Shown: positions 1 to 64,000 of the stretch, one piece after another
Layout: each line of letters begins with the position of its first letter
Numbering within the stretch: position 1 is the stretch's first letter
Assembly (NCBI GenBank): GCA_022763365.1
Contig: JALEGN010000017.1
Coordinates: 96 to 64,095, forward strand
Reading direction: 5' to 3'
Source of the DNA: Minisyncoccota bacterium
GTDB taxonomy: Bacteria; Patescibacteriota; Minisyncoccia; Phycocordibacterales; UBA1006
Length of the DNA: 64,000 bases
Made by a program: the position numbers and the translations under genes
The notes under the pieces: generated by a model
Told to the model about the DNA's origin: nothing
What the model saw: the letters and a program-made list of their open reading frames with translations, nothing else
Databases searched by the model: none

Positions 1-1517
1 CATCAGCTGATAATGACTCGCTTGCTGAAGGTGACAAAAAAGCTGAAGTTGCTGAAATCGAATTACAAGTAGATGAAGCTGATGTGACCCTTGAACGTTT
101 TGACCTTATCATCAACTACATTGGAGATGAATCTTCAGATGAAGATGATGCATGGAAGGTATTTAATAAAGCACACGTGATGGTAAATGGAGATACTGTT
201 TCAACCGTAAGTCTTAACAACAAACGATCATGGTCTGACCAAAACGTTGGTGGTGACTATGGATCTGCAGGATTTGATAAAAAAGAAAATCGATTCCGTA
301 TTTCAGGAATTAATGAAGTTCTTAAGAAAAATAAAAGACACACCATTACTGTAGCTCTTGATGTTGCAAACTCAATAAAACTAGGAAGTGATGATCAATC
401 AGAATGGGTCTTCGCACTTGATAAGCAATCAATGCGGTTTCGAGATAGTTCAGGATTTACTCATTTCATCACCGAAGGTTCTGGAACTGCTGGGGAATAC
501 GTAACATTCGTTATTGAGCAAGAAGGTACTCAAGACGAACTTACTATTCGAAATAGTTCAGAGCAAGATACCAAATCAATTATTCAAGTTGAAGATGATA
601 AGCGGTCATCATTTGAAACTATTCTCGATTTTGATGTAGAAGCAGGTGAGGACTCATCAGATATCGAAGCTGATACCATCTTCGTTGCTGTTGAAACTGC
701 TGGTGCTAACGTATCTCAAGTAATTAATGATCTTGAATTGCGTATTGGAAGCAATCGATATACCAAGTGGTCATTTGCGAACAAAAATCATGGTGGAATT
801 GATTACAATGCTAACAGTACCCAAGCTCTTATCGAGTTTGATGTGAAAGGACGAGATCTTCTTTTTGAAAATGACAAGAAAACGAAGGTATCTATTGTTG
901 CTGAATTTAAGTCAGCAAATGGAACAAATTACGAACAAGGAGTAACGATTACCACATCTATTCCAGCAACTATCGTAGATATTTGGGAAATGGAAGGTGC
1001 TGATGATCTTGAAGCTGGTCAATTAAAAGGATCAGTAACAGGAAATCAATACGTACTCCTTACTGAAGGAATTAACGCTGTAGTTACCTCAACTTACCGA
1101 AAACTACAAAGTGTTTCAGGAGACAATAACGATATTGCCGAATTTGAAGTACAAATGGATATTACCGCATTTAAACAAAATGCATTCATATCAGAAAACG
1201 TTGCTACTGCTATCGCATACTCAATTATTGATGCAAGCACAGGAGAAGTAGTATTTGATTCACGTGGAGATCAAACAGGAACAATGGTAGCCTCAATCTC
1301 AAGTAATGCACGTGAGACAAATGGTTACTATCAATTTGATCAAGGAAAAACAAGAAACCTTACTTTATCAGCAAGCTACAAGCCTGGAATGTCCGGGTCA
1401 TACCGACTACGTATTGATAGCATTGAATTTAGCTCAGTTACCTCACTACCAAACACGACCTTTATTGCGACACCTGCTTCAGACTTTAGAACTGGCAACG
1501 TAAATATTATTAACTAA
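1..1517 (+). CDS. Large hypothetical secreted/surface protein, 5' partial. The reading frame is open to the window edge and the GTG at 84 is only the track start.
   Basis: The ORF is uninterrupted from position 3. There is no recognisable catalytic motif. A terminator and pilin-module copy A follow. Confidence 0.4.
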   Translation, partial: SADNDSLAEGDKKAEVAEIELQVDEADVTLERFDLIINYIGDESSDEDDAWKVFNKAHVMVNGDTVSTVSLNNKRSWSDQNVGGDYGSAGFDKKENRFRISGINEVLKKNKRHTITVALDVANSIKLGSDDQSEWVFALDKQSMRFRDSSGFTHFITEGSGTAGEYVTFVIEQEGTQDELTIRNSSEQDTKSIIQVEDDKRSSFETILDFDVEAGEDSSDIEADTIFVAVETAGANVSQVINDLELRIGSNRYTKWSFANKNHGGIDYNANSTQALIEFDVKGRDLLFENDKKTKVSIVAEFKSANGTNYEQGVTITTSIPATIVDIWEMEGADDLEAGQLKGSVTGNQYVLLTEGINAVVTSTYRKLQSVSGDNNDIAEFEVQMDITAFKQNAFISENVATAIAYSIIDASTGEVVFDSRGDQTGTMVASISSNARETNGYYQFDQGKTRNLTLSASYKPGMSGSYRLRIDSIEFSSVTSLPNTTFIATPASDFRTGNVNIIN

Positions 1518-1557
1518 CTTTTTTGAAAAAACTGATTATTTCAGTTTTTCTTTTACA

Positions 1558-1636
1558 AAAGTTCGAACATCATCCCAGTCTGCCAGCTAGCAAAAAGCCA
1601 CTCTAGAAATAGGGTGGTTTTTGGTATACTACAACT
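1558..1636 (+). repeat. Conserved intergenic module, copy A: 28-nt box GTTCGAACATCATCCCAGTCTGCCAGC, a hairpin (AACCACTCT-N6-AGGGTGGTT with flanking A/T runs), then TGGTATACT -10 and 6 nt to the ATG.
   Basis: Direct sequence comparison with the seven other copies. Confidence 0.85.
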
Positions 1637-2227
1637 ATGAAATTTCTAAAAAACAAAAGAGGATTTACTTTGATAGAATTACTTGTAGTTATTTCAATTA
1701 TTGGTGTTCTTTCTACTATTGTTTTAAGTTCTCTAGGTGAAAGTCGTGATAGAGCAAGATATGCAAAAGTTAAGGCGTCTTTAAGACAATTACAAACACA
1801 AGCTGAAATATATTCTTTAACTTATGGTGATTATTCTTCAGTGCAAAATAACTATGTTTGCCCAACATCAGCGTCATCAAGTCCAACAAATTTATTTCAA
1901 TCGGATGAAATATTTCAAATAATTACAGATATCGCAAATACCTTAAATATTTCCGATACAACCGAAACTGAAGAAATTTCTTGTTATACCAGCCCGAGCG
2001 GAAATGAGTATATATTTAGAGTTATGGCTAACGACTTACGTTCTTCAGAAGGTGATTTCGATTTTAGCGGAAACGTGTGGTTTACTCTTTGTGTTGATAT
2101 TTCTGGAGAAATTAAAAGGGGGCTTGGCGGCGGTGCTGATGAAATGCAGACAGGTTCAAGTGAAAATACAGAGTTTGGAGAAGTTACTCCTCCGTACCAT
2201 TGTTTTCCAGATGGTGCTGAAATTTAA
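1637..2227 (+). CDS. Type IV pilin-like protein with a prepilin N-terminal cleavage/methylation domain.
   Basis: N-terminus [26 protein letters not shown] (G-F-T-L-I-E class III signal) with a variable C-terminal domain. Confidence 0.8.
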
Positions 2228-2229
2228 TA

Positions 2230-2308
2230 AAAGTTCGAACATCATCCCAGTCTGCCAGCAGATAAAAAACCACTCTAGAAATAGGGTGGTTTTTGGTATA
2301 CTACATTT
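2230..2308 (+). repeat. Conserved intergenic module, copy B.
   Basis: Near-identical to copies A and G; the -10 is at 2297–2302 and the ATG at 2309. Confidence 0.85.
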
Positions 2309-2992
2309 ATGAAATTTAAATCTAAAGGATTCACACTTATTGAGCTTCTTGTTGTCGTTTCAATTATTGGAGTATTATCGGCAGTTATTCTTACTTCTTT
2401 ATCTAATGCGCGACAGAATGCAAAAGATGCAGCGTTGATACGTCAAGAACTATCAATATTTTCTGGAAATGGTAGTTCGGTTATTGCTAGTTATGATTTC
2501 AACAATTACGAAGAGGGGGTTTCACCAACTCAAATATCCTCAACCGGAGGTTTTGGCCAAGACTTAGCTATTGTAGGCAATCCAGAAATTCAAGAAGGTA
2601 TTGCGGGTAATGCGCTTTATTTTGATGGAAATGACAGTGTTACAGTTACGGGTGTTACAAATATAAGAGCGATATCAGCAATGTTTAAGGTGACAAGAAA
2701 TGATTTTTCACGTTACTATATTGATGCTCGTCCAGCACTTAGTTCTGGATATATCTATAGTGGAGTAGGATCAGCATGGGATAGATTATACATTAATGGT
2801 GAGCTTGTAAATTCATCAACAACAAGTACTTTTATACCTGAGAATCAGTGGTTTCATCTTATGGCAATAAGAGATACTCCATTTAGTGGACCTGTTGTTT
2901 TCATGAGCCGTTTTACTAATTCTAATTTTCATATAGGACATTTAGATAATGTAAGAATTTATGAAGAAGTTCCTACTGGATATGATTCTTAA
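2309..2992 (+). CDS. Type IV pilin-like N-terminus fused to a LamG/concanavalin-like (LamG_3-type) C-terminal domain.
   Basis: [24 protein letters not shown], followed by GNALYFDGNDSVTVTGV … NQWFHLMAIRD, which are typical LamG jelly-roll motifs. Confidence 0.65.
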   Translation: MKFKSKGFTLIELLVVVSIIGVLSAVILTSLSNARQNAKDAALIRQELSIFSGNGSSVIASYDFNNYEEGVSPTQISSTGGFGQDLAIVGNPEIQEGIAGNALYFDGNDSVTVTGVTNIRAISAMFKVTRNDFSRYYIDARPALSSGYIYSGVGSAWDRLYINGELVNSSTTSTFIPENQWFHLMAIRDTPFSGPVVFMSRFTNSNFHIGHLDNVRIYEEVPTGYDS

Positions 2993-3036
2993 ATATTTTA
3001 AGTATCATTCGTTAATGATCACAAGAGAGATTAAAT

Positions 3037-3114
3037 AAGTTCGAACATCATCCAGTCTGCCAGCAGATAAAAAACCACTCCAGAAATAGGATGGTTTTTT
3101 GATATACTAAAAGT
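3037..3114 (+). repeat. Conserved intergenic module, copy C, with a weakened hairpin.
   Basis: Box at 3039–3066; the -10 TATACT is at 3103–3108 and the ATG at 3115. Confidence 0.8.
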
Positions 3115-3702
3115 ATGAATTTTAAAAAAGGATTTACATTGATTGAATTACTCGTTGTTATTGCTGTAATCGGTATATTAGCTACTGTAATAATTGCTAG
3201 CTTAGGTTCAGCGAGAACTAAAGCAAAAGATTCTGCGGTCATGAATACTTTATCAAATTATCGAAATCAAGCCGAGTTAGATTATCCTGATGGAGATTAC
3301 TCAGGACTTTGCCTTTCGTTAGGATCTAGTGATTTTCAATCTTATGTTGAATCTCAAGGTGGTGAAGTTAGTTCTTGTGATGATGGGTTAGATAATTATA
3401 GAATAGTTGCAATATTACCTAGTGCTTTAGTAAAAAATAATTTTGTAGAAACAGCATATGCAATGAATGAAGATGGTTTTTGTATAAATTCACTAGGTAC
3501 AGCTGAAAAAGTAATGGTAGAAGATATTGATTCCTTAGTTGCACCTGCATGCAATACTAGTGAATCCACAGGTGCTACACCAAGTTATCAGCGAAGGTGT
3601 AATGATTATACCCCGGAGTGGACTGGTTGTTATGATACTGCAAATAGTGTTTATGTATCAGCTAGTTTTTGTGATGGGCTACCTAGTATTTCTTGTAGAT
3701 AG
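3115..3702 (+). CDS. Type IV pilin-like protein.
   Basis: [24 protein letters not shown] with a Cys-rich variable C-terminus. Confidence 0.8.
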   Translation: MNFKKGFTLIELLVVIAVIGILATVIIASLGSARTKAKDSAVMNTLSNYRNQAELDYPDGDYSGLCLSLGSSDFQSYVESQGGEVSSCDDGLDNYRIVAILPSALVKNNFVETAYAMNEDGFCINSLGTAEKVMVEDIDSLVAPACNTSESTGATPSYQRRCNDYTPEWTGCYDTANSVYVSASFCDGLPSISCR

Positions 3703-3777
3703 TTCGAACATCATCCCAAACCGCCAGCAGATAAAAAACCACTCTAGAAATAGCGTGGTTTTTGGTATACTAAATTT
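3700..3777 (+). repeat. Conserved intergenic module, copy D. It overlaps the TAG stop of the upstream pilin gene.
   Basis: gttcgaac at 3702–3709; the -10 is at 3766–3771 and the ATG at 3778. Confidence 0.8.
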
Positions 3778-4134
3778 ATGAAATGGTTATCATTCAAAAA
3801 AATAACTTTTGTATTTCTTGTCTTAACTTTGTTAAGTAATGTTTTTGCCACAAATGTACAAACATTTGATACCAGTGCAGAACAATGTGAATTAGAGAAT
3901 CTATATACAAACCCTTGTGCCATTGCTTATATTGGAGATGTTGCTGTTGAAATTGAACAAGATACCGATATCACAAGTATCCATATTGACATAGCAGCTA
4001 TTGATTTTGAATTCATATCTCTTATTCAGGAAAATATTACTCCACAAAAAACTGATTTTTCCCAGTACTACGCTACAGATCTAAGTCCACCTACATTTAT
4101 ACAACTCCCTCGCAGTCATATAGTAATTTCATAA
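3778..4134 (+). CDS. Small secreted hypothetical protein with a classical signal peptide. It is non-pilin cargo behind the same module.
   Basis: MKWLSFKKITFVFLVLTLLSNVFA signal peptide and no pilin motif. Confidence 0.5.
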   Translation: MKWLSFKKITFVFLVLTLLSNVFATNVQTFDTSAEQCELENLYTNPCAIAYIGDVAVEIEQDTDITSIHIDIAAIDFEFISLIQENITPQKTDFSQYYATDLSPPTFIQLPRSHIVIS

Positions 4135-4172
4135 TTTAATTATCCATTTTATTACTTAATTAAATTATTACT

Positions 4173-4790
4173 ATGAAAAAAAATATTATATATATTATCT
4201 CAGCAGTTATTAGCCTCTTTGTTTCAGTAACGGTTATTGGTTTGTATCACTTTATGCAACAACAAGACTCTCAATTGCAAACTCATTATTATCGTAGCGA
4301 AGTCGCAACACTAGAGTCACCGCATGGCATTAGAAAAGCTATACAACAACGAAAAGATGACTTTATTCTTGTTGATGTTCGCTCCGCACAGGAATATGAA
4401 CAAGAACATATTATTGGAGCCGTAAATGTGCCTGTGTATCGAGACCCTGACACTTCTGCCTATGATGAGGAAGAACGTATTATCATGGAATTTCGCGATG
4501 TGATCAATAAAAATCCAGACAAAAAAGTTATCATTTATTGTTACAGTACTTCATGTATGTCAGGTAGAAAAATTGGAAATATGCTCGCTGATAATGGAAT
4601 TTTTGTTAAAGAGCTTGGTATTGGTTGGAATGAATGGCGATATGATTGGAATATGTGGAACTACCCTCATGAGTGGGAAACAACAAATGTCGAAGACTAT
4701 ATCTACTCAGGTAAGGAACCTGGAGTATACACTAAGTTAGATGATATTGGTGAAGCTGGGTGCTCACTAAGTAAATCATTTGAATGCTAG
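4173..4790 (+). CDS. Membrane-anchored rhodanese-domain protein.
   Basis: N-terminal TM segment, rhodanese fold motifs (ILVDVRSAQEYEQEHIIGAVNVP) and an active-site Cys loop (CYSTSCMSGR). Confidence 0.6.
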   Translation: MKKNIIYIISAVISLFVSVTVIGLYHFMQQQDSQLQTHYYRSEVATLESPHGIRKAIQQRKDDFILVDVRSAQEYEQEHIIGAVNVPVYRDPDTSAYDEEERIIMEFRDVINKNPDKKVIIYCYSTSCMSGRKIGNMLADNGIFVKELGIGWNEWRYDWNMWNYPHEWETTNVEDYIYSGKEPGVYTKLDDIGEAGCSLSKSFEC

Positions 4791-5163
4791 TATGATTCTC
4801 TCAGATATTCAAAAAGAATTCATATTGAATGCTGAATCAAAAGCCCTAGGAACATACGGAGACAATATTCATGTTATCCCTGTATCAACAATTTTTATTA
4901 ATAATGAGCAAATTATTCTTTGTAATTATTTCATGAAAAATACTATTGATAATATTCTCCAGAATCCAAATGTAAGTTTGAGTTGTTGGTCGCAAACACA
5001 AGGGATTCAGATTAAAGGCATTGTTACATACCAAGAAACGGGAGATGTATTTTCTTGGATTCAGAATATTATTTCTCAAAAATATCCTCATAGAATTCTC
5101 AAGGGTGTTCTCGTTATTAATCCCAGTGACGTATATGATACCTCACTTCCACAATTATTATGA
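4780..5163 (+). CDS. PNPOx-like / FMN-binding split-barrel family protein.
   Basis: Overall pattern similar to the pyridoxamine 5'-phosphate oxidase-like family. Translationally coupled to its neighbours. Confidence 0.3.
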   Translation: MNASMILSDIQKEFILNAESKALGTYGDNIHVIPVSTIFINNEQIILCNYFMKNTIDNILQNPNVSLSCWSQTQGIQIKGIVTYQETGDVFSWIQNIISQKYPHRILKGVLVINPSDVYDTSLPQLL

Positions 5164-5624
5164 AAAAATATATTATCATCTCTCTACTTTTTGGGTTTGC
5201 TCTTGGGTATGTCACATTTATCACTCTTGATGCTTATTCAAATAAAAATCATACGGTAGCAATACAACATAGTCCGCATGCTATGCACCTACACGAACCT
5301 GTACCTGTGTTATCTGAAAATATCCCATCAATTTCAGCAAATATTTTTCCAGACCATAAGTCTGGATACAATATCAATCTCGTTACTGAGCATTTTGAAT
5401 TTACTCCAGAATTAGCAAATATGGAAAACGTTCAAAATCAAGGTCATGCACATATTTATGTGAATAATGAAAAGGTGGCACGAGTTTATGGCTCATGGTA
5501 TCACCTTGATAATCATTATTTAGTTGATGGTTCAAATACAATCCGTATCAGTCTTAATGCTAATGATCATTCAGTTTGGTCAATTAATAATAATCCTATC
5601 GAAGTGAGCTATTTGCTCGATTAA
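5160..5624 (+). CDS. Hypothetical exported protein.
   Basis: N-terminal hydrophobic segment; the start overlaps the stop of the upstream gene (ATGA). Confidence 0.4.
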   Translation: MKKYIIISLLFGFALGYVTFITLDAYSNKNHTVAIQHSPHAMHLHEPVPVLSENIPSISANIFPDHKSGYNINLVTEHFEFTPELANMENVQNQGHAHIYVNNEKVARVYGSWYHLDNHYLVDGSNTIRISLNANDHSVWSINNNPIEVSYLLD

Positions 5625-5628
5625 ATCT

Positions 5629-6621
5629 ATGAAAAAATTATTTATTTTACTTATTGGAGTCTTTTCAATACCGCATACTACACTAGCTCATGTACGTTAC
5701 ATAGCTACTGAAGCAGAGCAAGCCGCATTATCTCAAATCGATTTTGCCTTGTTGTTATCACCACTGAAAGAACCTAAATATATTGTTATGATTATTGCGA
5801 CTTTAATATTGGTTGCTATTGTGTATTGGTTTTGTGACCATAATAAATATATTCATAGGTGGACTGAACACATGGCACATGTAGGGGAATCATATAAACA
5901 ATTTATTCCGTGGATTACACGATTATCATTAGGAATTATTTTAATTGGCGGAGCAACAAATGAGTTCCTCATTTCTCCGGTCCTTGAAACACCTTTCGTT
6001 TGGATGAATATTTTACAATTAATTATTGGGTTCTTCCTGATGGCAGGTTTTATGACTGGAATTTCAGCAATAGTTGCTTTAATTTTATTTATATATGCGC
6101 TGACTCAAGATATGTATTTGATTGGTTCATTCGATATTTTAGGATTAATTCTCTCACTTTTTGCTCTTGATAGTAGGCGTCCTGGGGTAGATGATATCGT
6201 TGGTATCCCTGATTATTTACACATTAAAAAACTACGGAAATACCTTCCTACGATATTACGTATGGGGATTGGTATCGGAATGGCATATCTAGCAATTGTT
6301 GAGAAAATACTTACTCCAGAGCTTGCAGCTATGGTTGCTGAAACAACAGGTCTCGTTGATGTTATTCCTGTCTCCGCAATGATGTGGGCTTTCTCAGCAG
6401 GAGTTATTGAGTTTGTTGTCGGTATTATGTTGTTTATTGGTTTTAGGACACGGTTAGCAGCTGTCGCAGCCCTCATTATTTTATCAATGTCATTCTTCTA
6501 TTTTGGTGAAGATGTAACCTCACACGTGACACTCTTTGGAACTTTATCTGCTGTATTTATTCTTGGTGTTGGTAAATTGGGTGTTGATAGTCCTCATCCA
6601 AAAATTCAAGATTCTCTATAA
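5629..6621 (+). CDS. Integral membrane protein of unknown function.
   Basis: Signal peptide plus multiple hydrophobic helices. Confidence 0.4.
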   Translation: MKKLFILLIGVFSIPHTTLAHVRYIATEAEQAALSQIDFALLLSPLKEPKYIVMIIATLILVAIVYWFCDHNKYIHRWTEHMAHVGESYKQFIPWITRLSLGIILIGGATNEFLISPVLETPFVWMNILQLIIGFFLMAGFMTGISAIVALILFIYALTQDMYLIGSFDILGLILSLFALDSRRPGVDDIVGIPDYLHIKKLRKYLPTILRMGIGIGMAYLAIVEKILTPELAAMVAETTGLVDVIPVSAMMWAFSAGVIEFVVGIMLFIGFRTRLAAVAALIILSMSFFYFGEDVTSHVTLFGTLSAVFILGVGKLGVDSPHPKIQDSL

Positions 6622-6719
6622 AAATTTGAACATCATCCTAGTCTCCCAGCAATGATAAAATCACCTTATTCTTTAAGGTGATTTTTGGTTCGAGAATCCT
6701 AGTTTGGTATAATTACCTT
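6622..6719 (+). repeat. Conserved intergenic module, copy E. This variant has the box TTTGAACATCATCCTAGTCTCCCAGCA and a hairpin rebuilt as AATCACCTT-N6-AAGGTGATT. It also has an 18-nt insertion and a TATAAT -10.
   Basis: Compensatory changes preserve a 9-bp stem; the -10 is at 6708–6713 and the ATG at 6720. Confidence 0.75.
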
Positions 6720-7013
6720 ATGAAAGAATACATAAAATACCTTAAAGATAATCCAAAAGGCTATTGGTTTAAAAGAAAACTATATGGCTGGGGTTGGACA
6801 CCTGCTACATGGCAAGGGTGGCTGGTAACTCTCATGTACATTCTTTTAGTACTCTTTTTCGCACTCACGATTAGTGAGGATTCTGCAGCACGCGAGATAG
6901 TATTTACTTTTATTCTACCAGTAGTGCTACTTACTATAACCTTCTTTAGAATTGCTTATTCTAAAGGAGAAAAACCAAAGTGGATGTGGGGAATACCTAA
7001 GAATGGTGAGTAA
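6720..7013 (+). CDS. Small membrane protein. The track ORF at 6678 uses an alternative upstream start, whereas the ATG at 6720 is the one the promoter module predicts.
   Basis: MKEYIKYLKDNPKGYWF… with two hydrophobic helices. The 6-nt spacing from the -10 matches the other cassettes. Confidence 0.5.
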   Translation: MKEYIKYLKDNPKGYWFKRKLYGWGWTPATWQGWLVTLMYILLVLFFALTISEDSAAREIVFTFILPVVLLTITFFRIAYSKGEKPKWMWGIPKNGE

Positions 7014-7025
7014 AATAAGTTCGAA

Positions 7026-7095
7026 CATTATCTCAGTCTGCCAGCATCTAAAAAAATCACCTTAGAAATAGGGTGGTTTTTGGTATACTAACTCT
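7026..7095 (+). repeat. Conserved intergenic module, copy F.
   Basis: gttcgaac at 7029–7036; the -10 is at 7084–7089 and the ATG at 7096. Confidence 0.8.
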
Positions 7096-7644
7096 ATGAA
7101 ATTTCTTAAAAAAGAAAAAGGATTTACACTCATTGAATTACTTGTAGTAGTTTCAATTATCGGTGTTCTTTCTACTATAGTTTTAAGTTCGTTGGGTGAA
7201 GCTAGGAAAAAGAGTAGATATTCTTCTTTTAAACTTGAACTCCGTCAATTACAAAATGACTTACTCATTTTTGGTACTGAATCAACTAATATATCTGGTT
7301 CAAACGAAGATGAATGTCCGTCGAACTTTAATAGTAATCCTCAAACAATTTTTGAGAGAGAAGAAGTTTTCAATAAAGTTTCTTTGATCGCAGATAAATC
7401 AGGAATTATTAATATGCAGGACGAATCTGAAATGTCATGTTTTGTAGATGCAGCCGGTGTTGCCGCTGGAATAGTTTTTTATGCTAATGATTTTGCAGAA
7501 TATGAAGTAAGCCCTCAGCCTGGAGAAGAAATGTTTTATTGTATTGATATGAATGGAAATATAAATAAAGGATGGGGTAGTTCAGCTGATGATTTTTTTG
7601 ATACTTTTACATATGAATGTGCTGAAGATGACTATGTTGCTTAG
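7096..7644 (+). CDS. Type IV pilin-like protein.
   Basis: [26 protein letters not shown]. The N-terminal coding DNA is ~88% identical to the gene at 1637. Confidence 0.8.
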   Translation: MKFLKKEKGFTLIELLVVVSIIGVLSTIVLSSLGEARKKSRYSSFKLELRQLQNDLLIFGTESTNISGSNEDECPSNFNSNPQTIFEREEVFNKVSLIADKSGIINMQDESEMSCFVDAAGVAAGIVFYANDFAEYEVSPQPGEEMFYCIDMNGNINKGWGSSADDFFDTFTYECAEDDYVA

Positions 7645-7649
7645 AAATA

Positions 7650-7728
7650 AAAGTTCGAACATCATCCCAGTCTGCCAGCATCTAAAAAACTACTCTAGAA
7701 ATAGGGTGCTTTTTGGTATACTACATTA
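7650..7728 (+). repeat. Conserved intergenic module, copy G.
   Basis: gttcgaac at 7653–7660; the -10 is at 7717–7722 and the ATG at 7729. Confidence 0.85.
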
Positions 7729-8241
7729 ATGAGAATAAAAACTAAAAAAGGATTTACGCTAATCGAATTACTTGTGGTTGTTGCTATTATAGGAGTGTTA
7801 GCAAGTATTGTTTTGAGTTCTTTAAATGAAGCAAGAACTAAAGCACGAGATGCTCGAAGAAAATCAGATATAGATCAAATACGAAAAGCAATGATATCAT
7901 TTGCTATTGATAATAACCTTCCTTTTAATTTACAAAATAGCGGTTGTGGTGCAGGTTCAGGTGGTGATGCTATAGGTTGGTACGATGCTGATTACGGAGC
8001 ATCTGGAGGTTCTATTCAAGACTGTCTTGTTAATGGAGGATATATTAGTGAAGAGGTTAATGACCCACTTCGTAATGTTTCAACAGTTGGAACTGATTCT
8101 AATAGATATATGATGTATCCATGCAATGGTAATTTAATTTTGATGGCTAATCTTAAATCTGAACCTAGCCCAGCTCCCGATGCTATCTGTGGCGGATACG
8201 ACACTGCATATGGAATGGATTATTTTGTTGAAATAAGATAA
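7729..8241 (+). CDS. Type IV pilin-like protein.
   Basis: [26 protein letters not shown]. Confidence 0.8.
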   Translation: MRIKTKKGFTLIELLVVVAIIGVLASIVLSSLNEARTKARDARRKSDIDQIRKAMISFAIDNNLPFNLQNSGCGAGSGGDAIGWYDADYGASGGSIQDCLVNGGYISEEVNDPLRNVSTVGTDSNRYMMYPCNGNLILMANLKSEPSPAPDAICGGYDTAYGMDYFVEIR

Positions 8242-8271
8242 TTAAGAGCACTATTTCGGCTTATAATTCAG

Positions 8272-8316
8272 AAAAAACCACTCTAGGAATAGGGTGGTTT
8301 TTGATATACTTTGTAC
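8272..8316 (+). repeat. Partial module, copy H: hairpin plus TGATATACT -10 only; the 28-nt box is absent.
   Basis: aaaaaaccactctaggaatagggtggttttt, then TATACT at 8305–8310 and the ATG at 8317. Confidence 0.7.
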
Positions 8317-8844
8317 ATGAAAAAAATAATTCATAAATATCTACCAGAATTCGTGTATGGTTCTGTTGATGGTGTTGTCACAACCGTTGCAATCATTACC
8401 GGTGCTGTTGGGGCAGGGCTATCTTCATCAGTAATATTTGTTCTTGGGATTGCAAACGTTTTAGCTGATGCGTGGTCTATGGGATCAAGTGAGTACCTTT
8501 CCTCAATTTCTGAAAATCAACTAGAGAATAATTCAGTCAACGGAGAAGACGGTAATCAGAAAAAGCCTTTATCAAAAGGGGTTGCTACCTTCGTTTCTTT
8601 CGTACTTGTCGGACTGTTGCCAATTTTGCCATTTTTATTCAGTATCTTTTTTGATGAACTTCAGGGAATTGATATTTGGCTTTCAATGCTGTGTGCTTTA
8701 TGTGCGTTTATCTTGATTGGTTATATTGGGGCTCAGATTGCAAGAGTCTCTCACATTAAAAATATTCTTAGGACGGTATTCGTAGGAACTATAGCTGCTG
8801 GAATTTCGTTTTTGGTAGGATACCTATTGCGAGGAATAGCCTAA
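8317..8844 (+). CDS. VIT1/CCC1-family (vacuolar iron transporter-like) membrane protein.
   Basis: YGSVDGVVTTVAIITGAVGAG and LADAWSMGSSEYLS motifs. The track start at 8311 is a TTG; the ATG at 8317 fits the 6-nt promoter spacing. Confidence 0.6.
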   Translation: MKKIIHKYLPEFVYGSVDGVVTTVAIITGAVGAGLSSSVIFVLGIANVLADAWSMGSSEYLSSISENQLENNSVNGEDGNQKKPLSKGVATFVSFVLVGLLPILPFLFSIFFDELQGIDIWLSMLCALCAFILIGYIGAQIARVSHIKNILRTVFVGTIAAGISFLVGYLLRGIA

Positions 8845-8918
8845 AAATAATACCTTTTCTAGGATTTTTATTTTTGCAAAATTTTTGCAAAAAATATTAA
8901 TATTGATACAGTGCATGT

Positions 8919-10001
8919 ATGGAAAATAATATGCAAAAAAATCCTGTACCAGTAACCGTGTTATCTGGTTTCCTTGGGGCAGGAAAAACAACATTATTAA
9001 ATAGTATTTTAAAAAATCGGCAGGGAATGAGAGTCGCGGTTATCGTTAATGACATGAGTGAAGTTAATATTGATGCCGAGTTGGTTGAAAATAACGAGGT
9101 AGCTCTTGATCGAACTGAAGAGAAACTGGTTGAAATGTCTAATGGTTGTATTTGTTGTACCTTACGTGAAGATTTATTGATTGAGGTATCACGTCTAGCG
9201 CAAGAAGGAAAATTTGATGCGATTGTTATTGAATCCAGTGGTATTTCAGAGCCGTTACCAGTAGCTGAAACATTTACCTTTGAAGACGAAAATGGATTTA
9301 TGCTTAATCATACAGCACGTTTAGACACAATGGTTTCGGTTGTTGATACAAAAAATATTTTTACCTATCTTGCGACGGTTGATACTCTAGCTGATTTAGA
9401 TATGGCGGCTGTTCCTGAGGATGAACGAACACTTGCTCATTTACTCGTCGATCAAATCGAGTTTGCTGATGTTATTATCCTTTCAAAAATTGACCTTGTT
9501 TCTAAAGAAGAAATAAGAAAGGTAAAAGATGTTATTGCCAAACTTAATCCTGACGCCAAGATTTATGAAATATCATATGGAAATATTGATTTGGAAAAAA
9601 TTATTAATACTGGATTATTTGATTTTGATAGAGCTGCAAACAACGCAGGGTGGTTAAAAGAATTACGTGGTGAACATATTCCAGAAACAGAAGAGTACGG
9701 TATCTCAAGCTTTGTGTTTGAATCTCAAAAACAATTTGATCATGATAAGTTAGCTGAAATTCTTCAGGACGATACTACGCTTACCGGCGTTGTTCGATCA
9801 AAGGGATTTGTCTGGATAGATAAAGAACCAGAGCGAGCTATGTTATGGAACCATGCAGGAAACATTATGAATATTGATCCGTATGGATTTTGGACAGCAG
9901 ACGAAAGTGGTAAAAAAAATCCGCATCAAAAAATAGTCTTTATTGGCGTTGATATGGATAAAGAACTAATACATCGAAAATTAAATGAAGCATTAATTTA
10001 A
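8919..10001 (+). CDS. COG0523-family (CobW/ZigA/YeiR-like) metallochaperone GTPase.
   Basis: GFLGAGKTTLLN Walker A, CxCC motif (GCICCTLRED) and a CobW C-terminal-like domain. Confidence 0.75.
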   Translation: MENNMQKNPVPVTVLSGFLGAGKTTLLNSILKNRQGMRVAVIVNDMSEVNIDAELVENNEVALDRTEEKLVEMSNGCICCTLREDLLIEVSRLAQEGKFDAIVIESSGISEPLPVAETFTFEDENGFMLNHTARLDTMVSVVDTKNIFTYLATVDTLADLDMAAVPEDERTLAHLLVDQIEFADVIILSKIDLVSKEEIRKVKDVIAKLNPDAKIYEISYGNIDLEKIINTGLFDFDRAANNAGWLKELRGEHIPETEEYGISSFVFESQKQFDHDKLAEILQDDTTLTGVVRSKGFVWIDKEPERAMLWNHAGNIMNIDPYGFWTADESGKKNPHQKIVFIGVDMDKELIHRKLNEALI

Positions 10002-10043
10002 TACATTTGTATTAAATAAGTATTTTATTAATATTGAAACTAT

Positions 10044-10889
10044 ATGAGAATTGCATTTATAGGAAAAGGAGGAAGCGGAAAAAGTAGTGTCAGTTGGATG
10101 ATGGCTAATACTATTGCTGATAAAAAAGGATATGTTTGCGCCATTGATGCGGATCATAATATGGATTTAACCAGTCATTTTAATTTTGATTTTACTGATC
10201 AAACTAATACCTTTCATCGATTGCATGATGATTTTCGTTTGGAGGTGGGACAAAAGGAAGATAAAGCTTGGTCCAATATTGTATTAGATGGCAGAATCTT
10301 ACCTCAATTCACAGTAGGTCAAGAGGCTGATACTTACTCAGAGCGTGTTAAACATACAATCAATGATACAACTGATTTAATGATTGTTGGTTTAGGTGCT
10401 GATGATGTCCTCTATTCACAGCGTTGTGCCCATGGCCACTCTGCATCGTTAAAATATTATCTATCTCTCGTAGATGCTCGTAATTCATATATTGTTATTG
10501 ATGGTGTTGCAGGTGCGGATATGTTACATGCAGGAGTGTATGTGGCCGTTGATTTTCTTTCGATAATTGTTGAGCCACAACCAAACAGTATTCGGGTAGC
10601 TAAGCAATTACGATCTATTGCGCAAGAGCTAAAAATTCCTTTCTGTATTATCGTTAACAAGGCTGCAGAAAATAAATTCCTTGATGAAATCAATCAAGAG
10701 TTTGTTGATTCAATTGTCGGATATATTCCGGTAGACACCAGTATTATTCATGGAGATTTCTCAGGTATAACAGCTGATACAAAGAAAGTACTTGAAGATA
10801 TTTTAGAGTCTTTTGAAGAACGATTTTCTTATTCTGATACCTTGCCGAGGCTTCAAAAATTTGAACAAAGTCGTTTAGAAAATAAATAA
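10044..10889 (+). CDS. CooC/MinD/ParA-superfamily P-loop ATPase, a putative metallocentre maturation factor.
   Basis: Deviant Walker A IAFIGKGGSGKSS. Confidence 0.55.
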   Translation: MRIAFIGKGGSGKSSVSWMMANTIADKKGYVCAIDADHNMDLTSHFNFDFTDQTNTFHRLHDDFRLEVGQKEDKAWSNIVLDGRILPQFTVGQEADTYSERVKHTINDTTDLMIVGLGADDVLYSQRCAHGHSASLKYYLSLVDARNSYIVIDGVAGADMLHAGVYVAVDFLSIIVEPQPNSIRVAKQLRSIAQELKIPFCIIVNKAAENKFLDEINQEFVDSIVGYIPVDTSIIHGDFSGITADTKKVLEDILESFEERFSYSDTLPRLQKFEQSRLENK

Positions 10890-11022
10890 TACTTACAAAA
10901 AAACAATTGTGTATGATTGTTTTTTTTTGTATTATAAATAAAGAATTTCTTTGCAAAAAATTTGCATTTAATATCCTTTCAATTATTATTGTATCTAAGT
11001 AAAACAACTAAAATTTAATAGT

Positions 11023-11715
11023 ATGTGTCATGTAGCAACTGGAGCGAATTATGATCGCCCGATTAACCAAAAAGATGTAGGAATTGTAAAAGAGCAATAT
11101 CCTGAAGTTAACCCAAAAGTAATTGATGAGCTTTATGCAGCAATTACTGATAATCACACACCGCAACCGGCCGTATTGATTGCCCTTACGGAATTATTTT
11201 CTCGAGGTAAACGTAAAGACAATGGTTTGTATGACTGGCCAGTTATTCCCTTTAGTGCACTTGAGCTTCAAACATGGAAGCGCATCCAGACTAAAGAAAT
11301 GCTTGCTTTTCACTCGGTCTTTGAGTCAATGGCCTTGGCTCAGCGTAATATGCAGTTAGTAAATGCAGTCTTCAATAAATATGGACTTCAATTTATTTTA
11401 TTTTGCGATTGCGGCTGTGGTGCGCCAGAACTGTCGCTGGATGTATTTAATACTCAAGAGTATCAAATGATTAATGCCGTGCGCTCTGAATTTGAGGCCT
11501 TAGGAACCGAAATAGTCATTGTTGAGTCATTTAATGATCCATTATGGTTTGAACGTGATCTTGATATGGGTGACGCTGAAGTAACATCGTATCAGAGAAT
11601 GTGGGAGGTATTGAATCTTTTACCTAAACATGAATTTAAACAATTCAGCAATCACGCACAGCGTGGCATGGAGTATTTGTATAAAATAGCAGTGAATAAA
11701 GAAGTAACTATCTAA
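11023..11715 (+). CDS. Hypothetical protein with a Cys cluster (CDCGCG).
   Basis: No recognised domain. An intrinsic terminator follows at 11747–11769. Confidence 0.35.
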   Translation: MCHVATGANYDRPINQKDVGIVKEQYPEVNPKVIDELYAAITDNHTPQPAVLIALTELFSRGKRKDNGLYDWPVIPFSALELQTWKRIQTKEMLAFHSVFESMALAQRNMQLVNAVFNKYGLQFILFCDCGCGAPELSLDVFNTQEYQMINAVRSEFEALGTEIVIVESFNDPLWFERDLDMGDAEVTSYQRMWEVLNLLPKHEFKQFSNHAQRGMEYLYKIAVNKEVTI

Positions 11716-12023
11716 TTCTATACATCATTATTGTTTAAAATTACATAAACCGACTGAGGTCGGTTTTTTATTTGAGAATTTTTTCAAAAAATGAAATAAT
11801 GATTCTATGTGTGTAGTATGTCAAAACTCAGTACCTCATCCAGGATTAGAAGAAGTTCCCATGTATGTAAGTCTTCTACAGGGAATGGCCATGTTCTTAT
11901 TCGGGTTATGGTTATTGCATCGAGATAGGGTACACAGATTTTTATATCAAACGATAAAAATAGATAAGAAGCAATAATTAAAAACAACTTTATATAAAAG
12001 TTGTTTTTAATATGACTTGATAG

Positions 12024-12037
12024 TGAACGAACGTTCA
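12024..12037. promoter_or_regulatory. SOS box of the Cheo/Gram-positive type, GAAC-N4-GTTC (tGAACgaacGTTCa).
   Basis: It lies about 16 nt upstream of the lexA-like start, between a TTGACT-like hexamer and a TATGAT -10. Confidence 0.6.
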
Positions 12038-12052
12038 TATATGATATAAAAT

Positions 12053-12619
12053 ATGAATCATAGTGTAAAAAAAATATATTCCTTTTTAAAAAATAAATCA
12101 CGTATGCCAAGTTATACCGAGATTGCATCTCTCTATGGATTTAAATCGAAAAATGCGGCATATAATCTGGTTAAAAAATTTATCCATAAAGGAGAACTCT
12201 CTAAAGATTCAGCTGGTAAAATCATTCCACATAACGATTATCAAAAAATTGCCCTCCTTGGTTCTATTTCAGCTGGATTTCCAGGAGCAGGTGAAGAGGT
12301 GATGCATGAGGCAATGTCATTGGATGACTGGGTCATTACTGACCCTGATGCGAGTTACCTTCTTCAGGTGGAAGGGGATTCCATGATTGATGCTGGTATT
12401 CATAAGGGAGATTATGTTGTTGCTGAAATGACAACTAATTTTAAACCAGGAATGATTGTTGTTGCTGAGATTGACGGAGAGTGGACACTAAAATATTTGA
12501 GAGTAAAAAATAACAGGCAATATCTTGAGGCAGCGAATGACAGCTATCCTGATATGCATCCTAAAAAAGAACTTGTTCTCCATGCTAGGGTAACGGGTGT
12601 CGTCCGCAAGTATGACTAA
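12053..12619 (+). CDS. lexA: LexA-like repressor with an S24 peptidase domain and an N-terminal wHTH.
   Basis: Ala-Gly cleavage site (ISAGFP), GDSM Ser nucleophile and a Lys in EWTLKYL. Confidence 0.75.
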   Translation: MNHSVKKIYSFLKNKSRMPSYTEIASLYGFKSKNAAYNLVKKFIHKGELSKDSAGKIIPHNDYQKIALLGSISAGFPGAGEEVMHEAMSLDDWVITDPDASYLLQVEGDSMIDAGIHKGDYVVAEMTTNFKPGMIVVAEIDGEWTLKYLRVKNNRQYLEAANDSYPDMHPKKELVLHARVTGVVRKYD

Positions 12620-13877
12620 TATTTATATTCATATTGATGCGGATGCTTTTTTTGCATCGGTTGAACAATGTTTACATAGAGAGTTGCGTGGTAAACCTAT
12701 TGTGACCGGTCGTGATGGTTCAGTTGCGGTTGCTATGAGTTATGAGGCAAAGGCACTTGGTGTAGAGCGAGCGATGCCAATTCACCTAATTAGAGAAGAA
12801 TTTCCTATGGTTCAGATGGTAGCTTCTGATTATTTCATGTATCGAATTTTTTCAGCACGAATGCAGCGAATTATTAAACAATATATACCGGAAATTACTC
12901 AGAGTAGTATTGATGAATGTCACGGAGATATTTCAGATGATGTTCAAGATTTTCAGGAAGCAAAGGAACTTGCTCTTAATATTAAACAAGAGCTTGAGTT
13001 AAAATTAGGATGTACCTTTTCAATCGGTATATCCTCATCACCTTTGTTAGCAAAAATGGCTTCAGGCATACATAAACCATCAGGATTGACTATTATTGAT
13101 ACTCAAAATAATAGAGATTATGTAGGCTATCCAATTAAAAAAGTAAATGGACTAGGAACACAATTGTGTAAACGATTATCAGGTTTTGGTATTGTTTATA
13201 TTCGAGATTTTATTCGTGAATATCCTCGCATCAGAAAGAATTTTTCAGTGGTGACTGACGATATTTTTTATCAACTACAGGGATATCCACCATTACGGAA
13301 TAGTAAAAAGGAAGATCAAAAAAGTATGAATCGTGCTCGATCATTTAAGGTCTCGTTTAGCCGAGATGAGGTATATGGACAGTTAGTATTAAATCTTGAA
13401 TCATTATTAAAAAAAATGAGGCGCCAGAACATGCTTGCTAAAACAGTACACGTTTCCTTGGGTGATATTGAGCGTAAACGTGTATCTTCTAAAATACGTT
13501 TAGATACAGCAAGTCGTGACCCTGATAACATCGGTTTTATTGCACAAACATTATTTAATAAAATATATATTAATAATAAAGGATATCGTTATGTTTCAGT
13601 AACACTCTCTGGTCTTATTAAAAAGGATTATCTGCAAATTGATTTGTTTGGAGAGAGTATCAATAGTGAAAAAAGAGAAGGTATGTATTCAGCTATTGAT
13701 ATCCTTGATGCAAAATTTGGAAAACCAGTTATTCGTTTGGCTAGTACTTTAACAACCCCCCAATCTCTGAGTTCACATATTAACAAAGAAGAGAATATTA
13801 TTACCTATCAAAACCCGCTCCTAAAAGGAGAAACATTTTATAGGCGTGTTCGCTATCCTTACCTTGGGATGATTTAA
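12597..13877 (+). CDS. Y-family translesion DNA polymerase (DinB/UmuC-like).
   Basis: IHIDADAFFASVE N-terminal motif. It overlaps the lexA-like gene by 23 nt. Confidence 0.8.
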   Translation: MSSASMTNIYIHIDADAFFASVEQCLHRELRGKPIVTGRDGSVAVAMSYEAKALGVERAMPIHLIREEFPMVQMVASDYFMYRIFSARMQRIIKQYIPEITQSSIDECHGDISDDVQDFQEAKELALNIKQELELKLGCTFSIGISSSPLLAKMASGIHKPSGLTIIDTQNNRDYVGYPIKKVNGLGTQLCKRLSGFGIVYIRDFIREYPRIRKNFSVVTDDIFYQLQGYPPLRNSKKEDQKSMNRARSFKVSFSRDEVYGQLVLNLESLLKKMRRQNMLAKTVHVSLGDIERKRVSSKIRLDTASRDPDNIGFIAQTLFNKIYINNKGYRYVSVTLSGLIKKDYLQIDLFGESINSEKREGMYSAIDILDAKFGKPVIRLASTLTTPQSLSSHINKEENIITYQNPLLKGETFYRRVRYPYLGMI

Positions 13878-13938
13878 ACTGGGGATAAGATTTGTTATAT
13901 TTTCAAAGCTCTGTATATACTGTTAAAAATTAAAAATT

Positions 13939-14472
13939 ATGGAACTTACGGTTATCTTATTTTATATAAGTAAACATAAACCCCCCAAATCAAAACAATG
14001 CAATATAGACGAAGTCATGAATATTATTGAAAATACTCACTACTATGACCATGACGAAGTTGCCGGATCCATTGGATATCCTGATAGGCACTGGATTAAT
14101 CGATTCATTGATAAATCACTTGTTCATGCTTTTGACCCTGAACAAAAAAAACTCATTTTTACTGACGGCGAAGAATGGAAGCAAGTCTTAGGCGAAGAAG
14201 CATACAGTTATTCAAATCAAGCACGTTCCTTATTTCTTCAGTTCACAAGCAATAATTATCTTCATCAAAAATTTGTAAATATACTAGAACGTTATACAGA
14301 AAAGGAACATGAAAAACTTATTTTCTATGATTATGTTATTGATGAAGAAGGGTATCAAGAAATAAAACAACGATTACGTCAGCCTTTTGATGCTAGCAAA
14401 AAAATACAACAGGTATTTGGAAATATTCTTCCGAAAAGAAGAGCGAAAAAGAAAAAACAACAACAAAAATAA
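13939..14472 (+). CDS. Hypothetical protein with a Lys-rich C-terminus.
   Basis: ORF only. Confidence 0.3.
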   Translation: MELTVILFYISKHKPPKSKQCNIDEVMNIIENTHYYDHDEVAGSIGYPDRHWINRFIDKSLVHAFDPEQKKLIFTDGEEWKQVLGEEAYSYSNQARSLFLQFTSNNYLHQKFVNILERYTEKEHEKLIFYDYVIDEEGYQEIKQRLRQPFDASKKIQQVFGNILPKRRAKKKKQQQK

Positions 14473-14508
14473 GCACCTTTTTAAGGTGCTTTGTTATACT
14501 AGAAATAT

Positions 14509-15228
14509 ATGAAAATTATTTTTGCCCCATCAAAAAGTAAAGAAATGACTGCTTATGATAATCAGACAGCAACCAAGATACTTTTTCCTCAAAAATCAAA
14601 AGAGATCTTAAAGAGGATGAAGTTACTGAGCAAAAAAGAACTTGCCACTATACTATCGATTAAGAATAATATTCTTGATCAAACATATTCCCAGTATCAA
14701 GATTCAGTTTACGGAACTGCTCTCACGAGTTTTATTGGAACATCATTCAAAGAATTATCTGTAGAGGGTTATTCAAAAGAAGAACGAGAATACCTTAGAG
14801 ATAATTTGAGAATTCTCTCTGCAGTCTATGGCATTATTCAACCCTTTGATTCTATTGCGGCGCATAGGCTTGATATGAACGATAAGATTTTTTATAAGGA
14901 TGATGAATATAAAAATCTATATGAATATTGGCAGAATGAAGTAAGTAACTATTTTAGTAGTGAAAAAAATATTTTAAACCTTGCTTCCAGTGAATATGCA
15001 AAAATGCTCGGTGATAATCCTAATATTATTAATGTAGATTTTTATATTCTCAAAAACAAAAAATTAAAAAGTATTTCAGTCTATGCAAAACAAGAGCGCG
15101 GGAAGATGCTCGATTTTTGTATTAAAAACAAACTTACTCAACCCGAGCACGTAAAAAAATATACAAGTGACTTTATTTTTTCAGAACAAGAATCAGATTC
15201 TCATAACTATGTATTTATTAAAAAATGA
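14509..15228 (+). CDS. yaaA: YaaA-family (DUF328/UPF0246) peroxide-stress protein.
   Basis: MKIIFAPSKSKEM N-terminus characteristic of the family. Confidence 0.6.
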   Translation: MKIIFAPSKSKEMTAYDNQTATKILFPQKSKEILKRMKLLSKKELATILSIKNNILDQTYSQYQDSVYGTALTSFIGTSFKELSVEGYSKEEREYLRDNLRILSAVYGIIQPFDSIAAHRLDMNDKIFYKDDEYKNLYEYWQNEVSNYFSSEKNILNLASSEYAKMLGDNPNIINVDFYILKNKKLKSISVYAKQERGKMLDFCIKNKLTQPEHVKKYTSDFIFSEQESDSHNYVFIKK

Positions 15229-15243
15229 TATACTGATATCGTT

Positions 15244-15672
15244 ATGAAATTTGTACGTTTATTTATCATTGCTTGTATTGTCGGTGCAGTAGGGTACTGC
15301 TTTTTTGCACAGAAAAAAGCGCTTGCTCCAACTGAACCTCAGCAAATTCAAGATGAAGAACCTTTAGTTGATGAAAATAATATGCCGCTTGGCGACGAGT
15401 TGCCAACGCGGGGAAGTGATTTTATTGAGCCAGTAAGATTTAGTGGAGAATACCAAGAATATGGAACAGGATGTTTTGCAGATGGTGAATGTTACGCAAT
15501 TGTTGATGGTAAACGGATTACGACTATTGTTGGTTGGGCACCAGGTCCGGTAGGACGTTTTGAGGATCCTGACATACCATTTGGGACTACTGTTGAGGTG
15601 TATGCATTACCTACTGATGATGGGCGTTACACTCTTTACGGTTCAAATGATTACTATATACGACCACTATAA
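15244..15672 (+). CDS. Hypothetical membrane-anchored or secreted protein.
   Basis: N-terminal hydrophobic helix. Confidence 0.35.
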   Translation: MKFVRLFIIACIVGAVGYCFFAQKKALAPTEPQQIQDEEPLVDENNMPLGDELPTRGSDFIEPVRFSGEYQEYGTGCFADGECYAIVDGKRITTIVGWAPGPVGRFEDPDIPFGTTVEVYALPTDDGRYTLYGSNDYYIRPL

Positions 15673-15690
15673 AAACCGCTCAAGCGGTTT

Positions 15691-16128
15691 TTATTCTGCA
15701 TGATAATCAGCTAGGAGTTCAGAGGAACTCCGTACCTTACCACCATGTCCAACATTAAATTCCATTTTAATATTATGTTCATTACAGAAAATGAACTCAG
15801 GTATATCATCAGCAAAACGATCACCACCATTGGCAAAAATATGAGGCATAATCTTTTCAAGTGCTTTGCAGACACTTTTGTCTGAGTCGTTCATACTATG
15901 TTTCGTTATAATAACTTCATCTACGCACTCGAAAGCTTCAAGAATTTCTTTTCGATCTTGCTCGTTCATAAAATTTTTACCTTTTTTAGTTTGTAACCAG
16001 TTATCATTATTTATAATAACAACAAGGCGATCACCAAGTTTTTTTGCTTCTTGTAAATACCGTACGTGGCCAATATGTATTGGGTCAAAGCCGCCTGAGA
16101 CAGCAACAGTAATTGGTTTTTCATTCAT
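15691..16128 (-). CDS. Cytidylyltransferase-like nucleotidyltransferase (TagD / RfaE domain II-like).
   Basis: GGFDPIHIGHVRYL (HxGH motif). Confidence 0.6.
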   Translation of the reverse strand: MNEKPITVAVSGGFDPIHIGHVRYLQEAKKLGDRLVVIINNDNWLQTKKGKNFMNEQDRKEILEAFECVDEVIITKHSMNDSDKSVCKALEKIMPHIFANGGDRFADDIPEFIFCNEHNIKMEFNVGHGGKVRSSSELLADYHAE

Positions 16129-16231
16129 AGAAAATTATGTAATTGCTTAGAGTAAATAAACCTGAATTCATATCTTGGAAACCTTTTCTTATCAACATGC
16201 ATAGTATAACAGGTATTGTTATACTGTAGCT

Positions 16232-17014
16232 ATGAAGAATTACGACACCTTATTTTTTGATTTAGATGGTACTTTGGCTGAATCTAAACGAGCTATTAAT
16301 GCTGAAATGGCTGAAACGCTTTCTCACGCTAGTCAATCCTTACGTATTGTGATTATTACTGGTGGTATACTTAAGCAGATTCGTACGCAGGTAATTGATA
16401 ACCTACTGAAAGATGCCCAATTAGAAAATGTTTATATTATGCCAACCAGTGGATCAAGTATGTATAGGTATAATAAGGTTAATCAAGTATGGGATATGGT
16501 GTATGAACATGTACTCACTCAAAAACAAAAAGATTTAATTATCTCGAGTCTTAGACATACTTTAGACAATCAAGTATCGTTTACCATTTCTCCAGATGAA
16601 CTTATTGGTGAACAAATCGAGGATCGCGAGACACAAATAACACTCTCTGCTTTAGGGCAACAACAACCAATTGAGGTAAAGCAAAATTGGGACCCTGATC
16701 AAAGGAAGCGTAGGGAACTTGTAGGTTTCCTTAATCATCTTAAAGATGATTTTGATATAAAAATAGGAGGAACAACTTCAGTAGATATTACGCTTAAAGG
16801 TATTGATAAGGCTTTTGGGATTAATGAGTTCTATAAACATACAGGCTTTGATATCAACAAAGGTCTCTTTATTGGAGACCAAATAATTCCTGGAGGGAAC
16901 GACTATGCAGCAACGAAGACAGTCATCGAGACTTATAATACCTCTGGTCCTGAAGAAACCATGACTCTTATCAATAGGATTCTTGAAGATGGTATAAAAG
17001 ACGTGGTATCATAA
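16232..17014 (+). CDS. HAD-superfamily phosphatase/phosphomutase, eukaryotic-type phosphomannomutase-like.
   Basis: FFDLDGTLAES motif I; the length and layout are PMM-like. Confidence 0.45.
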   Translation: MKNYDTLFFDLDGTLAESKRAINAEMAETLSHASQSLRIVIITGGILKQIRTQVIDNLLKDAQLENVYIMPTSGSSMYRYNKVNQVWDMVYEHVLTQKQKDLIISSLRHTLDNQVSFTISPDELIGEQIEDRETQITLSALGQQQPIEVKQNWDPDQRKRRELVGFLNHLKDDFDIKIGGTTSVDITLKGIDKAFGINEFYKHTGFDINKGLFIGDQIIPGGNDYAATKTVIETYNTSGPEETMTLINRILEDGIKDVVS

Positions 17015-17019
17015 AGACT

Positions 17020-17361
17020 ATGAAGCCATCAGAAGTTACTAATAAACCATGGGGACATTTTAGGCAGTTTACCTTGAACCAGCAAACCACTATTAAAACC
17101 TTGAATGTCAATGCAGGAGAAATTCTCTCCCTTCAAACTCATACAACCCGAGAAGAATATTGGTATGTCCTTGAAGGTCACCCTCAAATTACCCTCGGTG
17201 ACGAAATTTTTGATGCGCAGCCAGGTCAAGAAATTTTTGTTACCCAAGGACAACAACACAGGATTGCAGCACCTACTGACGCTGTGGTTATATTAGAAAT
17301 TGCATATGGACATTTTGATGAAGACGATATCGTGCGCTTAGAAGATAAATATAATCGCTAA
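17020..17361 (+). CDS. Cupin-domain protein resembling the C-terminal cupin of type II mannose-6-phosphate isomerase.
   Basis: Cupin His/Glu pattern (LQTHTTREEYWYVLEG … HRIAAPTD … EIAYGHFDEDDIVRLEDKY). Confidence 0.5.
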   Translation: MKPSEVTNKPWGHFRQFTLNQQTTIKTLNVNAGEILSLQTHTTREEYWYVLEGHPQITLGDEIFDAQPGQEIFVTQGQQHRIAAPTDAVVILEIAYGHFDEDDIVRLEDKYNR

Positions 17362-17390
17362 ACTCTTACTAGATAATCACATCATTATTA

Positions 17391-19349
17391 ATGTTTACTA
17401 ACATCTTTTCACAATTTATATCGTGGATACAAAAACTCTTTAGGGTACAACCAGAAGGGTTGTATTTAAACCGCGATATTATTGGAACGGCACGTTTTGA
17501 AAACCAAGTCTATTTTTTCATGCGTCAAGGAAAAGATGTTTTTTTAATGAGTGATACACACCATCGTCATTATCACAGAAAAATTAAGTTCTCCAAAGAC
17601 GTATCTCGTTATACTAATTCGATGAGAGATCTGGATGCTTGTATATTACCAAATGGAGAATATGGATTGGTATGTACTATTACTTTTGGTTCTGGATATA
17701 GAACGCTCTACTTAACATCTGTTGATGGGGTGCATTTTGCTGCATGGTCAATGGTGAGGAGTCCTAATGGTTCACCAACAAAAATCATTGTGCATACTGA
17801 TGGTAATATTGCATTACTAACCTCTATTGATGGAGAAATTTGTTATCGAAAATTAGACCTCGAACACCGGGTTATTGAATATCATGATACCCATCTTAAA
17901 CCTCGTCATGATTCCTTTGACCATAGTCCACTTGCGGTTGTGGCTACTTTTACTATTAATGATGGTGTATTTGTGCTCTACGATACCTCATATCAATTAG
18001 ATGGTTGTGCAACGCATCGTTTTGGAGCAGCACTACTATCTCATGATAATCTTTCGCATACTCATTGGCGTGCTTTTTTCGACGAAGTGCCATTTTGGGA
18101 TTATTTTGCTGACGTAAAAAACCCGCTCCAGCGGCATAATATGTTTACTTTAGGTGGCTACCTTAACAAGGATATGATTAAGGTCTACTTCTACGATACT
18201 CAATCAAAAGATATTTATACTCTTGCTTTACATGAACCCTATTCACGACGTGATCCACATCCTGAAAAAGCTCTTCTTAAAAAATATGTAAACAATCCAA
18301 TTCTTAGACCTAACCCACATCACAGTTGGGAAAACCATACAACCTTTAACCCAACTGCTATTGTAATAGATAATATAACGCATCTTTTGTATCGCGCTGA
18401 AGGATCAGCTGGACTCTCAGTTATTGGATACGGAAAAAGTTATAATGGCGTTACTTTTGATAGATTAGCTGACCCTATTTACGTTCCACGTATGGATTTT
18501 GAAGGAGTGAACGTCGATCCGCGTATTACCAAACTCTTCTCGCGAGGAAGTTATAAGTCTGGATACAATCATTATGAATATCACTCACAACACTCATATG
18601 ATTGGCATGGCGTTGAGGATCCACGTATTACTGAAATAGAAGGGAGACTTTATATTATTTATGCGGCCTATAATGGCTATCAGCAAGCCAGACCAGCAAT
18701 TACTTCAATTACTAAAGAAGATTTTCTTAGTCAAAAATGGAACTGGTCGGTACCACAGCCTATGACTGATGTACCACAATATCATGGACAGGGAAATAAA
18801 AACGTTGTCTTACATCCTGAAAAAGTAAACGGAAAATATATGCTGTATCACCGGATGTGGCCACATATCCGAATTGACTATGTTGATGATTTAGAATTTG
18901 GGCCTAAGAAAAAATATCTTAAAGAACTTGACCGTATCGAAGCCCGCGGAGACTCATGGGATAGTCATAAAATTGCTGTTGCTGCCGCTCCAATAGCTAT
19001 TGATGAAGGATGGTTGTTAATTTACCAAGGAGCAGGATCAAATGATCGTCGGTATAAGGTAGGTGCAATGATTTTAGATAAAGATAATCCGTCTAAAGTG
19101 CTATACCGAAGTAATTATCCAATCATGATACCAAGTCAGTGGTATGAAAATGAACATAAGTTTGGGGTCGCCTATCCTTGCGGAGCAGTTGTACGTGACG
19201 GAATACTCAATGTTTATTATGGTGGATCAGATAAATATGTTTGCTTGGCTCAGGCGCCACTAGAGGAGTTTATAGAAAAACTCAAACAAGATCCTTACAT
19301 CAAACCAGAACTTATTAAGACTAAAAATATTAATGACCTATGTATATAA
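17391..19349 (+). CDS. GH130-like beta-propeller protein (mannoside phosphorylase family). The C-terminal domain is canonical and the N-terminal half is divergent.
   Basis: NNPILRPN, FNPTAIV, EDPRIT, GWLLIYQGAG and YYGGSD motifs. Confidence 0.6.
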   Translation: MFTNIFSQFISWIQKLFRVQPEGLYLNRDIIGTARFENQVYFFMRQGKDVFLMSDTHHRHYHRKIKFSKDVSRYTNSMRDLDACILPNGEYGLVCTITFGSGYRTLYLTSVDGVHFAAWSMVRSPNGSPTKIIVHTDGNIALLTSIDGEICYRKLDLEHRVIEYHDTHLKPRHDSFDHSPLAVVATFTINDGVFVLYDTSYQLDGCATHRFGAALLSHDNLSHTHWRAFFDEVPFWDYFADVKNPLQRHNMFTLGGYLNKDMIKVYFYDTQSKDIYTLALHEPYSRRDPHPEKALLKKYVNNPILRPNPHHSWENHTTFNPTAIVIDNITHLLYRAEGSAGLSVIGYGKSYNGVTFDRLADPIYVPRMDFEGVNVDPRITKLFSRGSYKSGYNHYEYHSQHSYDWHGVEDPRITEIEGRLYIIYAAYNGYQQARPAITSITKEDFLSQKWNWSVPQPMTDVPQYHGQGNKNVVLHPEKVNGKYMLYHRMWPHIRIDYVDDLEFGPKKKYLKELDRIEARGDSWDSHKIAVAAAPIAIDEGWLLIYQGAGSNDRRYKVGAMILDKDNPSKVLYRSNYPIMIPSQWYENEHKFGVAYPCGAVVRDGILNVYYGGSDKYVCLAQAPLEEFIEKLKQDPYIKPELIKTKNINDLCI

Positions 19350-21286
19350 CAAAACGATCAGATCATAATCCCTATATTAGACCAAACGAAGAAAAGCATT
19401 GGATGTCCTATGCTGCTTTTAACTGGTCACCGTGGCATGATACAGAATCTAATACGATTCATGCGTTGTTTCGTGCAATGACACAACCCGACCTGTTATC
19501 AAAAGGTCCCTCATTTTCTGTTTCATCTATTGGATATACAAATAGTAGTGACGAAGAGCATTTCATTAACTACCGGCAGTTTATTTATCCTGAGCATGAA
19601 TGGGAACGTTATGGGTGTGAAGATCCCCGAGTAACTAAAATAGGGGATACCTATTACATTTTCTACACAGCTCTCTCTACCTATCCATTTTCAGCTGAAG
19701 GTATTAAGGTGGCTGTTGCAACCACCAAAGATTTCAAAACGATCGACGAAAAGAAACTTGTTACGCCGTTTAATGCCAAGGCGATGACTTTGTTTCCAAA
19801 AAAAATTAATGGAAAATTTACAGCGCTCTTAACAGTTGATCCAGACAATCCACCGTCAAAAATTGCTTTTATTCAATTTGATACCGAAGAACAGATGTGG
19901 GATCAGGGTTATTGGCACGATTGGTACGCTAATATTGATGATCATATTTTTGATCCACGAAAAAAAGAAGATGATCATTGTGAGATTGGAGCTTCACCAG
20001 TTTGGACAGAACGAGGTTGGTTATTGGTCTATTCACATATTCAAAATTATTTTGAGGAAGATAATCGAATTTTTGGAATCGAAGCATTATTACTTGATCA
20101 TAATGATCCTAAAAAAATTATTGGGCGAACAACCGGTCCAATGCTAGTACCTGAGAAAACCTATGAAAAAGAAGGGCAGATCAAAAATATTGCCTTTCCA
20201 TCAGGAGCCCTTATTCATGATGATCGATTAGATATTTACTATGGTGGTGCTGATTCGGTGTGTTGTATGGCGACGGTGAACTTGGAACATCTTTTAGACT
20301 CGATGAACCCTGAAAAACGTAAAGAACATGTTGTTCGTTACGATAATAATCCTATTCTTTTACCAATTCCAGAAAATGAATGGGAGGCAAAATTGGTCTT
20401 TAATCCAACAACAATTGATATTGGAGAGAAAACCTATATTGTCTATCGAGCGATGTCAGAAGATAATACGTCATATATGGGAGCAGCATTAACGACCGAT
20501 GGTTACACTATTGACGAACGATTCCCTGAACCGATTTATGTTCCACGGATGGATTTTGAAATGAAGAAAACACATCCAACAGGGAACTCAGGCTGTGAAG
20601 ATGGGCGAGCCACCATTATTGGTGATACGATTTACATGTTCTATACCGCCTATAATGGTATCGAGGTGCCAAAGGTGGCATACAGTTCAATTTCAATCGA
20701 AGATTTTGAGAATAAAAATTGGGATGCATGGTCAACGCCACAACTTGTCACACCTGACACGGTAGATGATAAAGATGCCTGTTTACTGACAGAAAAAATT
20801 AAAGGGGAGTATGCTGTGTTCCACCGGGTCGCACATCATATTTGTTTTGATACGGTGCCGTCACTTGATTTCTCAGAATCACGTATTGATAAATGTATTC
20901 CGTTGATTGGTCCACGCTCGGGTATGTGGGATGGATTAAAGGTAGGTATTGCCGGTCCACCAATTAAAACTGACGCTGGATGGCTTCTTTTATACCACGG
21001 AGTTTCAACTGATAAATATTATCGAGTTGGAGCCATGCTTATGGAGTTGGATAATCCTGGAAATATCATTGGACGGACATCAGATTTCATCCTTGAACCT
21101 GAAGAACAATGGGAACTCGAAGGTGAGATTAATCGCGTGGTATTTCCATGTGGTGCTTCAGTGCGAGGAGATGATTTATTAATTTACTATGGAGGAGCTG
21201 ACACGGTTGTTGGGGTTGCAACCACAAAACTCTCATGGCTCCTTAAAACATTGACTTGGCAGCGAGATTCAGATGATTGGTCATAA
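19340..21286 (+). CDS. Tandem double-domain GH130-like protein (two mannoside-phosphorylase-like beta-propellers).
   Basis: Two copies of NPxL … FNP … EDPR … GWLL(V/L)Y … YYGGAD. It overlaps the upstream gene by 10 nt. Confidence 0.65.
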   Translation: MYITKRSDHNPYIRPNEEKHWMSYAAFNWSPWHDTESNTIHALFRAMTQPDLLSKGPSFSVSSIGYTNSSDEEHFINYRQFIYPEHEWERYGCEDPRVTKIGDTYYIFYTALSTYPFSAEGIKVAVATTKDFKTIDEKKLVTPFNAKAMTLFPKKINGKFTALLTVDPDNPPSKIAFIQFDTEEQMWDQGYWHDWYANIDDHIFDPRKKEDDHCEIGASPVWTERGWLLVYSHIQNYFEEDNRIFGIEALLLDHNDPKKIIGRTTGPMLVPEKTYEKEGQIKNIAFPSGALIHDDRLDIYYGGADSVCCMATVNLEHLLDSMNPEKRKEHVVRYDNNPILLPIPENEWEAKLVFNPTTIDIGEKTYIVYRAMSEDNTSYMGAALTTDGYTIDERFPEPIYVPRMDFEMKKTHPTGNSGCEDGRATIIGDTIYMFYTAYNGIEVPKVAYSSISIEDFENKNWDAWSTPQLVTPDTVDDKDACLLTEKIKGEYAVFHRVAHHICFDTVPSLDFSESRIDKCIPLIGPRSGMWDGLKVGIAGPPIKTDAGWLLLYHGVSTDKYYRVGAMLMELDNPGNIIGRTSDFILEPEEQWELEGEINRVVFPCGASVRGDDLLIYYGGADTVVGVATTKLSWLLKTLTWQRDSDDWS

Positions 21287-21287
21287 A

Positions 21288-21314
21288 TAAAAAAGAGCTA
21301 TAGGCTCTTTTGTT
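21288..21314. terminator. Bidirectional intrinsic terminator.
   Basis: aaaaaagagctataggctcttttgtttt. Confidence 0.7.
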
Positions 21315-21851
21315 TTACATAAAATCTTCTTTAATTTTTAGGGTATGAATGCATCCCAAGGGAATTTCAACGTGGAAATATTCACCTATTTCTTGCGCAC
21401 CGAATTCTGAAATCAAATGAGAATAACGAGAGTGCTGACAGGCACGTTCATCAAAAGTCAAAACAATACCACTCAATTCTTCTCGCTCTTCTTCATTAAC
21501 ATAGTATCTTCTGATAACACTACCGATAGAAACAAAGTTTGCATCAAGGGTATAGTTTTCTTTTTTAAGAAAGCTTGCTTCACTGACTTTACCAATTTCG
21601 GTAATGTGTTGAAGAATATCAATAAAGATTTCAATTTCTTCAATATCATGTACATCAATGATACTGAGAACCTTATGAATGTATTTGATATTACTTTCGT
21701 ATTCACTCATCTCGCCTTTATATGTTTCTTGATAAGGCTCAATCGCAGCTAAGAATTTTTTACCATTGTTATTACCACTGATACTGCGGCAGGGTATGTC
21801 ATTTTCTATTAATGATACAGCTACCGTATCCGGATCAATAATCTTTTTCAT
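21315..21851 (-). CDS. Hypothetical protein.
   Basis: ORF only. Confidence 0.3.
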   Translation of the reverse strand: MKKIIDPDTVAVSLIENDIPCRSISGNNNGKKFLAAIEPYQETYKGEMSEYESNIKYIHKVLSIIDVHDIEEIEIFIDILQHITEIGKVSEASFLKKENYTLDANFVSIGSVIRRYYVNEEEREELSGIVLTFDERACQHSRYSHLISEFGAQEIGEYFHVEIPLGCIHTLKIKEDFM

Positions 21852-21937
21852 ATAATGTTGTTTATTTAAAATAAATTTTAATAATTTAATTAAATATAGT
21901 CAAATATTGAATGTAAAAGCTATGGTATCCTTAAATC

Positions 21938-22255
21938 ATGGATAAAACTTTTAGTGAACGTGTTATAGATGCAGCTCTTGCTATTCCATCAGGAAAGGTT
22001 GCGACCTACGGCGATATTGCCCGTGTTTGTGGAGGTAGTGGCCAAGCCGCTCGTAGTATCTCTGGTATTTTAGCTCGAGCTGAGAGAAACGGAGTAAAAA
22101 ATATTCCATGGCATAGAATTGTATATAGTGGTGGTAAGGTTTGGTTCCATCACGATTATAATAAGGAAAGGATGAAACTTTATAAACAAGAGGGAATAGA
22201 GGTGAACGAAAAAGGATACATTGAAAACTTTGTTAATGCACGGTATACATTTTAA
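21938..22255 (+). CDS. MGMT-family protein: the DNA-binding domain of methylated-DNA-protein-cysteine methyltransferase, standalone and YbaZ-like.
   Basis: ATYGDIARVCGGSGQAARSISGIL … IPWHRIV. Confidence 0.6.
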   Translation: MDKTFSERVIDAALAIPSGKVATYGDIARVCGGSGQAARSISGILARAERNGVKNIPWHRIVYSGGKVWFHHDYNKERMKLYKQEGIEVNEKGYIENFVNARYTF

Positions 22256-22266
22256 AAAACACCTTC

Positions 22267-22488
22267 TCAGGTGTTTTTTGTTTTTCTTACTTCAGAGTGT
22301 GATTTGAGAACGTGGTCTCCGTCTTCTTGTTGTATGTAATAGGCTGGTTCATTACCATCTGCTTCGTGAGTTACTTTATTCCCTTGAATGGTTTTTGTAA
22401 CTTTTTCCTTGTGGGCTTCTTTAATATTTCCTGATGCGGTCCCCTTACCCCAATCCCAATAAACAGTAGTATCTTTTGAATAATTCAT
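22267..22488 (-). CDS. DUF2945 / HVA1-like small protein.
   Basis: YWDWGKGTASGNIKE pattern. Confidence 0.4.
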   Translation of the reverse strand: MNYSKDTTVYWDWGKGTASGNIKEAHKEKVTKTIQGNKVTHEADGNEPAYYIQQEDGDHVLKSHSEVRKTKNT

Positions 22489-22491
22489 ATT

Positions 22492-22695
22492 TTAATTAGT
22501 ACCTGATTCAGGATTAAGTGACTCAGGAACATTTACATTAAGTTCAATTGATCCTGTATCTTGCTCCACATTGTTGTAATAGTACCAAGTCCCTCCAGCA
22601 ATAATAAGGAGAAGGAGGATTGCAACAAACCATCCGGCAGCACCACCTGATGATTCTTTTACAATAGTTGTATGATTTTTACTTTCTTCTGACAT
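22492..22695 (-). CDS. Small membrane protein.
   Basis: Single TM segment (WFVAILLLLIIAGG). Confidence 0.35.
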   Translation of the reverse strand: MSEESKNHTTIVKESSGGAAGWFVAILLLLIIAGGTWYYYNNVEQDTGSIELNVNVPESLNPESGTN

Positions 22696-22864
22696 ATATA
22701 GTTTTAATAATTAGTTTCTTTTAATAATTTTATTATATACTTATTAACTATAAATTACAAATTGATTTAATTGTACATTTAGTATAATTATGATAGAATA
22801 GAAGTGGTTAGATAATCACGCGCATGATTGTTTAAATTTTATTCGATTAATTTTAAATATTATT

Positions 22865-23011
22865 ATGTTACAGTACGCAATTTACTTTATAATCGCCGCT
22901 CTTATTTTTGGAATTTTTGGATTTACAAAAATTGCTGGTGGTTTTGCCTATATTGCAAAAATCTTATTTGCGATTTTCATTATCCTATTCCTTGTTTCTC
23001 TTATTTTTTAA
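22865..23011 (+). CDS. DUF1328 / UPF0391-family small membrane protein (48 aa).
   Basis: Hand translation gives MLQYAIYFIIAALIFGIFGFTKIAGGFAYIAKILFAIFIILFLVSLIF. The track ORF at 22828 is in a different frame. Confidence 0.55.
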   Translation: MLQYAIYFIIAALIFGIFGFTKIAGGFAYIAKILFAIFIILFLVSLIF

Positions 23012-23047
23012 TTAAAAATAATTATTCGAAATAATAGAAATATAAAA

Positions 23048-23542
23048 ATGTTTACTCAATCAAAACAAAAATTTAATAATAATACACTCTGTGTTGTATC
23101 ATCAACACATGAAGGGAAATTATTTCACCTTGATAAAAATACATCCCAATTTGTAGATGATATATCAGTTGAATTATTGCCGTATCCCGAAAAACACGGA
23201 CAACTATCAAAAACATCACCTTCAGGAAATCTTCAGAAGACAGGAATGGTGTACGAACGTGATAATGAAGAAGAAATTGCTGAATACATTACCTTAGTAT
23301 CTGAAAAAATCCAAGATTTTGTTAAAAACAATGATGAAGATATTTATCATTTAATTATTATGGCACCAGCATCTATACATAAAAACTTCCAATCAAAAAT
23401 TCTAGATACTTTACATAATATTCACCTAAAAGATATTTATCTAATTGACGGTAATTATTTGAAAATTCCTTTTGATGAAACACTTTCAATTTTAGATGGT
23501 AAGGACTTTGAACAGAATCTTATCGCATCAGAGATAAAATAG
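23048..23542 (+). CDS. Hypothetical protein.
   Basis: ORF only. Confidence 0.3.
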   Translation: MFTQSKQKFNNNTLCVVSSTHEGKLFHLDKNTSQFVDDISVELLPYPEKHGQLSKTSPSGNLQKTGMVYERDNEEEIAEYITLVSEKIQDFVKNNDEDIYHLIIMAPASIHKNFQSKILDTLHNIHLKDIYLIDGNYLKIPFDETLSILDGKDFEQNLIASEIK

Positions 23543-23579
23543 ATTAATCATTATTATTAGCCCTAATTACACAAAAATT

Positions 23580-23834
23580 ATGAAACATACAGATATTCAC
23601 AATGATCCTCAAGAACATATTGATAACGCTAAAAAAGAATTAGAACTAGCAAAAGAGGAACAACAAGAACAGCTTGAAAAAAATATCGAAGATAAAAAAC
23701 AAGATATTAAAAATACCATTGAAGAAAAGAAAGAGGAAACAAAAGAAAAGGTAGAAGATGTGGTCGAATCAACTAAAGAAAAAGTTGATTCAGTGCGACA
23801 GAACATTGCTGATGCTATTGACCCTAATAACTAA
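23580..23834 (+). CDS. Small K/E-rich charged protein, LEA/general-stress-like.
   Basis: Composition only. Confidence 0.3.
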   Translation: MKHTDIHNDPQEHIDNAKKELELAKEEQQEQLEKNIEDKKQDIKNTIEEKKEETKEKVEDVVESTKEKVDSVRQNIADAIDPNN

Positions 23835-23856
23835 TATTTACTATAATTAATATACT

Positions 23857-24648
23857 ATGAATACATATAACTTAAATAATCAAAAAGGAATTGGTGTTGT
23901 AGCCGCAATCGTTATTATTGCCATTATTGGTGTAGGAGGATATGCAGCATACAATGCGACCGTTAATAATCGAACTTCAGTAGATGTTGATGAATCAGCT
24001 GTTATAACGACAACTGAGGCAGAAGCTGATGCTATGATCGAATCAGTAAACGAACTTGAGGCAGATGTTACAGCTGCTCTATCAAGTGTTCGAGCTAATT
24101 TATCATTACGAACTCAAGCTGGAATTAATGCAGCAGTAGAAACCTTAAATGACTTAGAAGCTCAGATTGAATCAGAATCAGCCCAAGTATCAGCTGAAGT
24201 TAAAGCTGAACTGGATCGATTTCGGCGTCGCGTGACTTCAGCTCGAGCAAAGGCAGAAGCTAATATTAGCGCTCAATCAGATGCTACAGCAGCAGAAGTA
24301 GAGGCTGAAGTTGAAGCTATTGTAAATGATATTGAAGAAGTATTTGCAGATATTGAAGCAGATATCGAAGCAATGGTAGAATCTGATAACGACGTAGAGA
24401 CAGAATCTGAAGCTAATAATGAAGGAGTATTCGATGTGAATGTCGACTCAGGAGTTATTATTCTTGGTGATACTGATGATTCAGGTGACAATATGAACGA
24501 AGATTCTATGAATGACTCATCAAATGATGAAGATACTAGCTCCGCTGAAACCTCAGCTGAAGTTAATTCAGAAAGCTCTATGGAAATGAACGACGATGTT
24601 TCTGTTGATTCAGAAACCTCGGCAAATGCAGAATTAGATCTTTACTAA
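23857..24648 (+). CDS. Membrane-anchored protein with an acidic Ala/Glu/Asp-rich low-complexity region.
   Basis: N-terminal TM segment (IGVVAAIVIIAIIGVGGYAAY) and an acidic tail. A terminator follows at 24657–24682. Confidence 0.4.
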   Translation: MNTYNLNNQKGIGVVAAIVIIAIIGVGGYAAYNATVNNRTSVDVDESAVITTTEAEADAMIESVNELEADVTAALSSVRANLSLRTQAGINAAVETLNDLEAQIESESAQVSAEVKAELDRFRRRVTSARAKAEANISAQSDATAAEVEAEVEAIVNDIEEVFADIEADIEAMVESDNDVETESEANNEGVFDVNVDSGVIILGDTDDSGDNMNEDSMNDSSNDEDTSSAETSAEVNSESSMEMNDDVSVDSETSANAELDLY

Positions 24649-24677
24649 AATAATTTAAAAGCCCAAACAATGGGCTT

Positions 24678-26027
24678 TTGTTATACTTAATATATATGAC
24701 AACCAAACAACAAGTAAATATTTTTTGGTTTAGACGCGACCTGCGCCTTGATGATAATCATGGTTTATATAAAGCACTTAAAGATGGGCTTCCAGTGATC
24801 CCAGTCTTTATTTTTGATAAAGATATTTTAGATGAACTGCCTGAGGATGACCACCGCGTTAGCTTTATCTACGATAGACTCCAAGAGATGAGAAATGAAC
24901 TTCAAGAAAAATGGGATAGCTCTATAGATTTTAGGTATGGTACACCTGAAAAAATCTGGAAGGAACTCCTTAGTGACTATGATGTAAAATCAGTATTTAC
25001 CAATCACGATTATGAGCCTTATGCAAAAAAACGTGATAAGGAAATTAAAGAACTTCTTGAAAAAGAAGATATTGAATTTTATACTTTTAAAGACCAGGTG
25101 ATTTTTGAAAAAGATGAAGTAGTAAAAGACGATGGTGGCCCTTATGTTGTTTATACACCGTACAAAAATAAATGGCGTGAGAAATTTAATTCTGAACGTG
25201 ATCTTAAAACCTATGACGTAGGTCGTTATGGTCAGAATTTTTACCAAAATACGCGACTACCACAGATTAGCCTTTCTGATATGGGATTTACTCGATCAGA
25301 TATTAAGGCGCCATCATATACTCTTACCGATAATCTTATGGGTGATTACGCTGACACGCGTGATTTTCCTGCCGAAGAAGGTACCTCAAAACTAAGCACT
25401 TACTTACGTTTTGGGCTAGTCAGTGTTCGAAAAATTATGAAACAAGCTTATGAAGGTCCAGGTTATACTTTTATGAACGAGCTTGTTTGGCGTGAATTTT
25501 TCATGCAAATCCTTTGGCATTTTCCGTATACGAAAGACCAAGCTTTTAGAGAAAAATACGATGCTATAGCCTGGCGAAACAATGAGGAAGAGTTTGAAAA
25601 ATGGAAAGAAGGGAAGACGGGTTATCCAATTGTGGATGCAGGCATGCGCGAACTTAACGAAACAGGATATATGCACAATCGCGTTCGTATGATTGTAGCG
25701 AGTTTCCTTACCAAACACCTTCTTATTGACTGGCGTTGGGGAGAACGCTATTTTGCAGAAAAACTCTTCGATTATGAAATGGCATCAAACGTAGGGAACT
25801 GGCAATGGACTGCAGGTTCTGGTGTTGATGCGCAGCCATATTTTAGAGTTTTCAATCCACATACTCAGTTTGAGAAGTTCGATAAAAATCAAGAATACGT
25901 CCGCAAGTGGGTTCCGGAGTATTTCGGCGTTGGCTATGTTTCTGAGATGGTAGATCATAAAGAGGCACGCGAGCGTGCCATCGAAACCTATAAACATTCA
26001 CTCAATGAATATGAAAAAAACAATTAA
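24678..26027 (+). CDS. phr: Deoxyribodipyrimidine photolyase (class I CPD photolyase / cryptochrome family).
   Basis: FWFRRDLRLDDN N-terminal motif and FAD-binding WQWTAGSGVDAQPYFRVFNP. The true start is probably the internal MTTKQQ near 24696. Confidence 0.8.
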   Translation: MLYLIYMTTKQQVNIFWFRRDLRLDDNHGLYKALKDGLPVIPVFIFDKDILDELPEDDHRVSFIYDRLQEMRNELQEKWDSSIDFRYGTPEKIWKELLSDYDVKSVFTNHDYEPYAKKRDKEIKELLEKEDIEFYTFKDQVIFEKDEVVKDDGGPYVVYTPYKNKWREKFNSERDLKTYDVGRYGQNFYQNTRLPQISLSDMGFTRSDIKAPSYTLTDNLMGDYADTRDFPAEEGTSKLSTYLRFGLVSVRKIMKQAYEGPGYTFMNELVWREFFMQILWHFPYTKDQAFREKYDAIAWRNNEEEFEKWKEGKTGYPIVDAGMRELNETGYMHNRVRMIVASFLTKHLLIDWRWGERYFAEKLFDYEMASNVGNWQWTAGSGVDAQPYFRVFNPHTQFEKFDKNQEYVRKWVPEYFGVGYVSEMVDHKEARERAIETYKHSLNEYEKNN

Positions 26028-26625
26028 TATCACCAAAAAAATTTTCCTCTTTGGTGTGGCTGGGATTATCTTATGGAATGCTGTCGTTATTGTCATTTCA
26101 GAAATATATACACTCAGGAAAAATCAAAATATAAATACCGCACTTGTTTTAGGTGCTGGTGTTTTAGATGACGGCTCAATGTCACCCTATTTAGAAGATC
26201 GCGTAAATGCAGCTATAGCACTCTACGATAATGAACAAATCGAAAATATTTTAGTTTCAGGTGATAATTCACGTAATACCTATAATGAGGTAGAGCCTGT
26301 CAAAGACTATTTACTTCGACAAGGGGTATTTTCAGGTGATATTTACCTTGATCATGCTGGGTTCGATACCTATGATAGCCTTTATCGAGCTAAACATATT
26401 TTTGGACAAGAGGAAATTGTCATTATTTCACAAGATTACCATATACCTCGTGCAGTGATGATTGGACGCATGCTTGGCATCAAAACCTATGGATATCCAT
26501 CAGAGGAATATAATGGAACGATTAAATATCGTATTCGTGAAATCGCAGCTCGCGTCAAAATTATTTATGATTTTATATTTCTTAATGATCCGGAATTTAG
26601 AGGTGAGAAAATAGAGATAGAATAA
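25975..26625 (+). CDS. SanA/YdcF (DUF218) family membrane protein.
   Basis: ALVLGAGVLDDGSMSPYLEDRVNAAIALY … DHAGFDTYDS. The true start is probably the internal MNMKK near 26005. Confidence 0.55.
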   Translation: MPSKPINIHSMNMKKTINITKKIFLFGVAGIILWNAVVIVISEIYTLRKNQNINTALVLGAGVLDDGSMSPYLEDRVNAAIALYDNEQIENILVSGDNSRNTYNEVEPVKDYLLRQGVFSGDIYLDHAGFDTYDSLYRAKHIFGQEEIVIISQDYHIPRAVMIGRMLGIKTYGYPSEEYNGTIKYRIREIAARVKIIYDFIFLNDPEFRGEKIEIE

Positions 26626-26632
26626 AAACCTC

Positions 26633-26797
26633 TTAAGAGGTTTTTTGTTTACGGCATTTTTCTGAACAGTATTTTATGTCGTCCCAGATACCACGCGATG
26701 ACCATCTTTTACGATTATAAAAAATACGATTACATGTAGGACATATCTTTGATTCTTTAGTATGGGCTATAATATTTTTCTTCCGTTTATCAGGCAT
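26633..26797 (-). CDS. DUF2256-family small zinc-ribbon protein (54 aa). It is absent from the ORF track.
   Basis: Hand translation gives MPDKRKKNIIAHTKESKICPTCNRIFYNRKRWSSRGIWDDIKYCSEKCRKQKTS, with the CxxC…YCSxxCR pattern. Confidence 0.55.
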   Translation of the reverse strand: MPDKRKKNIIAHTKESKICPTCNRIFYNRKRWSSRGIWDDIKYCSEKCRKQKTS

Positions 26798-26801
26798 GAT
26801 T

Positions 26802-28274
26802 TTAGAGTGATCTGAAAAACTCCTCGGCTATTTCAGCATAGTCTTTTTTTTCTTGTGTCGAAAATTTAGCTGCACGAGATGTGACAAAATGCATACGCCC
26901 ATTTGATTTTAACTCATTAAGATGGTCAATGATAAAGGTCCAATATAATGCATCCCAAGTTTTCGCCCATGGTCCATTACTATAATCACTCATTTTTTTA
27001 ACATAATTAGAGCCACTGATATAGGGTTTCGTTGTCATCAGTCCTTTTTGTGTACTCTGTGTCATACCGTAGATATTAGGCACCATGACCCAATCATAGG
27101 CATCGATATACATTTCCATAAACCAATTATAAATATGATTGGGTTTTATTCGGCATAAAAACATAAAATTACCCATCACCATAAGGCGTTCAATATGATG
27201 CGCATAGGCGGTATCCAGCGTCTTTGAAATAGTCGTATCGACTGGATCAATACCTGTTGTTCCTAAATACCACGAGTCGCTGAGATGTCTGCGGTGATTC
27301 CATTGGTTTTCGGTTCGCATTGATACTCCATGTTCTTCATAGACCATGCGAATAAATTCTCGCCAACCAATAATCTGCCTAATAATACCTTCAGTATTAT
27401 TTATAGGAATATCATTTTCATTTGCGTAATTAATAACTGATTCAATGACCTCCATAGGTAAGAGTAGTCCTATGTTAAGGTAAGGAGAGAGCATACTGTG
27501 ATAAAGCTGAGATTTATCTTTTACAATAGCATCTTCATAATCACCAAAAAGGTGGAGTCGTTCCTTGCAAAAATCACGTAACACCGCTAAGGCTTGTTCA
27601 CGATTGATGGCATATGAAAATGATTTAGTATACCCATAGTTATCAGGAAATTTTTCTTCCACATATTTAATAGCATCTGTTACATAATCATTTGTTCGTG
27701 TTCCTGGGTCATTGGGAATTTCAGGATAATGGCTTTTTGGAACTTTTTTTCGGTTTTCATCATCAAATGACCAACGTCCTCCTGTTGGCTTACCGTCTTC
27801 ATTTATTAAAATATCAAGACGTTTACGCTGCCAGGTATAAAAGTTTTGCATGAAAAGCTTACCATCTTTTAAATACTCCTGATTATCTTCTTTCGAATTT
27901 ATAAAAAGAGGAGAATCAAGGAAGGTGAGATTCTTTTCATCTACTACTCGTTTTAATCGTCTTTTGAGCAAATAATCGGTCGGGTCTACACATATAACTT
28001 TTTCAGCTTTTAGCTCCTTGAGGATATCAACAATTGTTTTTTCTGGATCATATTCAATGTATGTAACTGAAATTCCTTTTCCTTTAAGCTCATCTTTATA
28101 GGCTTGCATACTTGCTCGGTGGAGAACTAATTTTTGTTTGTGAAATTTCAAATGACTATGTTTATCACCAAAAAAAAGACTATCTTCTATAAGATACATC
28201 TCATCACAATTTTCTTCAAAAATCGGATGATTTTGAAAAAGTTGATGGGGAAAGATAAGTCCGATGGTTTTCAT
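26802..28274 (-). CDS. Cryptochrome/photolyase-family protein of the COG3046 type (related to PhrB/CryB proteins). The Fe-S cysteine quartet is not evident.
   Basis: Length and N-terminal MKTIGLIFPHQLF pattern. The adjacent DUF2256 gene is a typical neighbour of this family. Confidence 0.5.
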   Translation of the reverse strand: MKTIGLIFPHQLFQNHPIFEENCDEMYLIEDSLFFGDKHSHLKFHKQKLVLHRASMQAYKDELKGKGISVTYIEYDPEKTIVDILKELKAEKVICVDPTDYLLKRRLKRVVDEKNLTFLDSPLFINSKEDNQEYLKDGKLFMQNFYTWQRKRLDILINEDGKPTGGRWSFDDENRKKVPKSHYPEIPNDPGTRTNDYVTDAIKYVEEKFPDNYGYTKSFSYAINREQALAVLRDFCKERLHLFGDYEDAIVKDKSQLYHSMLSPYLNIGLLLPMEVIESVINYANENDIPINNTEGIIRQIIGWREFIRMVYEEHGVSMRTENQWNHRRHLSDSWYLGTTGIDPVDTTISKTLDTAYAHHIERLMVMGNFMFLCRIKPNHIYNWFMEMYIDAYDWVMVPNIYGMTQSTQKGLMTTKPYISGSNYVKKMSDYSNGPWAKTWDALYWTFIIDHLNELKSNGRMHFVTSRAAKFSTQEKKDYAEIAEEFFRSL

Positions 28275-28327
28275 ATCCTTATTATACGACTTTTTAACTT
28301 TTTTATTACTTTCAAGTATTACATTTA

Positions 28328-28367
28328 AAATAACGTATCAATGTGCTAGTACATTGATACGTTATTT
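28328..28367. repeat. Near-perfect 40-nt palindrome (AAATAACGTATCAATGTG/CTAG/TACATTGATACGTTATTT).
   Basis: 19 of 20 positions are self-complementary. It sits between the crtE stop and the photolyase-family gene start. Confidence 0.8.
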
Positions 28368-28375
28368 TACTTAGT

Positions 28376-29371
28376 TTATAGGGTAAGGAGATCTAAAACT
28401 TCTTGAGCTTTTTGTTTAATATTTTTATGATCTTCTGAAATATCATTAATCATATGTTCACGTTGTTTAAATTCAATTTGATAAGGAGCCACTAAGTCAA
28501 TTTCTTCAAAAATACTTTTTAAAAGTACACGGTTACCTGAGTGCTTTGCCTTAAGAATTTCCTTAAATTTGTCAGGGTGATGTTTTTTAATGTACAGGGT
28601 GACCCAGGTTGTTTGATTTTCCATAATATCACCAAATAATGCCTTTCCACTATTTTCATCGATGCAATCAATAATATCATCACGAATTTGGAATAATAAA
28701 CCGAGTTCTCTAACAATAGGTGTTGTAACTTCTAAATATTTTTCACCTTCATTTTTACTAATCATGCAACCTAAACGAGCCGGTGAAGTAAAGGTGTACC
28801 ATGCTGTTTTTAAATTATGACGAGCTAAAACATCTGATTCAGAAGTACTACCATATTCTTCATTCATTCCTACAACATCCAAAAATTGACCTCGCACGGT
28901 TCTTTGAATCATGGTCATAAATTCCTTAAATACGTGACGAGGTAAATATGATGCATGTTCCATTGATGCTGTCCAAAATACATCTCCTAGTAAGATACCC
29001 AAGTGATCTCCTAGATTTTTATTATTATCAGCAAGTGTCTTTCCAAAGGCGTTAATTGTTGGCACGTTTCTTCTTACTAATGACTCGTCCATAACATCAT
29101 CTTGAAGAAGGGCTGCTAAATGAAATAATTCACTCGCAAGTGTTAGATTACGTAAATTTTCATTGTCTAAATTTTCACCAGAAAAAAAATAAATTAAAAA
29201 AGGACGTATTCTTTTACCTGAATTACAATAATCAAGTAGCGTCTTTTTAATTTGATTATCAAGTTTTGTCGGGTAAAATTCTGATTGTTCTTCTAGGAGT
29301 TCAGTTACTCTTTTTATAAAAATTGGGTTATAGATTTTTTGAAAATGTTTAATTTCTTCTTTCGTGGTCAT
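28376..29371 (-). CDS. crtE: Polyprenyl synthetase, geranylgeranyl diphosphate synthase-like.
   Basis: Two Asp-rich motifs (LLQDDVMDE and FQIRDDIID). Confidence 0.75.
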   Translation of the reverse strand: MTTKEEIKHFQKIYNPIFIKRVTELLEEQSEFYPTKLDNQIKKTLLDYCNSGKRIRPFLIYFFSGENLDNENLRNLTLASELFHLAALLQDDVMDESLVRRNVPTINAFGKTLADNNKNLGDHLGILLGDVFWTASMEHASYLPRHVFKEFMTMIQRTVRGQFLDVVGMNEEYGSTSESDVLARHNLKTAWYTFTSPARLGCMISKNEGEKYLEVTTPIVRELGLLFQIRDDIIDCIDENSGKALFGDIMENQTTWVTLYIKKHHPDKFKEILKAKHSGNRVLLKSIFEEIDLVAPYQIEFKQREHMINDISEDHKNIKQKAQEVLDLLTL

Positions 29372-29395
29372 AAGTTAGGTATAATGATTTAATAT

Positions 29396-30301
29396 ATGAT
29401 TGATTATAACACGTATATGAACTCTCGATATCAAAATGACCTAGCATATACAAAACAATTCATTTTTTCTTTTGGTTCAAATTATGCTCTTGGGGTGCGA
29501 CTTTTTCCAAAAGAAATTCGCGAGGCAACTATTATATTTTATGCCTTTGTACGTTACGCGGATGAGATTGTTGATAATCCAAAGCAAAAAATGCCAGGGC
29601 AAACTCATGTAACTATTGATGAATTTATCAAAGAATGGGAGCTCGTTATAAAAAATGGACCAAACGAAGAAACTCATAAAATCTTACGTTCAAATTATTG
29701 GGTGTTTAAAAAATATAATATTCCTTTCGACTATAGTTTTGATTTTCTTGAAGTTATGAAACAAGATATTACCAAAGAACGATATGAGAGTTACGCAGAA
29801 CTCGAACATTATATGTGGGGTTCAGCATCAGTCATTGGTCACATTATGACCTTTATCGTGGGTTATAGTGATCCAAAATGTTTTGATAATGCCAGAGCCC
29901 TTGGTGAGGCGATGCAATTAGCAAATATCTTACGTGATATCAATGAAGATTATCAGGAAAGAAATAGAATTTATCTACCAACCAAAGACATGTATTTATT
30001 TGGTATAACCGAAGAAATGGTTGCTGAGCAAAAGATGAACCCGCAATTAGAAAATTTTGTTAAACACTATGTAGATCGGACAGAAAAACTATTCACCAAA
30101 GGAATTAAGGGTATTCGATTTTTAAAAAATGGAGGTTTTTCGATTTTCCTGGCGACACGTATTTATCGTCATAATATTAGAATCTTAAAAAAACGAAATT
30201 ATAATATTTTTGATTCAAAGATACGAGTTTCAAAATTAATGAAATTATACTTTCTTATTTCTAATTTTTTTATATATCCAATGTTGTTCTTTAGAAAGTA
30301 A
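29396..30301 (+). CDS. crtB: Phytoene synthase (squalene/phytoene synthase family).
   Basis: YMWGSASVIGHIM and ANILRDINEDYQERNRIYLP motifs. Divergent from crtE with a 24-nt spacer. Confidence 0.75.
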   Translation: MIDYNTYMNSRYQNDLAYTKQFIFSFGSNYALGVRLFPKEIREATIIFYAFVRYADEIVDNPKQKMPGQTHVTIDEFIKEWELVIKNGPNEETHKILRSNYWVFKKYNIPFDYSFDFLEVMKQDITKERYESYAELEHYMWGSASVIGHIMTFIVGYSDPKCFDNARALGEAMQLANILRDINEDYQERNRIYLPTKDMYLFGITEEMVAEQKMNPQLENFVKHYVDRTEKLFTKGIKGIRFLKNGGFSIFLATRIYRHNIRILKKRNYNIFDSKIRVSKLMKLYFLISNFFIYPMLFFRK

Positions 30302-30384
30302 TTTAATCAAAAATAGGTGAGATAAGTTTATAACCAGATTATTCTGGTTTTTCTTTTAACTCATTTTTATCATTACGGTATACT

Positions 30385-31236
30385 ATGACTATGAAATCAA
30401 AACGTTTAATAAATATCTCACGTCCACGATTTTGGATTTATGTTTTAGGTACTTTTATGGTCGGGGTTGTTGCCGCTGGTGACCCACGTTTGTTATCGAC
30501 TGAAATGTTAATAGTCCTTGGTATCCTTTTTCTCTATTTTACCTATCCTGCAAATATTTTGATTTATGGAATTAACGATATTTTTGACTACGAAACGGAT
30601 AAGCATAATCTAAAAAAACTTGAATACGAAGAATTAGTGACTCCTGACAAACACAGATATTTAGCGAGGCATATTATGGTATGGACTTTTTTAGCTGCAG
30701 CTATTAATTTCTTTATTCCGTCATATGCTGCAGTTGCGCTAACTATATTTTTGCTAGCGTCTGTGTATTATTCAGCATCGCCAGTCAGAGCAAAGGCTAA
30801 TCCACCACTGGATATCATTTTTTCTTCAGTTATTTATATATCGCCTGCAGTTGTTGGATTTTTTGCGACTGGTAATACCGATATTTCATGGCTAGGAGTT
30901 GTCGGAGGTTTATTATGGGCATCAGCCATGCAAACCTATTCGGCCGTTCCGGATATCGAAGCTGACACCAAAGGAGGTGTAAAAACCCTTGCAACAGTAT
31001 TAGGAGAGAAAGGCGCACTATGGTTTTGTTTTTTTGCATACTTATCTGCAGCCATTATTGGATATCTACACCTTGGCGTAATCCCACTCTTCCTTGGTTT
31101 GGTTTATTTGGGAATGGTTCTCTATGCGATTATTAAACCAGAAAAATCTTTTTGGATCTATAAAAAATTCCCGTTGGTAAATACAGCATTTGGAATGGTT
31201 TTATTTTTTCTATTAGTCGCTAAGTTTTTAATATGA
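30385..31236 (+). CDS. UbiA-family prenyltransferase. In this context it is possibly a lycopene elongase/hydratase-like enzyme.
   Basis: NDIFDYETDKHN (NDxxDxxxD) motif and multiple TM helices. Adjacent to crtB. Confidence 0.55.
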   Translation: MTMKSKRLINISRPRFWIYVLGTFMVGVVAAGDPRLLSTEMLIVLGILFLYFTYPANILIYGINDIFDYETDKHNLKKLEYEELVTPDKHRYLARHIMVWTFLAAAINFFIPSYAAVALTIFLLASVYYSASPVRAKANPPLDIIFSSVIYISPAVVGFFATGNTDISWLGVVGGLLWASAMQTYSAVPDIEADTKGGVKTLATVLGEKGALWFCFFAYLSAAIIGYLHLGVIPLFLGLVYLGMVLYAIIKPEKSFWIYKKFPLVNTAFGMVLFFLLVAKFLI

Positions 31237-31240
31237 TTAC

Positions 31241-31984
31241 ATGCTAGAGCCAGAAATTTTAGTAGAAGGAAATTTTACAAAAGAGGATATCTCAGTACGA
31301 CTCAATACAAAAAAGTTTACCCTTACTGATGATATTGAAAAAGAAATTGATGATATTTGGAAAGAAAAAATTAAAGAGGCTAAAGAAAACAATTTAAATT
31401 TATATAATGGTACTTCATACAGACTTTTAGATATAAAAAAAGAGAATAATAAACTACACATTGTTTTTCAAGAAATGGAATTTCGACAACGTTTCGGATT
31501 AAGAGAAATTCACAGAAGGCATGGAATACATACTGATTTATATAGAATGGGATGTTTTGTCAGTGCAACTGTAAAAACTGCTGACGGTAAATACCTTATG
31601 GTGAGATTAAGTGGTAAATCAATGAATATGAATACTATTGAGGTACTTGGTGGAATAATGGAAACGAATATTAACCTTGATTCAGATTATATCTTTAAGG
31701 TCGTATCATCTGAATTAAAAGAAGAGATAGGAGTTTTAGAAAAAGAAATAATAAAAAATAATTTAATTGCAGTTTTTCGAGGTGGATATACAAACATTTG
31801 TTTTTATTTTGAGGTTGAACTTTCTATTAACTCAGACGAAGTTAAGCAACGATTCGATAAAAATAGAGATATAGATGTTAGTGGTGTTTTAGTGCTAACT
31901 TTAGATGAGTATAAAGATACTTTGCAGAATCATAATTTAAATAAACAGTTTATTTATAAACTTTTTACCAAAGACCATAAGTAA
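31241..31984 (+). CDS. Hypothetical protein with a degenerate Nudix-like box.
   Basis: SELKEEIGV resembles REUxEEXGU. Confidence 0.25.
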   Translation: MLEPEILVEGNFTKEDISVRLNTKKFTLTDDIEKEIDDIWKEKIKEAKENNLNLYNGTSYRLLDIKKENNKLHIVFQEMEFRQRFGLREIHRRHGIHTDLYRMGCFVSATVKTADGKYLMVRLSGKSMNMNTIEVLGGIMETNINLDSDYIFKVVSSELKEEIGVLEKEIIKNNLIAVFRGGYTNICFYFEVELSINSDEVKQRFDKNRDIDVSGVLVLTLDEYKDTLQNHNLNKQFIYKLFTKDHK

Positions 31985-32050
31985 CTGTGATTTTTTGTTG
32001 TAATTTGATTCCTAAGGCTTATACTTTATTTAAGAAATAATTTAAAAAAT

Positions 32051-32602
32051 ATGGATATACATAAAGAAAAATTAGATGTAATTGACGAGCAAGAGAATAT
32101 TCTTTATCAAGAAACACGAGATAATATACATCAAAAGGGCTTACTCCATCGAGAGATACATGTTTGGCTATATACACCAAGTGGAAATATTATTTTCCAA
32201 AAAAGATCTCCGAATAAGGATACTGCTCCTAATTTACTTGATGCCTCTGTTGGAGGTCATGTTGATATGGGAGAAAAACCTTTAGAGTCAGCATTAAAAG
32301 AAATCCAAGAAGAAGCAGGTATTTTGGTCGATGGAGATGAATTAATTTTTATGGAAAAATCTCGTGTTGATGCAATAGATAGTCAGACAGGTAAGAGGAA
32401 TAATGTAATCCGATATATTTATGCATTGGCATATTTTGGTTCCCTAAAAGAACTTGTTCCAGAAGAGGGTGCAGGAGAAGGTTTTTTCTCATATTCAATC
32501 AATGAACTAGAAAACCTTGATAATAATCAAAGACAAATGTTTATTGGAAAAATGATATCAACTGAAAATATCTTATTATATAAAAAAATAATTAAAAACT
32601 GA
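32051..32602 (+). CDS. Nudix hydrolase. It is not an IPP isomerase: the Cys motif is absent.
   Basis: Nudix box GGHVDMGEKPLESALKEIQEEAGI. Confidence 0.6.
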   Translation: MDIHKEKLDVIDEQENILYQETRDNIHQKGLLHREIHVWLYTPSGNIIFQKRSPNKDTAPNLLDASVGGHVDMGEKPLESALKEIQEEAGILVDGDELIFMEKSRVDAIDSQTGKRNNVIRYIYALAYFGSLKELVPEEGAGEGFFSYSINELENLDNNQRQMFIGKMISTENILLYKKIIKN

Positions 32603-32638
32603 TAATACTGTGTCAGTTTTTTTTGTTACAATAAGTTT

Positions 32639-33022
32639 ATGAAAACAATACTTGTAGATGCAATAAATACTTTTGTGGATAAGGAGAACGGTGTATTTCA
32701 GGAAATGTATGAATTATTGGAAAGTTATCCTAACAAAAAGATTATTGTTACGAATGCTGATGATAATCAAATCAAAAAATTTGGCTTAGATACAATCCCA
32801 TATGAGCTGTTCACAATGAAACATGAACCCAATAAACCTAATCCAAAATATTTTGAAACTCTTTTAAAAAAATATCACTTAGACTCTGATGGTGTCATTT
32901 ATTTTGAACATAATAGAGATGCTACAGAAACAGCACGGTCACTAGGTATCACGACATACTATTATGACCCTATACAAAAAGACTTAAATTCTTTAGAATT
33001 ATTTTTAAATAAAAATCTATAA
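32639..33022 (+). CDS. HAD-like hydrolase domain protein (short or degenerate).
   Basis: C-terminal HAD motif-like region (KPNPKYF … VIYFEHNRDATETARSLGI). Confidence 0.3.
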   Translation: MKTILVDAINTFVDKENGVFQEMYELLESYPNKKIIVTNADDNQIKKFGLDTIPYELFTMKHEPNKPNPKYFETLLKKYHLDSDGVIYFEHNRDATETARSLGITTYYYDPIQKDLNSLELFLNKNL

Positions 33023-33024
33023 TT

Positions 33025-33324
33025 ATGCAAGAATGGACTATTTATGAAATAACAACAGAAAAGAGTATTATTCATGGAATAATGCTCAGAGGTAGAATTA
33101 GGAAATTTGCTCTTGAAAATAATGTTAATTTACTAGCTGAAAATGCGACTGATATTGAAAATGGAGTTCGTTTTGCACTTTATATAGATCAAAAACCAGA
33201 TTTAGTAATTAAATTTATAAAAAATATTATTCCTGATTCAATTATTAATGTAGTTATCGATGAGGTTAAGAATCCTGTATTGTCAAAATTAAAAGTAAAT
33301 AACGAAGATCGCTATACAATATAG
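33025..33324 (+). CDS. Acylphosphatase-like small protein.
   Basis: IHGIMLRGRIRKFA resembles the acylphosphatase signature. Confidence 0.3.
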   Translation: MQEWTIYEITTEKSIIHGIMLRGRIRKFALENNVNLLAENATDIENGVRFALYIDQKPDLVIKFIKNIIPDSIINVVIDEVKNPVLSKLKVNNEDRYTI

Positions 33325-33336
33325 TAAAAACCATCA

Positions 33337-34101
33337 CTAACGTGATAGTTTTTTGCCTGCATCAAACAATCCAAGGAGTAGTATTTTACCTAACACAATC
33401 CCTAAGATTGCAGGTAACCAGAGTCCGTATCCAGCGTTGACTCCGGTCCAGAGAAAGATAGAGAGAAGGAGAGAAAGCGAACTAATCCAAATATATTTTT
33501 GATTAACACCTTCCTTATTCTTAGTAATGAATCGTAATAATACGTAGGCGATGGTTCCAGAGATAACCCAGCCAAAGAAATTCTGTAATGGTACATCAAA
33601 CCACAGTCCTCCATTGGTATATTTCCATAAACCACGAGCTACGGCTCCGGGATCTAAAATAACATCTGTTCCAACAAGGATTCCTAAATAGACGAGGTAT
33701 TGTGACCAGTTTCGTTTAAACCATATTTTTGCTAATAACCATGCACCAATTACCAATGGACTCCATGCGATAAAGACCGTCCATGGTGTTGTTCCAAATA
33801 GTCGATAACCAAAATCACTGGTATATTCAAAAAAAGAATATGGCCAACCGGTATGTATACCAATTGATTCAATTGTGAGGGCAAAAAGACCTAGAAGAAT
33901 GATGGCAAGCACTCCACGTTTTCCATATATCTTATACATTCCATAAAAAGCAGGAAGTGAAATCATCGTGACAGCAATTATTGAACCTGTTTCTATAAAC
34001 ATTTCCTTGGGAATAAAACTCATCCCAACTCCTATGATGAAGAATATGAGAGAAAGAGCGACTAAAACTATTTTCCAGATTTTCATACTTATATAATACA
34101 T
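33337..34101 (-). CDS. Polytopic membrane protein, possibly a carotenoid-modifying enzyme (CruF or lycopene-cyclase-domain-like).
   Basis: About 7 TM helices. The assignment rests on context within the crt cluster only. Confidence 0.25.
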   Translation of the reverse strand: MYYISMKIWKIVLVALSLIFFIIGVGMSFIPKEMFIETGSIIAVTMISLPAFYGMYKIYGKRGVLAIILLGLFALTIESIGIHTGWPYSFFEYTSDFGYRLFGTTPWTVFIAWSPLVIGAWLLAKIWFKRNWSQYLVYLGILVGTDVILDPGAVARGLWKYTNGGLWFDVPLQNFFGWVISGTIAYVLLRFITKNKEGVNQKYIWISSLSLLLSIFLWTGVNAGYGLWLPAILGIVLGKILLLGLFDAGKKLSR

Positions 34102-34158
34102 TAGGTATTAAATTTTGTAATAAAAAAGCCAGAAACGTATCTGACTCTTATTTTTAAG

Positions 34159-34452
34159 TTATTTTCTTGTTTCTAGTAACCTTACTTCTTTTTTAAATTC
34201 ACTATATTCCATCAAATCTTTATTTTCTCTGTTGAAAATAAAATACCATATTCGAAATCTTATTTTGTATAAAATATAAAAGGTAAGTATGAAAGATAAG
34301 GCTGATATTATAAACCCACCTAAAGCATTTATATTTGGGACTAATACTGCTCCAAGAAACATCATTGATAAGATTAAAATTAAAAATAATGAACCAAAAA
34401 TAATGCTTGTAAGCCAGTGAATTTCGTATGTTTTTTGAATTTTCATAATCAA
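34159..34452 (-). CDS. Small two-TM membrane protein.
   Basis: Hydrophobicity only. Confidence 0.3.
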   Translation of the reverse strand: MIMKIQKTYEIHWLTSIIFGSLFLILILSMMFLGAVLVPNINALGGFIISALSFILTFYILYKIRFRIWYFIFNRENKDLMEYSEFKKEVRLLETRK

Positions 34453-34508
34453 AAGTTTTTTAAATTAATTCATATATATAATATAACTTAAATAAATTTT
34501 GTCAATAT

Positions 34509-34535
34509 AAAAAACCAAACATATGTTTGGTTTTT
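34509..34535. terminator. Bidirectional intrinsic terminator.
   Basis: aaaaaaccaaacatatgtttggttttt. Confidence 0.7.
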
Positions 34536-34536
34536 A

Positions 34537-36057
34537 CTAACCATCTAAATCAGTTAGTGGATGTGGATGTGTGATATTTTCAAGTCGCTTGTAGGCAAGT
34601 TCTGCTGAGATCAGACAAATTGGCATTCCAATTCCAGGGTTTGTTCCGGCTCCTACATAATAGAGATTTTTAACCTTTTTGGATTTATTACCCGGACGTA
34701 ATAGCGTTTGTTTGAGAGTGTGTGCCATTCCTAATGCTGTTCCTTTATAAGCATTATAATCACGTCCAAAATCATCTCCCCAATATGATCGTTCGTAGAC
34801 AATTGACTCTTCAAGGTCTGGAAGGTTAAGGTCTTTTTTCATCATGTTAATGACCTTGTCGCGATACTGTTTCTTCATTTCATCGGTCACTGTCATACCT
34901 GCTGCAATTGGTACCAGCATGAATAAAATGTCTTTTCCTTCTGGGGCGATATTTGTATCAGTATGCGTTGGTTTGCATACATAATATGACGGATCTTTTG
35001 GTAGTGATGGTTCGTCAAAGAGTTCTTTGAAATTATCTTTCCAATTTTGAGCGAATCGCAGATTGTGGTGAGTCAGATGTGGTACCTCACGATCAAGCCC
35101 TAGATACATAATGAATGCAGATGGCCCCATAACCGCTTTGTTCCAATATTTTTGAGGGAAGGTTTGATGTTTAGACTCTTTGATTAACTTTGTTTCAGTA
35201 AAATGCAGGTCAGCATTTGAAATAACATAATCTGCATTGATAACCTTTCCACCTTCTAATCTGACTCCGACAGCTGTTTTATTTTCTACAAGGATCTCCG
35301 ATACACCGGTATCTGTCATTATTTTAGTTCCGTGTTTATCATTCATTTTTTTCAATGATTCGATGATCGTATAGATTCCACCTTTGGGATAATACACACC
35401 ATAATGGAAATCAATGAAGTTCATGATGTTATAGAGGGCAGGCGTTTTCTTTGGTTCTGATCCGAGGAATACGAGAGTATATTCAAGAATCTTTTTAACC
35501 CGGTCGTCCTTGAACCATTTATTCAAATATTTTTCCATCGTTTGTAATGGATTCATCCGACGACCTTCTTTCATGATGTCCCATTTAAAGAAGTCTAGAA
35601 CAGAGTCATAGTTTCTGTACATAAATGATTTCTTTGCCAATTTATATTGTTCACCAGAGATTTTTAGATACTTTTTGATTTTATCTGATACACCTGGTTC
35701 GAATTGCTCAAGCGTCTCTAAATCTTTATCAAGATCTGAATGAATATTAACAACAGGGTAATCAGGATCTCCAGGGAAGAAGACTTTGTACGATGGTCCA
35801 AGCTTTACAAGGTTGAGATGTTCATTAATATCTTCTTTCATTAAATCATAGAAATGCTCAAAGACATCTGGCATCAAATACCACGATGGTCCCATGTCAA
35901 AGGTATAACCTTCAGCCGTGAAGATATTAGCGCGTCCTCCAATGCTTTCGTTTTTTTCAATAACCGTGACATCATATCCACGTTTTGAGAGAAGGGCTGC
36001 AGTACCCAATCCTCCAATACCAGCACCGATAATGATAACTTTTTTATTCTGATTCAT
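34537..36057 (-). CDS. crtI: Phytoene desaturase-family FAD-dependent oxidoreductase.
   Basis: IIIGAGIGGLGTAALLSKRGYDVTVIEKNESIGGRA dinucleotide fold, ~500 aa. Confidence 0.75.
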   Translation of the reverse strand: MNQNKKVIIIGAGIGGLGTAALLSKRGYDVTVIEKNESIGGRANIFTAEGYTFDMGPSWYLMPDVFEHFYDLMKEDINEHLNLVKLGPSYKVFFPGDPDYPVVNIHSDLDKDLETLEQFEPGVSDKIKKYLKISGEQYKLAKKSFMYRNYDSVLDFFKWDIMKEGRRMNPLQTMEKYLNKWFKDDRVKKILEYTLVFLGSEPKKTPALYNIMNFIDFHYGVYYPKGGIYTIIESLKKMNDKHGTKIMTDTGVSEILVENKTAVGVRLEGGKVINADYVISNADLHFTETKLIKESKHQTFPQKYWNKAVMGPSAFIMYLGLDREVPHLTHHNLRFAQNWKDNFKELFDEPSLPKDPSYYVCKPTHTDTNIAPEGKDILFMLVPIAAGMTVTDEMKKQYRDKVINMMKKDLNLPDLEESIVYERSYWGDDFGRDYNAYKGTALGMAHTLKQTLLRPGNKSKKVKNLYYVGAGTNPGIGMPICLISAELAYKRLENITHPHPLTDLDG

Positions 36058-36087
36058 GACTGAACTATAGCATGCTAAAATATATGT

Positions 36088-37008
36088 ATGAAGAAAATTA
36101 TTATTACAGGAGGATCGGGTTTTCTAGGAACACAGATTATTAATAAACTTCTTGAAATGGGTGGGTATGAAATAATTATCATGGATTTATTTCCACCACG
36201 AGAAGAAAAAGAAGGTGTGACTTTTTTCAAAAAGGATCTTGGTCATGCCTTTGCAACAAATGTTGATTATTCATTGCTGGAGAACCCATATGCGTATATT
36301 CATCTTGCAGGGAAAAGTATTTTTGGACGATTTACTGAAGAACATAAACAAGCCATTTGGGATTCTCGAGTTGAAGGTTCGAAAAATCTTATCGATTTTA
36401 TTTCGCAGCAACAATATAGACCTGAATCACTTGTCGCTGCTTCTGCCGTTGGTTTTTACGGAGACCAGCCAGGAGAGGTATTGGTAGAATCGTCAGAGCG
36501 TAAAAATTATTACTATTTATCTGATGTAGTTGAGGCTTGGGAAAATGAAAATTTGCGGGCTCAAGAATTTGGTATCAATGTTAGCTGTATTCGTAATGGA
36601 CATATTATTGGTGCTGGAGGAATGTTGGCTGAGGCAGCTAAGACTTTTAAATTTGGAATAGGAGGAATTTTAGGAACTGGCAAGGAACATATGCCATGGA
36701 TTGATATTCGTGATCTTGTAACACTATATATTCAAACGATGAAAGCAGAAGATAGTCCATCAATAATTAATGGTGTTAGTACTCGTAGTCACACTCAAAA
36801 AGACTTTGCGCATGCTATTGGAGCTGTTAAAAATACTAAATTTTACCTGAATATCCATGAATGGATGTTAAATATAAAATTTGGCGAATTCGGGCGAGAA
36901 ATGTTGGTGGACCAACATATATTATCAGAACATTATAAAGATATTCTCTTTTTACCAAAACATACTGATTTGGATGAGGTGGTATCGTATTATCTAAAAC
37001 AAGACTAA
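36088..37008 (+). CDS. NAD-dependent epimerase/dehydratase of the TIGR01777 (YfcH/DUF1731) type.
   Basis: IIITGGSGFLG Rossmann motif and length. Confidence 0.6.
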   Translation: MKKIIITGGSGFLGTQIINKLLEMGGYEIIIMDLFPPREEKEGVTFFKKDLGHAFATNVDYSLLENPYAYIHLAGKSIFGRFTEEHKQAIWDSRVEGSKNLIDFISQQQYRPESLVAASAVGFYGDQPGEVLVESSERKNYYYLSDVVEAWENENLRAQEFGINVSCIRNGHIIGAGGMLAEAAKTFKFGIGGILGTGKEHMPWIDIRDLVTLYIQTMKAEDSPSIINGVSTRSHTQKDFAHAIGAVKNTKFYLNIHEWMLNIKFGEFGREMLVDQHILSEHYKDILFLPKHTDLDEVVSYYLKQD

Positions 37009-37010
37009 CT

Positions 37011-37643
37011 ATGGCATTAATAAATCATTTAAAATGGCGTTATGCTACAAAACAATTTGATTCATCAAAAAAACTTGATGAAGAAAATATTACAGAATTA
37101 TTAAAGGGAATGAATTTAGCACCCTCATCAATGGGATTGCAACCATTTGAATTTATTGTTGTTCAAAATGAAGAATTACGAAAACAGTTGCGTGAACACT
37201 CCTATAATCAGCCTCAAATAACTGATGCATCACACTTGATGGTGATTGCAGCTAAAACAACTATTTCTAAAAAATACGTTGAGGATTTTATATCACGTAC
37301 TGCCCAATTGCGTGGGGTGTCAATTGAGAGCCTTCAAGGTTATCAAGATATGATTATGGGATTCCTTGATGGAAAAACTGATGATGAGATTTTTACTTGG
37401 AATCAAAAACAGTGTTATATCGTTTTAGGTATCCTCTTGTCACTATGTGCTGAAATGAAAATTGATGCTTGTCCTATGGAAGGATTTATCCCTGAAAAAT
37501 ATAATGAAATCCTTGAATTGCATGAAGATAATCTTCATGCAACGGTAATTGTAGCTTTAGGCTATAGATCAGAGAATGATGATTATGCAGATCTAGAAAA
37601 AACACGTCATCATCTAGATGAAATAACTTCATTGCGATATTAA
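37011..37643 (+). CDS. Nitroreductase-family protein.
   Basis: HLKWRYATKQF N-terminal signature. Confidence 0.6.
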   Translation: MALINHLKWRYATKQFDSSKKLDEENITELLKGMNLAPSSMGLQPFEFIVVQNEELRKQLREHSYNQPQITDASHLMVIAAKTTISKKYVEDFISRTAQLRGVSIESLQGYQDMIMGFLDGKTDDEIFTWNQKQCYIVLGILLSLCAEMKIDACPMEGFIPEKYNEILELHEDNLHATVIVALGYRSENDDYADLEKTRHHLDEITSLRY

Positions 37644-37752
37644 GCCCTTTAAGGGTTTTTATTTGATTCAATTTCTTTTTTATAAATTTTTTAATATTAG
37701 TTATTATCAAATAAAACTTGATTCTTTGATACTATTCTTGTACAAAGATACT

Positions 37753-38301
37753 ATGTCATTTATTAAAAAACAGTGGTTACCATTATTCATCCTTGCACTT
37801 GTGATTTTATCTTTAGTCCTAAATTATGTTGTTCAGTCAAAAAGCTCAAGCGAAGAAGATGTTCTTACAAATAACGAACAAACATTTTGTTACCTTTATG
37901 AAGGAGTTTCAGATGTTCAAACCCCTGAGGGAGAATTTGAAATCAATCGAGAGTATATTACGATGAGTGTTAACGAACATGGTGTTACAACCGGTCAGCA
38001 CTTAATCTTACCGTATGGAATCGATACTAATCGAGCAAGCTTCTATGGAATTATTATTGATGGTTTCGCGAATGTGGTTGCAACAGCAACCGCAGAAGGT
38101 ATGACTTGGCAAGAACAACGTCTCTATAAAATAACTGATGATAAATTATATGTTGGATATCAAGAAGTATTCATTCCTCAGTATCAACATGAAAATGGTG
38201 TCTATATGTATGAAGATATCAATAATATTAACTTCGAAACAGAAGACTTTTATTTAAATAAGGTAGCTTGCGATTCTGTTGATCAAAACATACTTCTATA
38301 G
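37753..38301 (+). CDS. Hypothetical exported protein.
   Basis: Signal-anchor segment (LPLFILALVILSLVLNY). Confidence 0.35.
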   Translation: MSFIKKQWLPLFILALVILSLVLNYVVQSKSSSEEDVLTNNEQTFCYLYEGVSDVQTPEGEFEINREYITMSVNEHGVTTGQHLILPYGIDTNRASFYGIIIDGFANVVATATAEGMTWQEQRLYKITDDKLYVGYQEVFIPQYQHENGVYMYEDINNINFETEDFYLNKVACDSVDQNILL

Positions 38302-38335
38302 TGTGTTTTTCTTTTGCTCCTTGTATACTAATCTT

Positions 38336-38842
38336 ATGAAGAGTGAAAGAACACTTACCTTATTAGGAATCGGTGGATTAGTACTATTTAATTTCTGGTT
38401 TTTATTTACAGACGCACAGCCATGGATTATTAATTCAATCAATATTCTTTTCCATGAGGCGGGGCATTGGATATTTTTTATTTTTGGACAATTTTTATAT
38501 GTCCTTGGGGGAACCCTTGGAGAGATTCTCATGCCAACTATTTTTATTATTTCATTTTGGATGAAAGATAATATTCCTGGTCAAGCTTTTTCATGGTGGT
38601 GGCTCTCGACCGCTTTTTATAGTGTTAGTATCTACGTATCAGATGCTCGGGCGCAAAGACTTGAACTTATTGGTGGCCCAGGTGGTCATGATTGGTTTTA
38701 TTTATTGGGACAAACTCGCCTCCTTGATTATGATATTTTTATTGGAAGAATTTTTGTATTCCTGTCATTATTAGCAACTTTATATGTTGCTTGGCTAGGA
38801 TATAGATACTGGCAGCTAGGAAAAGGAAAAATTATTTCATAA
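38336..38842 (+). CDS. Integral membrane protein.
   Basis: TATACT lies 6 nt upstream of the ATG at 38336, the leaderless pattern. Multiple TM helices. Confidence 0.4.
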   Translation: MKSERTLTLLGIGGLVLFNFWFLFTDAQPWIINSINILFHEAGHWIFFIFGQFLYVLGGTLGEILMPTIFIISFWMKDNIPGQAFSWWWLSTAFYSVSIYVSDARAQRLELIGGPGGHDWFYLLGQTRLLDYDIFIGRIFVFLSLLATLYVAWLGYRYWQLGKGKIIS

Positions 38843-38881
38843 CAAACCTTAAGGGTTTTTTCTTTTAGTTAAATATGTACA

Positions 38882-40351
38882 ATGACAAGCATGTCACATA
38901 ATGGATCTATACTACGTTTTGAAGACGTAACCTTTAAATATTCAGCGGTACATACTATTTTAGATGAAGTAAATTTCTCCATTCGGCGTGGAGCAAAAAT
39001 TACTTTGATGGGTCAAAATGGTGCGGGAAAATCATCTCTATTTAAAATGATTTTAGGTGAGCTTGAATTAACCGATGGTGATATTCATATTGCTCATAAG
39101 GCAAAAATTGCGATCGCACGGCAAATTATCCCACACGAACAATGGGAAATGACTCTGCGAGAATATTTTCAATCGCAATTTGAAGAAACCGTTTACAATA
39201 TTGATCCACGAATTGATGAGGTACTTGAGATAGTAAATCTCAAAGCCAACAAAGAAAAACATATTTATGATTTCTCAGGTGGTCAGCAAGCACGAATTCT
39301 ATTAGCTTCAGCTTTGATTCAGAATCCAGATATTCTCCTCTTGGATGAGCCAACGAATAATCTTGATACTGATGGTATTGAACACTTAACAGAGTTTTTG
39401 AAAAATTATAATAAGACAGTCATTGTTATTTCCCACGATGCTGAATTTTTGAATGCTTTTTCAACGGGAGTTTTATATCTTGATGTGCGTACACAAAAAA
39501 TGGAACAATATACGGGAAATTATCATGACGTGGTAGAACAAATTGGTGCTCGAGTTATTAAAGAAAAATCTAAAAATGCACGATTGGAAAAATCGATTCA
39601 GGATAAAAAAGATAAGGCAAACTATTTTGCGAAAAAAGGAGGTCGTTTGAGAGCTTTGGCAAAACAAATGCGTGAAGATGTAGCAGATTTTGAGGATAAC
39701 AAGGTTGATGTACGAAAAGAAGATAAGACTATTCGTAATTTCATCATTCCACATCAAAAAGAAATCACCGGAGATTTAATGACGATATCTTCGTATACGC
39801 GAATGAACGCAAAAGGAAAAGAAGAACGACGAGAAACTGATATTCACATTCGAAAAAACCATCACTTGCGTATTATTGGGCCCAATGGAATAGGGAAGAC
39901 AACACTCCTTGAGAAAATGGCGAAAGATAATGATGAGGGAGTTTCAACGCATAGTGAAGTCCGCATTGGATATTATCGTCAAGATTTCAGAGGTCTTGAT
40001 TTTGAAAAAACGGTTTACCAAGAATTAGCTTCAGTTATGCCAATTGTTGATGAGCAAAAATTACGCTCGGTTGCGGCTGGTTTCTTGATTACTTCAGAGC
40101 TAATTAATAACAAAATTGGGACCTTATCTGAAGGTCAAAAAGGTCTTGTTGCTTTTGCTCAATTGGTACTTCTTGAGCCTGGATTACTGGTACTAGATGA
40201 ACCAACTAATCATATTAATTTCAGGCATTTACCAGTTATTGCACAGGCATTACATGATTATGAAGGAGGAATGATTGTGATAAGTCATGACGAGGAGTTT
40301 ATGGAAGACATTAGAATTGATGAAATATTTGATCTTGGAAAGCAAAAATAA
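38882..40351 (+). CDS. ABC-F family ATPase with two ABC cassettes and no TMD.
   Basis: Two Walker A / signature sets (GQNGAGKSS, FSGGQQARI and GPNGIGKTT, LSEGQKGLV). Confidence 0.75.
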   Translation: MTSMSHNGSILRFEDVTFKYSAVHTILDEVNFSIRRGAKITLMGQNGAGKSSLFKMILGELELTDGDIHIAHKAKIAIARQIIPHEQWEMTLREYFQSQFEETVYNIDPRIDEVLEIVNLKANKEKHIYDFSGGQQARILLASALIQNPDILLLDEPTNNLDTDGIEHLTEFLKNYNKTVIVISHDAEFLNAFSTGVLYLDVRTQKMEQYTGNYHDVVEQIGARVIKEKSKNARLEKSIQDKKDKANYFAKKGGRLRALAKQMREDVADFEDNKVDVRKEDKTIRNFIIPHQKEITGDLMTISSYTRMNAKGKEERRETDIHIRKNHHLRIIGPNGIGKTTLLEKMAKDNDEGVSTHSEVRIGYYRQDFRGLDFEKTVYQELASVMPIVDEQKLRSVAAGFLITSELINNKIGTLSEGQKGLVAFAQLVLLEPGLLVLDEPTNHINFRHLPVIAQALHDYEGGMIVISHDEEFMEDIRIDEIFDLGKQK

Positions 40352-40397
40352 TCCTATCGGATTATTTTTTATTGTAATTCATAATTTATGTGTTTTA

Positions 40398-41105
40398 ATG
40401 AATAAGAATCAAACAACTTATTATATGAAAAACTATTTAGAAATTGCAGAGTCGTATAAACCATATTACGATGGGCAAGAAAAATATTATCATAATTTTC
40501 TTCATGCTATATGGACTGTTATTAAGGGTCTTGATGTTATGAAAAGTTTTGGTTTATCTGAGAGGTTAAAAGTCATTTATGCTCATGCAATGAGTCTTCA
40601 TGATGCAGGTCATTCAAACGGTGAATTTGAACATGATATAGATAACGTTAAAAAAGCATTAATAATTTTTGAGCGTTATTGTAAATTACCAAAAGAGTCC
40701 GTTGATTGGAAAATGGCAAGAACTATTATATTGGCGACTGCTGCTCCGTATGAAAAATATCAGAGTCTTGAAGAGATTGTGTATTATTCTGGTGTGCCAG
40801 AAGAGGAATTTACCAATCTTCAATTACTTATAGAAATAGCTCGTGATGTCGATCATATTGGGATTATTGGTATTCAGAACAAGGATAAGCGAAACCAAGC
40901 CCTTGTAGGTTTGATGAGAGAGTTACTCAAAAGACATTCCAAGAAGAACTTAACAGGTTTTATTGAGCAGGGAACTAAACACTTTTTTGACGGCATACAT
41001 TTCTATACCGACTATATGAAAGAGTGGGCAGAAGAAAATTTAGAGGAAGCCAAAAAATGGCAATTAGATTTTTCAAAAGAAGCTATAGAATTAGCTAGTA
41101 AATAA
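40398..41105 (+). CDS. HD-domain-like metal-dependent phosphohydrolase.
   Basis: H…HD pattern (HNFLHAIW … LHDAGH). Confidence 0.35.
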   Translation: MNKNQTTYYMKNYLEIAESYKPYYDGQEKYYHNFLHAIWTVIKGLDVMKSFGLSERLKVIYAHAMSLHDAGHSNGEFEHDIDNVKKALIIFERYCKLPKESVDWKMARTIILATAAPYEKYQSLEEIVYYSGVPEEEFTNLQLLIEIARDVDHIGIIGIQNKDKRNQALVGLMRELLKRHSKKNLTGFIEQGTKHFFDGIHFYTDYMKEWAEENLEEAKKWQLDFSKEAIELASK

Positions 41106-41165
41106 AAGATGAGCTGCAGATGCAGCTCTTTTTGTTTAGAAAATGTGTGGTACATTAGTTTCATT

Positions 41166-42959
41166 ATGGAAATGCGAAATATTGCTATTATTGCCCATGT
41201 TGACCATGGGAAAACAACACTCACCGATGCTATTTTGGAACAAACCGGAATGGTTGAGCGTGGAGTATCAATGGACTCAAATGATCTTGAAAAAGAGCGA
41301 GGGATTACTATTTATGCCAAAAATACTTCAGTTGAATACAAAGGAACGAAAATTAACATCCTCGATACACCAGGTCACGCAGACTTCGGATCAGAGGTAG
41401 AACGGGTTTTGCGTTCTATTGATTCAGTACTATTGATTGTAGATGCAGCCGAAGGGCCAATGCCACAAACAAAGTTTGTATTGAAAAAATCACTTGAGCT
41501 TGGTCTTAAGCCAATTTTAGTTTTGAACAAAATTGATAAACCAGCAGCAGATGTTGAAAAGGCACAAGAAGATGTTTATGAACTTTTCCTTGATCTAGGA
41601 GCTAATGATGAACAATTAGATTTTAAAACAGTCTATGCTATTGGGCGTGATGGTGTTGCAGCATTGTCGATGGATGAAGAAATGAAAGATCTAACGCCAT
41701 TATTGGATTTGGTATTGGGGGAAGTTCCAAATGTTGGAACAGCTGACCGAATCGAAAAGGAATTACAAGGACAGGTCTTTAACTTGGCTTATGATAATTT
41801 CTTAGGACGTATGGGAATTGCTCGAATTTATGAGGGAACTATTAAAAACGGACAAAATATCTTCTTAAAAACAAGCGAAGGAACCATTAAAGGGCGAATT
41901 GCAAAACTCTTCTCATTTAAGGGATTACAACGTATTGAGGTGGATGAAGCTACTGCTGGGGATATTGTGATGATTGCAGGACTTCCTGAAATTTTTATTG
42001 GGCAAACCATATTGCCTGAGGATACTGATAATTTACTTCCAGCCATTTCTGTTGATGAACCAACTATTTCGATGAATATGTTTGTAAATGACTCACCATT
42101 TTCAGGAAAGGTTGGTAAATATTTAACTTCACGACAAATTTTAGATCGTTTAGAAAAAGAACTTGAGGTAAATGTTGGATTAAAAATTGATACTACTGAT
42201 GGCTCAAAATTCAAGGTCTTTGGGCGAGGAGAATTACATATTGCAGTACTTATTGAAAATATGCGCCGAGAAGGTTTTGAGCTAGCGGTATCTCAACCAG
42301 AAGTTATCGTTAAAGAAATTGATGGTCAGAAACACGAGCCTTTTGAAGAAGTTACTATTTTAGTTCCTGAAGAATTCTCAGGTTCAGTTATTGAAAAACT
42401 TGGAAAACGAAAAGGTATCATGAATGATATGCAGGTTGATAATGGCCAAACACGTATGGTGTTTTCTGTTCCAACACGTGGACTTCTTGGATATCGAAAT
42501 GAATTTATTGTTGATACCAAAGGTGAAGGAATTTTGACGACTATTTTTGAAGCTTTTAAACCTCATGCAGGAGATATTCAGAAAACAGAAGTTGGTTCAA
42601 TGGTATCAATGGCAACAGGGAAGGCATTAGGATTCTCACTAGCAAATCTTCAAGAACGTGGAACTTTATATATCGGCCCAGCTGAAGAAGTTTATGAAGG
42701 AATGGTTATTGGGAATACTGTTAAGGGTGCTGACATGGATGTTAATCCAACCAAAGGTAAACAATTAACCAACATGCGTGCCTCTGGATCAGATGAAAAT
42801 ATTAAAATGACTCCGCCTCTTGATCTTTCCCTTGAAATGGCTATGGGATTGATGCGTGAAGATGAATACTTAGAGGTAACACCAGACGCTATTCGATTGC
42901 GAAAACAATATTTGAAAGAATCAGACCGCGCACGTATGCGACGACAAGCAAAAAAATAA
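41166..42959 (+). CDS. typA: Translational GTPase TypA/BipA.
   Basis: MEMRNIAIIAHVDHGKTTLTD, DTPGHADF and NKIDK motifs; ~600 aa. Confidence 0.85.
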   Translation: MEMRNIAIIAHVDHGKTTLTDAILEQTGMVERGVSMDSNDLEKERGITIYAKNTSVEYKGTKINILDTPGHADFGSEVERVLRSIDSVLLIVDAAEGPMPQTKFVLKKSLELGLKPILVLNKIDKPAADVEKAQEDVYELFLDLGANDEQLDFKTVYAIGRDGVAALSMDEEMKDLTPLLDLVLGEVPNVGTADRIEKELQGQVFNLAYDNFLGRMGIARIYEGTIKNGQNIFLKTSEGTIKGRIAKLFSFKGLQRIEVDEATAGDIVMIAGLPEIFIGQTILPEDTDNLLPAISVDEPTISMNMFVNDSPFSGKVGKYLTSRQILDRLEKELEVNVGLKIDTTDGSKFKVFGRGELHIAVLIENMRREGFELAVSQPEVIVKEIDGQKHEPFEEVTILVPEEFSGSVIEKLGKRKGIMNDMQVDNGQTRMVFSVPTRGLLGYRNEFIVDTKGEGILTTIFEAFKPHAGDIQKTEVGSMVSMATGKALGFSLANLQERGTLYIGPAEEVYEGMVIGNTVKGADMDVNPTKGKQLTNMRASGSDENIKMTPPLDLSLEMAMGLMREDEYLEVTPDAIRLRKQYLKESDRARMRRQAKK

Positions 42960-43019
42960 CACCAAATATGGTGTTATTTTTTATTTATGTTTTAATTTAA
43001 ATAAATTAAAAGAATTATT

Positions 43020-43367
43020 ATGCCAAAAGTTAATATTTATTTCAAAGACCTTTTTCAGGAAAAAGATGAAGATATTCTTATTGAATTATTACAAGAATCT
43101 TTATCTGAGGTTCTTAGTTTTCATGAAAAAGTACTTCATAAAAATGACTTCAGTTTTCGTCTGCACCAAATTCAAAGAACACTACATCATGATATTGAGA
43201 TTGAATTATGTGTACATGCCTACAAACAAAGGTTAGAAAAAGACCAGCAGGAAGATTTACTTGCTCAGGCTGTGGTAAAATCTTTGAAAAAATTTCAAGA
43301 TACTCATAAAAATATTTCTTATGATGTTCATATTAATTTAGGGTATATTTCGTATGCTCAATCCTAA
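43020..43367 (+). CDS. Hypothetical protein.
   Basis: ORF only. Confidence 0.3.
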   Translation: MPKVNIYFKDLFQEKDEDILIELLQESLSEVLSFHEKVLHKNDFSFRLHQIQRTLHHDIEIELCVHAYKQRLEKDQQEDLLAQAVVKSLKKFQDTHKNISYDVHINLGYISYAQS

Positions 43368-43439
43368 TATATATTAACCACCAATACCTTAGGTGGTTTT
43401 TTGATTTCAAAATATTCTCGTGTACACTAAAGGTAACTC

Positions 43440-45110
43440 ATGGAGCGTATTATGAAACTCTTTAATAGAGAATTTTCAAAAATTTCCGAGGCAGCTATGG
43501 TCCTTGGTTTTTTTACGTTCATGTCACAAATTTTGGCTATTTTCAGGGATCGATTTTTAGCTGGAAGTATTGGAGCAGGGAGTACCTTGGACGTCTATTA
43601 TGCAGCCTTTAGAATTCCTGATTTATTGTTTACCCTTGGAGCGTCCTTAGTGTCAGTGTCGATTCTTATGCCATTTTTCAAGTCTAAATTGAAAGAATCT
43701 CAAGCAACAGGTAAACAATTTATTCATGAAATATTTACCGTATTTTTTATTTTTATTACTTTTGCGGCATTAATTACCATAATTCTTATGCCGTTTTTGG
43801 CTGAATATCTTTTCCCAGGATTTAATCCGGTTGAAATGAAAGAAGTCATTCTGCTTTCGCGTGTGATGTTGCTCTCTCCCGTTCTCTTAGGAGTTTCAAA
43901 TCTCTTTGCCACCATCACGCAAGCTTTCAAAAAGTTTTTTGTATATGCACTATCACCAGTATTCTATAATCTAGGAATTATTATTGGTATTGTTATTTTC
44001 TACCCAATTTTCGGTATTATTGGTTTGGGGTATGGAGTAATTCTAGGTGCAGCCTTGCATATGGGGATTCAATTACCAGTAGTTCTAAAACAAGGGTTTA
44101 AACCATCTTTTACCCGCTTTATTGATTGGCAACATATTAAAGAAGTAGTTAAGCATTCACTTCCACGTACGATTACTTTATCAATGTCAAAAATTGTTTT
44201 CTTAATTTTTGTATCAATCGCATCAGCTCTTGTTTCAGGAAGTATTTCAGTGTTTTCATTAGCGTACAACCTGCAGTCAGTGCCTTTAGCAATCATTGGA
44301 GTTTCCTATTCGGTAGCTGCCTTTCCAGTATTAGTTGATTACTATAATTCTGATAATCATCGTAAATTTATGACTCATGTTATGGGTCCTGTTAGGCAAA
44401 TTGTATTTTGGTCACTGCCCGTTATTGCTTTATTTGTAATCTTGCGAGCTCAAATTGTACGAGTTATTTTAGGAACAGGAAACTTTGATTGGAGCGATAC
44501 CAGATTAACGGCTGCGGCACTGGCATTGTTTATTATTTCAGTTGTGGCGCAAAGTATTATTCTTCTTCTTATCCGCGCGTACTATGCAGCAGGGAAGACA
44601 TGGAAGCCCTTATGGATTACCCTAGTATCTTCAATTCTGACGATTGTTTTGGGATATATTTTGGTGACAGCGTATAATAGCCTTCCTCTTATGAAAGCAT
44701 TTTTTGAAAGTTTCTTACGGATTAGTAGTGTTCAAGGTTCGAGTGTTATTATGTTGCCACTAGCGTATTCAATTGGAATGTTTATTAATTTGATACTTCT
44801 TTGGCAAGGATTTAAGCGAGATTTCAAAATAGATAAAAATTACGGTGTTAAAAAATCCATGGTTCAATCACTAGCGACATCGACTATCATGGCAATCGTT
44901 GCCTATTATGGACTTAAATTCTTTGATCCTTATTTCAGCCAAGAAACGGTTATTGGTGTCTTTGGGCATGGACTCCTTTCAGGTCTTCTGGCAATTATTA
45001 TAGCGATTATTTTCCTAAGAGCTATCAAGAATGAAGAATTTAGTATTTTTTCTCGAGCAATTAAAAAGAAATTATGGAAAACTAAATTAGATGCACATAG
45101 TGATATGTAG
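43440..45110 (+). CDS. murJ: Lipid II flippase MurJ (MviN family).
   Basis: 14-TM profile and an N-terminal pattern typical of MurJ. Confidence 0.7.
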   Translation: MERIMKLFNREFSKISEAAMVLGFFTFMSQILAIFRDRFLAGSIGAGSTLDVYYAAFRIPDLLFTLGASLVSVSILMPFFKSKLKESQATGKQFIHEIFTVFFIFITFAALITIILMPFLAEYLFPGFNPVEMKEVILLSRVMLLSPVLLGVSNLFATITQAFKKFFVYALSPVFYNLGIIIGIVIFYPIFGIIGLGYGVILGAALHMGIQLPVVLKQGFKPSFTRFIDWQHIKEVVKHSLPRTITLSMSKIVFLIFVSIASALVSGSISVFSLAYNLQSVPLAIIGVSYSVAAFPVLVDYYNSDNHRKFMTHVMGPVRQIVFWSLPVIALFVILRAQIVRVILGTGNFDWSDTRLTAAALALFIISVVAQSIILLLIRAYYAAGKTWKPLWITLVSSILTIVLGYILVTAYNSLPLMKAFFESFLRISSVQGSSVIMLPLAYSIGMFINLILLWQGFKRDFKIDKNYGVKKSMVQSLATSTIMAIVAYYGLKFFDPYFSQETVIGVFGHGLLSGLLAIIIAIIFLRAIKNEEFSIFSRAIKKKLWKTKLDAHSDM

Positions 45111-45216
45111 TATCTTTTTTATTTACAAAATTTAAATAAGTTATTTAATAAAATTTATTGTAATACTTTGAACTTAGTAACGTTATATACTATGAATAAC
45201 TCATTAAATTAACATT

Positions 45217-46968
45217 ATGAAAAAAACAATTACTGTTCTGTCATTTATGTGGCAGGAACTTAAAAAGTACACATGGTATATTATTGCCACCTTTGTCCTC
45301 TATGGTATTTTTGTTGCCATTGGAGATGCACTGGTACCCTTATATATAAAGCGCGTTACCAACGCTCTTGAGGCTGCATCCTATAATAATGCATTTATTG
45401 CCGTTGGGTGGCTTATTGGACTCTACGTTATTCAAAGGGTCTGCCTCTTTGTTTCTATACGTATTCTTTCATACTTTGAATCGTTAACTTCTCGTGATCT
45501 TAATACACGATCTATGAAAAGTTTCTTAAGTCACTCGTATAATTTCTATACACAACGATTTACTGGTTCACTCGTTGAAAAGTCAAAGCGTATAGGAAAC
45601 AGTGTTATTGCTGTTGTTGATATTCTTTTATTTAATTTTTTCGGTTTAATTATCTCGATTGGGAGTATTCTCACCTTGTTATTTATTGAAAACGTAAGTT
45701 TAGGGTTCACGTTTGTTGGATTTCTTATTCTCTATGTTTTAATTGTACGTTGGATGGGCAAAAAAATGTCACCAATTTATGAAGACCGTTCAGCTGCAAA
45801 GACAAAATTTAACGCAGTTATTTCTGATATTTTTACAAATATTCAAACAGTATTAGCTTTTGGTTCGCGTGATAGAGAAATCGAAAAATTTGAAAATTCT
45901 AATGAAAATTTTCATCAAAAACGTTACCGAGCATGGAAAATGGCAGTAAATTACCAAGATGGTATTGGTTTTTTACCACCGCTTTTCACTGGTATGGTTA
46001 CCTTGTATGCAATATATTTGGCATCGGTAGGTTCATTATCGGTTGGATCGGTAGTACTCGTTTTTATTCTTGGAAATAATTTCAGTAATCAAATATGGAG
46101 AATTAATAGATCAGTCAAAGATTTTGTGTCTCATATTTCTGATTGCGTAGAGGCAATAGAATTAATTGAACATCCACAAGAAATAACTGATGAAGATTCC
46201 GCTCGAAGCAATTTTGTACCAAAATCAGGTGAGGTAGTTATGAATAACATATCTTTTACCTATCCTGATGGCGATGCTGTTTTTAAGAATTTCAATCTTC
46301 ATATTCCTGATAAACAATCAGTAGGAATTGTGGGAAAATCTGGTTCTGGAAAAACAACAATTACCAAATTATTGTTACGACTCTACGATACAAATAAAGG
46401 TAGTATCCTTTATGGTGATACCAATATCAAAGAGCTTAAACAAAAAGAGCTGAAGCAAGCCATTGCATACGTTCCGCAAGATACTATTTTGTTCCACAGA
46501 ACCATCTATGAAAATATTGCGTATGGTAATCCTGATGCAAGTAACGATGAAGTATATGCTGCTGCCGAGGCTGCCCATGTTGATGAATTCGTAAAAGAAT
46601 TTACTGACGGTTACCAAACCATGGTTGGCGAGCGAGGTATTAAACTTTCTGGAGGACAAAGACAACGTATTGGTATTGCTAGAGCTATGCTTAAAAAGGA
46701 TGCTCCATTATTAATCATGGACGAAGCAACAAGTTCACTCGATACACTTTCAGAGCAATATATCCAAGATTCTTTTGAGGATTTATCTGAAAACAGAACA
46801 ACTATTGTTATTGCTCACCGACTTTCTACCATTCAAAAAATGGATAGAATTATTGTCCTTGAAAATGGAAAAATCGTTGAAGATGGAAACCATTTTGAAT
46901 TATTGGAAAAGAATGGTTATTACGCAGAGTTGTGGAATTCGCAAAAATCAGAACTTATAATTACATAA
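45217..46968 (+). CDS. ABC exporter with fused TMD and NBD (MsbA/Type I exporter-like).
   Basis: 6 TM helices, then GKSGSGKTT, LSGGQRQRIGIARAM and IMDEATSSLD. Confidence 0.8.
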   Translation: MKKTITVLSFMWQELKKYTWYIIATFVLYGIFVAIGDALVPLYIKRVTNALEAASYNNAFIAVGWLIGLYVIQRVCLFVSIRILSYFESLTSRDLNTRSMKSFLSHSYNFYTQRFTGSLVEKSKRIGNSVIAVVDILLFNFFGLIISIGSILTLLFIENVSLGFTFVGFLILYVLIVRWMGKKMSPIYEDRSAAKTKFNAVISDIFTNIQTVLAFGSRDREIEKFENSNENFHQKRYRAWKMAVNYQDGIGFLPPLFTGMVTLYAIYLASVGSLSVGSVVLVFILGNNFSNQIWRINRSVKDFVSHISDCVEAIELIEHPQEITDEDSARSNFVPKSGEVVMNNISFTYPDGDAVFKNFNLHIPDKQSVGIVGKSGSGKTTITKLLLRLYDTNKGSILYGDTNIKELKQKELKQAIAYVPQDTILFHRTIYENIAYGNPDASNDEVYAAAEAAHVDEFVKEFTDGYQTMVGERGIKLSGGQRQRIGIARAMLKKDAPLLIMDEATSSLDTLSEQYIQDSFEDLSENRTTIVIAHRLSTIQKMDRIIVLENGKIVEDGNHFELLEKNGYYAELWNSQKSELIIT

Positions 46969-46970
46969 AC

Positions 46971-46995
46971 AAAAAGCCTAGGTTAGGCTTTTTTT
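46971..46995. terminator. Bidirectional intrinsic terminator.
   Basis: aaaaagcctaggttaggcttttttt. Confidence 0.7.
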
Positions 46996-47555
46996 AATTG
47001 AATTCCTTTATATAGTTCGTCTTGCCATTTTTTAAGTTCATCCCAATTTCCTTGGTCTGCCATGTTGGCTTGTTGTGGCCACGTTTCAGGATCGTGGAGA
47101 GTAAATTGCTTACCGGCACGCTCGAGCATATGGCTAATGTTTGAGGCTGGTGTAGCCGCCAATTCTCGCCAGGTATAAATTCCTTGATTATTAAGGATTT
47201 CCTCAATTTTAGGCCCAATACCTTCTACGACCTGAAGATCATCTTTGGTAGAGAGAATTTCTTTTCGCATTTGCCGTGCTTGTTCATTTTTTTGAACCTT
47301 ATGAATAACCTGTGGTTGTCGAGGTTGAGGACGAGGTACTGGGGTAACGTTTACAACTTCGGGTACATATTCAACGTAACCATAGTTTTTCTTTAAACGT
47401 CGTCTTCGCGGTAGTTTGTAGTGATGAAAACGCCGCAACCAATATTTATAACCGCGTAGTCCATAAATAACCCATCCGAGGCACATCGCAGCAAAAAGGA
47501 GTACTGCGAGCGAGAGTGGGCTAAGAGTAATAATTGTTTGAGTTAACCATTCCAT
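46983..47555 (-). CDS. Membrane-anchored helix-hairpin-helix motif protein.
   Basis: N-terminal TM segment and an HhH-like VVEGIGPKIEEILNNQGIYTWRELA. Confidence 0.4.
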   Translation of the reverse strand: MEWLTQTIITLSPLSLAVLLFAAMCLGWVIYGLRGYKYWLRRFHHYKLPRRRRLKKNYGYVEYVPEVVNVTPVPRPQPRQPQVIHKVQKNEQARQMRKEILSTKDDLQVVEGIGPKIEEILNNQGIYTWRELAATPASNISHMLERAGKQFTLHDPETWPQQANMADQGNWDELKKWQDELYKGIQLKKA

Positions 47556-47668
47556 AATATTTTTAATATACTGATTTAAATACTTTTGTAAAGTATTTTG
47601 GAACGAAATATGTTAAAATAGTTATTATATTCCTTTATACTTTTTGTTCTTTTGCTAGAATATGGTCC

Positions 47669-49462
47669 ATGGATTTATCTCATATTAGAAATTTCTCAAT
47701 TATTGCCCATATTGATCATGGGAAATCAACTTTGGCTGATCGCATGCTTGAGGTTACCAAAACCATTCCAGAGCGTAAAATGCGTGATCAAATGCTTGAT
47801 ACGATGGAGCTCGAACAAGAGCGTGGTATTACCATTAAAATGCAACCCGTACGCATGGAGCATGAGTTTGAGGGAAAGAAATATATTTTAAACCTTATTG
47901 ATACACCAGGTCATATCGATTTCTCATATGAAGTATCGCGTGCACTGAAGGCAGTAGAGGGTTCAATTTTATTGGTTGACGCAACCCAAGGTGTTCAAGC
48001 GCAAACCTTTACCACATTGGAAATGGCAAAAAAAGCTGGTCTCAAAATTATCCCAGCTCTTTCAAAGGTTGATTCACCTCTTGCACGCGTTGATGAGATT
48101 AAAGAAGAAGTCATGAACCTGTTGGATATTGATCCTGACGATATTTTGCTCGTATCAGGAAAAACAGGTGAGGGAGTTTCTGATTTGTTAGATACATTGA
48201 TTCAAGAAATTGAGCCACCCAAAGAAATAGTTCTCGATACCAAAAGCTCCCGAGGATTGGTATTTGATTTTGAATATTCAAATCATAAAGGAGTCATTAT
48301 TTACGTACGTTTAACTGACGGTGAAATTAAAAAAGGAGATCAAATGATATTTGGGACATCAAAGCGTAAATTCTTTGCTCTTGATGTCGGAGTTTTTAAA
48401 CCAGACGCTCAATCAACTGATACTTTAAAAGCAGGTGAGATTGGCTACGTCGTTACGGGTATTAAGGAGGCCAAGGTAGCGCAGGTAGGGGATACAGTAA
48501 CGTTGTTTAAAAACCAATTAGAAACCCTTCCGGGATATATGGAGCCAACACCAGTTGTGTGGGCATCGGTATACCCAGAATCTACTGATGATTTTGAGTT
48601 ATTAAAAACAGCACTAGGGAGACTGCAATTATCTGATTCGTCGTTATCTTTTGAGGAAGAAGTCTCAGGTACTTTAGGTCGAGGATTTCGCGTTGGTTGT
48701 CTTGGAATGCTCCACCTTGAAATTATTGGAGAGCGTCTCCGGCGTGAATTTGATCTTGATCTTATTATTACCTCACCATCGGTTACCTATGAGGTCATGA
48801 AGAAAAATGGTGATATGGTTACGGTCTATTCAGCAGCCTTATTTCCAGATCATGGTGATGTGGGCATGGTAGAGGAGCCGTGGGTGGAGATTAAAATTAT
48901 CACTCCTGGTGAATACCTTGGTGGGATTATGACCTTGTTGTACGAACATGAGGGGGAAACAGGTGATACGAAGACCTTCGGAGACGGACGAACACAGATT
49001 ATGGTTATGATGCCACTGAGAGAACTCATGAGGAATTTCTTCGATAATTTGAAATCAGTTTCCTCTGGATATGCTTCGATTTCATATGAAATTAAAGAAA
49101 TGCGAACGGCCGATGTAACGCGACTTGATGTGCTTGTTGCTGAAGAACCTGTTGCAGCCTTCGCGCGCATTGTTTCAACGAGAAGGGCAGATATTGAGGC
49201 TGATGAGACTGTTGAAAAGTTGTATAAGGCGCTGCCACGACAAATGTTTGTGGTTAAAATCCAAGCAAAGGTTCTCGGACGTATTGTTGCTTCGCGTCGT
49301 TTATCAGCTTTGAAAAAAGATGTTACTGCTAAACTTTATGGTGGAGATATCACGCGGAAAATGAAACTCCGAGAGAAACAAAAGAAAGGGAAAAAGAAAA
49401 TGGCAGCAATGGGGAAGGTTAATATTTCTCATGATGTGTTTCTTAAAATGATGAAAAAATAA
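47669..49462 (+). CDS. lepA: Elongation factor 4 (LepA).
   Basis: NFSIIAHIDHGKSTLADR and DTPGHIDF; ~600 aa. Confidence 0.85.
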   Translation: MDLSHIRNFSIIAHIDHGKSTLADRMLEVTKTIPERKMRDQMLDTMELEQERGITIKMQPVRMEHEFEGKKYILNLIDTPGHIDFSYEVSRALKAVEGSILLVDATQGVQAQTFTTLEMAKKAGLKIIPALSKVDSPLARVDEIKEEVMNLLDIDPDDILLVSGKTGEGVSDLLDTLIQEIEPPKEIVLDTKSSRGLVFDFEYSNHKGVIIYVRLTDGEIKKGDQMIFGTSKRKFFALDVGVFKPDAQSTDTLKAGEIGYVVTGIKEAKVAQVGDTVTLFKNQLETLPGYMEPTPVVWASVYPESTDDFELLKTALGRLQLSDSSLSFEEEVSGTLGRGFRVGCLGMLHLEIIGERLRREFDLDLIITSPSVTYEVMKKNGDMVTVYSAALFPDHGDVGMVEEPWVEIKIITPGEYLGGIMTLLYEHEGETGDTKTFGDGRTQIMVMMPLRELMRNFFDNLKSVSSGYASISYEIKEMRTADVTRLDVLVAEEPVAAFARIVSTRRADIEADETVEKLYKALPRQMFVVKIQAKVLGRIVASRRLSALKKDVTAKLYGGDITRKMKLREKQKKGKKKMAAMGKVNISHDVFLKMMKK

Positions 49463-49762
49463 TTATTTCCATAAAATTTTTAGATTATTTCGTTAAAATA
49501 AATATTCTCTCGGTCACAGTAGGTAACTACTGCTCCTTCATTCATATTTATTTTGCCTTATGATCCTGTAATTTTAAGAAAATAATAGTTAAATAAAAAA
49601 TAACCTTCTTATGGAGGTTATTTTTAAAATCCTGCACCCGCTCCAAATGAGTAGAGGAGGACCATACTGATTGAAACAAGGATACCAATAACAATCATAA
49701 AGTTCTTGGTTCGTTTCCGTCCTTTTTTGCTAAATAAATTCATAGTATACTAATAGTATATC

Positions 49763-50068
49763 ATGAAAGACTATAGGACAAGAAAACAACGTAAAAACCC
49801 TTTCTATCACTCTTGGGTCTTTTTGTTTGTGCTTGTTCTTGTTCTGGGTCTTTTTGTACGCTCTGCTTACGCCTCATTTTCAAAGAAACGCACCGCAGAC
49901 CTAGAACGTGAAAAATATCAAACACGCTTTGATGAATTAGTTGAGAAAAAAGAACTCCTTGAAGAAAAAATTGAACACCTTAAAACTGAACGAGGGATTG
50001 AAGAAGAGTTGCGTAAACGTTTTAATGTTACAAAAGAAGGAGAGAAAATAATCAAAATTATTGAATAA
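49763..50068 (+). CDS. FtsB/DivIC-like septum formation initiator.
   Basis: Single TM segment followed by a coiled coil. Confidence 0.45.
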   Translation: MKDYRTRKQRKNPFYHSWVFLFVLVLVLGLFVRSAYASFSKKRTADLEREKYQTRFDELVEKKELLEEKIEHLKTERGIEEELRKRFNVTKEGEKIIKIIE

Positions 50069-50149
50069 AATAGATCCTTGCAGGGTCTATTTTATTTTGA
50101 ATAGTTCTGTTATAGTTAAGGTATATTATTAGTGTAACGTATAAAAAAT

Positions 50150-50383
50150 ATGAAAGACGTAAAAATTTATTCAACACCAAGTTGTCACTTTTGCCACATG
50201 GCAAAAGATTTCTTCAATGAAGAAGGAATTAAGTATGAAGAATTTAATGTAGCTGAAGATGCTGATAAACGAGCAGAAATGATGGAAAAAACTGGTCAAA
50301 TGGGAGTTCCAGTAATTGAAGTTGGAGAAGAATTCGTTATTGGATTTAACGAAGCAAAGATTAAAGAGCTTTTAGAAGCTTAA
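50150..50383 (+). CDS. Glutaredoxin-family small redox protein (NrdH/YruB-like).
   Basis: CHFC active site; 77 aa. Confidence 0.65.
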   Translation: MKDVKIYSTPSCHFCHMAKDFFNEEGIKYEEFNVAEDADKRAEMMEKTGQMGVPVIEVGEEFVIGFNEAKIKELLEA

Positions 50384-50415
50384 ATAAAAAACACCATGAG
50401 GTGTTTTTTATTTTG

Positions 50416-50488
50416 TGTCCCCACCAGGAATCGAACCTGGATCTAGAACTTAGGAGGTTCTTGTTCTATCCGATTGAACTATAGGGAC
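50416..50488 (-). tRNA. tRNA-Arg, anticodon CCT.
   Basis: Hand-folded cloverleaf: acceptor GTCCCTA/TGGGGAC, D stem GTTC/GAAC, anticodon loop CTCCTAA and T arm CCAGG-TTCGATT-CCTGG. Confidence 0.8.
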
Positions 50489-50542
50489 AATGTTGCAATT
50501 ATAGTACGTGAATAAAAGAGCGCAAATACACTTTCTATATGA

Positions 50543-50899
50543 TTGCAGTCCAGAGTAGCTATGATATACTTATCCCACATGGACCAAGATCTTCGAAAAC
50601 TTATCGAGGAAAACCAATCTCTGTTACGCAAAAATCTAGAGATAGCACAGCGTAATGAGAAAAAAATCAAAAAAATTCAATCACATATTAGACGAACGAT
50701 GGTTGCAAAATATGTATATTGGATTATTGTTATTGGTGTTACTGCTTCGGCATTGTATTTTTCAAAGCCGTATATTAATCAGGCAGTAAACACCTATAAT
50801 GATTTTAAAGATACGGTTGAACGATCGTCTGAAATTATTAATGAACCAGGTTCATTATTCAAGGATGTTGATTTGATTCAACGTGTATTTGGTTCATAG
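50543..50899 (+). CDS. Hypothetical membrane protein.
   Basis: One TM helix (YVYWIIVIGVTASALYF). Confidence 0.3.
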   Translation: MQSRVAMIYLSHMDQDLRKLIEENQSLLRKNLEIAQRNEKKIKKIQSHIRRTMVAKYVYWIIVIGVTASALYFSKPYINQAVNTYNDFKDTVERSSEIINEPGSLFKDVDLIQRVFGS

Positions 50900-50909
50900 A
50901 ACCTAACAT

Positions 50910-50983
50910 GCTCAGGTAGCTCAGTTGGTTAGAGCACTTGTTTGAAGCACAAGGGGTCGGCAGTTCGAATCTGCCCCTGAGCA
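50910..50983 (+). tRNA. tRNA-Phe, anticodon GAA.
   Basis: Acceptor GCTCAGG/CCTGAGC, D arm GCTC…GAGC, anticodon loop TTGAAGC and T arm GGCAG-TTCGAAT-CTGCC. Confidence 0.85.
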
Positions 50984-51161
50984 CAAATTGTAATTACTAT
51001 AATATTTTCAAAAAAGCCTTATATCATAAGGCTTTTTATTAGTCTTTAATTTAGAGTTGTTCTTAATACAAGTACAGATTTGAACTTAAATAAATTAAGC
51101 AATAATATTTACAAATATCAATATTTATGATAATGTCTCATTAAATAAAAACTTAATAAAA

Positions 51162-52403
51162 ATGAGACATTTATACATCAACGATTTAAAAAATACTCTA
51201 GCAATATGGGAGTATGCAAATCTATTTGCAGAAGTCATTTACCAAAAAATGAACAAAAGTTTGGGAGCTAATATGCTTTCGTTATTAGGCGAAGAATATA
51301 AATCAACTCCTATGATAGGTTCAGAAATAGATGAAAATGGTTTTCTTGCAAGAGGTTTTAGGCATTACGAAAAGTTAAAACGTGATATTGAAGAAGATTA
51401 TCCGTTTAATCCTAATAATTTCATACCAAGAATACCAAAAGATTTAAGTTCAACTGTAGAAGAACGATATTCTTATGTTAGATCAAATCATTTACTTTCT
51501 ATTTATCGATTACCATTAATATTAGATGGTTGGTTGGAAACTAGAAAAGTATTTCTATTTGAAAATCTTCGGATGCTTCCCATAATTAGACCTAATAAAA
51601 AAAGCTATTTGGAATACCTTCCTTATGATAGTTTTATAATTAAGTTTAATGAGCCGTTTGATATTTTTGTGGAATTAAGTGATAGAGATTATTCTTTCCC
51701 AGTTTCTACAATTATGGTGAGTTCTGATGATAATTTTATTGATTTTATAATTATTCCATATAGCGTGGAGGGTTTATTGCCTGATAAGAATCAGATCAAG
51801 AAAATGAAAAAAATCATTAGAAACCCTAAAAAACCTTCTCCAAATTTACTGATGGAGCTGGCTGTATCTCAACAGACACCATGTGGCTTTGAATTTATGG
51901 GTTATTCAATTAATAGAAATAATCTCAAGATTCATAGTTATGAAGATGGAAAGTTTGTTGAAGAAGAGTATTTTGAAAAAGCTGAAGCTGTTTTTGAAGA
52001 TAATTCAACTTCCTTAATAACTACGGCAAAAGAAGTACTCTCAATTATTAATGGCGTTTGTAAATTAATTTCTGAAATTCCTGCTCAAGAGCATGTAGAT
52101 CAAATCAACGATAAGGCACAGTCTGAGGGACAAGATTCTTTTGAGGATTTTGAGTGGTATAAGGTTCCAATAACAGAAGTTAAATATTTAGATAATAATG
52201 GTAAATTTTTACAATATGAGTCTAAGTATATAGTTTCTACTGGATCTGGTTCTGAAAAAGCCTACCACAAGAGACGTGGGCATTGGAAAACGATTAAAAA
52301 AACCGGTAAAAGATATTGGGTGAATGCAACAGAAGTGAATCCACACAAAAAAGAAGATGGACCTTTAAAAGGTAGTGCAATTGAAATTATGTCTGAAAAA
52401 TGA
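51162..52403 (+). CDS. Hypothetical protein (413 aa) immediately downstream of tRNA-Phe.
   Basis: No recognisable domain. Terminators are present on both sides. Confidence 0.35.
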   Translation: MRHLYINDLKNTLAIWEYANLFAEVIYQKMNKSLGANMLSLLGEEYKSTPMIGSEIDENGFLARGFRHYEKLKRDIEEDYPFNPNNFIPRIPKDLSSTVEERYSYVRSNHLLSIYRLPLILDGWLETRKVFLFENLRMLPIIRPNKKSYLEYLPYDSFIIKFNEPFDIFVELSDRDYSFPVSTIMVSSDDNFIDFIIIPYSVEGLLPDKNQIKKMKKIIRNPKKPSPNLLMELAVSQQTPCGFEFMGYSINRNNLKIHSYEDGKFVEEEYFEKAEAVFEDNSTSLITTAKEVLSIINGVCKLISEIPAQEHVDQINDKAQSEGQDSFEDFEWYKVPITEVKYLDNNGKFLQYESKYIVSTGSGSEKAYHKRRGHWKTIKKTGKRYWVNATEVNPHKKEDGPLKGSAIEIMSEK

Positions 52404-52545
52404 TTTTCATAAAAAACAAAGAACCAATTTAACTTGGTTCTTTTTACATAAAATTTTATCGTACAATAAATTCCATCTGTAAAATAAACTCTCGTAATTT
52501 ACATAATTATTATTTTACGTATCATTAAATAAAAAATATAATTCA

Positions 52546-52926
52546 ATGATAATAAAAATAAATAAAAGCCAAGTATACTACTTTTCATTATTTCTTTTAT
52601 TTTTTGTTTTAGAAATTGTATTTGTATACATTAAAACGAATGAATTTATTCGTTCATATGTAAGTGATATTTTGGCAGTTATGTACGTCTATTTCTTTTT
52701 CAGATGCATACGCATCTCCGTCTTTATGTCATTTATTGTCACTGCGTTTATTGCTGTTTGTATTGAAACCATTCAATATTTAGCAATTTTTGAAACACAA
52801 GATAATTTCTTGAGTAAAATGATTATTGGTGGAACATTTGATAGTTACGATTTTGTAGCGTATACCGTGGGACTACTATGTGTACTAACAATTGAATATT
52901 TAACAAACAAAAAAGCCTTACTATAG
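52546..52926 (+). CDS. Small polytopic membrane protein.
   Basis: Hydrophobicity only. Confidence 0.3.
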   Translation: MIIKINKSQVYYFSLFLLFFVLEIVFVYIKTNEFIRSYVSDILAVMYVYFFFRCIRISVFMSFIVTAFIAVCIETIQYLAIFETQDNFLSKMIIGGTFDSYDFVAYTVGLLCVLTIEYLTNKKALL

Positions 52927-52931
52927 GCTTT

Positions 52932-53402
52932 TTATTTAATCTTAAGTCTGGCTTGTCGATCACGATCAACTAACGGTAACACAAGAGTTAAAAGTCCATG
53001 TGATTCATGCGCTTCGGCTAATTCAATATCAATTTCTTCTGGAAGGTTAATGGTTCGCTCAAACGATCCCCAAAACAGTTCTTCGTAATAATGTTCATCA
53101 ATACGTCCTTCTGGATCGTTTTTACGTGATCCTTCAATGGTAATTTGATCTCGGGTTAAAGTGATATCAATTTCTGACTTTTGGATTCCAGCCACCATAG
53201 TTTTAATAATAATAGCATTATTAACGCGGTACATATCAACTGAAAGTTCTCCAATTTCTTCTTCATACGCATCTTCTTCCTCTTCAAATTCTTCCTCTTC
53301 AGCCTCAAGATATTCTCCATCCATAGTATCAAATTCCTCTTCCTCAGAGTTGAATTTGATACTTCCTGTTAGTTTTTCAAAAAATGATTTTTTGTTTGTC
53401 AT
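52932..53402 (-). CDS. Hsp20/alpha-crystallin family small heat-shock protein with an acidic N-terminal extension.
   Basis: C-terminal alpha-crystallin domain pattern (…ITLTRDQITIEGSR … FERTINLPEEID … GLLTLVLP). Confidence 0.6.
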   Translation of the reverse strand: MTNKKSFFEKLTGSIKFNSEEEEFDTMDGEYLEAEEEEFEEEEDAYEEEIGELSVDMYRVNNAIIIKTMVAGIQKSEIDITLTRDQITIEGSRKNDPEGRIDEHYYEELFWGSFERTINLPEEIDIELAEAHESHGLLTLVLPLVDRDRQARLKIK

Positions 53403-53409
53403 AATATTT

Positions 53410-54102
53410 TTAGTGGGTTACACGACGGCAACGCTCGAACATTGCGATAATAAAGAGGGTAATAACCCACAGTATCGCAAGAGTTAGCAATCCGTCTATT
53501 TCTACATATTTAATTATAAAGTAGTTGAATAGCGTGTGCAATATAATTACAATACCAAGTCCTAAAATACCAAAGAGTATTTTAGTACTTTTCTTTTTAT
53601 AAAATACAAAACCAATAATCAATCCCAAGAGGGCGGCAAGAATACTGTGAAGGATGGTGGCACCCAAAAATCGTAATGTCCCTGTTTCAATAACGAATGA
53701 AATATCTTGTTGTAAACTTGGCTCGAGAAGGAAAAGGACATTTTCTGCCGCTGCAAAACCAATAGCGCCGGTAATCAAATAAATAGCGTAATCAATAGGT
53801 TCATCAAGGTAGGATGAATTAAAATCAATCAAGAAGACGACAGCAAATTTAGCTATTTCTTCAATCGTCGCAAAGAAAAGTATTTTTTCAGTTCCTACAA
53901 GCCCAAATGATTTAGCAAATTGTTCAAAAGGTGTAATGAGAAAGACCACTAGTGCTCCAGCAATAAAGGTGAGGATAAGGAGACCACGAGGCTCAGGTTG
54001 AAATCGGTCTTCACGCAACCAAAAAAACAACCAAAGCAAGGCTGGCAGTATTCCCGATAAAAGGAGTGTCCAAACTACTTCGCTTGTTATAAGGTCGGCC
54101 AT
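53410..54102 (-). CDS. PrsW-family intramembrane metalloprotease.
   Basis: EEIAK (EExxK), FAAAEN and HSILAALLG motifs in a polytopic membrane protein. Confidence 0.6.
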   Translation of the reverse strand: MADLITSEVVWTLLLSGILPALLWLFFWLREDRFQPEPRGLLILTFIAGALVVFLITPFEQFAKSFGLVGTEKILFFATIEEIAKFAVVFLIDFNSSYLDEPIDYAIYLITGAIGFAAAENVLFLLEPSLQQDISFVIETGTLRFLGATILHSILAALLGLIIGFVFYKKKSTKILFGILGLGIVIILHTLFNYFIIKYVEIDGLLTLAILWVITLFIIAMFERCRRVTH

Positions 54103-56282
54103 GATACTGTCATCAGTATATCACGGTCATCATTGTTTTTGAGGTCTTTCCAGATTTCTTCAGTGATAAATGGCATAAAAGGATGAAGCATTGTTACAAT
54201 CATTTTTAATGAATGGAGTAAGAATTGTCTTCGAGAATGAATTTCTTCAGTGCTACCATTTTCAAATATTGTTTTCGATTCCTCTAGAATTTCTGAGGCA
54301 AAGGTATCCCAGGTGTAGTGATATAATTTTTCAGAAACAAGATAATATTTAAACTCGTTCATTTCCTTTGTGAGCTCTTGAAACAACTCTTCTTGCTCTT
54401 TAATGAGCTCTTGATCACGTAGTGAATATTCAAAATCTTTATCTAGATTAATGGATTCAGTTTCAGTCAATACAAACCGAGTAATGTTCCATAACTTGTT
54501 TCCAAATTTAGAATAGGCTTTGATTTTATTTTCATCAAGGTTTACGTCTCCACCAGGGCCATTACCCACAATCAATGCCATACGTAAGGCATCGGTTCCA
54601 TATTTTCCAATCAGATCAACAGGGTCAATAATATTACCCAATGATTTTGACATTTTTCGCCCCTTAGCATCTCGAACGAGTCCATGAAGGTAAACCGTTT
54701 CAAATGGAATATCTCCTAAAAGGTAAGTCGTCATCAAAATCATACGTGCTACCCAGAAAAAGATAATATCATGACCTGTTTCTAAAATATTGGTAGGGTG
54801 ATAGGTTTTAAAATCGTCAGATTCAGTATTTGGCCACCCTAGGGTTGAGAAGGTCCACAATCCTGATGAGAACCAAGTGTCTAAGGTATCTTCATCTTGC
54901 TTCCAATCATCACCTGAAGGAGCTTCAGTTCCTACAAATATGTCATCACCTTTGTACCAAACTGGGATTCTATGACCGTACCAAATTTGCCTTGAAATAT
55001 TCCAGTCACGTAGGTTTTCAATCCAATTAAAGTAGGTTTTTTCAAAACGTGATGGCAGGATATCAATTTGTTCATTTCGAACAACATGGAGCATTAATTC
55101 TTTGAGGCTTACCATTTGTCCTTTTTCAATATCCTCAATTTTTGAATCTTTGGCAGGGAATTTTTTATTCACATCAATCCACCATTGTAATTTTGGTAAT
55201 GGTTCAATAACAGCTCCGGTTCGTTCTGCAGTACCTACGCTTTGTATAGTATCTTCTTTTACCAAAAGAAGACCTTCAGATTTGAGCCATTCTACTACAG
55301 CTTCGCGTGCGGCAGCTACCTTAACATCCTTAACACCTTCCATACCTACGATCATTTTTCCATACTCGTTAATGACTTGTTTTAATGGCAGATTATGACG
55401 CTGTGCAATGTCCCAGTCAGCTACCGAATGAGCCGGCGTAACCCCAAGAGCACCAACACCAAATTCTGGATCAACGTGTTCGTCAGCAACAATTTTAACC
55501 GTCACGTCTTCGCCAGCAAAATTAAATGAATATTCATTTCCAATATATTCTTGATAACGTTTGTCTTCTGGATGAACTGCAACAGCCGTATCTCCTAATT
55601 TAGTTTCAGGACGAGTAGTTGCAATAGGGAAAGGGAAGTCGTGGGAGTATTTAAAGGTATACATAGTTCCTTTTCTATTCTCTCGTACAACTTCATCATC
55701 TGAAATAGTTGTTTGGCCTTTTGGGTCCCAGTTTACAATTCGTTCTTTCTGATAGATTAGCCCGTCATTATACATCTGTGTGAAGGCAGTATACACGGCA
55801 TGTTCTCGTTCTTTATCTAAGGTAAAAGCTTCTCGTGACCAGTCCAGGGATGCCCCCATTTTTTTACACTGAGAAACAATAGTGTCATGTGAATCCTGAG
55901 CAAAGGTATTTACACGTTCTAAAAATGCTTTGCGTCCAAGATCGTGTTTACGAATTTTTTCTTTCTGGAGGAGCTTTTCAACCTTTGACTGGGTTGCAAT
56001 GGCTGCATGATCAGTTCCAGGTAACCAGAGCGTACGTTTTCCGAGCATACGATGATAACGAACCATAATATCCTGGATAGCCAACATTGAGGCATGTCCG
56101 GTATGTAAAGTACCGGTTACATTCGGAGGAGGTAACACAATAGAAAAAGCTTCTGCATTAGGGTCAGTTAATCCAGCTTTAATCATTTCATCAGGATTAT
56201 AAAACCCAGATTCTTCCCAGATTTTTGAGATAGCATCTTCTACATTTTCTGCATTATATGGTTGTAAGTATTTTTCGTTCAT
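54087..56282 (-). CDS. valS: Valyl-tRNA synthetase, compact form (731 aa).
   Basis: PPPNVTGTLHTGHA (HIGH-class) and KMSKSLGN. Confidence 0.8.
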   Translation of the reverse strand: MNEKYLQPYNAENVEDAISKIWEESGFYNPDEMIKAGLTDPNAEAFSIVLPPPNVTGTLHTGHASMLAIQDIMVRYHRMLGKRTLWLPGTDHAAIATQSKVEKLLQKEKIRKHDLGRKAFLERVNTFAQDSHDTIVSQCKKMGASLDWSREAFTLDKEREHAVYTAFTQMYNDGLIYQKERIVNWDPKGQTTISDDEVVRENRKGTMYTFKYSHDFPFPIATTRPETKLGDTAVAVHPEDKRYQEYIGNEYSFNFAGEDVTVKIVADEHVDPEFGVGALGVTPAHSVADWDIAQRHNLPLKQVINEYGKMIVGMEGVKDVKVAAAREAVVEWLKSEGLLLVKEDTIQSVGTAERTGAVIEPLPKLQWWIDVNKKFPAKDSKIEDIEKGQMVSLKELMLHVVRNEQIDILPSRFEKTYFNWIENLRDWNISRQIWYGHRIPVWYKGDDIFVGTEAPSGDDWKQDEDTLDTWFSSGLWTFSTLGWPNTESDDFKTYHPTNILETGHDIIFFWVARMILMTTYLLGDIPFETVYLHGLVRDAKGRKMSKSLGNIIDPVDLIGKYGTDALRMALIVGNGPGGDVNLDENKIKAYSKFGNKLWNITRFVLTETESINLDKDFEYSLRDQELIKEQEELFQELTKEMNEFKYYLVSEKLYHYTWDTFASEILEESKTIFENGSTEEIHSRRQFLLHSLKMIVTMLHPFMPFITEEIWKDLKNNDDRDILMTVSWPTL

Positions 56283-56393
56283 GTAGTTGATAGTAGCATA
56301 TGCCCTATGTTTTTAAAGACAGATTATTTGTAAATTATTTTATATATGATTTAATTAAATTGAACAAACAATATACATCTAAAAAAAGTACGT

Positions 56394-56795
56394 ATGAAAA
56401 ATAAAGAAATTATTCTACGGCTTAAAAAAGAAATAATAAACAAGCCAAACGTCAAAAAATCTTTGATAGTTTTACAACATATGAAAGATGTCGAGGTCTT
56501 GCTTCGAGATTTATTTCAAAAAGTACCCCTTGAGTTTAAGGAGAGAATACAAGAGTATTTTTCTTTTATGCCGAATGCAGAACCAGGTAAGGTTCATGTT
56601 CTTTCAATGCTATTGGGTATAAAACTCTATGAGCATAGATTTGCTGGTAAAAAGATGAAAGATATGATTCCTCACTTGGAGACATTAAATCAGATCTTTA
56701 AGAATCTTATTAAATTCCAAGGAAACGGAAACCCTTTAATAGAAATTGAATATCTTTACCAAGAACGTCAAAATCAACTTTGGTATCTCGGATAA
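56394..56795 (+). CDS. Hypothetical protein.
   Basis: ORF only. Confidence 0.3.
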   Translation: MKNKEIILRLKKEIINKPNVKKSLIVLQHMKDVEVLLRDLFQKVPLEFKERIQEYFSFMPNAEPGKVHVLSMLLGIKLYEHRFAGKKMKDMIPHLETLNQIFKNLIKFQGNGNPLIEIEYLYQERQNQLWYLG

Positions 56796-56824
56796 TCCAA
56801 AACACTCACATATTATGAGTGTTT

Positions 56825-58012
56825 TTATAATTTCAAATTTCCTACTGCGGTGATATGTTTAACTTCAGAAATCGCTATATTATTATTTTTCCAGTAATTA
56901 ATAAACCCAGCTGTTGCAATCATGAGGGCATTATCACCACAGAGTTTTTTCTCAGGTAGGTACAGTGGTATGTCATATTCTGAACATAATGATCTAAAAC
57001 TTTCCGCGATAAAAATATTAGCTGAAACACCACCAGCAATAATTAAACCCTTAACATCAAATTCTTCAATAGCTTTTTGTGTTTTTTTAATTAGAACCTC
57101 AGTTACAGCATGTTCAAACTCACGTGAGATATCAGAGGTGTTTTGTTTATCTAAAGTTTTTTCTTTTTTCAAATCATCAATAAGGTACCGAGTAGCAGTT
57201 TTTAACCCTGAAAATGAAAATCGATAATCACCTGAATTAATCATTGGTCGCGGGAGATTAATTGATTCATTTTCTTTTCCGTTTAAAGCTGCTTTGGAAA
57301 CCTTAGGTCCACCAGGGTAGTCCATACCTAACATACGGGCAACCTTATCAAAGGCTTCGCCAACAGCATCATCAATAGTTTCTCCAATAATTTCATAATC
57401 ACCCCAATCACGGACCAAAACTAATTGCGTATGGCCTCCAGAAATTAACAGAGATAGTATTGGGAATTTAAAATCTTGAATATTTAATAATGCATCTTCT
57501 TGCTTTAGATAGTTTTCTTTAAGGAGAATAGATGCAATATGTCCTTCCATGTGGTTTACCGGGAGTACTGGGATGTTCCATATTCTAGCTAAGGCTTTAG
57601 CAAAATTAACACCAACCCATAGTGCTGGAGCAAGTCCTGGTCCGTGGGTTACCATAATCATATCAATACTAGGTTTTTTAATATTTTCTAAAAGTTCAAT
57701 GAAATGATTATAAAGTTCAGGCTCACGTTCAAGAATATGCTCAAATTCATTTTTATTTTCTAGAGTTTCAGTAGATTTGATATATAAGTCAGCATTTTTC
57801 AACGATTGCTCTAGTAGGGGAACAAGGTTTTTAGCATGTTCACGTTTTGCGAGTGCTGGAAATACACCCCCATACTCTTTATGGATATCAATTTGTGAAA
57901 TAACGACATCAGAAAGTACCTTGAAATTTGGACTTTGATGGTCAATATTTGAAGTTGAAATGATGGAAATCGCTGTTTCATCACAGCTTGTTTCAATGGC
58001 TAGAATATTCAT
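56825..58012 (-). CDS. tsaD: tRNA N6-threonylcarbamoyladenosine synthase TsaD (Kae1/YgjD family).
   Basis: MNILAIETSCDETAISI N-terminus and HMEGH metal motif. It is longer than usual (395 aa). Confidence 0.75.
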   Translation of the reverse strand: MNILAIETSCDETAISIISTSNIDHQSPNFKVLSDVVISQIDIHKEYGGVFPALAKREHAKNLVPLLEQSLKNADLYIKSTETLENKNEFEHILEREPELYNHFIELLENIKKPSIDMIMVTHGPGLAPALWVGVNFAKALARIWNIPVLPVNHMEGHIASILLKENYLKQEDALLNIQDFKFPILSLLISGGHTQLVLVRDWGDYEIIGETIDDAVGEAFDKVARMLGMDYPGGPKVSKAALNGKENESINLPRPMINSGDYRFSFSGLKTATRYLIDDLKKEKTLDKQNTSDISREFEHAVTEVLIKKTQKAIEEFDVKGLIIAGGVSANIFIAESFRSLCSEYDIPLYLPEKKLCGDNALMIATAGFINYWKNNNIAISEVKHITAVGNLKL

Positions 58013-58126
58013 ATCACGTACTATATCAGAAAAATCAAGAGGGTCATTACTTGTTTTTTAAATTATAAGTGTTTAAATATAAATAAGAACTCTTTTTTAT
58101 TCGTGTAATTTAAATATCTATTAATT

Positions 58127-59209
58127 ATGAAAAAAATTCTAAAAACACTTGCAGTAGTACTTACTGTTATGGTAATGTCTTCGGTTGCAACAGCACAAAC
58201 AACTGATACATTTTTCTATAATCCAAATCAATTTAATACTTTTGCAAGCCCATTAAACTCATTCCAAAATGATGATGCCTTTTTCCAGTATATTTTAAGT
58301 CTGTATTATGGAGGTTCTTTTGGTAATCAAGGATTCTATAATCCAGGAACATATTATTATAATACTGGTTATAACTCCTCAGCGGGAACACCAGGCTTTA
58401 CCTATACGCAAACTTCAGGGTCTTCATCATCAAGCTCATCTTCAAATAGCTTTGATCGACCTGATGTAGAAACTGATAGTGCCCGAGATGTGGAAGATGA
58501 TTCTGCTGAATTGCGTGGAGAAATTGATATGAATGATGCACGTGATGGAATTGTTTTCTTTGTTTATGGTCAAGATGAAGACATGATTGAAGATGTCGAA
58601 GATGACTATGATGAATACGAAGATGTCGAAGATGACGAAGAAAATGATGATTTTGAGGTAGAGCGCGTCGACAGTAATTTCGATGGTGACGATGATTTCG
58701 AAGAAGAGGTTGATGGATTAGAAGAAGATGAAAGATATTATTTTGTACTCTGCGTTGAATATGAAGACGAGGACGATGATGAACGCCTAGAATGTGGAAG
58801 TGTCGAAGATTTTGAAACAGACGACGATAATAACGGTAATGATGAAGAGCCAGACGTCGATACAATCTCAGCAATTAATATTGATGATGATTCTGCAGAA
58901 CTACGTGGTGATGTTGACATGAATGACTTCAACGATGGTCGTGTATTCTTTGTATGGGGAGAAGACGAAGATATGGTTGAAGAAGTCGAGGACGAAGATC
59001 GGTTTAGTGATATTGATGAAGATGGTGATGACCTCCAGAGAGAATCAGTTGAAACAAATTTTGATGGTAATGATGCATTTGATTTAGAAATCTTTAATCT
59101 TGATGATGATACTGAGCATTTTTTCCGTATTTGTGTTGAATATGAAGACGAGGACGATGACGACACGCTTGAATGTGGAGATGTTGAAGAATTTGAAACA
59201 GATAATTAA
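58127..59209 (+). CDS. Hyperacidic secreted protein with an internal ~125-aa tandem duplication.
   Basis: Signal peptide MKKILKTLAVVLTVMVMSSVATAQ. Two repeats each carry DSAELRG(E/D)(I/V)DMND…VFFV(Y/W)G(Q/E)DEDM…NFDG(D/N)D…CVEYEDEDDD…LECG. Confidence 0.55.
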   Translation: MKKILKTLAVVLTVMVMSSVATAQTTDTFFYNPNQFNTFASPLNSFQNDDAFFQYILSLYYGGSFGNQGFYNPGTYYYNTGYNSSAGTPGFTYTQTSGSSSSSSSSNSFDRPDVETDSARDVEDDSAELRGEIDMNDARDGIVFFVYGQDEDMIEDVEDDYDEYEDVEDDEENDDFEVERVDSNFDGDDDFEEEVDGLEEDERYYFVLCVEYEDEDDDERLECGSVEDFETDDDNNGNDEEPDVDTISAINIDDDSAELRGDVDMNDFNDGRVFFVWGEDEDMVEEVEDEDRFSDIDEDGDDLQRESVETNFDGNDAFDLEIFNLDDDTEHFFRICVEYEDEDDDDTLECGDVEEFETDN

Positions 59210-59213
59210 TAAT

Positions 59214-59248
59214 AAAAAAAGCTTACATCCGTAAGCTTTTTTTATTTT
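59214..59248 (+). terminator. Intrinsic terminator.
   Basis: aaaaaaagcttacatccgtaagctttttttatttt. Confidence 0.7.
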
Positions 59249-59303
59249 GATTCTTCAAATGGTATACTAAGGTTATATTATTATTTAACCGATATATTAT
59301 ATT

Positions 59304-60500
59304 ATGAAATTACCTTATACATTATTTTCATCTTTGGTGTTTGCTACCCTCATCTTATTTGGAGGTGGAATTGCTGTTGATGCCGCAACGTGTACATTCA
59401 CGCGTACCTTATCAGAAGGAGATGAGGGAGAAGACGTACGTTGTCTACAACGCTATTTAAACTCTGAAGGATATCAAATTGCTTCTTCTGGTGTTGGTTC
59501 ACCCGGAAAAGAAACCGATGAATTTAGAACCTTAACAAAAAATGCTGTCATGGATTGGCAACGAGGAAATGGACTTACCGCTGACGGTATTTTTGGTTCA
59601 GGTTCACGACGTGCCTATCAATCAGATACAACCCTTACTTCATCGGTAAATTCATCAACAACTGTTGATACTGTTGTTGCATCTGAAGCAGCATTAATTA
59701 TTGAACTAAAAGATCAGATTAATAAACTAAGCCAGTCTAATTCACAATCAGGTGGCTACCCAAGCTTTATTAAAAATACTACTGAAGATTTATTAGATGC
59801 TGATGATGATCTTGAAAAAGCTGATGATGATGGTGTCGATATTGATGATGCAGAGGAGGAATATGACAATGCATTACGTAACTTTGTACTTGCTATTTCA
59901 GCACTTATTTCTGGTAAAGATTCTGATGCTATGAAATATGCAGATCGTGCGGATGAGTACATTATAGATGTAAATCGAATTATCGAAGACGAAGAAGATA
60001 GCGAAGGTGACCTAGAAGAACAATTAGAAGACTACGACGATGAACTCGATGATCTTGAAGATGAAATTGAAGACGCTGAAGATGACGGAGAAGATGTCGA
60101 TGAAGCTGAAGATTTATTTGATGATGCTGAGGAGCTCTTAGAAGAGGCCGAGGAAGAATTTGAAGATAAAGATTACGAAGATGTTCGTGATGTACTAAAC
60201 GATCTCGATGATATTTTAGAAGACCTTTATGACGAACTCGATCTAGACCGAGAGGATGAAGAAGACGAAGCTGAAGAAGCAATCGAGGACGCAGAAGACG
60301 CTATTGACGAAGCCGAAGAAGCTATCGAAGAAGCTGATGATGACGGAGAAGACGTCGATGATGCAGAAGAACTCTTAGAAGAAGCTGAAGAGCTTCTAGA
60401 AGAGGCAGAAGAAGCATTTGATGATGAAGACTATGATGACGCCATTGAATTAGCCGAAGAAGCTGAAGAAAAAGCCGAAGAGGCTGAAGACGAATTATAA
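59304..60500 (+). CDS. Secreted protein with a peptidoglycan-binding-like domain (PG_binding_1) and a long acidic, coiled-coil-like tail.
   Basis: Signal peptide, then DVRCLQRYLNSEGY … AVMDWQRGNGLTADGIFGSGS, then a D/E-rich region. Confidence 0.5.
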   Translation: MKLPYTLFSSLVFATLILFGGGIAVDAATCTFTRTLSEGDEGEDVRCLQRYLNSEGYQIASSGVGSPGKETDEFRTLTKNAVMDWQRGNGLTADGIFGSGSRRAYQSDTTLTSSVNSSTTVDTVVASEAALIIELKDQINKLSQSNSQSGGYPSFIKNTTEDLLDADDDLEKADDDGVDIDDAEEEYDNALRNFVLAISALISGKDSDAMKYADRADEYIIDVNRIIEDEEDSEGDLEEQLEDYDDELDDLEDEIEDAEDDGEDVDEAEDLFDDAEELLEEAEEEFEDKDYEDVRDVLNDLDDILEDLYDELDLDREDEEDEAEEAIEDAEDAIDEAEEAIEEADDDGEDVDDAEELLEEAEELLEEAEEAFDDEDYDDAIELAEEAEEKAEEAEDEL

Positions 60501-60542
60501 AATAAAAACCCTATAACTAGGGTTTTTATTTTTTGTTATACT

Positions 60543-60800
60543 TTGTATATGGAATATCTCATTGATGTACGAACACCTGAAGAATTTTTTGATGATCACT
60601 ACGATGGAGCAGTGAATCACGAATTACTGTTATTTGAGGATGAATTATTACCTGAATATTCAAAAGATGCAGATATTTATTTGTATTGCCGATCAGGAAA
60701 GCGGGCAGAACGGGCTCGCAAGATAATGTTGGATGCTGGATTTAAAAACGTTGTAAATCTGGGTGGATATAATCCAGAATTAGATAAAGAAGAGGAATAA
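60543..60800 (+). CDS. Single-domain rhodanese-like sulfurtransferase.
   Basis: CRSGKRAERA active-site loop; 85 aa. Confidence 0.55.
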   Translation: MYMEYLIDVRTPEEFFDDHYDGAVNHELLLFEDELLPEYSKDADIYLYCRSGKRAERARKIMLDAGFKNVVNLGGYNPELDKEEE

Positions 60801-60802
60801 GT

Positions 60803-61060
60803 ATGTATTACGTTTATATCCTCAGATGCTCTGACGATTCGCTATATACAGGTATTACTACTGATCTTAAACGTAGAGTTAAGGAACATAATGGAGAGAT
60901 TGTAGGGAAGGGAGCGCGTTACACACATGCCCGCAGACCAGTCTACATGGTATATCAGCAATCATTCAAAAATCGTAGCAGTGCAAGTCAGGAAGAGTCC
61001 CGCATCAAAAAAATGACGAAAATTCAAAAAGAAGAATTTATAAAAACCAATCAGAAGTAA
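60803..61060 (+). CDS. GIY-YIG nuclease-domain protein (UPF0213-like).
   Basis: YYVYILRCSDDSLYTGITTDLKRRVKEH. Confidence 0.6.
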   Translation: MYYVYILRCSDDSLYTGITTDLKRRVKEHNGEIVGKGARYTHARRPVYMVYQQSFKNRSSASQEESRIKKMTKIQKEEFIKTNQK

Positions 61061-61086
61061 TTGATTTTTATGTTATACTAGTGGTA

Positions 61087-61201
61087 CTTTCATCGAGAGT
61101 GTAGCGAGAGATGTAACTCTATTACCTACCAGCAACCGAGAATTTATTCCACGGTGCTCCATTTACAGCTGATGACCCAAACTCAGAGAAATCGATGAAA
61201 G
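61087..61201 (+). ncRNA. Candidate SAM-I (S-box)-type riboswitch aptamer.
   Basis: P1 helix CTTTCATCGA/TCGATGAAAG; internal GCAACC, GGTGC and CAGC blocks resemble the SAM-I consensus. It sits directly upstream of metK. Confidence 0.5.
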
Positions 61202-61233
61202 TATATTATTCAATTAATATACTTTTATTTTTT
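61202..61233 (+). terminator. Intrinsic terminator / riboswitch expression platform.
   Basis: Hairpin AGTATATTA-ttcaat-TAATATACT followed by a T-run. Confidence 0.5.
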
Positions 61234-62172
61234 ATGAAAAAAACTAATCAAGTTTTTACTGCAGAATACGTATCACCGAAACATCCTGACAAAATGTGTG
61301 ACCGTATTTCAGATGCTATTTTAGAAAAATTTACTAACCAGGATCCAAACAGTCGTGTTGCTGTTGAAACGCTTGGTGGACATGGCAAAGTCTTTATTGT
61401 TGGTGAGGTCACCAGTTCAGGAACAATAAAACAATCAGAATACGAACAGATTGTTGCTGATATTACTGGTGTTGATAGTTATGAAGTAATCGTTCATATT
61501 GTTCAGCAGTCTTCTGAAATTGCAACTGGAGTAAATACTGGTGGAGCTGGTGATCAGGGTATCGTCATTGGTTACGCTTGTAATCATAATAAAGAAATGA
61601 TTCCTCAGGAATTCTACCTCGCAAAATCATTATGTGGCTATTTATATAAAAAATATCCAGTAGATGGAAAAACACAAATTACGATTAATCAAAAACACGA
61701 AATTACGCACCTTGTTGCAAGTTTTCAAGGAACCAAAACACACAAATTAACAAAGATGATTTATCAATGGTTGAAAAGTAAAAAACATATAAAAGAAATT
61801 AAAATTTTAATTAATCCAGCTGGTGAATGGTCTATAGGTGGATTTGAGGCTGATACAGGTCTTACGGGTCGTAAAATTGTCATTGATCAATATGGGCCAC
61901 GGGTAGCTGTCGGTGGTGGTGCATTCTCAGGTAAAGATTGGACCAAAGTTGACCGTAGTGGAGCCAAATATGCACAATACATAGCTCAACAATTACTCAA
62001 CCAGCATAATGCAAAGGTAGTAAGCGTAGAGCTTGCCTACGCAATTGGTATTGTGGAGCCAGTTCAAAAAATTGCTTATATCGATAATGTAGCAACTGAA
62101 ATATTAGAATGGGATTGTAGCATGAATGGCATTAAGGAATTCAGAAACACTAAGCACCAAGAAATAATATGA
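61234..62172 (+). CDS. metK: S-adenosylmethionine synthetase, short form (312 aa).
   Basis: SPKHPDKMCDRISDAILE, GAGDQGIVIGYA and GLTGRKIVIDQYG…GGGAFSGKDWTKVDRSGAKYA. The internal MKKTNQ start is preferred over the track start at 61195. Confidence 0.75.
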   Translation: MKKTNQVFTAEYVSPKHPDKMCDRISDAILEKFTNQDPNSRVAVETLGGHGKVFIVGEVTSSGTIKQSEYEQIVADITGVDSYEVIVHIVQQSSEIATGVNTGGAGDQGIVIGYACNHNKEMIPQEFYLAKSLCGYLYKKYPVDGKTQITINQKHEITHLVASFQGTKTHKLTKMIYQWLKSKKHIKEIKILINPAGEWSIGGFEADTGLTGRKIVIDQYGPRVAVGGGAFSGKDWTKVDRSGAKYAQYIAQQLLNQHNAKVVSVELAYAIGIVEPVQKIAYIDNVATEILEWDCSMNGIKEFRNTKHQEII

Positions 62173-62386
62173 TTTTGGAAATAATAAAAAGCCATAGTAG
62201 AGACTGTGACTTTTTATTTTGTGAGCCTTCAACAGATGCGACCCAATAAATTCATTGTGAGGTAATGCCTATTTAACTACAAATTGAGATTCCTGAATAA
62301 CCCTTCTCGTGTCTACTATTTTCAAGAAAATGTGACACTCATACAGCTTTTTCAAAAAGTTACAAAAGTGACACTGGTAGCACATA

Positions 62387-62407
62387 TTACGTTACAGTGT
62401 AACGTAA
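62387..62407. repeat. 21-nt palindrome TTACGTTACA-G-TGTAACGTAA, with nearby GTGACAC repeats.
   Basis: Self-complementary around a central G. It lies in the noncoding stretch between metK and the recombinase. Confidence 0.6.
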
Positions 62408-62554
62408 CTTTTTTACCTCAAGATACGCGAATATGCTACCTACCGTTAGCTCTGCATAGCTTAGCAAAAACCCATCTTGCGACATAATAGATACATGGAA
62501 CGAACAAATACAACACAGTAAATATCTTCAAATATAACGCACTCGGCAACCCGT

Positions 62555-63814
62555 GTGCGTTACTGCTTATACGCCAGAAAATCAACTGAATCAGATGAAA
62601 AACAAGCATTGTCCATCGATTCTCAAATTAATGAGATGAAACAAATCGCTGAGCGACTTCATCTCAATATTCTTTGTGTTAAACAAGAATCATATAGCGC
62701 TAAAGCTTCAGGTAAACGACCTGTATTTGCAGAGATTATCAAAGAGATCTCTGAAGAAAAATACAATGGAATATTAACGTGGGCACCTGACCGATTATCT
62801 CGTAACGCAGGCGATCTGGGTTCACTGGTTGACCTCATGGATCAAGGGAAACTCATTCATATACAGACCTATGGACGAACATTCAGTAATTCACCAAATG
62901 AAAAGTTCTTACTCATGATTCTGTGTTCACAAGCTAAGTTAGAGAATGATAACAAGAGCATCAATGTAAAACGAGGAATGAGAGCCAGATGTGAAATGGG
63001 ATTATGGCCGTGTCGACCTCCAACAGGATATACCAAGTCAAAACTGAAAGAGCAGAAATGTGTATCAGTCATTGATCAAGATCGTGCAGACGTAATTAAA
63101 CAAATGTTTGAAAAAATTGGATTAGATGGTTGGAGTGGAAACAAACTTCATAGATGGCTAAAAGAAATAGATTTCAGGACAGAACATGGAAAACATCTCA
63201 GTCTTGGTAATTTATACAGAATATTGAAAAACCACTTCTACTATGGACGATTTGAATACCCAAAGAATTCAGGAGATTGGTACAACGGAGTACATGAACC
63301 TATTATCGACAAGAAACTCTTTGAGATTGTTCAAGAACAAATACAAAGCCAAACCCTTGAACCACGAGCAATGCAAAAAGAGTTTGCATTCACCAAAATC
63401 ATGAAATGTGGATCTTGTGGCTCAGGTATCACTGCTGACGAGAAGTTCAAGAAACTGAAAGACGGAGGGGTTAATCGTCATATTTACTATCGTTGTTGTA
63501 AATCACGAGATCAGAATTGTAAAAACCCAGCGATCAATGAAACTGATTTAATATTACAGCTTAAAAAACTCATTGATGACCTCTCAATTACTTCATTACC
63601 AATGAGAGAGAAAATTACTAACGAAGTACAACGAATTAAGAAATTCTACTCAATGATGCTCGACGAGAAAGCACAGATTTATATTAAAAAGATTGATGTA
63701 CGAGATTATGGAAAATTTATCTTGCAAGAGGGGTCTGTTGACGAGAAGCGAGAATTTCTTGGTTGTTTGAAGAGTAAAGTAATACTAAGTAGCAAAATAG
63801 TTAAAATACATTAA
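62555..63814 (+). CDS. Large serine recombinase (resolvase/invertase N-domain plus recombinase domain and zinc ribbon).
   Basis: YARKSTESDEKQALSIDSQ (catalytic Ser region), ILTWAPDRLSRN and the Cys-rich C-terminus CGSCGSG…YYRCC. Confidence 0.75.
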   Translation: MRYCLYARKSTESDEKQALSIDSQINEMKQIAERLHLNILCVKQESYSAKASGKRPVFAEIIKEISEEKYNGILTWAPDRLSRNAGDLGSLVDLMDQGKLIHIQTYGRTFSNSPNEKFLLMILCSQAKLENDNKSINVKRGMRARCEMGLWPCRPPTGYTKSKLKEQKCVSVIDQDRADVIKQMFEKIGLDGWSGNKLHRWLKEIDFRTEHGKHLSLGNLYRILKNHFYYGRFEYPKNSGDWYNGVHEPIIDKKLFEIVQEQIQSQTLEPRAMQKEFAFTKIMKCGSCGSGITADEKFKKLKDGGVNRHIYYRCCKSRDQNCKNPAINETDLILQLKKLIDDLSITSLPMREKITNEVQRIKKFYSMMLDEKAQIYIKKIDVRDYGKFILQEGSVDEKREFLGCLKSKVILSSKIVKIH

Positions 63815-64000
63815 TACTTAAATTACCAACAATAGTAAATGAAATTGTATGTTTTTTACATCAATAGGCAATCAATATAGTCAGTAAGCATATGGAACAA
63901 TAATCCAATACCAACAATTTTAAAATACTTATTAGGCACAAATAACATAAGAAAATAAATTCCTATTGCGTAGGGCGTATGGAGAAAATGAAATCCAATG

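Follow-up and report, generated by a model that had tools for sequence, protein, structure and literature searches.

What is the short conserved box that punctuates a run of type IV pilin-like genes in a Minisyncoccota bacterium, and what does it do there? The window, a 64,000-nt stretch of contig JALEGN010000017.1 (assembly GCA_022763365.1), had been given a sequence-only reading that described eight copies of a ~78-nt intergenic module, each with a 28-nt box, a terminator and an extended −10 promoter. The array is real, consisting of seven box-bearing modules (A–G) and an eighth, boxless module (H), all within 1557–8316 (Table 1). The box (GTTCGAACATCATCCCAGTCTGCCAGC) counts 27 nt as typed. 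A window scan allowing ≤3 mismatches places it at 1561, 2233, 3702, 7019 and 7653 (0.00 expected from shuffles), and two further copies lie at 3039, with a 1-nt deletion, and at 6624, with 4 mismatches. The 33-nt hairpin-plus-−10 segment occurs six times at ≤3 mismatches with 0 expected, and eight of the ten TGNTATAMT-N6-ATG matches in the window (0.17 expected) fall inside the array. Module H (8272–8316) is hairpin and promoter only, its box position (8241–8271) holding a decayed remnant at most.

Table 1. Features of the array and its flanks, in window coordinates.
Feature	Position	Strand	Composition	Evidence
Terminator hairpin of upstream large gene (84–1517), then TTTTCTTTTACAAAA, then box A	1523..1550	+		Read from sequence
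Module A	1557..1636	+	AAAA + box 1561–1587; A-run/hairpin/T-run 1592–1622; extended −10 TGGTATACT 1622–1630; ATG 1637	
Pilin-like gene A	1637..2227	+	196 aa; prepilin motif KRG|FTLIE	Pfam N_methyl E=1.7e-9
Module B	2229..2308	+	box 2233–2259; hairpin 2264–2294; TGGTATACT 2294–2302; ATG 2309	
Pilin-like gene B	2309..2992	+	227 aa	N_methyl E=1.8e-8
Module C	3035..3114	+	box 3039–3064 (1-nt deletion); hairpin 3069–3100; TGATATACT 3100–3108; ATG 3115	
Pilin-like gene C	3115..3702	+	195 aa	N_methyl E=1.8e-8
Module D	3702..3777	+	box 3702–3728 (variant CCCAAACCG); hairpin 3733–3763; TGGTATACT 3763–3771; ATG 3778	
118-aa gene	3778..4134	+	signal-peptide-like N-terminus; non-pilin cargo	No Pfam match
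Four-gene unit	4173..6621	+	rhodanese, PNPOx-like, 154-aa unknown, DoxX-like membrane protein; no internal boxes	Pfam
Module E (type II)	6622..6719	+	box 6624–6650 (ATTTGAACATCATCCTAGTCTCCCAGC); different hairpin 6655–6686; ATG 6720	
97-aa membrane protein	6720..7013	+	non-pilin cargo	No Pfam match
Module F	7015..7095	+	box 7019–7045 (2 mismatches); hairpin 7051–7081; TGGTATACT 7081–7089; ATG 7096	
Pilin-like gene F	7096..7644	+	182 aa	N_methyl E=4.5e-9
Module G	7649..7728	+	box 7653–7679; hairpin 7684–7714; TGGTATACT 7714–7722; ATG 7729	
Pilin-like gene G	7729..8241	+	170 aa	N_methyl E=5.9e-9
Module H	8272..8316	+	hairpin 8272–8302; TGATATACT 8302–8310; ATG 8317; no box; distal end of array	
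VIT1-family gene	8317..8844	+		Pfam VIT1 E=3e-33
LexA-like S24 peptidase gene + Y-family polymerase gene	12053..13877	+		Pfam, synteny

The N_methyl prepilin motif is present in all five genes that had been called pilin-like (starts at 1637, 2309, 3115, 7096 and 7729). As had been described, their N-termini are conserved while their C-termini differ, and the intergenic DNA is the more conserved part: modules are 82–100% identical, whereas pilin N-terminal coding DNA is 65–71% identical and the C-termini are unalignable. The claim that each module starts at or overlaps the upstream stop codon holds at D and E (the G of the TAG stop of pilin-like gene C is the first base of box D) but not at A and C, which begin ~40–46 nt past it.

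Two parts of the module are as described. The A-run/hairpin/T-run would act as a bidirectional intrinsic terminator insulating each cassette. Its hairpins have folding energies of −12.5 to −23.4 kcal/mol, and a hairpin with a T-rich tail follows 40 of 62 box contexts. The stem sequence varies freely between relatives, different genomes carrying different stems beside the box. The separate terminator hairpin at 1523..1550 precedes a box, and the same succession of hairpin, T-rich TTTTCTTTTAYAAAA and box is seen again in L013, L020, L027, L023 and L034/35. TGgTATACT-N6-ATG has the form of an extended −10 promoter from which a leaderless mRNA would begin, as is usual for genes of this genome. A Shine-Dalgarno motif precedes 0 of 55 genes and TANNNT lies at −15 to −10 in 32 of them, so that the module promoter fits leaderless mRNAs. 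The 6-nt spacing to the ATG is therefore real, but reflects a genome-wide architecture of gene starts rather than a feature of the module. Neither terminator nor promoter explains the box, as had been noted; the box instead matches the 3′ end of a tRNA gene.

This origin was missed in the sequence-only reading. By alignment, the box is a derivative of the 3′ end of tRNA-Gln(UUG), with 21 of 23 identities and one 5-nt gap against the last 24 nt of this gene from L035, L026 and L015; these belong to a comparison set of related Patescibacteria contigs (the L-numbered loci) and a relative MAG, Co_bin.90. It spans the T-loop through the gene end, has five extra bases (ATCAT) after the T-loop and lacks the 5′ T-stem. 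The tRNA-Arg and tRNA-Phe of the window match it only at GTTCGA. Module E offers a still better match to the tRNA end, both in its box and in a second, truncated copy (box2, GGTTCGAGAATCCTAGTTTGG, 6687–6707) fused to the −10 TATAAT at 6708–6713. The 3′ half (CCTAGTCTCCCAGCA) is identical to a partial tRNA-Gln copy at L035:6427–6441.

Genuine tRNA-Gln genes accompany the boxes in relatives. A scan of 36 related or syntenic loci found tRNA genes of one kind only, tRNA-Gln, in seven loci, always upstream of boxes and co-oriented with them. In L035, at the position orthologous to the window array, tRNA-Gln(UUG) is followed by a 115-nt insert, a partial tRNA end, pilin, a degenerate box, pilin, VIT1 and lexA. 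In L011, the end of a real tRNA-Gln(CUG) gene (TTCGAGTCCCTGTCTGGCAGCA) is duplicated and flanks a ~130-nt insert on both sides, the first 118 nt of which also occur behind a box 3 kb away. L027 and L035, which come from one metagenome, have the same pilin promoter, placed after tRNA-Gln(CUG) in the first and after a partial tRNA(UUG) end in the second; they are 97% identical over 370 nt, a match that begins within the tRNA end. Boxes and genuine tRNA-Gln ends are thus interchangeable as points of insertion. All partial tRNA copies begin at or within the T-loop, reportedly the footprint of integrases that cross over there. The window holds no tRNA-Gln gene and the contig is only 309 nt longer, so the anchor is deduced from the relatives.

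We consider it probable, with moderate confidence, that the box of this three-part module acts at the DNA level, as an att-like junction in a cassette island anchored at tRNA-Gln. Boxes would mark the boundaries of small cassettes in a variable island that, in relatives, starts at tRNA-Gln and stops short of a lexA-like/Y-family polymerase pair. Both boxes and genuine tRNA-Gln ends would serve as junctions, equivalent to each other, for the insertion, replacement or rearrangement of cassettes of 0.2–3 kb. Joining would be catalyzed by a site-specific, probably tyrosine, integrase crossing over in tRNA T-loops, and homologous recombination between the conserved modules would add homogenisation within a genome. 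Since tRNA-Gln-end copies at cassette boundaries are a footprint of DNA insertion and swapping, the locus has the look of a small island for shuffling genes and not of a pilin switch.

Comparison of relatives places breakpoints at the box edges, although several contigs end at boxes and some of the different continuations may therefore be within-genome repeats rather than strain differences: L006 and L015 are 100% identical for 6,813 nt until one base beyond a box and unrelated after it, L010 and L025 are 98% identical starting 7 nt ahead of a box with unrelated DNA upstream, and the homology of L032 to the window begins exactly at box D. Cassette content around the boxes also differs between relatives. 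This tendency of contigs to break at the element, together with its short, repeated and hairpin-containing nature, is what a generic REP- or MITE-like terminator-promoter repeat scattered through the genome would give. Such a repeat is nevertheless largely refuted and very improbable: the window has seven box copies within 8 kb and none in its remaining 56 kb, exact-pattern matches in Co_bin.90 are confined to a single contig, all copies within an array share one orientation, and the element has neither terminal inverted repeats nor a target-site duplication. A box that is not scattered and cassettes that vary between strains both favour the recombination site and cassette exchange first proposed for the array.

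The recombinase itself presents a difficulty. No tyrosine or serine recombinase was found by Pfam in the ~55 window ORFs or by a motif scan of ~250 kb of window and related loci, so the enzyme is one that we infer; its gene would lie in another part of the genome or on a mobile element. Of mobile-element genes, an IS3-type rve transposase in L021 was the sole example, and IMG/VR viral contigs yielded no copy of the box, which leaves no known attP-bearing element. Its 5-nt insertion would shift binding-site spacing relative to a real tRNA, which makes a single enzyme for both not obvious. The homogenisation of modules and pilin N-termini within a genome also speaks against an att-like junction, as homologous recombination alone would produce it.

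The box might be a passive relic without dedicated recognition. In that case an ancestral segment comprising tRNA-Gln 3′ end, terminator, promoter and pilin would have undergone tandem duplication, and the array would now evolve only by unequal crossing-over, gene conversion and homologous recombination between modules after DNA uptake. The lack of a recombinase anywhere near the arrays suits this idea, as does the homogenised flavour of box, hairpin and promoter peculiar to each genome. In two pilin cassettes, one in L027 and one in L035, the middle is divergent but the flanks are shared (97% on the 5′ side, 90% on the 3′ side), and DprA and pilus genes in these organisms fit competence. A neutral relic should, however, decay like its neighbours, whereas the box is identical at 27 of 27 positions between the window and Co_bin.90, where coding DNA is 70–78% identical, and the hairpin lying 5 nt from it has been exchanged repeatedly. 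Conservation falls sharply beyond positions −4 to +28, although it looks inflated inside the box because copies were collected by searching for the box itself. The cargo flanked by boxes is also unrelated and not duplicated, and it includes inverted genes and a 188-nt mini-cassette; partial tRNA copies that are independent and differently flanked all start at the T-loop; and real tRNA-Gln genes bear insert-plus-direct-repeat footprints. We therefore regard the relic as rather unlikely.

Alternatively, the box could act at the RNA or regulatory level, as a conserved 3′-UTR element governing stability, processing or localisation of surface-protein mRNAs, or as an operator for the downstream promoter. 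Most cassettes place it between stop codon and terminator, where it should be transcribed, and its conservation lies in sequence rather than structure. If the inferred reading direction holds, a spacer of a Dokdonia Cas13b-type (RNA-targeting) array is complementary to the sense strand of the box. Box orientation is constant, however, where the flanking cassette genes lie on the opposite strand (L018, L021) and in divergent intergenic regions with no co-directional gene preceding (L004, L005), which also disfavours the regulator-binding role once suggested. The distance from box to promoter ranges from about 37 to >200 nt across loci, the cargo has no common function, and module H drives VIT1 without a box. 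The box has no Rfam match, no conserved fold involving it was found, and the breakpoints at its edges would go unexplained. A function of this kind seems improbable.

The cargo is varied. Pilins are the commonest, but a pilin-specific system was rejected, as only ~15 of 62 box contexts lead into a pilin start, so that roughly one cassette in four carries a pilin. Other contexts lead to Ddl, a CsoR-like gene, a cupin, methyltransferases, tiny membrane peptides and many orphans. Phase variation of pilins, also suggested earlier, finds no invertible segments, silent copies or simple repeats here. In the window, the 118-aa gene has a 68% identical ortholog in L032, which is without the two middle genes of the four-gene unit, and the 97-aa membrane protein has a 68%-identical ortholog behind a type I module in L025. 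The C-terminus of pilin-like gene B shows a weak ConA-like lectin match (Laminin_G_3 E=8e-4, under the curated cut-off), and the N-terminal part of gene G is 76% identical to a pilin of L001. Pilin followed by VIT1 forms a conserved distal island edge in L034–L038, and in every relative examined the lexA-like/Y-family polymerase pair borders the variable island on the right as a conserved flank.

Among known systems, Prochlorococcus tycheposon islands are tRNA-anchored genomic islands built by successive site-specific integrations (bioRxiv 10.1101/2020.12.28.424599). As here, they are seeded beside a tRNA gene and partial tRNA 3′-end direct repeats flank their inserts (bioRxiv 10.1101/2020.12.28.424599). 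Older insertions are likewise pushed inward by newer ones, degenerate partial tRNAs are scattered through the island, and the cargo is adaptive and strain-variable. The Prochlorococcus units are multi-kb elements, whereas those here are small single genes (0.2–3 kb), each with its own terminator and leaderless promoter, and the arrays examined and their surroundings yielded no integrase or replication module. The repeat is moreover a derived tRNA form, with a 5-nt insertion, conserved across species.

Integrons and CALINs (attC clusters lacking an integrase) carry mostly single-ORF, often orphan cassettes with a site of fixed polarity between them. There as here, ORFs can flip while sites do not, and arrays without an adjacent integrase can occur. 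The attC sites, imperfect palindromes of 57–141 bp with R″/R′ cores (GTTRRRY), are recognised by their structure, whereas the box is 27 nt, non-palindromic, sequence-conserved and tRNA-derived, and the cassettes here are not promoterless. The type IVa pilin island of Pseudomonas aeruginosa is said to adjoin tRNA-Thr and to hold strain-variable pilin alleles with accessory genes. It resembles the present locus in abutting a tRNA gene and in its conserved pilin N-termini and divergent C-termini. It reportedly has a single pilA allele in each strain and lacks an array of repeated junction sites, unlike the several complete tandem pilins here, each bounded by tRNA-derived boxes and mixed with unrelated cargo. 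In Neisseria pilE/pilS antigenic variation, which involves Sma/Cla and RS repeats, silent, promoterless and 5′-truncated pilS copies donate to a single expression locus. Tandem pilin-related sequences with short conserved recombination-promoting repeats between them are common to both, but all five pilin genes here are complete, each with promoter and prepilin leader, and their variable parts are not mutually homologous.

As a separate observation, one spacer of a Dokdonia CRISPR array beside a Cas13b-like gene matches the box at 29 of 30 positions.

The array of pilin-like genes is organised as the sequence-only reading had described it, and its box copies, hairpins, extended −10 elements and five pilin genes were all found again. 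The 27-nt box (GTTCGAACATCATCCCAGTCTGCCAGC) occurs five times at three or fewer mismatches, against a shuffle expectation of 0.00, and two further copies are more degenerate; the 64-kb window has none in its remaining 56 kb, the box being confined to 1.5–7.7 kb. Six copies of the hairpin-plus-−10 segment are present in the window at three or fewer mismatches, one of them boxless. The eight modules first counted do align, with hairpin folding energies of −12.5 to −23.4 kcal/mol, but because the last of them has no box, the boxes number seven. The intergenic modules are indeed more alike (82–100%) than the N-terminal coding DNA of the pilins (65–71%), and the remaining pilin coding DNA is unalignable. 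The hallmarks of type IV pilins and pseudopilins are a hydrophobic helix and an N-terminal class III signal containing G|FTLIE (the Pfam N_methyl domain), and this domain was found above cut-off in five module-led genes (E 1.7e-9 to 1.8e-8). All five are complete, each with a promoter and leader, and the DNA that they have in common comprises only the module and the N-terminal ~80 nt. The other units of the array are a 118-aa gene, an operon of rhodanese, PNPOx, unknown and DoxX genes, a 97-aa membrane protein and a VIT1 gene. The C-terminal region of pilin B weakly matches a ConA-like lectin domain (Laminin_G_3, E=8e-4, under cut-off), and this protein may be an adhesin-type pilin.

The sequence-only reading overlooked that the box derives from the end of a tRNA gene. 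The 3′ end of tRNA-Gln(UUG) reads …GGTTCGAAyCCTAGTCTGGCAGCA and the box reads (AAAA)GTTCGAAC-ATCAT-CCcAGTCTGcCAGCA, so that 21 of 23 positions are identical and five extra bases (ATCAT), near-invariant among boxes, follow the T-loop. The tRNA-Arg and tRNA-Phe of the window share only GTTCGA with the box. The 3′ end of box E (CCTAGTCTCCCAGCA) exactly matches a partial tRNA copy in the related contig L035, and module E contains a further, truncated copy (GGTTCGAGAATCCTAGTTTGG) that runs straight into its −10, a type II layout found again in L009, L016, L021 and L022. The only tRNA genes in related loci are tRNA-Gln, present in seven (L005, L011, L015, L021, L026, L027 and L035) and in every case upstream of the boxes and co-oriented with them. 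An integrative island abuts the 3′ end of a tRNA gene, an arrangement seen in these seven loci. The window has no tRNA-Gln; its contig ends ~300 nt beyond the window start, leaving the head of the island out of view. Inserted segments of a tRNA-anchored island are flanked by direct repeats equal or similar to the 3′ part of the tRNA, and such repeats are seen as the box itself, a duplication in L011 and the partial copy in L035.

Comparison of related contigs places strain breakpoints at the edges of boxes. L006 and L015 match at 100% for 6,813 nt, up to one base past a box, and are unrelated beyond it; L010 and L025 are 98% identical starting 7 nt before a box, and are unrelated upstream. Homology between L032 and the window starts at box D. 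L034 and L035 share 99.9% identity over 14 kb and differ in their left flanks; the point of divergence lies ~20 nt past a degenerate box in the one contig and past a partial tRNA end in its counterpart. In L011, a 22-nt tRNA-Gln(CUG) end is exactly duplicated on both sides of a ~130-nt insert, the first 118 nt of which are also found after a box 3 kb away. The tRNA-Gln(UUG) of L035 is followed by a 115-nt insert and then by a partial copy of the tRNA end. L027 and L035, both from one metagenome, share a pilin promoter and N-terminus (97% over 370 nt) that stands behind tRNA-Gln(CUG) in the former and behind a partial tRNA(UUG) end in the latter, the homology beginning inside the tRNA end. Judged from these alignments, real tRNA-Gln ends and boxes are interchangeable. 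Partial tRNA copies all begin at or within the T-loop, and integrases that cross over in the T-loop of tRNA-gene integration sites reportedly leave copies starting there.

Breakpoints, interchangeable tRNA ends and varied cargo bear out the earlier suggestion of a recombination site that supports cassette exchange; the phase variation offered beside it is not supported. The other option raised, a regulator-binding site, fares poorly. Several cassettes in L018 and L021 have ORFs (102–216 aa) on the opposite strand with box orientation unchanged, and in L004 and L005 boxes lie within divergent intergenic regions, arrangements that fit poorly with a role in the 3′ UTR or as an operator. Nor is the system specific to pilins, which stand behind only ~15 of 62 boxes. 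Elsewhere the cargo includes Ddl, a CsoR-like gene, a cupin, methyltransferases and many orphans, as well as a 33-aa membrane peptide in a 188-nt cassette.

A degenerate box pattern was scanned over one genome per species (185,579 species genomes) and separately over metagenomes. The species scan returned five matches on one 100-kb contig of the related MAG Co_bin.90 (L001, L004, L005) and further matches in L006, a contig labelled Saccharibacteria, in a Dokdonia genome (L002) and in L003; the metagenome scan returned 27 contigs. The cyanobacterial L003 and three metagenome contigs of higher GC (L007, L014 and L033; 46–61%) lack the box context and are regarded as chance pattern matches. Relative to the window, Co_bin.90 has coding DNA of 70–78% identity and modules of 86–97% identity, but four of its boxes match at 27/27. 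Related contigs hold arrays of up to five boxes in 2.2 kb. Across 60 gapless contexts, box positions are conserved at at least 87% except 18, 19 and 21, within-box conservation being partly by construction because copies were gathered by a box search, a circumstance that affects neither the sharp edges nor which positions vary. Beyond the box, conservation in the same contexts takes in AAAA on the 5′ side and a single A at the 3′ edge, and is at background level further out.

The remainder of the module consists of expression signals. The window has 10 occurrences of TGNTATAMT-N6-ATG against 0.17 expected, eight of them in the array and two outside it. A leaderless-mRNA promoter has a −10 hexamer ending ~6–7 nt before the start codon and lacks a Shine-Dalgarno sequence, and all eight modules have this architecture. 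None of the 55 gene starts of the window shows a Shine-Dalgarno-like motif (GGAG, GAGG or AGGA), a TANNNT hexamer lies at −15 to −10 in 32 of the 55, and most have a −10-like hexamer 5–9 nt ahead of the ATG; translation in the source organism appears to be largely leaderless. Given the first two of these counts, the exact 6-nt spacing to the ATG, previously listed as a feature of the module, is the ordinary, apparently leaderless, gene start of this organism. The A-run/hairpin/T-run is predicted to be a bidirectional terminator-like element. A hairpin with a T-rich tail follows within ~60 nt of the box in 40 of 62 distinct contexts from the window and its relatives, with stems of quite different sequence, which points to selection on structure rather than sequence.

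Several known classes of element were considered and rejected. Integrons have an intI integrase, attI and a Pc promoter heading the array, and attC sites that are 57–141-bp imperfect inverted repeats with RYYYAAC … GTTRRRY cores. No such head was found in integrase searches of the window ORFs, 31 related loci and the gene tables of L034–L041; the 27-nt box has no dyad symmetry beyond GTTCGAAC, its GTTCGAA is unlike GTTRRRY, and the adjoining hairpin is a sequence-variable, T-tailed terminator. REP and MITE repeats occur in many genome-wide copies, in both orientations and in unrelated contexts. The search for such scattering, which would have made the box a generic REP-like terminator, found the box confined in the window, on one contig in Co_bin.90, and in a single orientation within arrays. 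A dif site spans 28 bp, with two inverted 11-bp arms and a 6-bp centre, at the replication terminus; the box lacks inverted arms and GC skew is positive throughout the window, without a switch, which disfavours a dif/Xer site (IMEX, pdif-type). Diversity-generating retroelements pair a reverse transcriptase with template and variable repeats at the 3′ end of the target gene, and neither an RT domain (Pfam, window ORFs) nor a TR/VR pair in the pilin 3′ regions was found. Pilin variation by pilE/pilS gene conversion, as in Neisseria, draws on silent truncated copies sharing variable-region homology with one expressed locus; here there are no silent copies. A DNA-uptake sequence was rejected on the confinement of the box to the island, and a σ54 or ECF-type promoter on a spacing misfit seen by inspection. 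No Rfam family matched the module in gathering and E-value searches of the window and loci, which returned only tRNAs and one LOOT RNA in L006. Pairing of AGUCUGCCA with UGGUAUACU, which would place the box in a structured RNA, appears in some MFE folds only, is unconserved and is unsupported by covariation.

The array lies upstream of a conserved gene pair encoding a LexA-like S24 peptidase and a Y-family polymerase, and the stretch ahead of this pair is different in every relative compared. About 5.4 kb of the window, from box E onward, is absent from L032. On these comparisons the array region is a strain-variable island, headed in L035 by tRNA-Gln(UUG). A Cheo-box-type SOS operator motif (GAAC-N4-GTTC) stands just upstream of the LexA-like gene and also occurs in L032; together the two genes look like a self-regulated SOS mutagenesis cassette flanking the island.

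Positions of boxes, flanking features and side observations in the window and in related or matching contigs (L numbers)
Feature	Contig	Position	Strand	Remark
Box copies, ≤3 mismatches	window	1561, 2233, 3702, 7019, 7653
Box copy	window	3039		one base deleted
Box copy	window	6624		four mismatches
Hairpin-plus-−10 segment, boxless	window	8278		module H
Second truncated copy, GGTTCGAGAATCCTAGTTTGG	window	6687–6707		module E
Pilin B	window	2309–2992
SOS operator motif, GAACGAACGTTC	window	12025–12036
Small ORF	window	17020–17361		beside GH130 genes
Tandem ~650-aa GH130 genes	window	17391–21286		mannoside phosphorylase; beside PMM-like gene
Photolyase-family and carotenoid genes	window	24678–36057
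Asp/Glu-rich repeat genes	window	58127–60500
Stretch before lexA/polymerase pair	L035			tRNA-Gln, two pilins, VIT1, S30AE
Stretch before lexA/polymerase pair	L037			GDSL lipase, pilin, VIT1, malic enzyme, PMM, cupin, two GH130 genes
Stretch before lexA/polymerase pair	L039			pilin and three orphans, boxes present
Stretch before lexA/polymerase pair	L040			single pilin
~130-nt element, GTTGTGACCCCGACCGAGGTCACAATATAAGCTATATTTTACAACA…GGTTCGATTCCTAGAAAGG	L001	2738–2870
~130-nt element	L028	11210–11336	minus
~130-nt element	L023	4050–4180
~130-nt element	L039	2008–2140
118-nt element, two copies	L011	4540–4662 and 1450–1591	minus
Unit TTGTGCTAGCACG…TGTTATAAT	L035	6303–6416
Unit TTGTGCTAGCACG…TGTTATAAT	L020			downstream of box
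Unit TTGTGCTAGCACG…TGTTATAAT	L021	1323		downstream of box
LOOT RNA (RF03000, 67 bits)	L006	4671–4792		between tRNA-Gln(UUG) and first box
IS3-family transposase (rve, E=1e-24)	L021	4076–4837	minus	between tRNA-Gln(UUG) and box array
CRISPR array	L002	3110–3475		Dokdonia sp., NZ_CANLOB010000018.1
Spacer S1, AGCTCGAACATCATCCCAAACTGCCAGCAA	L002	3146–3175		trailer end
Cas13b-like protein P0121, 1,075 aa	L002	3530–6757	minus	adjoins CRISPR array

The simplest account is that cassettes would have been inserted or exchanged repeatedly and site-specifically at a tRNA-Gln-type attachment site, while homologous recombination between modules would homogenise them within a genome. Tycheposon islands of Prochlorococcus, which are tRNA-anchored and contain scattered partial tRNAs, arise by the same building process (bioRxiv 10.1101/2020.12.28.424599). 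A tRNA-anchored cassette island is of a known kind; what is unusual is the miniature self-expressing cassettes, the derived conserved junction and the lack of an integrase found nearby. Phage_integrase, Resolvase and Recombinase domains (Pfam) are absent from the ~55 window ORFs, the tyrosine- and serine-recombinase motifs HxLRH and YxRVSTxxQ (regular expressions) from ORFs of at least 120 aa in the window and 31 related loci, and recombinase families from the L034–L041 gene tables. Apart from the IS3-family transposase of L021, no transposase or recombinase turned up in the related loci covered by Pfam, motif scan or gene table. An integrase within the element or next to the tRNA gene, as integrative islands have, was not seen in these loci, and neither the box patterns nor the tRNA-Gln(UUG) end retrieved an attP-bearing phage or element from IMG/VR. 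The enzyme step is postulated, since no recombinase was found, the box and tRNA-Gln end were not found in IMG/VR and the account does not explain the 5-nt insertion or its near-invariance. A serious rival explanation dispenses with the enzyme and treats the box as a relic, with homologous recombination acting on it; the lack of a recombinase in the window ORFs and related loci examined favours this model.

Patescibacteria (CPR) combine very small genomes with a life attached to other microbes, and rely mainly on type IV pili for attachment and DNA uptake. To our knowledge, few mobile-element mechanisms have been described in these bacteria, and the diversification of surface structures in reduced genomes is poorly understood. 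A compact cassette island anchored at tRNA-Gln, with a conserved junction sequence, would make the box a searchable marker of the flexible genome of this lineage. It would also supply a mechanism, open to test, by which the pilin repertoire turns over, and would be a candidate for a minimal system of gene capture whose cassettes are self-expressing.

In Dokdonia the match to the box falls within a CRISPR array whose repeats are 36 nt long and whose spacers are mostly 30 nt. Spacer S1 matches the box variant of L015 at 29 of 30 positions, ATCAT insertion included, and among 185,579 species genomes the only known source of its sequence is the box-bearing CPR lineage. The adjoining P0121 has no match in Pfam, NCBIfam, PADLOC or PDB sequences. 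Its homologs (P0122–P0137; L042–L045), of ~1,075–1,100 aa, come from Dokdonia, Tenacibaculum and metagenomes and are annotated as hypothetical proteins in the two named genera. Two RxxxxH motifs are invariant in the family, the best ten Foldseek matches of the P0121 AlphaFold model (pLDDT 75) are all Cas13b-family (E 1e-11 to 4e-4, nine at ≤6e-8), and the genes lie in defence islands beside CBASS (SMODS/Cap15), TIR and caspase-like genes. The family is probably a divergent, uncatalogued branch of Cas13b, to which the array draws attention. The array is on the same strand as the P0121 gene, its degenerate terminal repeat is distal to that gene and its repeat is taken to resemble Cas13b repeats; with the array direction inferred from these features, the crRNA would pair with box-sense RNA.

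The spacer may reflect a host–epibiont link, or box-bearing nucleic acid entering flavobacteria, and there is recent precedent for hosts carrying spacers directed at Patescibacteria epibionts (bioRxiv 10.64898/2026.09.16.751625). As one old, trailer-end spacer, S1 is a lead rather than a result, albeit a rare and directly testable one to the host of an uncultured marine CPR lineage. A wider reading, tentative and rather unlikely in its entirety, is that a clade of aquatic Patescibacteria has its own integron-like gene-capture platform, in which the 27-nt mimic of the tRNA-Gln 3′ end, conserved in sequence, is the universal junction for an integrase encoded elsewhere. Each cassette would be an expression unit complete with terminator, leaderless promoter and one gene, the repertoire of pilins and surface proteins for host attachment would be continually reshuffled, and cassettes or their transcripts would reach other bacteria, a step proposed because Dokdonia, a marine flavobacterium, has a Cas13b-type spacer against the box. 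If this gene-capture reading is true, the box would act as a mobility signal while also being targeted by host immunity, and Flavobacteriaceae would be pointed to as hosts of the lineage.

Small units recur next to boxes and tRNA-Gln genes. A ~130-nt element, always directly after a box, has a T-arm-like fragment at its end, no Rfam match and no compensatory pairs (0; no covariation). The identical 118-nt copies in L011 stand right after the genuine tRNA-Gln(CUG) and right after a box; the element contains an antisense copy of the tRNA end (CAGACAGGGACTCGAA), is followed by a sense copy and may be a miniature integrative element or remnant. A third unit after tRNA-Gln or a box is followed by a short transcript-sized stretch with a terminator at its end, and could be a small RNA gene.

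Further along the window, the tandem GH130 genes are downstream of lexA; in L037 and L038 the corresponding block is inside the variable island upstream of lexA, and the L037 counterpart of the small ORF beside it is a cupin. Two adjoining genes contain long, highly acidic Asp/Glu-rich repeats with a 21-nt periodicity (repeat families D1, D2, D8 and D12), and one of them also has PG_binding_1 and DUF4398 domains. Two photolyase-family genes accompany carotenoid pathway genes for a polyprenyl synthase, a phytoene synthase, a UbiA-type prenyltransferase, a Caroten_synth protein and a phytoene-desaturase-like oxidase, an unusual metabolic investment for a reduced CPR genome that fits a sunlit surface-water habitat.

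Follow-up and report, generated by a model that had tools for sequence, protein, structure and literature searches.

A four-gene operon of a Patescibacteria/CPR bacterium with a tiny genome, lying within the 64,000-nt stretch of DNA that we analyzed (the window), joins genes for a HAD-type phosphohexomutase and a PMI-type cupin to two others, A and B, whose products are built of GH130 propeller modules that have diverged from one another. The operon probably constitutes a cytoplasmic module connecting beta-1,2-mannosides, mannose-1-phosphate (Man1P), mannose-6-phosphate (Man6P) and fructose-6-phosphate (Fru6P), a reading that we hold with some reserve.

Organization of the locus

The five open reading frames lie as the first-pass annotation had drawn them (Table 1), including the adjacent A and B genes, which share 10 nt (ATGTATATAA). 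A and B sit 3' of the HAD and cupin genes, and a divergent cytidylyltransferase-like gene is located upstream. A hairpin with a nine-pair stem and a T-run on both strands begins 5 nt past the stop codon of B. By-eye inspection of the translations revealed no apparent signal peptide on A or B, which fits the cytoplasmic location expected of phosphorylases.

TABLE 1 Genes, protein modules and other features of the locus (positions within the window)
Feature	Position	Strand	Size	Description
Cytidylyltransferase-like gene	15691-16128	-	145 aa	Divergent open reading frame
HAD/PMM-like gene	16232-17014	+	260 aa	Operon gene
PMI-type cupin gene	17020-17361	+	113 aa	Operon gene
Protein A gene	17391-19349	+	652 aa	Operon gene
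A_N, N-half of A	17391-18275	+	aa 1-295	Degenerate GH130-like five-bladed propeller, by fold
A_C, C-half of A	18276-19349	+	aa 296-652	GH130 module, PF04041 164 bits
Protein B gene	19340-21286	+	648 aa	Operon gene
B_N, N-half of B	19340-20314	+	aa 1-325	GH130 module, PF04041 130 bits
B_C, C-half of B	20315-21286	+	aa 326-648	GH130 module, PF04041 165 bits
Hairpin	21291-21311	.		Bidirectional terminator-like, would close the HAD-cupin-A-B operon; consensus match only

Divergence of the GH130 modules

Both large proteins match the GH130 family in Pfam (PF04041; A, 161 bits; B, 290 bits), and when the halves were scored separately, B_N, B_C and A_C each far exceeded the 26-bit cutoff. The earlier description of two double-domain GH130-like proteins is borne out by sequence for B, which carries two Pfam GH130 modules; for A, sequence supports A_C alone, and A_N is attached to the family by fold, profile alignment and transitive HMM matches. 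The motifs said to occur twice in B do so, with FNW for FNP in the first module and EDGR for EDPR in the second. None of the modules of A or B reaches an NCBIfam equivalog cutoff. Typical GH130 enzymes are single-domain, as the annotation had remarked, and >99% are monomodular (Li et al. 2020).

By its residues, B_C is a canonical beta-1,2-mannoside phosphorylase module. It carries the full published signature, comprising the D donor, the R168/H231 phosphate pair and the R/E/K/D +1 subsite (Li et al. 2020), such that the catalytic Asp and the phosphate-binding residues are all retained, and D421, R496, H553, R370, E420, K478, D621, K534 and Y561 are invariant in 115/115 sequences. The first-pass annotation withstands the refutation that it had itself proposed, the loss of these residues from all four modules, because B_C retains them. 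Its nearest PDB relatives are 7FIP (4e-51) and 9FJ8 (5e-50), with a target-normalized Foldseek TM-score of 0.87 to 0.90. Of the two linkages originally considered, this signature points to beta-1,2 and not to beta-1,4 mannan.

A_C, which is 36.5% identical to B_C, is near-canonical, matching the published signature except at the phosphate-site His, which is replaced by Gln546 in 26/26 orthologues. In the same 26 orthologues, N320, R335, E409, D410, K470, R488, K/R527, Y555, K556 and D614 are invariant. A-type modules in general combine a short L2 with the absence of either the His, in the clade of the window, or the Arg, in most CPR.

B_N and B_C share only 29% identity and appear from their residues to be functionally differentiated. 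In B_N, N28, E94, D95, K147 and D305 are invariant in 115/115 relatives and R45 in 114/115, and this conservation of the sugar ligands and D95 holds at only 50 to 60% overall identity. The phosphate positions have changed: the R168 equivalent is T/S165, the H231 equivalent is S232, YR is I/V244-F245 and, in the HMMER alignment, the K/R242 equivalent is H213. Judged by these positions, the -1/+1 sugar subsites and proton donor of B_N are intact and every phosphate-binding residue is lost, a pattern that fits the published GH130 hydrolases, in which the three basic phosphate ligands are absent and the -1 subsite is kept (Cuskin et al. 2015). B_N has also gained Glu215, present in 115/115 sequences, and contains a helical insert spanning aa ~181-203. 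Its NCBIfam scores are 173 bits (NF050092, the top match) and 163 bits for phosphorylase models, as opposed to 80 bits for the hydrolase model; B_N seems to have lost its phosphate site independently, inside a phosphorylase lineage. The structural model of B (pTM 0.90) predicts rigid packing of its two propellers.

A_N has no Pfam or NCBIfam match even at E ≤ 10, and its search returned only 14 matches among 1.84e9 representative proteins. Its AF2 model (pLDDT 85, pTM 0.81) is all-beta, with a short N-terminal helix (aa 3-17) preceding the propeller, and GH130 structures top its Foldseek list, 9GPH being first (E 4e-8, TM 0.62). A_N is colinear with GH130 modules in an hhalign profile alignment (E 1.5e-4) and is further tied to them by transitive HMM matches via P0237, P0241, P0243 and P0249. 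In the weak colinear alignment, a noninvariant R79-D80 lies opposite the catalytic E-D pair, and neither the phosphate residues nor the final Asp is retained. A_N is probably a noncatalytic, degenerate GH130 propeller whose active site has been lost, consistent with the degeneracy noted at first pass. A_N also evolves fast. Of the modules in what was first labeled a phosphorylase locus, only B_C is a canonical phosphorylase, given the missing phosphate site of B_N, the His-to-Gln change in A_C and the probably noncatalytic A_N.

Neighboring enzymes and genomic linkage

The assignments of the three smaller genes agree with those first made. The HAD protein matches PF03332 (50 bits; Pfam) and TIGR01484 (72 bits; NCBIfam), and its top PDB match, over the full length, is 4BND, the L. 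lactis alpha-phosphoglucomutase (131 bits), followed by eukaryotic PMMs. All 47 orthologues compared preserve its DxDxT, S/T, K, D and GGND motifs. The protein is a HAD-IIB alpha-phosphohexomutase of the PMM/alpha-PGM type, for which we propose the interconversion of Man1P and Man6P; this sugar specificity is only proposed because the nearest solved relative is an alpha-phosphoglucomutase and not a PMM. The single-domain cupin falls in the type II PMI C-terminal family (PF01050, 72.8 bits; Pfam cutoff, 23.6), with PWG, Q39, H41, R44, E46, W48 and H80 near-invariant in ~60 orthologues, and is proposed to interconvert Man6P and Fru6P. PDB comparison found no close solved structure for it, and this small cupin family is without a characterized close relative. 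The minus-strand gene encodes a putative small nucleotidyltransferase of the cytidylyltransferase fold, with a PF01467 match (60.7 bits; Pfam) and a HIGH motif. Its top NCBIfam match, rfaE_dom_II (76.8 bits), is under the 181.5 cutoff, and its nearest PDB relatives are ECT, TagD and the RfaE-II-like 3GLV.

Genomes of at least 594 species, mostly Patescibacteria plus Omnitrophota, keep the A+B pair; these are reduced-genome bacteria from very different habitats. B directly follows an A-type gene in 75 of 79 loci, and there are four independent triple-module fusions of the form [A-like]-[B_N]-[B_C]. Among 45 well-flanked related loci, the cupin is linked in 39 (87%), the HAD gene in 32 (71%) and both in 31. 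The nucleotidyltransferase, initially counted as part of the locus, is present here yet linked to the GH130 pair in only 15 of the 45 (about a third). Unbiased clustering of neighbors across 80 loci revealed no linked transporter, kinase or secreted glycanase.

Proposed function and alternatives

In the reading that we favor, B_C, and probably A_C acting with an altered phosphate pocket, would use inorganic phosphate to break beta-1,2-mannosidic bonds and release alpha-mannose-1-phosphate by the inverting GH130 mechanism, the Asp of the E-D motif serving as proton donor via substrate O3. The HAD mutase would convert Man1P to Man6P and the cupin Man6P to Fru6P, the route that the first-pass annotation had traced. 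It is the standard one by which GH130 products are held to be metabolized (Chiku et al. 2014), and it accords with the linkage of both enzymes in most loci. B_N would bind, and probably cleave, beta-1,2-mannosides without phosphate in a hydrolase-like manner, with Glu215 as the candidate base, and A_N would be a scaffold or binding propeller. Co-translated from overlapping genes, A and B probably would form one multi-propeller assembly. Net flux toward salvage, as in the first-pass annotation, is an assumption. The domain identities, the residue patterns with their conservation, the gene linkage and the fusions are observed, whereas the substrate, the chemistry of each module, the physical complex and the direction of flux are inferred.

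Because beta-1,2-mannans are environmentally rare (Chiku et al. 2014) and no transporter is linked, a catabolic role in so many species is awkward to explain, and with no linked secreted glycanase either, cycling of an internal reserve polymer is a serious alternative to salvage. It is conceivable, though we consider it rather unlikely, that the operon builds and mobilizes a beta-1,2-mannan store inside the cell, a bacterial equivalent of the mannogen of Leishmania. Fru6P would supply Man1P through Man6P; an A-type module, with its weak phosphate pocket, or B_N would elongate the polymer from Man1P or from NDP-mannose made by the linked nucleotidyltransferase; and B_C would remobilize it by phosphorolysis, the modules acting as a synthase/phosphorylase "rheostat" rather than in salvage. 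Such a cycle fits the self-contained operon and its broad distribution among reduced genomes and habitats, as well as the GDP-Man transferase activity already present in beta-1,2-specific GH130 phosphorylases (PMC12814180). A short L2 loop and only three phosphate contacts, features approached by the A-type modules, have been proposed to favor transferase over phosphorylase (PMC12814180), and the Leishmania tandem array of same-fold paralogues is split into synthases and phosphorylases (Franceus et al.). However, no polymer has been seen in CPR cells, B_N has no residues to secure an NDP-sugar by its distal phosphate, and cellular Pi/Man1P ratios favor phosphorolysis. The nucleotidyltransferase, although linked in a third of loci, is missing from two thirds, and its sugar-1-P activity is only putative; moreover, GT versus GP activity is unreadable from active-site residues alone (Franceus et al.).

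Characterized GH130 enzymes form dimers or larger oligomers in which L2 lies at the interface, beside the active site (PMC12814180), raising the improbable case that B_C is the sole enzyme and that B_N, A_N and perhaps A_C are noncatalytic stand-ins for homo-oligomer partners, covalent propellers serving as scaffold, carbohydrate-binding or regulatory modules. The predicted rigid two-propeller body of B, the clearly lost active site and fast evolution of A_N and the absence of phosphate ligands from B_N are in line with this, but B_N keeps D95 and every -1/+1 sugar ligand and adds the invariant Glu215 (115 sequences), conservation of a catalytic acid that is unexpected in a pure scaffold, and A_C keeps the whole catalytic set bar one His.

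Comparison with known systems

The top sequence and structure matches of B_C and A_C are the Thermoanaerobacter X-514 enzymes (GH130_6; 9FJ8, 7FIP), which share the D/R/H/R/E/K/D signature with B_C, A_C deviating by its Gln. There too, two GH130 genes are adjacent, and their products act in series on cytoplasmic beta-1,2-mannosides (Chiku et al. 2014). The Thermoanaerobacter enzymes, however, are single modules of ~300 aa rather than tandem fusions, are only about 33 to 36% identical to the modules here, which fall short of the equivalog cutoffs, and do not show the altered or lost phosphate sites found in two of our four modules. Their cluster, with an ABC importer, GH5, ManC and GT4 in place of the HAD mutase and PMI cupin, has been proposed to feed GDP-mannose synthesis.

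Among the top matches of B_N, whose first and second PDB matches are 9FJ8 and 9EQQ, are Lin0857/Uhgb_MS (GH130_4 beta-1,2-mannobiose phosphorylase/"mannoside synthase"; 5B0P, 9ERG). B_N has ~8 residues more than the Teth514 enzymes past the R168 position, comparable to the longer L2 of GH130_4 (PMC12814180), but where the phosphate site of Lin0857/Uhgb_MS is complete, the corresponding positions of B_N are T/S, H, S and F, and it adds its invariant Glu. Like B_N, the beta-1,2-mannosidases BT3780/BACOVA_03624 (GH130_3; 5A7V, 3QC2) have none of the three basic phosphate ligands and retain the -1 subsite together with the proton-donor Asp and the Glu/Lys determinants for beta-1,2. They belong to yeast-mannan utilization loci and are often secreted, whereas B_N has no signal peptide visible by eye, and the BT3780 model scores B_N far below the phosphorylase models. 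Their base is a Glu227/Glu268 pair, as opposed to the one candidate in B_N; Glu215 is at most a candidate for the structural equivalent of BT3780 Glu268.

The Leishmania GT108 proteins MTP1-7, a paralogue array for synthesis or phosphorolysis of the intracellular beta-1,2-mannan mannogen, have the five-bladed fold and proposed mechanism in common with the modules here, but they belong to another CAZy family, with similarity at the fold level only (Foldseek E about 1e-5 to 1e-10), and are separate eukaryotic proteins rather than fusions; CPR bacteria are not known to have a reserve polymer. The tandem architecture itself recurs in uncharacterized GH130-GH130 entries of CAZy, which made up 4/1,592 sequences in 2018, with multimodular GH130 proteins as a whole concentrated in the hydrolase meta-node C3 and in UC4 (Li et al. 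2020). Both modules of those entries cluster together (Li et al. 2020), in contrast to the dissimilar B_N and B_C.

GH130 is a known family, and such fusions are already listed, but the widespread fused form is uncharacterized. In these bacteria, the operon would link cytoplasmic beta-1,2-mannosides to central metabolism and glycolysis without ATP cost.

Organization of the locus

All five open reading frames (ORFs) that the first-pass annotation had described at this locus are present, exactly as it described them, and the Pfam matches of all five proteins exceed the gathering cutoffs. The two tandem GH130-type genes, A and B, share 10 nt (ATGTATATAA), which suggests translational coupling. 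A promoter scan was uninformative, returning fewer matches than in shuffled sequence. Ten further large ORFs of the window, surveyed with Pfam, proved to be housekeeping genes only, none of which is mannose-related.

Features in the window (B_N, N-terminal half of protein B; HAD, PMM-like phosphohexomutase)
Feature	Position	Strand	Length	Basis or remark
LexA-like S24 repressor ORF	12053-12619	+		translation
DinB/Pol IV-like ORF	12597-13877	+		translation
Cytidylyltransferase-like gene	15691-16128	-	145 aa	ORF; PF01467
HAD protein	16232-17014	+	260 aa	ORF; PF03332 (eukaryotic-type PMM) and Hydrolase_3
Cupin	17020-17361	+	113 aa	ORF; PF01050 (type II PMI C-terminal cupin)
Protein A	17391-19349	+	652 aa	ORF; PF04041 (GH130)
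Protein B	19340-21286	+	648 aa	ORF; PF04041 (GH130)
Helical insert of B_N	19880-19950			aa ~181-203 of B
Terminator-like hairpin	21291-21311			3' of B stop codon
ORF between B and MGMT-like gene	21315-21851	-	178 aa	no Pfam or NCBIfam match
MGMT-like gene	21938-22255
Acidic, low-complexity protein	23857-24648	+	263 aa	Ala/Glu/Asp/Ser-rich
Photolyase-like ORF	24678-26027	+
DPRP/FAD_binding_7 protein	26802-28274	-
Amine-oxidase/phytoene-desaturase-like flavoprotein	34537-36057	-
tRNA gene	50416-50488	-		Rfam
tRNA gene	50910-50983	+		Rfam

In the closest relatives, the MGMT-like gene directly follows B. The 178-aa ORF that separates the two genes in the window is absent from 80 of 80 related loci and looks like a lineage-specific insertion. 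Elsewhere, the LexA-like ORF overlaps the start of the DinB-like ORF, an arrangement that looks, from the translations only, like a compact SOS-type pair. Two photolyase-family genes are near neighbors of each other and, together with the flavoprotein, suggest that this CPR bacterium lives in a light-exposed setting. The 263-aa protein is extremely acidic and has an N-terminal hydrophobic segment, and the two divergent tRNA genes are the sole Rfam matches in the 64-kb window.

GH130 modules of proteins A and B

Membership in GH130 was assessed with the PF04041 HMM (gathering score, 26 bits), scanning each protein half separately. The C-terminal half of A (A_C, aa 296-652; 164 bits) and both halves of B (B_N, aa 1-325, 130 bits; B_C, aa 326-648, 165 bits) score above this threshold, but the N-terminal half of A (A_N, aa 1-295) has no match to any Pfam or NCBIfam model even at an E value of ≤10, and BLAST finds nothing in common between it and the other modules. 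The proposal of two double-domain GH130 proteins thus holds at the family level for three modules, the fourth being placed by fold, profile, and transitive evidence.

Three independent lines, from profiles, an AlphaFold2 model, and transitive HMM matches, indicate that A_N is a degenerate GH130-derived propeller and not a sequence-level member of the family. A profile of A_N orthologues (n = 26) aligns colinearly with the GH130-module profiles (E, ~1.5e-4; probability, ~52%), with the strand motifs in register. The AlphaFold2 model of A_N is all-beta (pLDDT, 85.3; pTM, 0.81), and its best matches in the PDB are GH130 enzymes, led by Teth514_1788 (9GPH; E, 4e-8; TM, 0.62), with GH43 and GT108 ranking below. 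The N-terminal halves of four distant long A-type proteins (P0237, P0241, P0243, and P0249) match the A_N HMM at 1e-17 to 1e-30, and these same halves match the GH130-module HMMs at values down to 2e-10. The A_N HMM finds just 14 matches among 1.84 billion representative proteins, all of them N-terminal in proteins of ~610 to 650 aa. The module had been called degenerate from the outset, and this description is borne out by the weak colinear alignment, in which the active-site residues are essentially lost: a noninvariant Arg79-Asp80 occupies the position of the Glu-Asp pair, sugar subsites and proton donor are essentially gone, and neither the phosphate ligands nor the final Asp is kept.

Active-site residues and predicted activities

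The residues that distinguish GH130 activities have been tabulated by Li et al. (2020; PMC7660257, Table 2), who assign beta-1,2 phosphorylases by a proton-donor Asp (D104 in UhgbMP, D142 in BT3780), an Arg/His phosphate-binding pair (R168/H231 in UhgbMP numbering), an R/E/K/D +1 subsite, and the absence of a signal peptide, i.e., a cytoplasmic location; in some of their predicted phosphorylases, the His was allowed to be Tyr. In GH130 hydrolases, the three basic phosphate ligands are missing and all else is retained (Cuskin et al. 2015; PMC4599007). Positions were mapped by alignment to Teth514_1788 and Teth514_1789 and checked in 115 B-family and 26 A-family sequences.

Active-site residues of the modules of A and B, with conservation among relatives
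Module	Proton donor	+1 set predicting beta-1,2	Other sugar-subsite residue	Phosphate site
B_C	D421 (115/115)	R370/E420/K478/D621 (115/115)	N355 (115/115)	R496, K534, H553, Y561 (115/115)
A_C	D410 (26/26)	R335/E409/K470/D614 (26/26)	N320 (26/26)	R488, K/R527, Y555, K556 present; Gln546 at His position (26/26)
B_N	D95 (115/115)	R45 (114/115)/E94/K147/D305 (115/115)	N28 (115/115)	Arg -> Thr/Ser165; third basic ligand -> His213 (HMMER alignment); His -> Ser232; Tyr-Arg -> Ile/Val244-Phe245
A_N	Essentially lost (aligned D80 not invariant)	Essentially lost	Essentially lost	Lost

By these residues, B_C is predicted to be a canonical beta-1,2-mannoside phosphorylase module, and the (near-)invariant +1 sets of B_C, B_N, and A_C narrow the beta-1,4 or beta-1,2 linkage originally suggested to a predicted beta-1,2. 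The phosphate pocket of A-type proteins differs by lineage, reading HR...WDS.K in the type found in the window and HS/HN...VRGAG...YH in most CPR, and there are other A-type lineages in which the His is kept and the Arg is missing. The N terminus of B (MYITKRSDHNPY) has, by eye, no hydrophobic leader, and that of A forms a short amphipathic helix (aa 3 to 17) in the AlphaFold2 model.

In B_N, the phosphate-binding Arg/His pair is absent. Like GH130_3 (BT3780-type) beta-1,2-mannosidases (Cuskin et al. 2015; PMC4599007), this module has lost all three basic phosphate ligands and kept the -1 subsite. In those enzymes a glutamate pair, E227/E268 in BT3780, serves as the catalytic base; the sole invariant acid in the relevant strand of B_N is Glu215, which profile coordinates place to within ~5 residues of BT3780 E268. 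It is two residues past His213 on the same beta-strand (213 to 216 in the model), so the two side chains are predicted to point the same way. Asp169 was considered as a second hydrolase-type base and ruled out, as it aligns with a PD motif common to the Teth514 phosphorylases.

Compared with the Teth514 enzymes, B_N has about eight additional residues downstream of the R168 position. Slightly downstream of this extended loop is the helical insert, which carries invariant Trp192 and Trp195, is missing from B_C, A_C, and the Teth514 enzymes, and could serve as an inter-module contact or a sugar platform. The NCBIfam phosphorylase models score B_N about twice as high (173 and 163 bits) as does the BT3780 mannosidase model (80 bits), and B_N therefore looks, at the sequence level, like a member of a phosphorylase lineage in which the phosphate site was lost independently. 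The equivalog cutoffs of NF052550 (beta-1,2-mannobiose phosphorylase; 450 bits), NF050092 (550 bits), and NF058598 (BT3780 mannosidase; 550 bits) are reached neither by the best modules (214, 173, and 90 bits, respectively) nor by whole B against NF052550 (372 bits).

The full-length model of B is of high confidence (pLDDT, 93.5; pTM, 0.90), and no solved structure compared with it spans both propellers (TM, ≤0.42 when query normalized and up to 0.90 when target normalized). Four independent proteins of 971 to 1,110 aa are fusions of an A-like GH130 module, B_N, and B_C. By the Rosetta-stone argument, these triple fusions are evidence of joint action by A and B, and the two proteins probably form one assembly.

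Accessory enzymes

The three remaining genes also proved to be of the types first proposed for them. The HAD protein matches PF03332 with 50 bits (cutoff, 22.4), and its nearest solved relative is the HAD-type alpha-phosphoglucomutase of L. lactis (4BND; a full-length match of 131 bits), and eukaryotic PMMs rank next. Its core residues D10, D12, and T14 (DxDxT), S/T43, K189, D216, and GGND are invariant in orthologues. It is predicted to be an alpha-hexose-1-phosphate mutase, and we infer its mannose specificity from gene context only. A role as a sugar-phosphate phosphatase (MPGP, SPP, or T6PP) was rejected: the best full-length matches are to phosphohexomutases, and scores against the phosphatase models fall far short of the cutoffs.

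The cupin matches PF01050 with 72.8 bits (cutoff, 23.6), and PMI activity is predicted from this match and from conserved residues of metal-ligand type. Conservation extends to PWG, Gln39, His41, Arg44, Glu46, Trp48, and His80, with Q39, H41, E46, and H80, those of the metal-ligand type, near-invariant; type I PMI likewise has a Gln/His/Glu/His zinc site. The second His of the classical HxH motif varies among orthologues and is Thr in the window, and a search for a close solved relative of the cupin found none. The divergent cytidylyltransferase-like protein, encoded on the minus strand, matches PF01467 with 60.7 bits and contains GGFDPIHIGH, with its HxGH/HIGH motif. It resembles ECT, TagD, and RfaE-domain-II enzymes and reaches no equivalog cutoff (rfaE_dom_II, 76.8 versus 181.5).

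Distribution and gene neighborhood

The assembly collection contained no exact match to protein B, and its relatives served for the comparisons. Hundreds of full-length double-GH130 relatives of B exist, with 53 to 58% identity, under the names "hypothetical" or "GH43/DUF377." A scan of one genome per species located at least 594 loci, and those listed are nearly all from Patescibacteria/CPR, with the addition of Omnitrophota; labels among the matches listed include Paceibacteria, Nomurabacteria, Adlerbacteria, Moranbacteria, and Saccharibacteria. The closest relatives of the window (G+C content, ~35%) among these matches are Patescibacteria MAGs with 76 to 89% identity. In the nearest, GCA_030433255.1 (L003, 4891-5666), the HAD/PMM-like gene is broken into a pair of overlapping ORFs and the call for A is shorter by 76 aa, reflecting either a frameshift or an assembly error.

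A B gene was located in 79 of 80 fetched loci, and 75 of these have an A-type GH130 gene directly upstream of it. The commonest arrangement is [CT] [HAD] cupin A B [HAD], where CT is the cytidylyltransferase-like gene. Of the 45 well-flanked loci, 39 contain the cupin, 32 the HAD gene, 31 both of these, and 15 the cytidylyltransferase gene. A-type proteins are either short (~370 to 440 aa, one module) or long (~600 to 680 aa), and in a few of the long ones the N-terminal half still scores as GH130. Unbiased clustering of all neighboring ORFs from the 80 loci revealed no recurrent transporter, kinase, glycosyltransferase, or secreted glycanase. The sole other recurrent neighbor, found in 18 of 80 loci and not in the window, is a small multipass membrane protein of ~200 aa, which sits ~1 kb upstream of the cupin in L035, L058, L059, L062, L064, L081, and other loci.

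Proposed pathway and alternative readings

The best-supported reading is a cytoplasmic route in which beta-1,2-mannoside and Pi would be interconverted with Man1P, then Man6P, and then Fru6P. The mannoside-to-Fru6P salvage initially proposed thus survives in refined form, with a beta-1,2 linkage, differentiated modules among which the chemistry of A and B would be shared out, a probable A-B assembly, and an assumed direction of flux. The pathway would match what is accepted for GH130 products in general, conversion of Man1P through Man6P to Fru6P, and would resemble the series of two GH130 enzymes in Thermoanaerobacter (Chiku et al. 2014).

Although less likely, an internal reserve cycle in place of salvage is to be taken seriously on five grounds: environmental beta-1,2-mannan is rare; the operon has no linked importer; it occurs in hundreds of reduced genomes; transferase activity has lately been demonstrated for GH130 beta-1,2 phosphorylases, an activity that weakened phosphate pockets are proposed to favor (PMC12814180); and the tandem MTP paralogues of Leishmania offer a precedent (PMC10913872). 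In a specific and quite speculative version, Patescibacteria (and Omnitrophota) would build and mobilize an intracellular beta-1,2-mannan, with the A-type protein, given its weakened phosphate pocket, as synthase, B_N performing phosphate-independent trimming or priming, and B_C acting as the phosphorylase; such a reserve would be a bacterial analogue of Leishmania mannogen. It is improbable that B_N, A_N, and perhaps A_C are instead noncatalytic partners in a covalent pseudo-oligomer, a reading weakened by the near-perfect conservation of the catalytic acid and sugar ligands of B_N.

Novelty and significance

The enzyme family is a known one and the pathway follows standard logic; the variation lies in the fused and diverged form. 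Bimodular GH130-GH130 proteins made up 4 of 1,592 sequences in CAZy in 2018 and were uncharacterized (Li et al. 2020; PMC7660257). On tandem or duplicated GH130 modules and on GH130 in CPR, our literature search yielded a single related item, one line that lists two GH130 genes for a Microgenomates genome. It found no published account of the operon, of what GH130 does in CPR, or of a canonical phosphorylase joined to a GH130 module that keeps its sugar site and lacks a phosphate site.

GH130 phosphorylases have been studied almost solely as single-module enzymes of gut and thermophilic bacteria. In the unnamed family described here, present in at least 594 species genomes, the fused GH130 modules have diverged: one is a predicted canonical phosphorylase, another has no phosphate site, and some lineages also carry a degenerate propeller. 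Sites with and without phosphate binding, covalently joined in one fold, bear on the split among phosphorylases, hydrolases, and transferases in GH130 and GT108. Conserved operons for sugar metabolism are few in Patescibacteria, a group with a poorly understood carbon and energy economy, and the present operon is one of them. Whether it salvages host mannosides or serves an internal mannan store bears on the way of life of these bacteria. The reserve-polymer reading, if confirmed, would make the finding clearly more interesting: a mannan reserve would serve as an ATP-free carbohydrate buffer for cells that are ultra-small, fermentative, and host-dependent.
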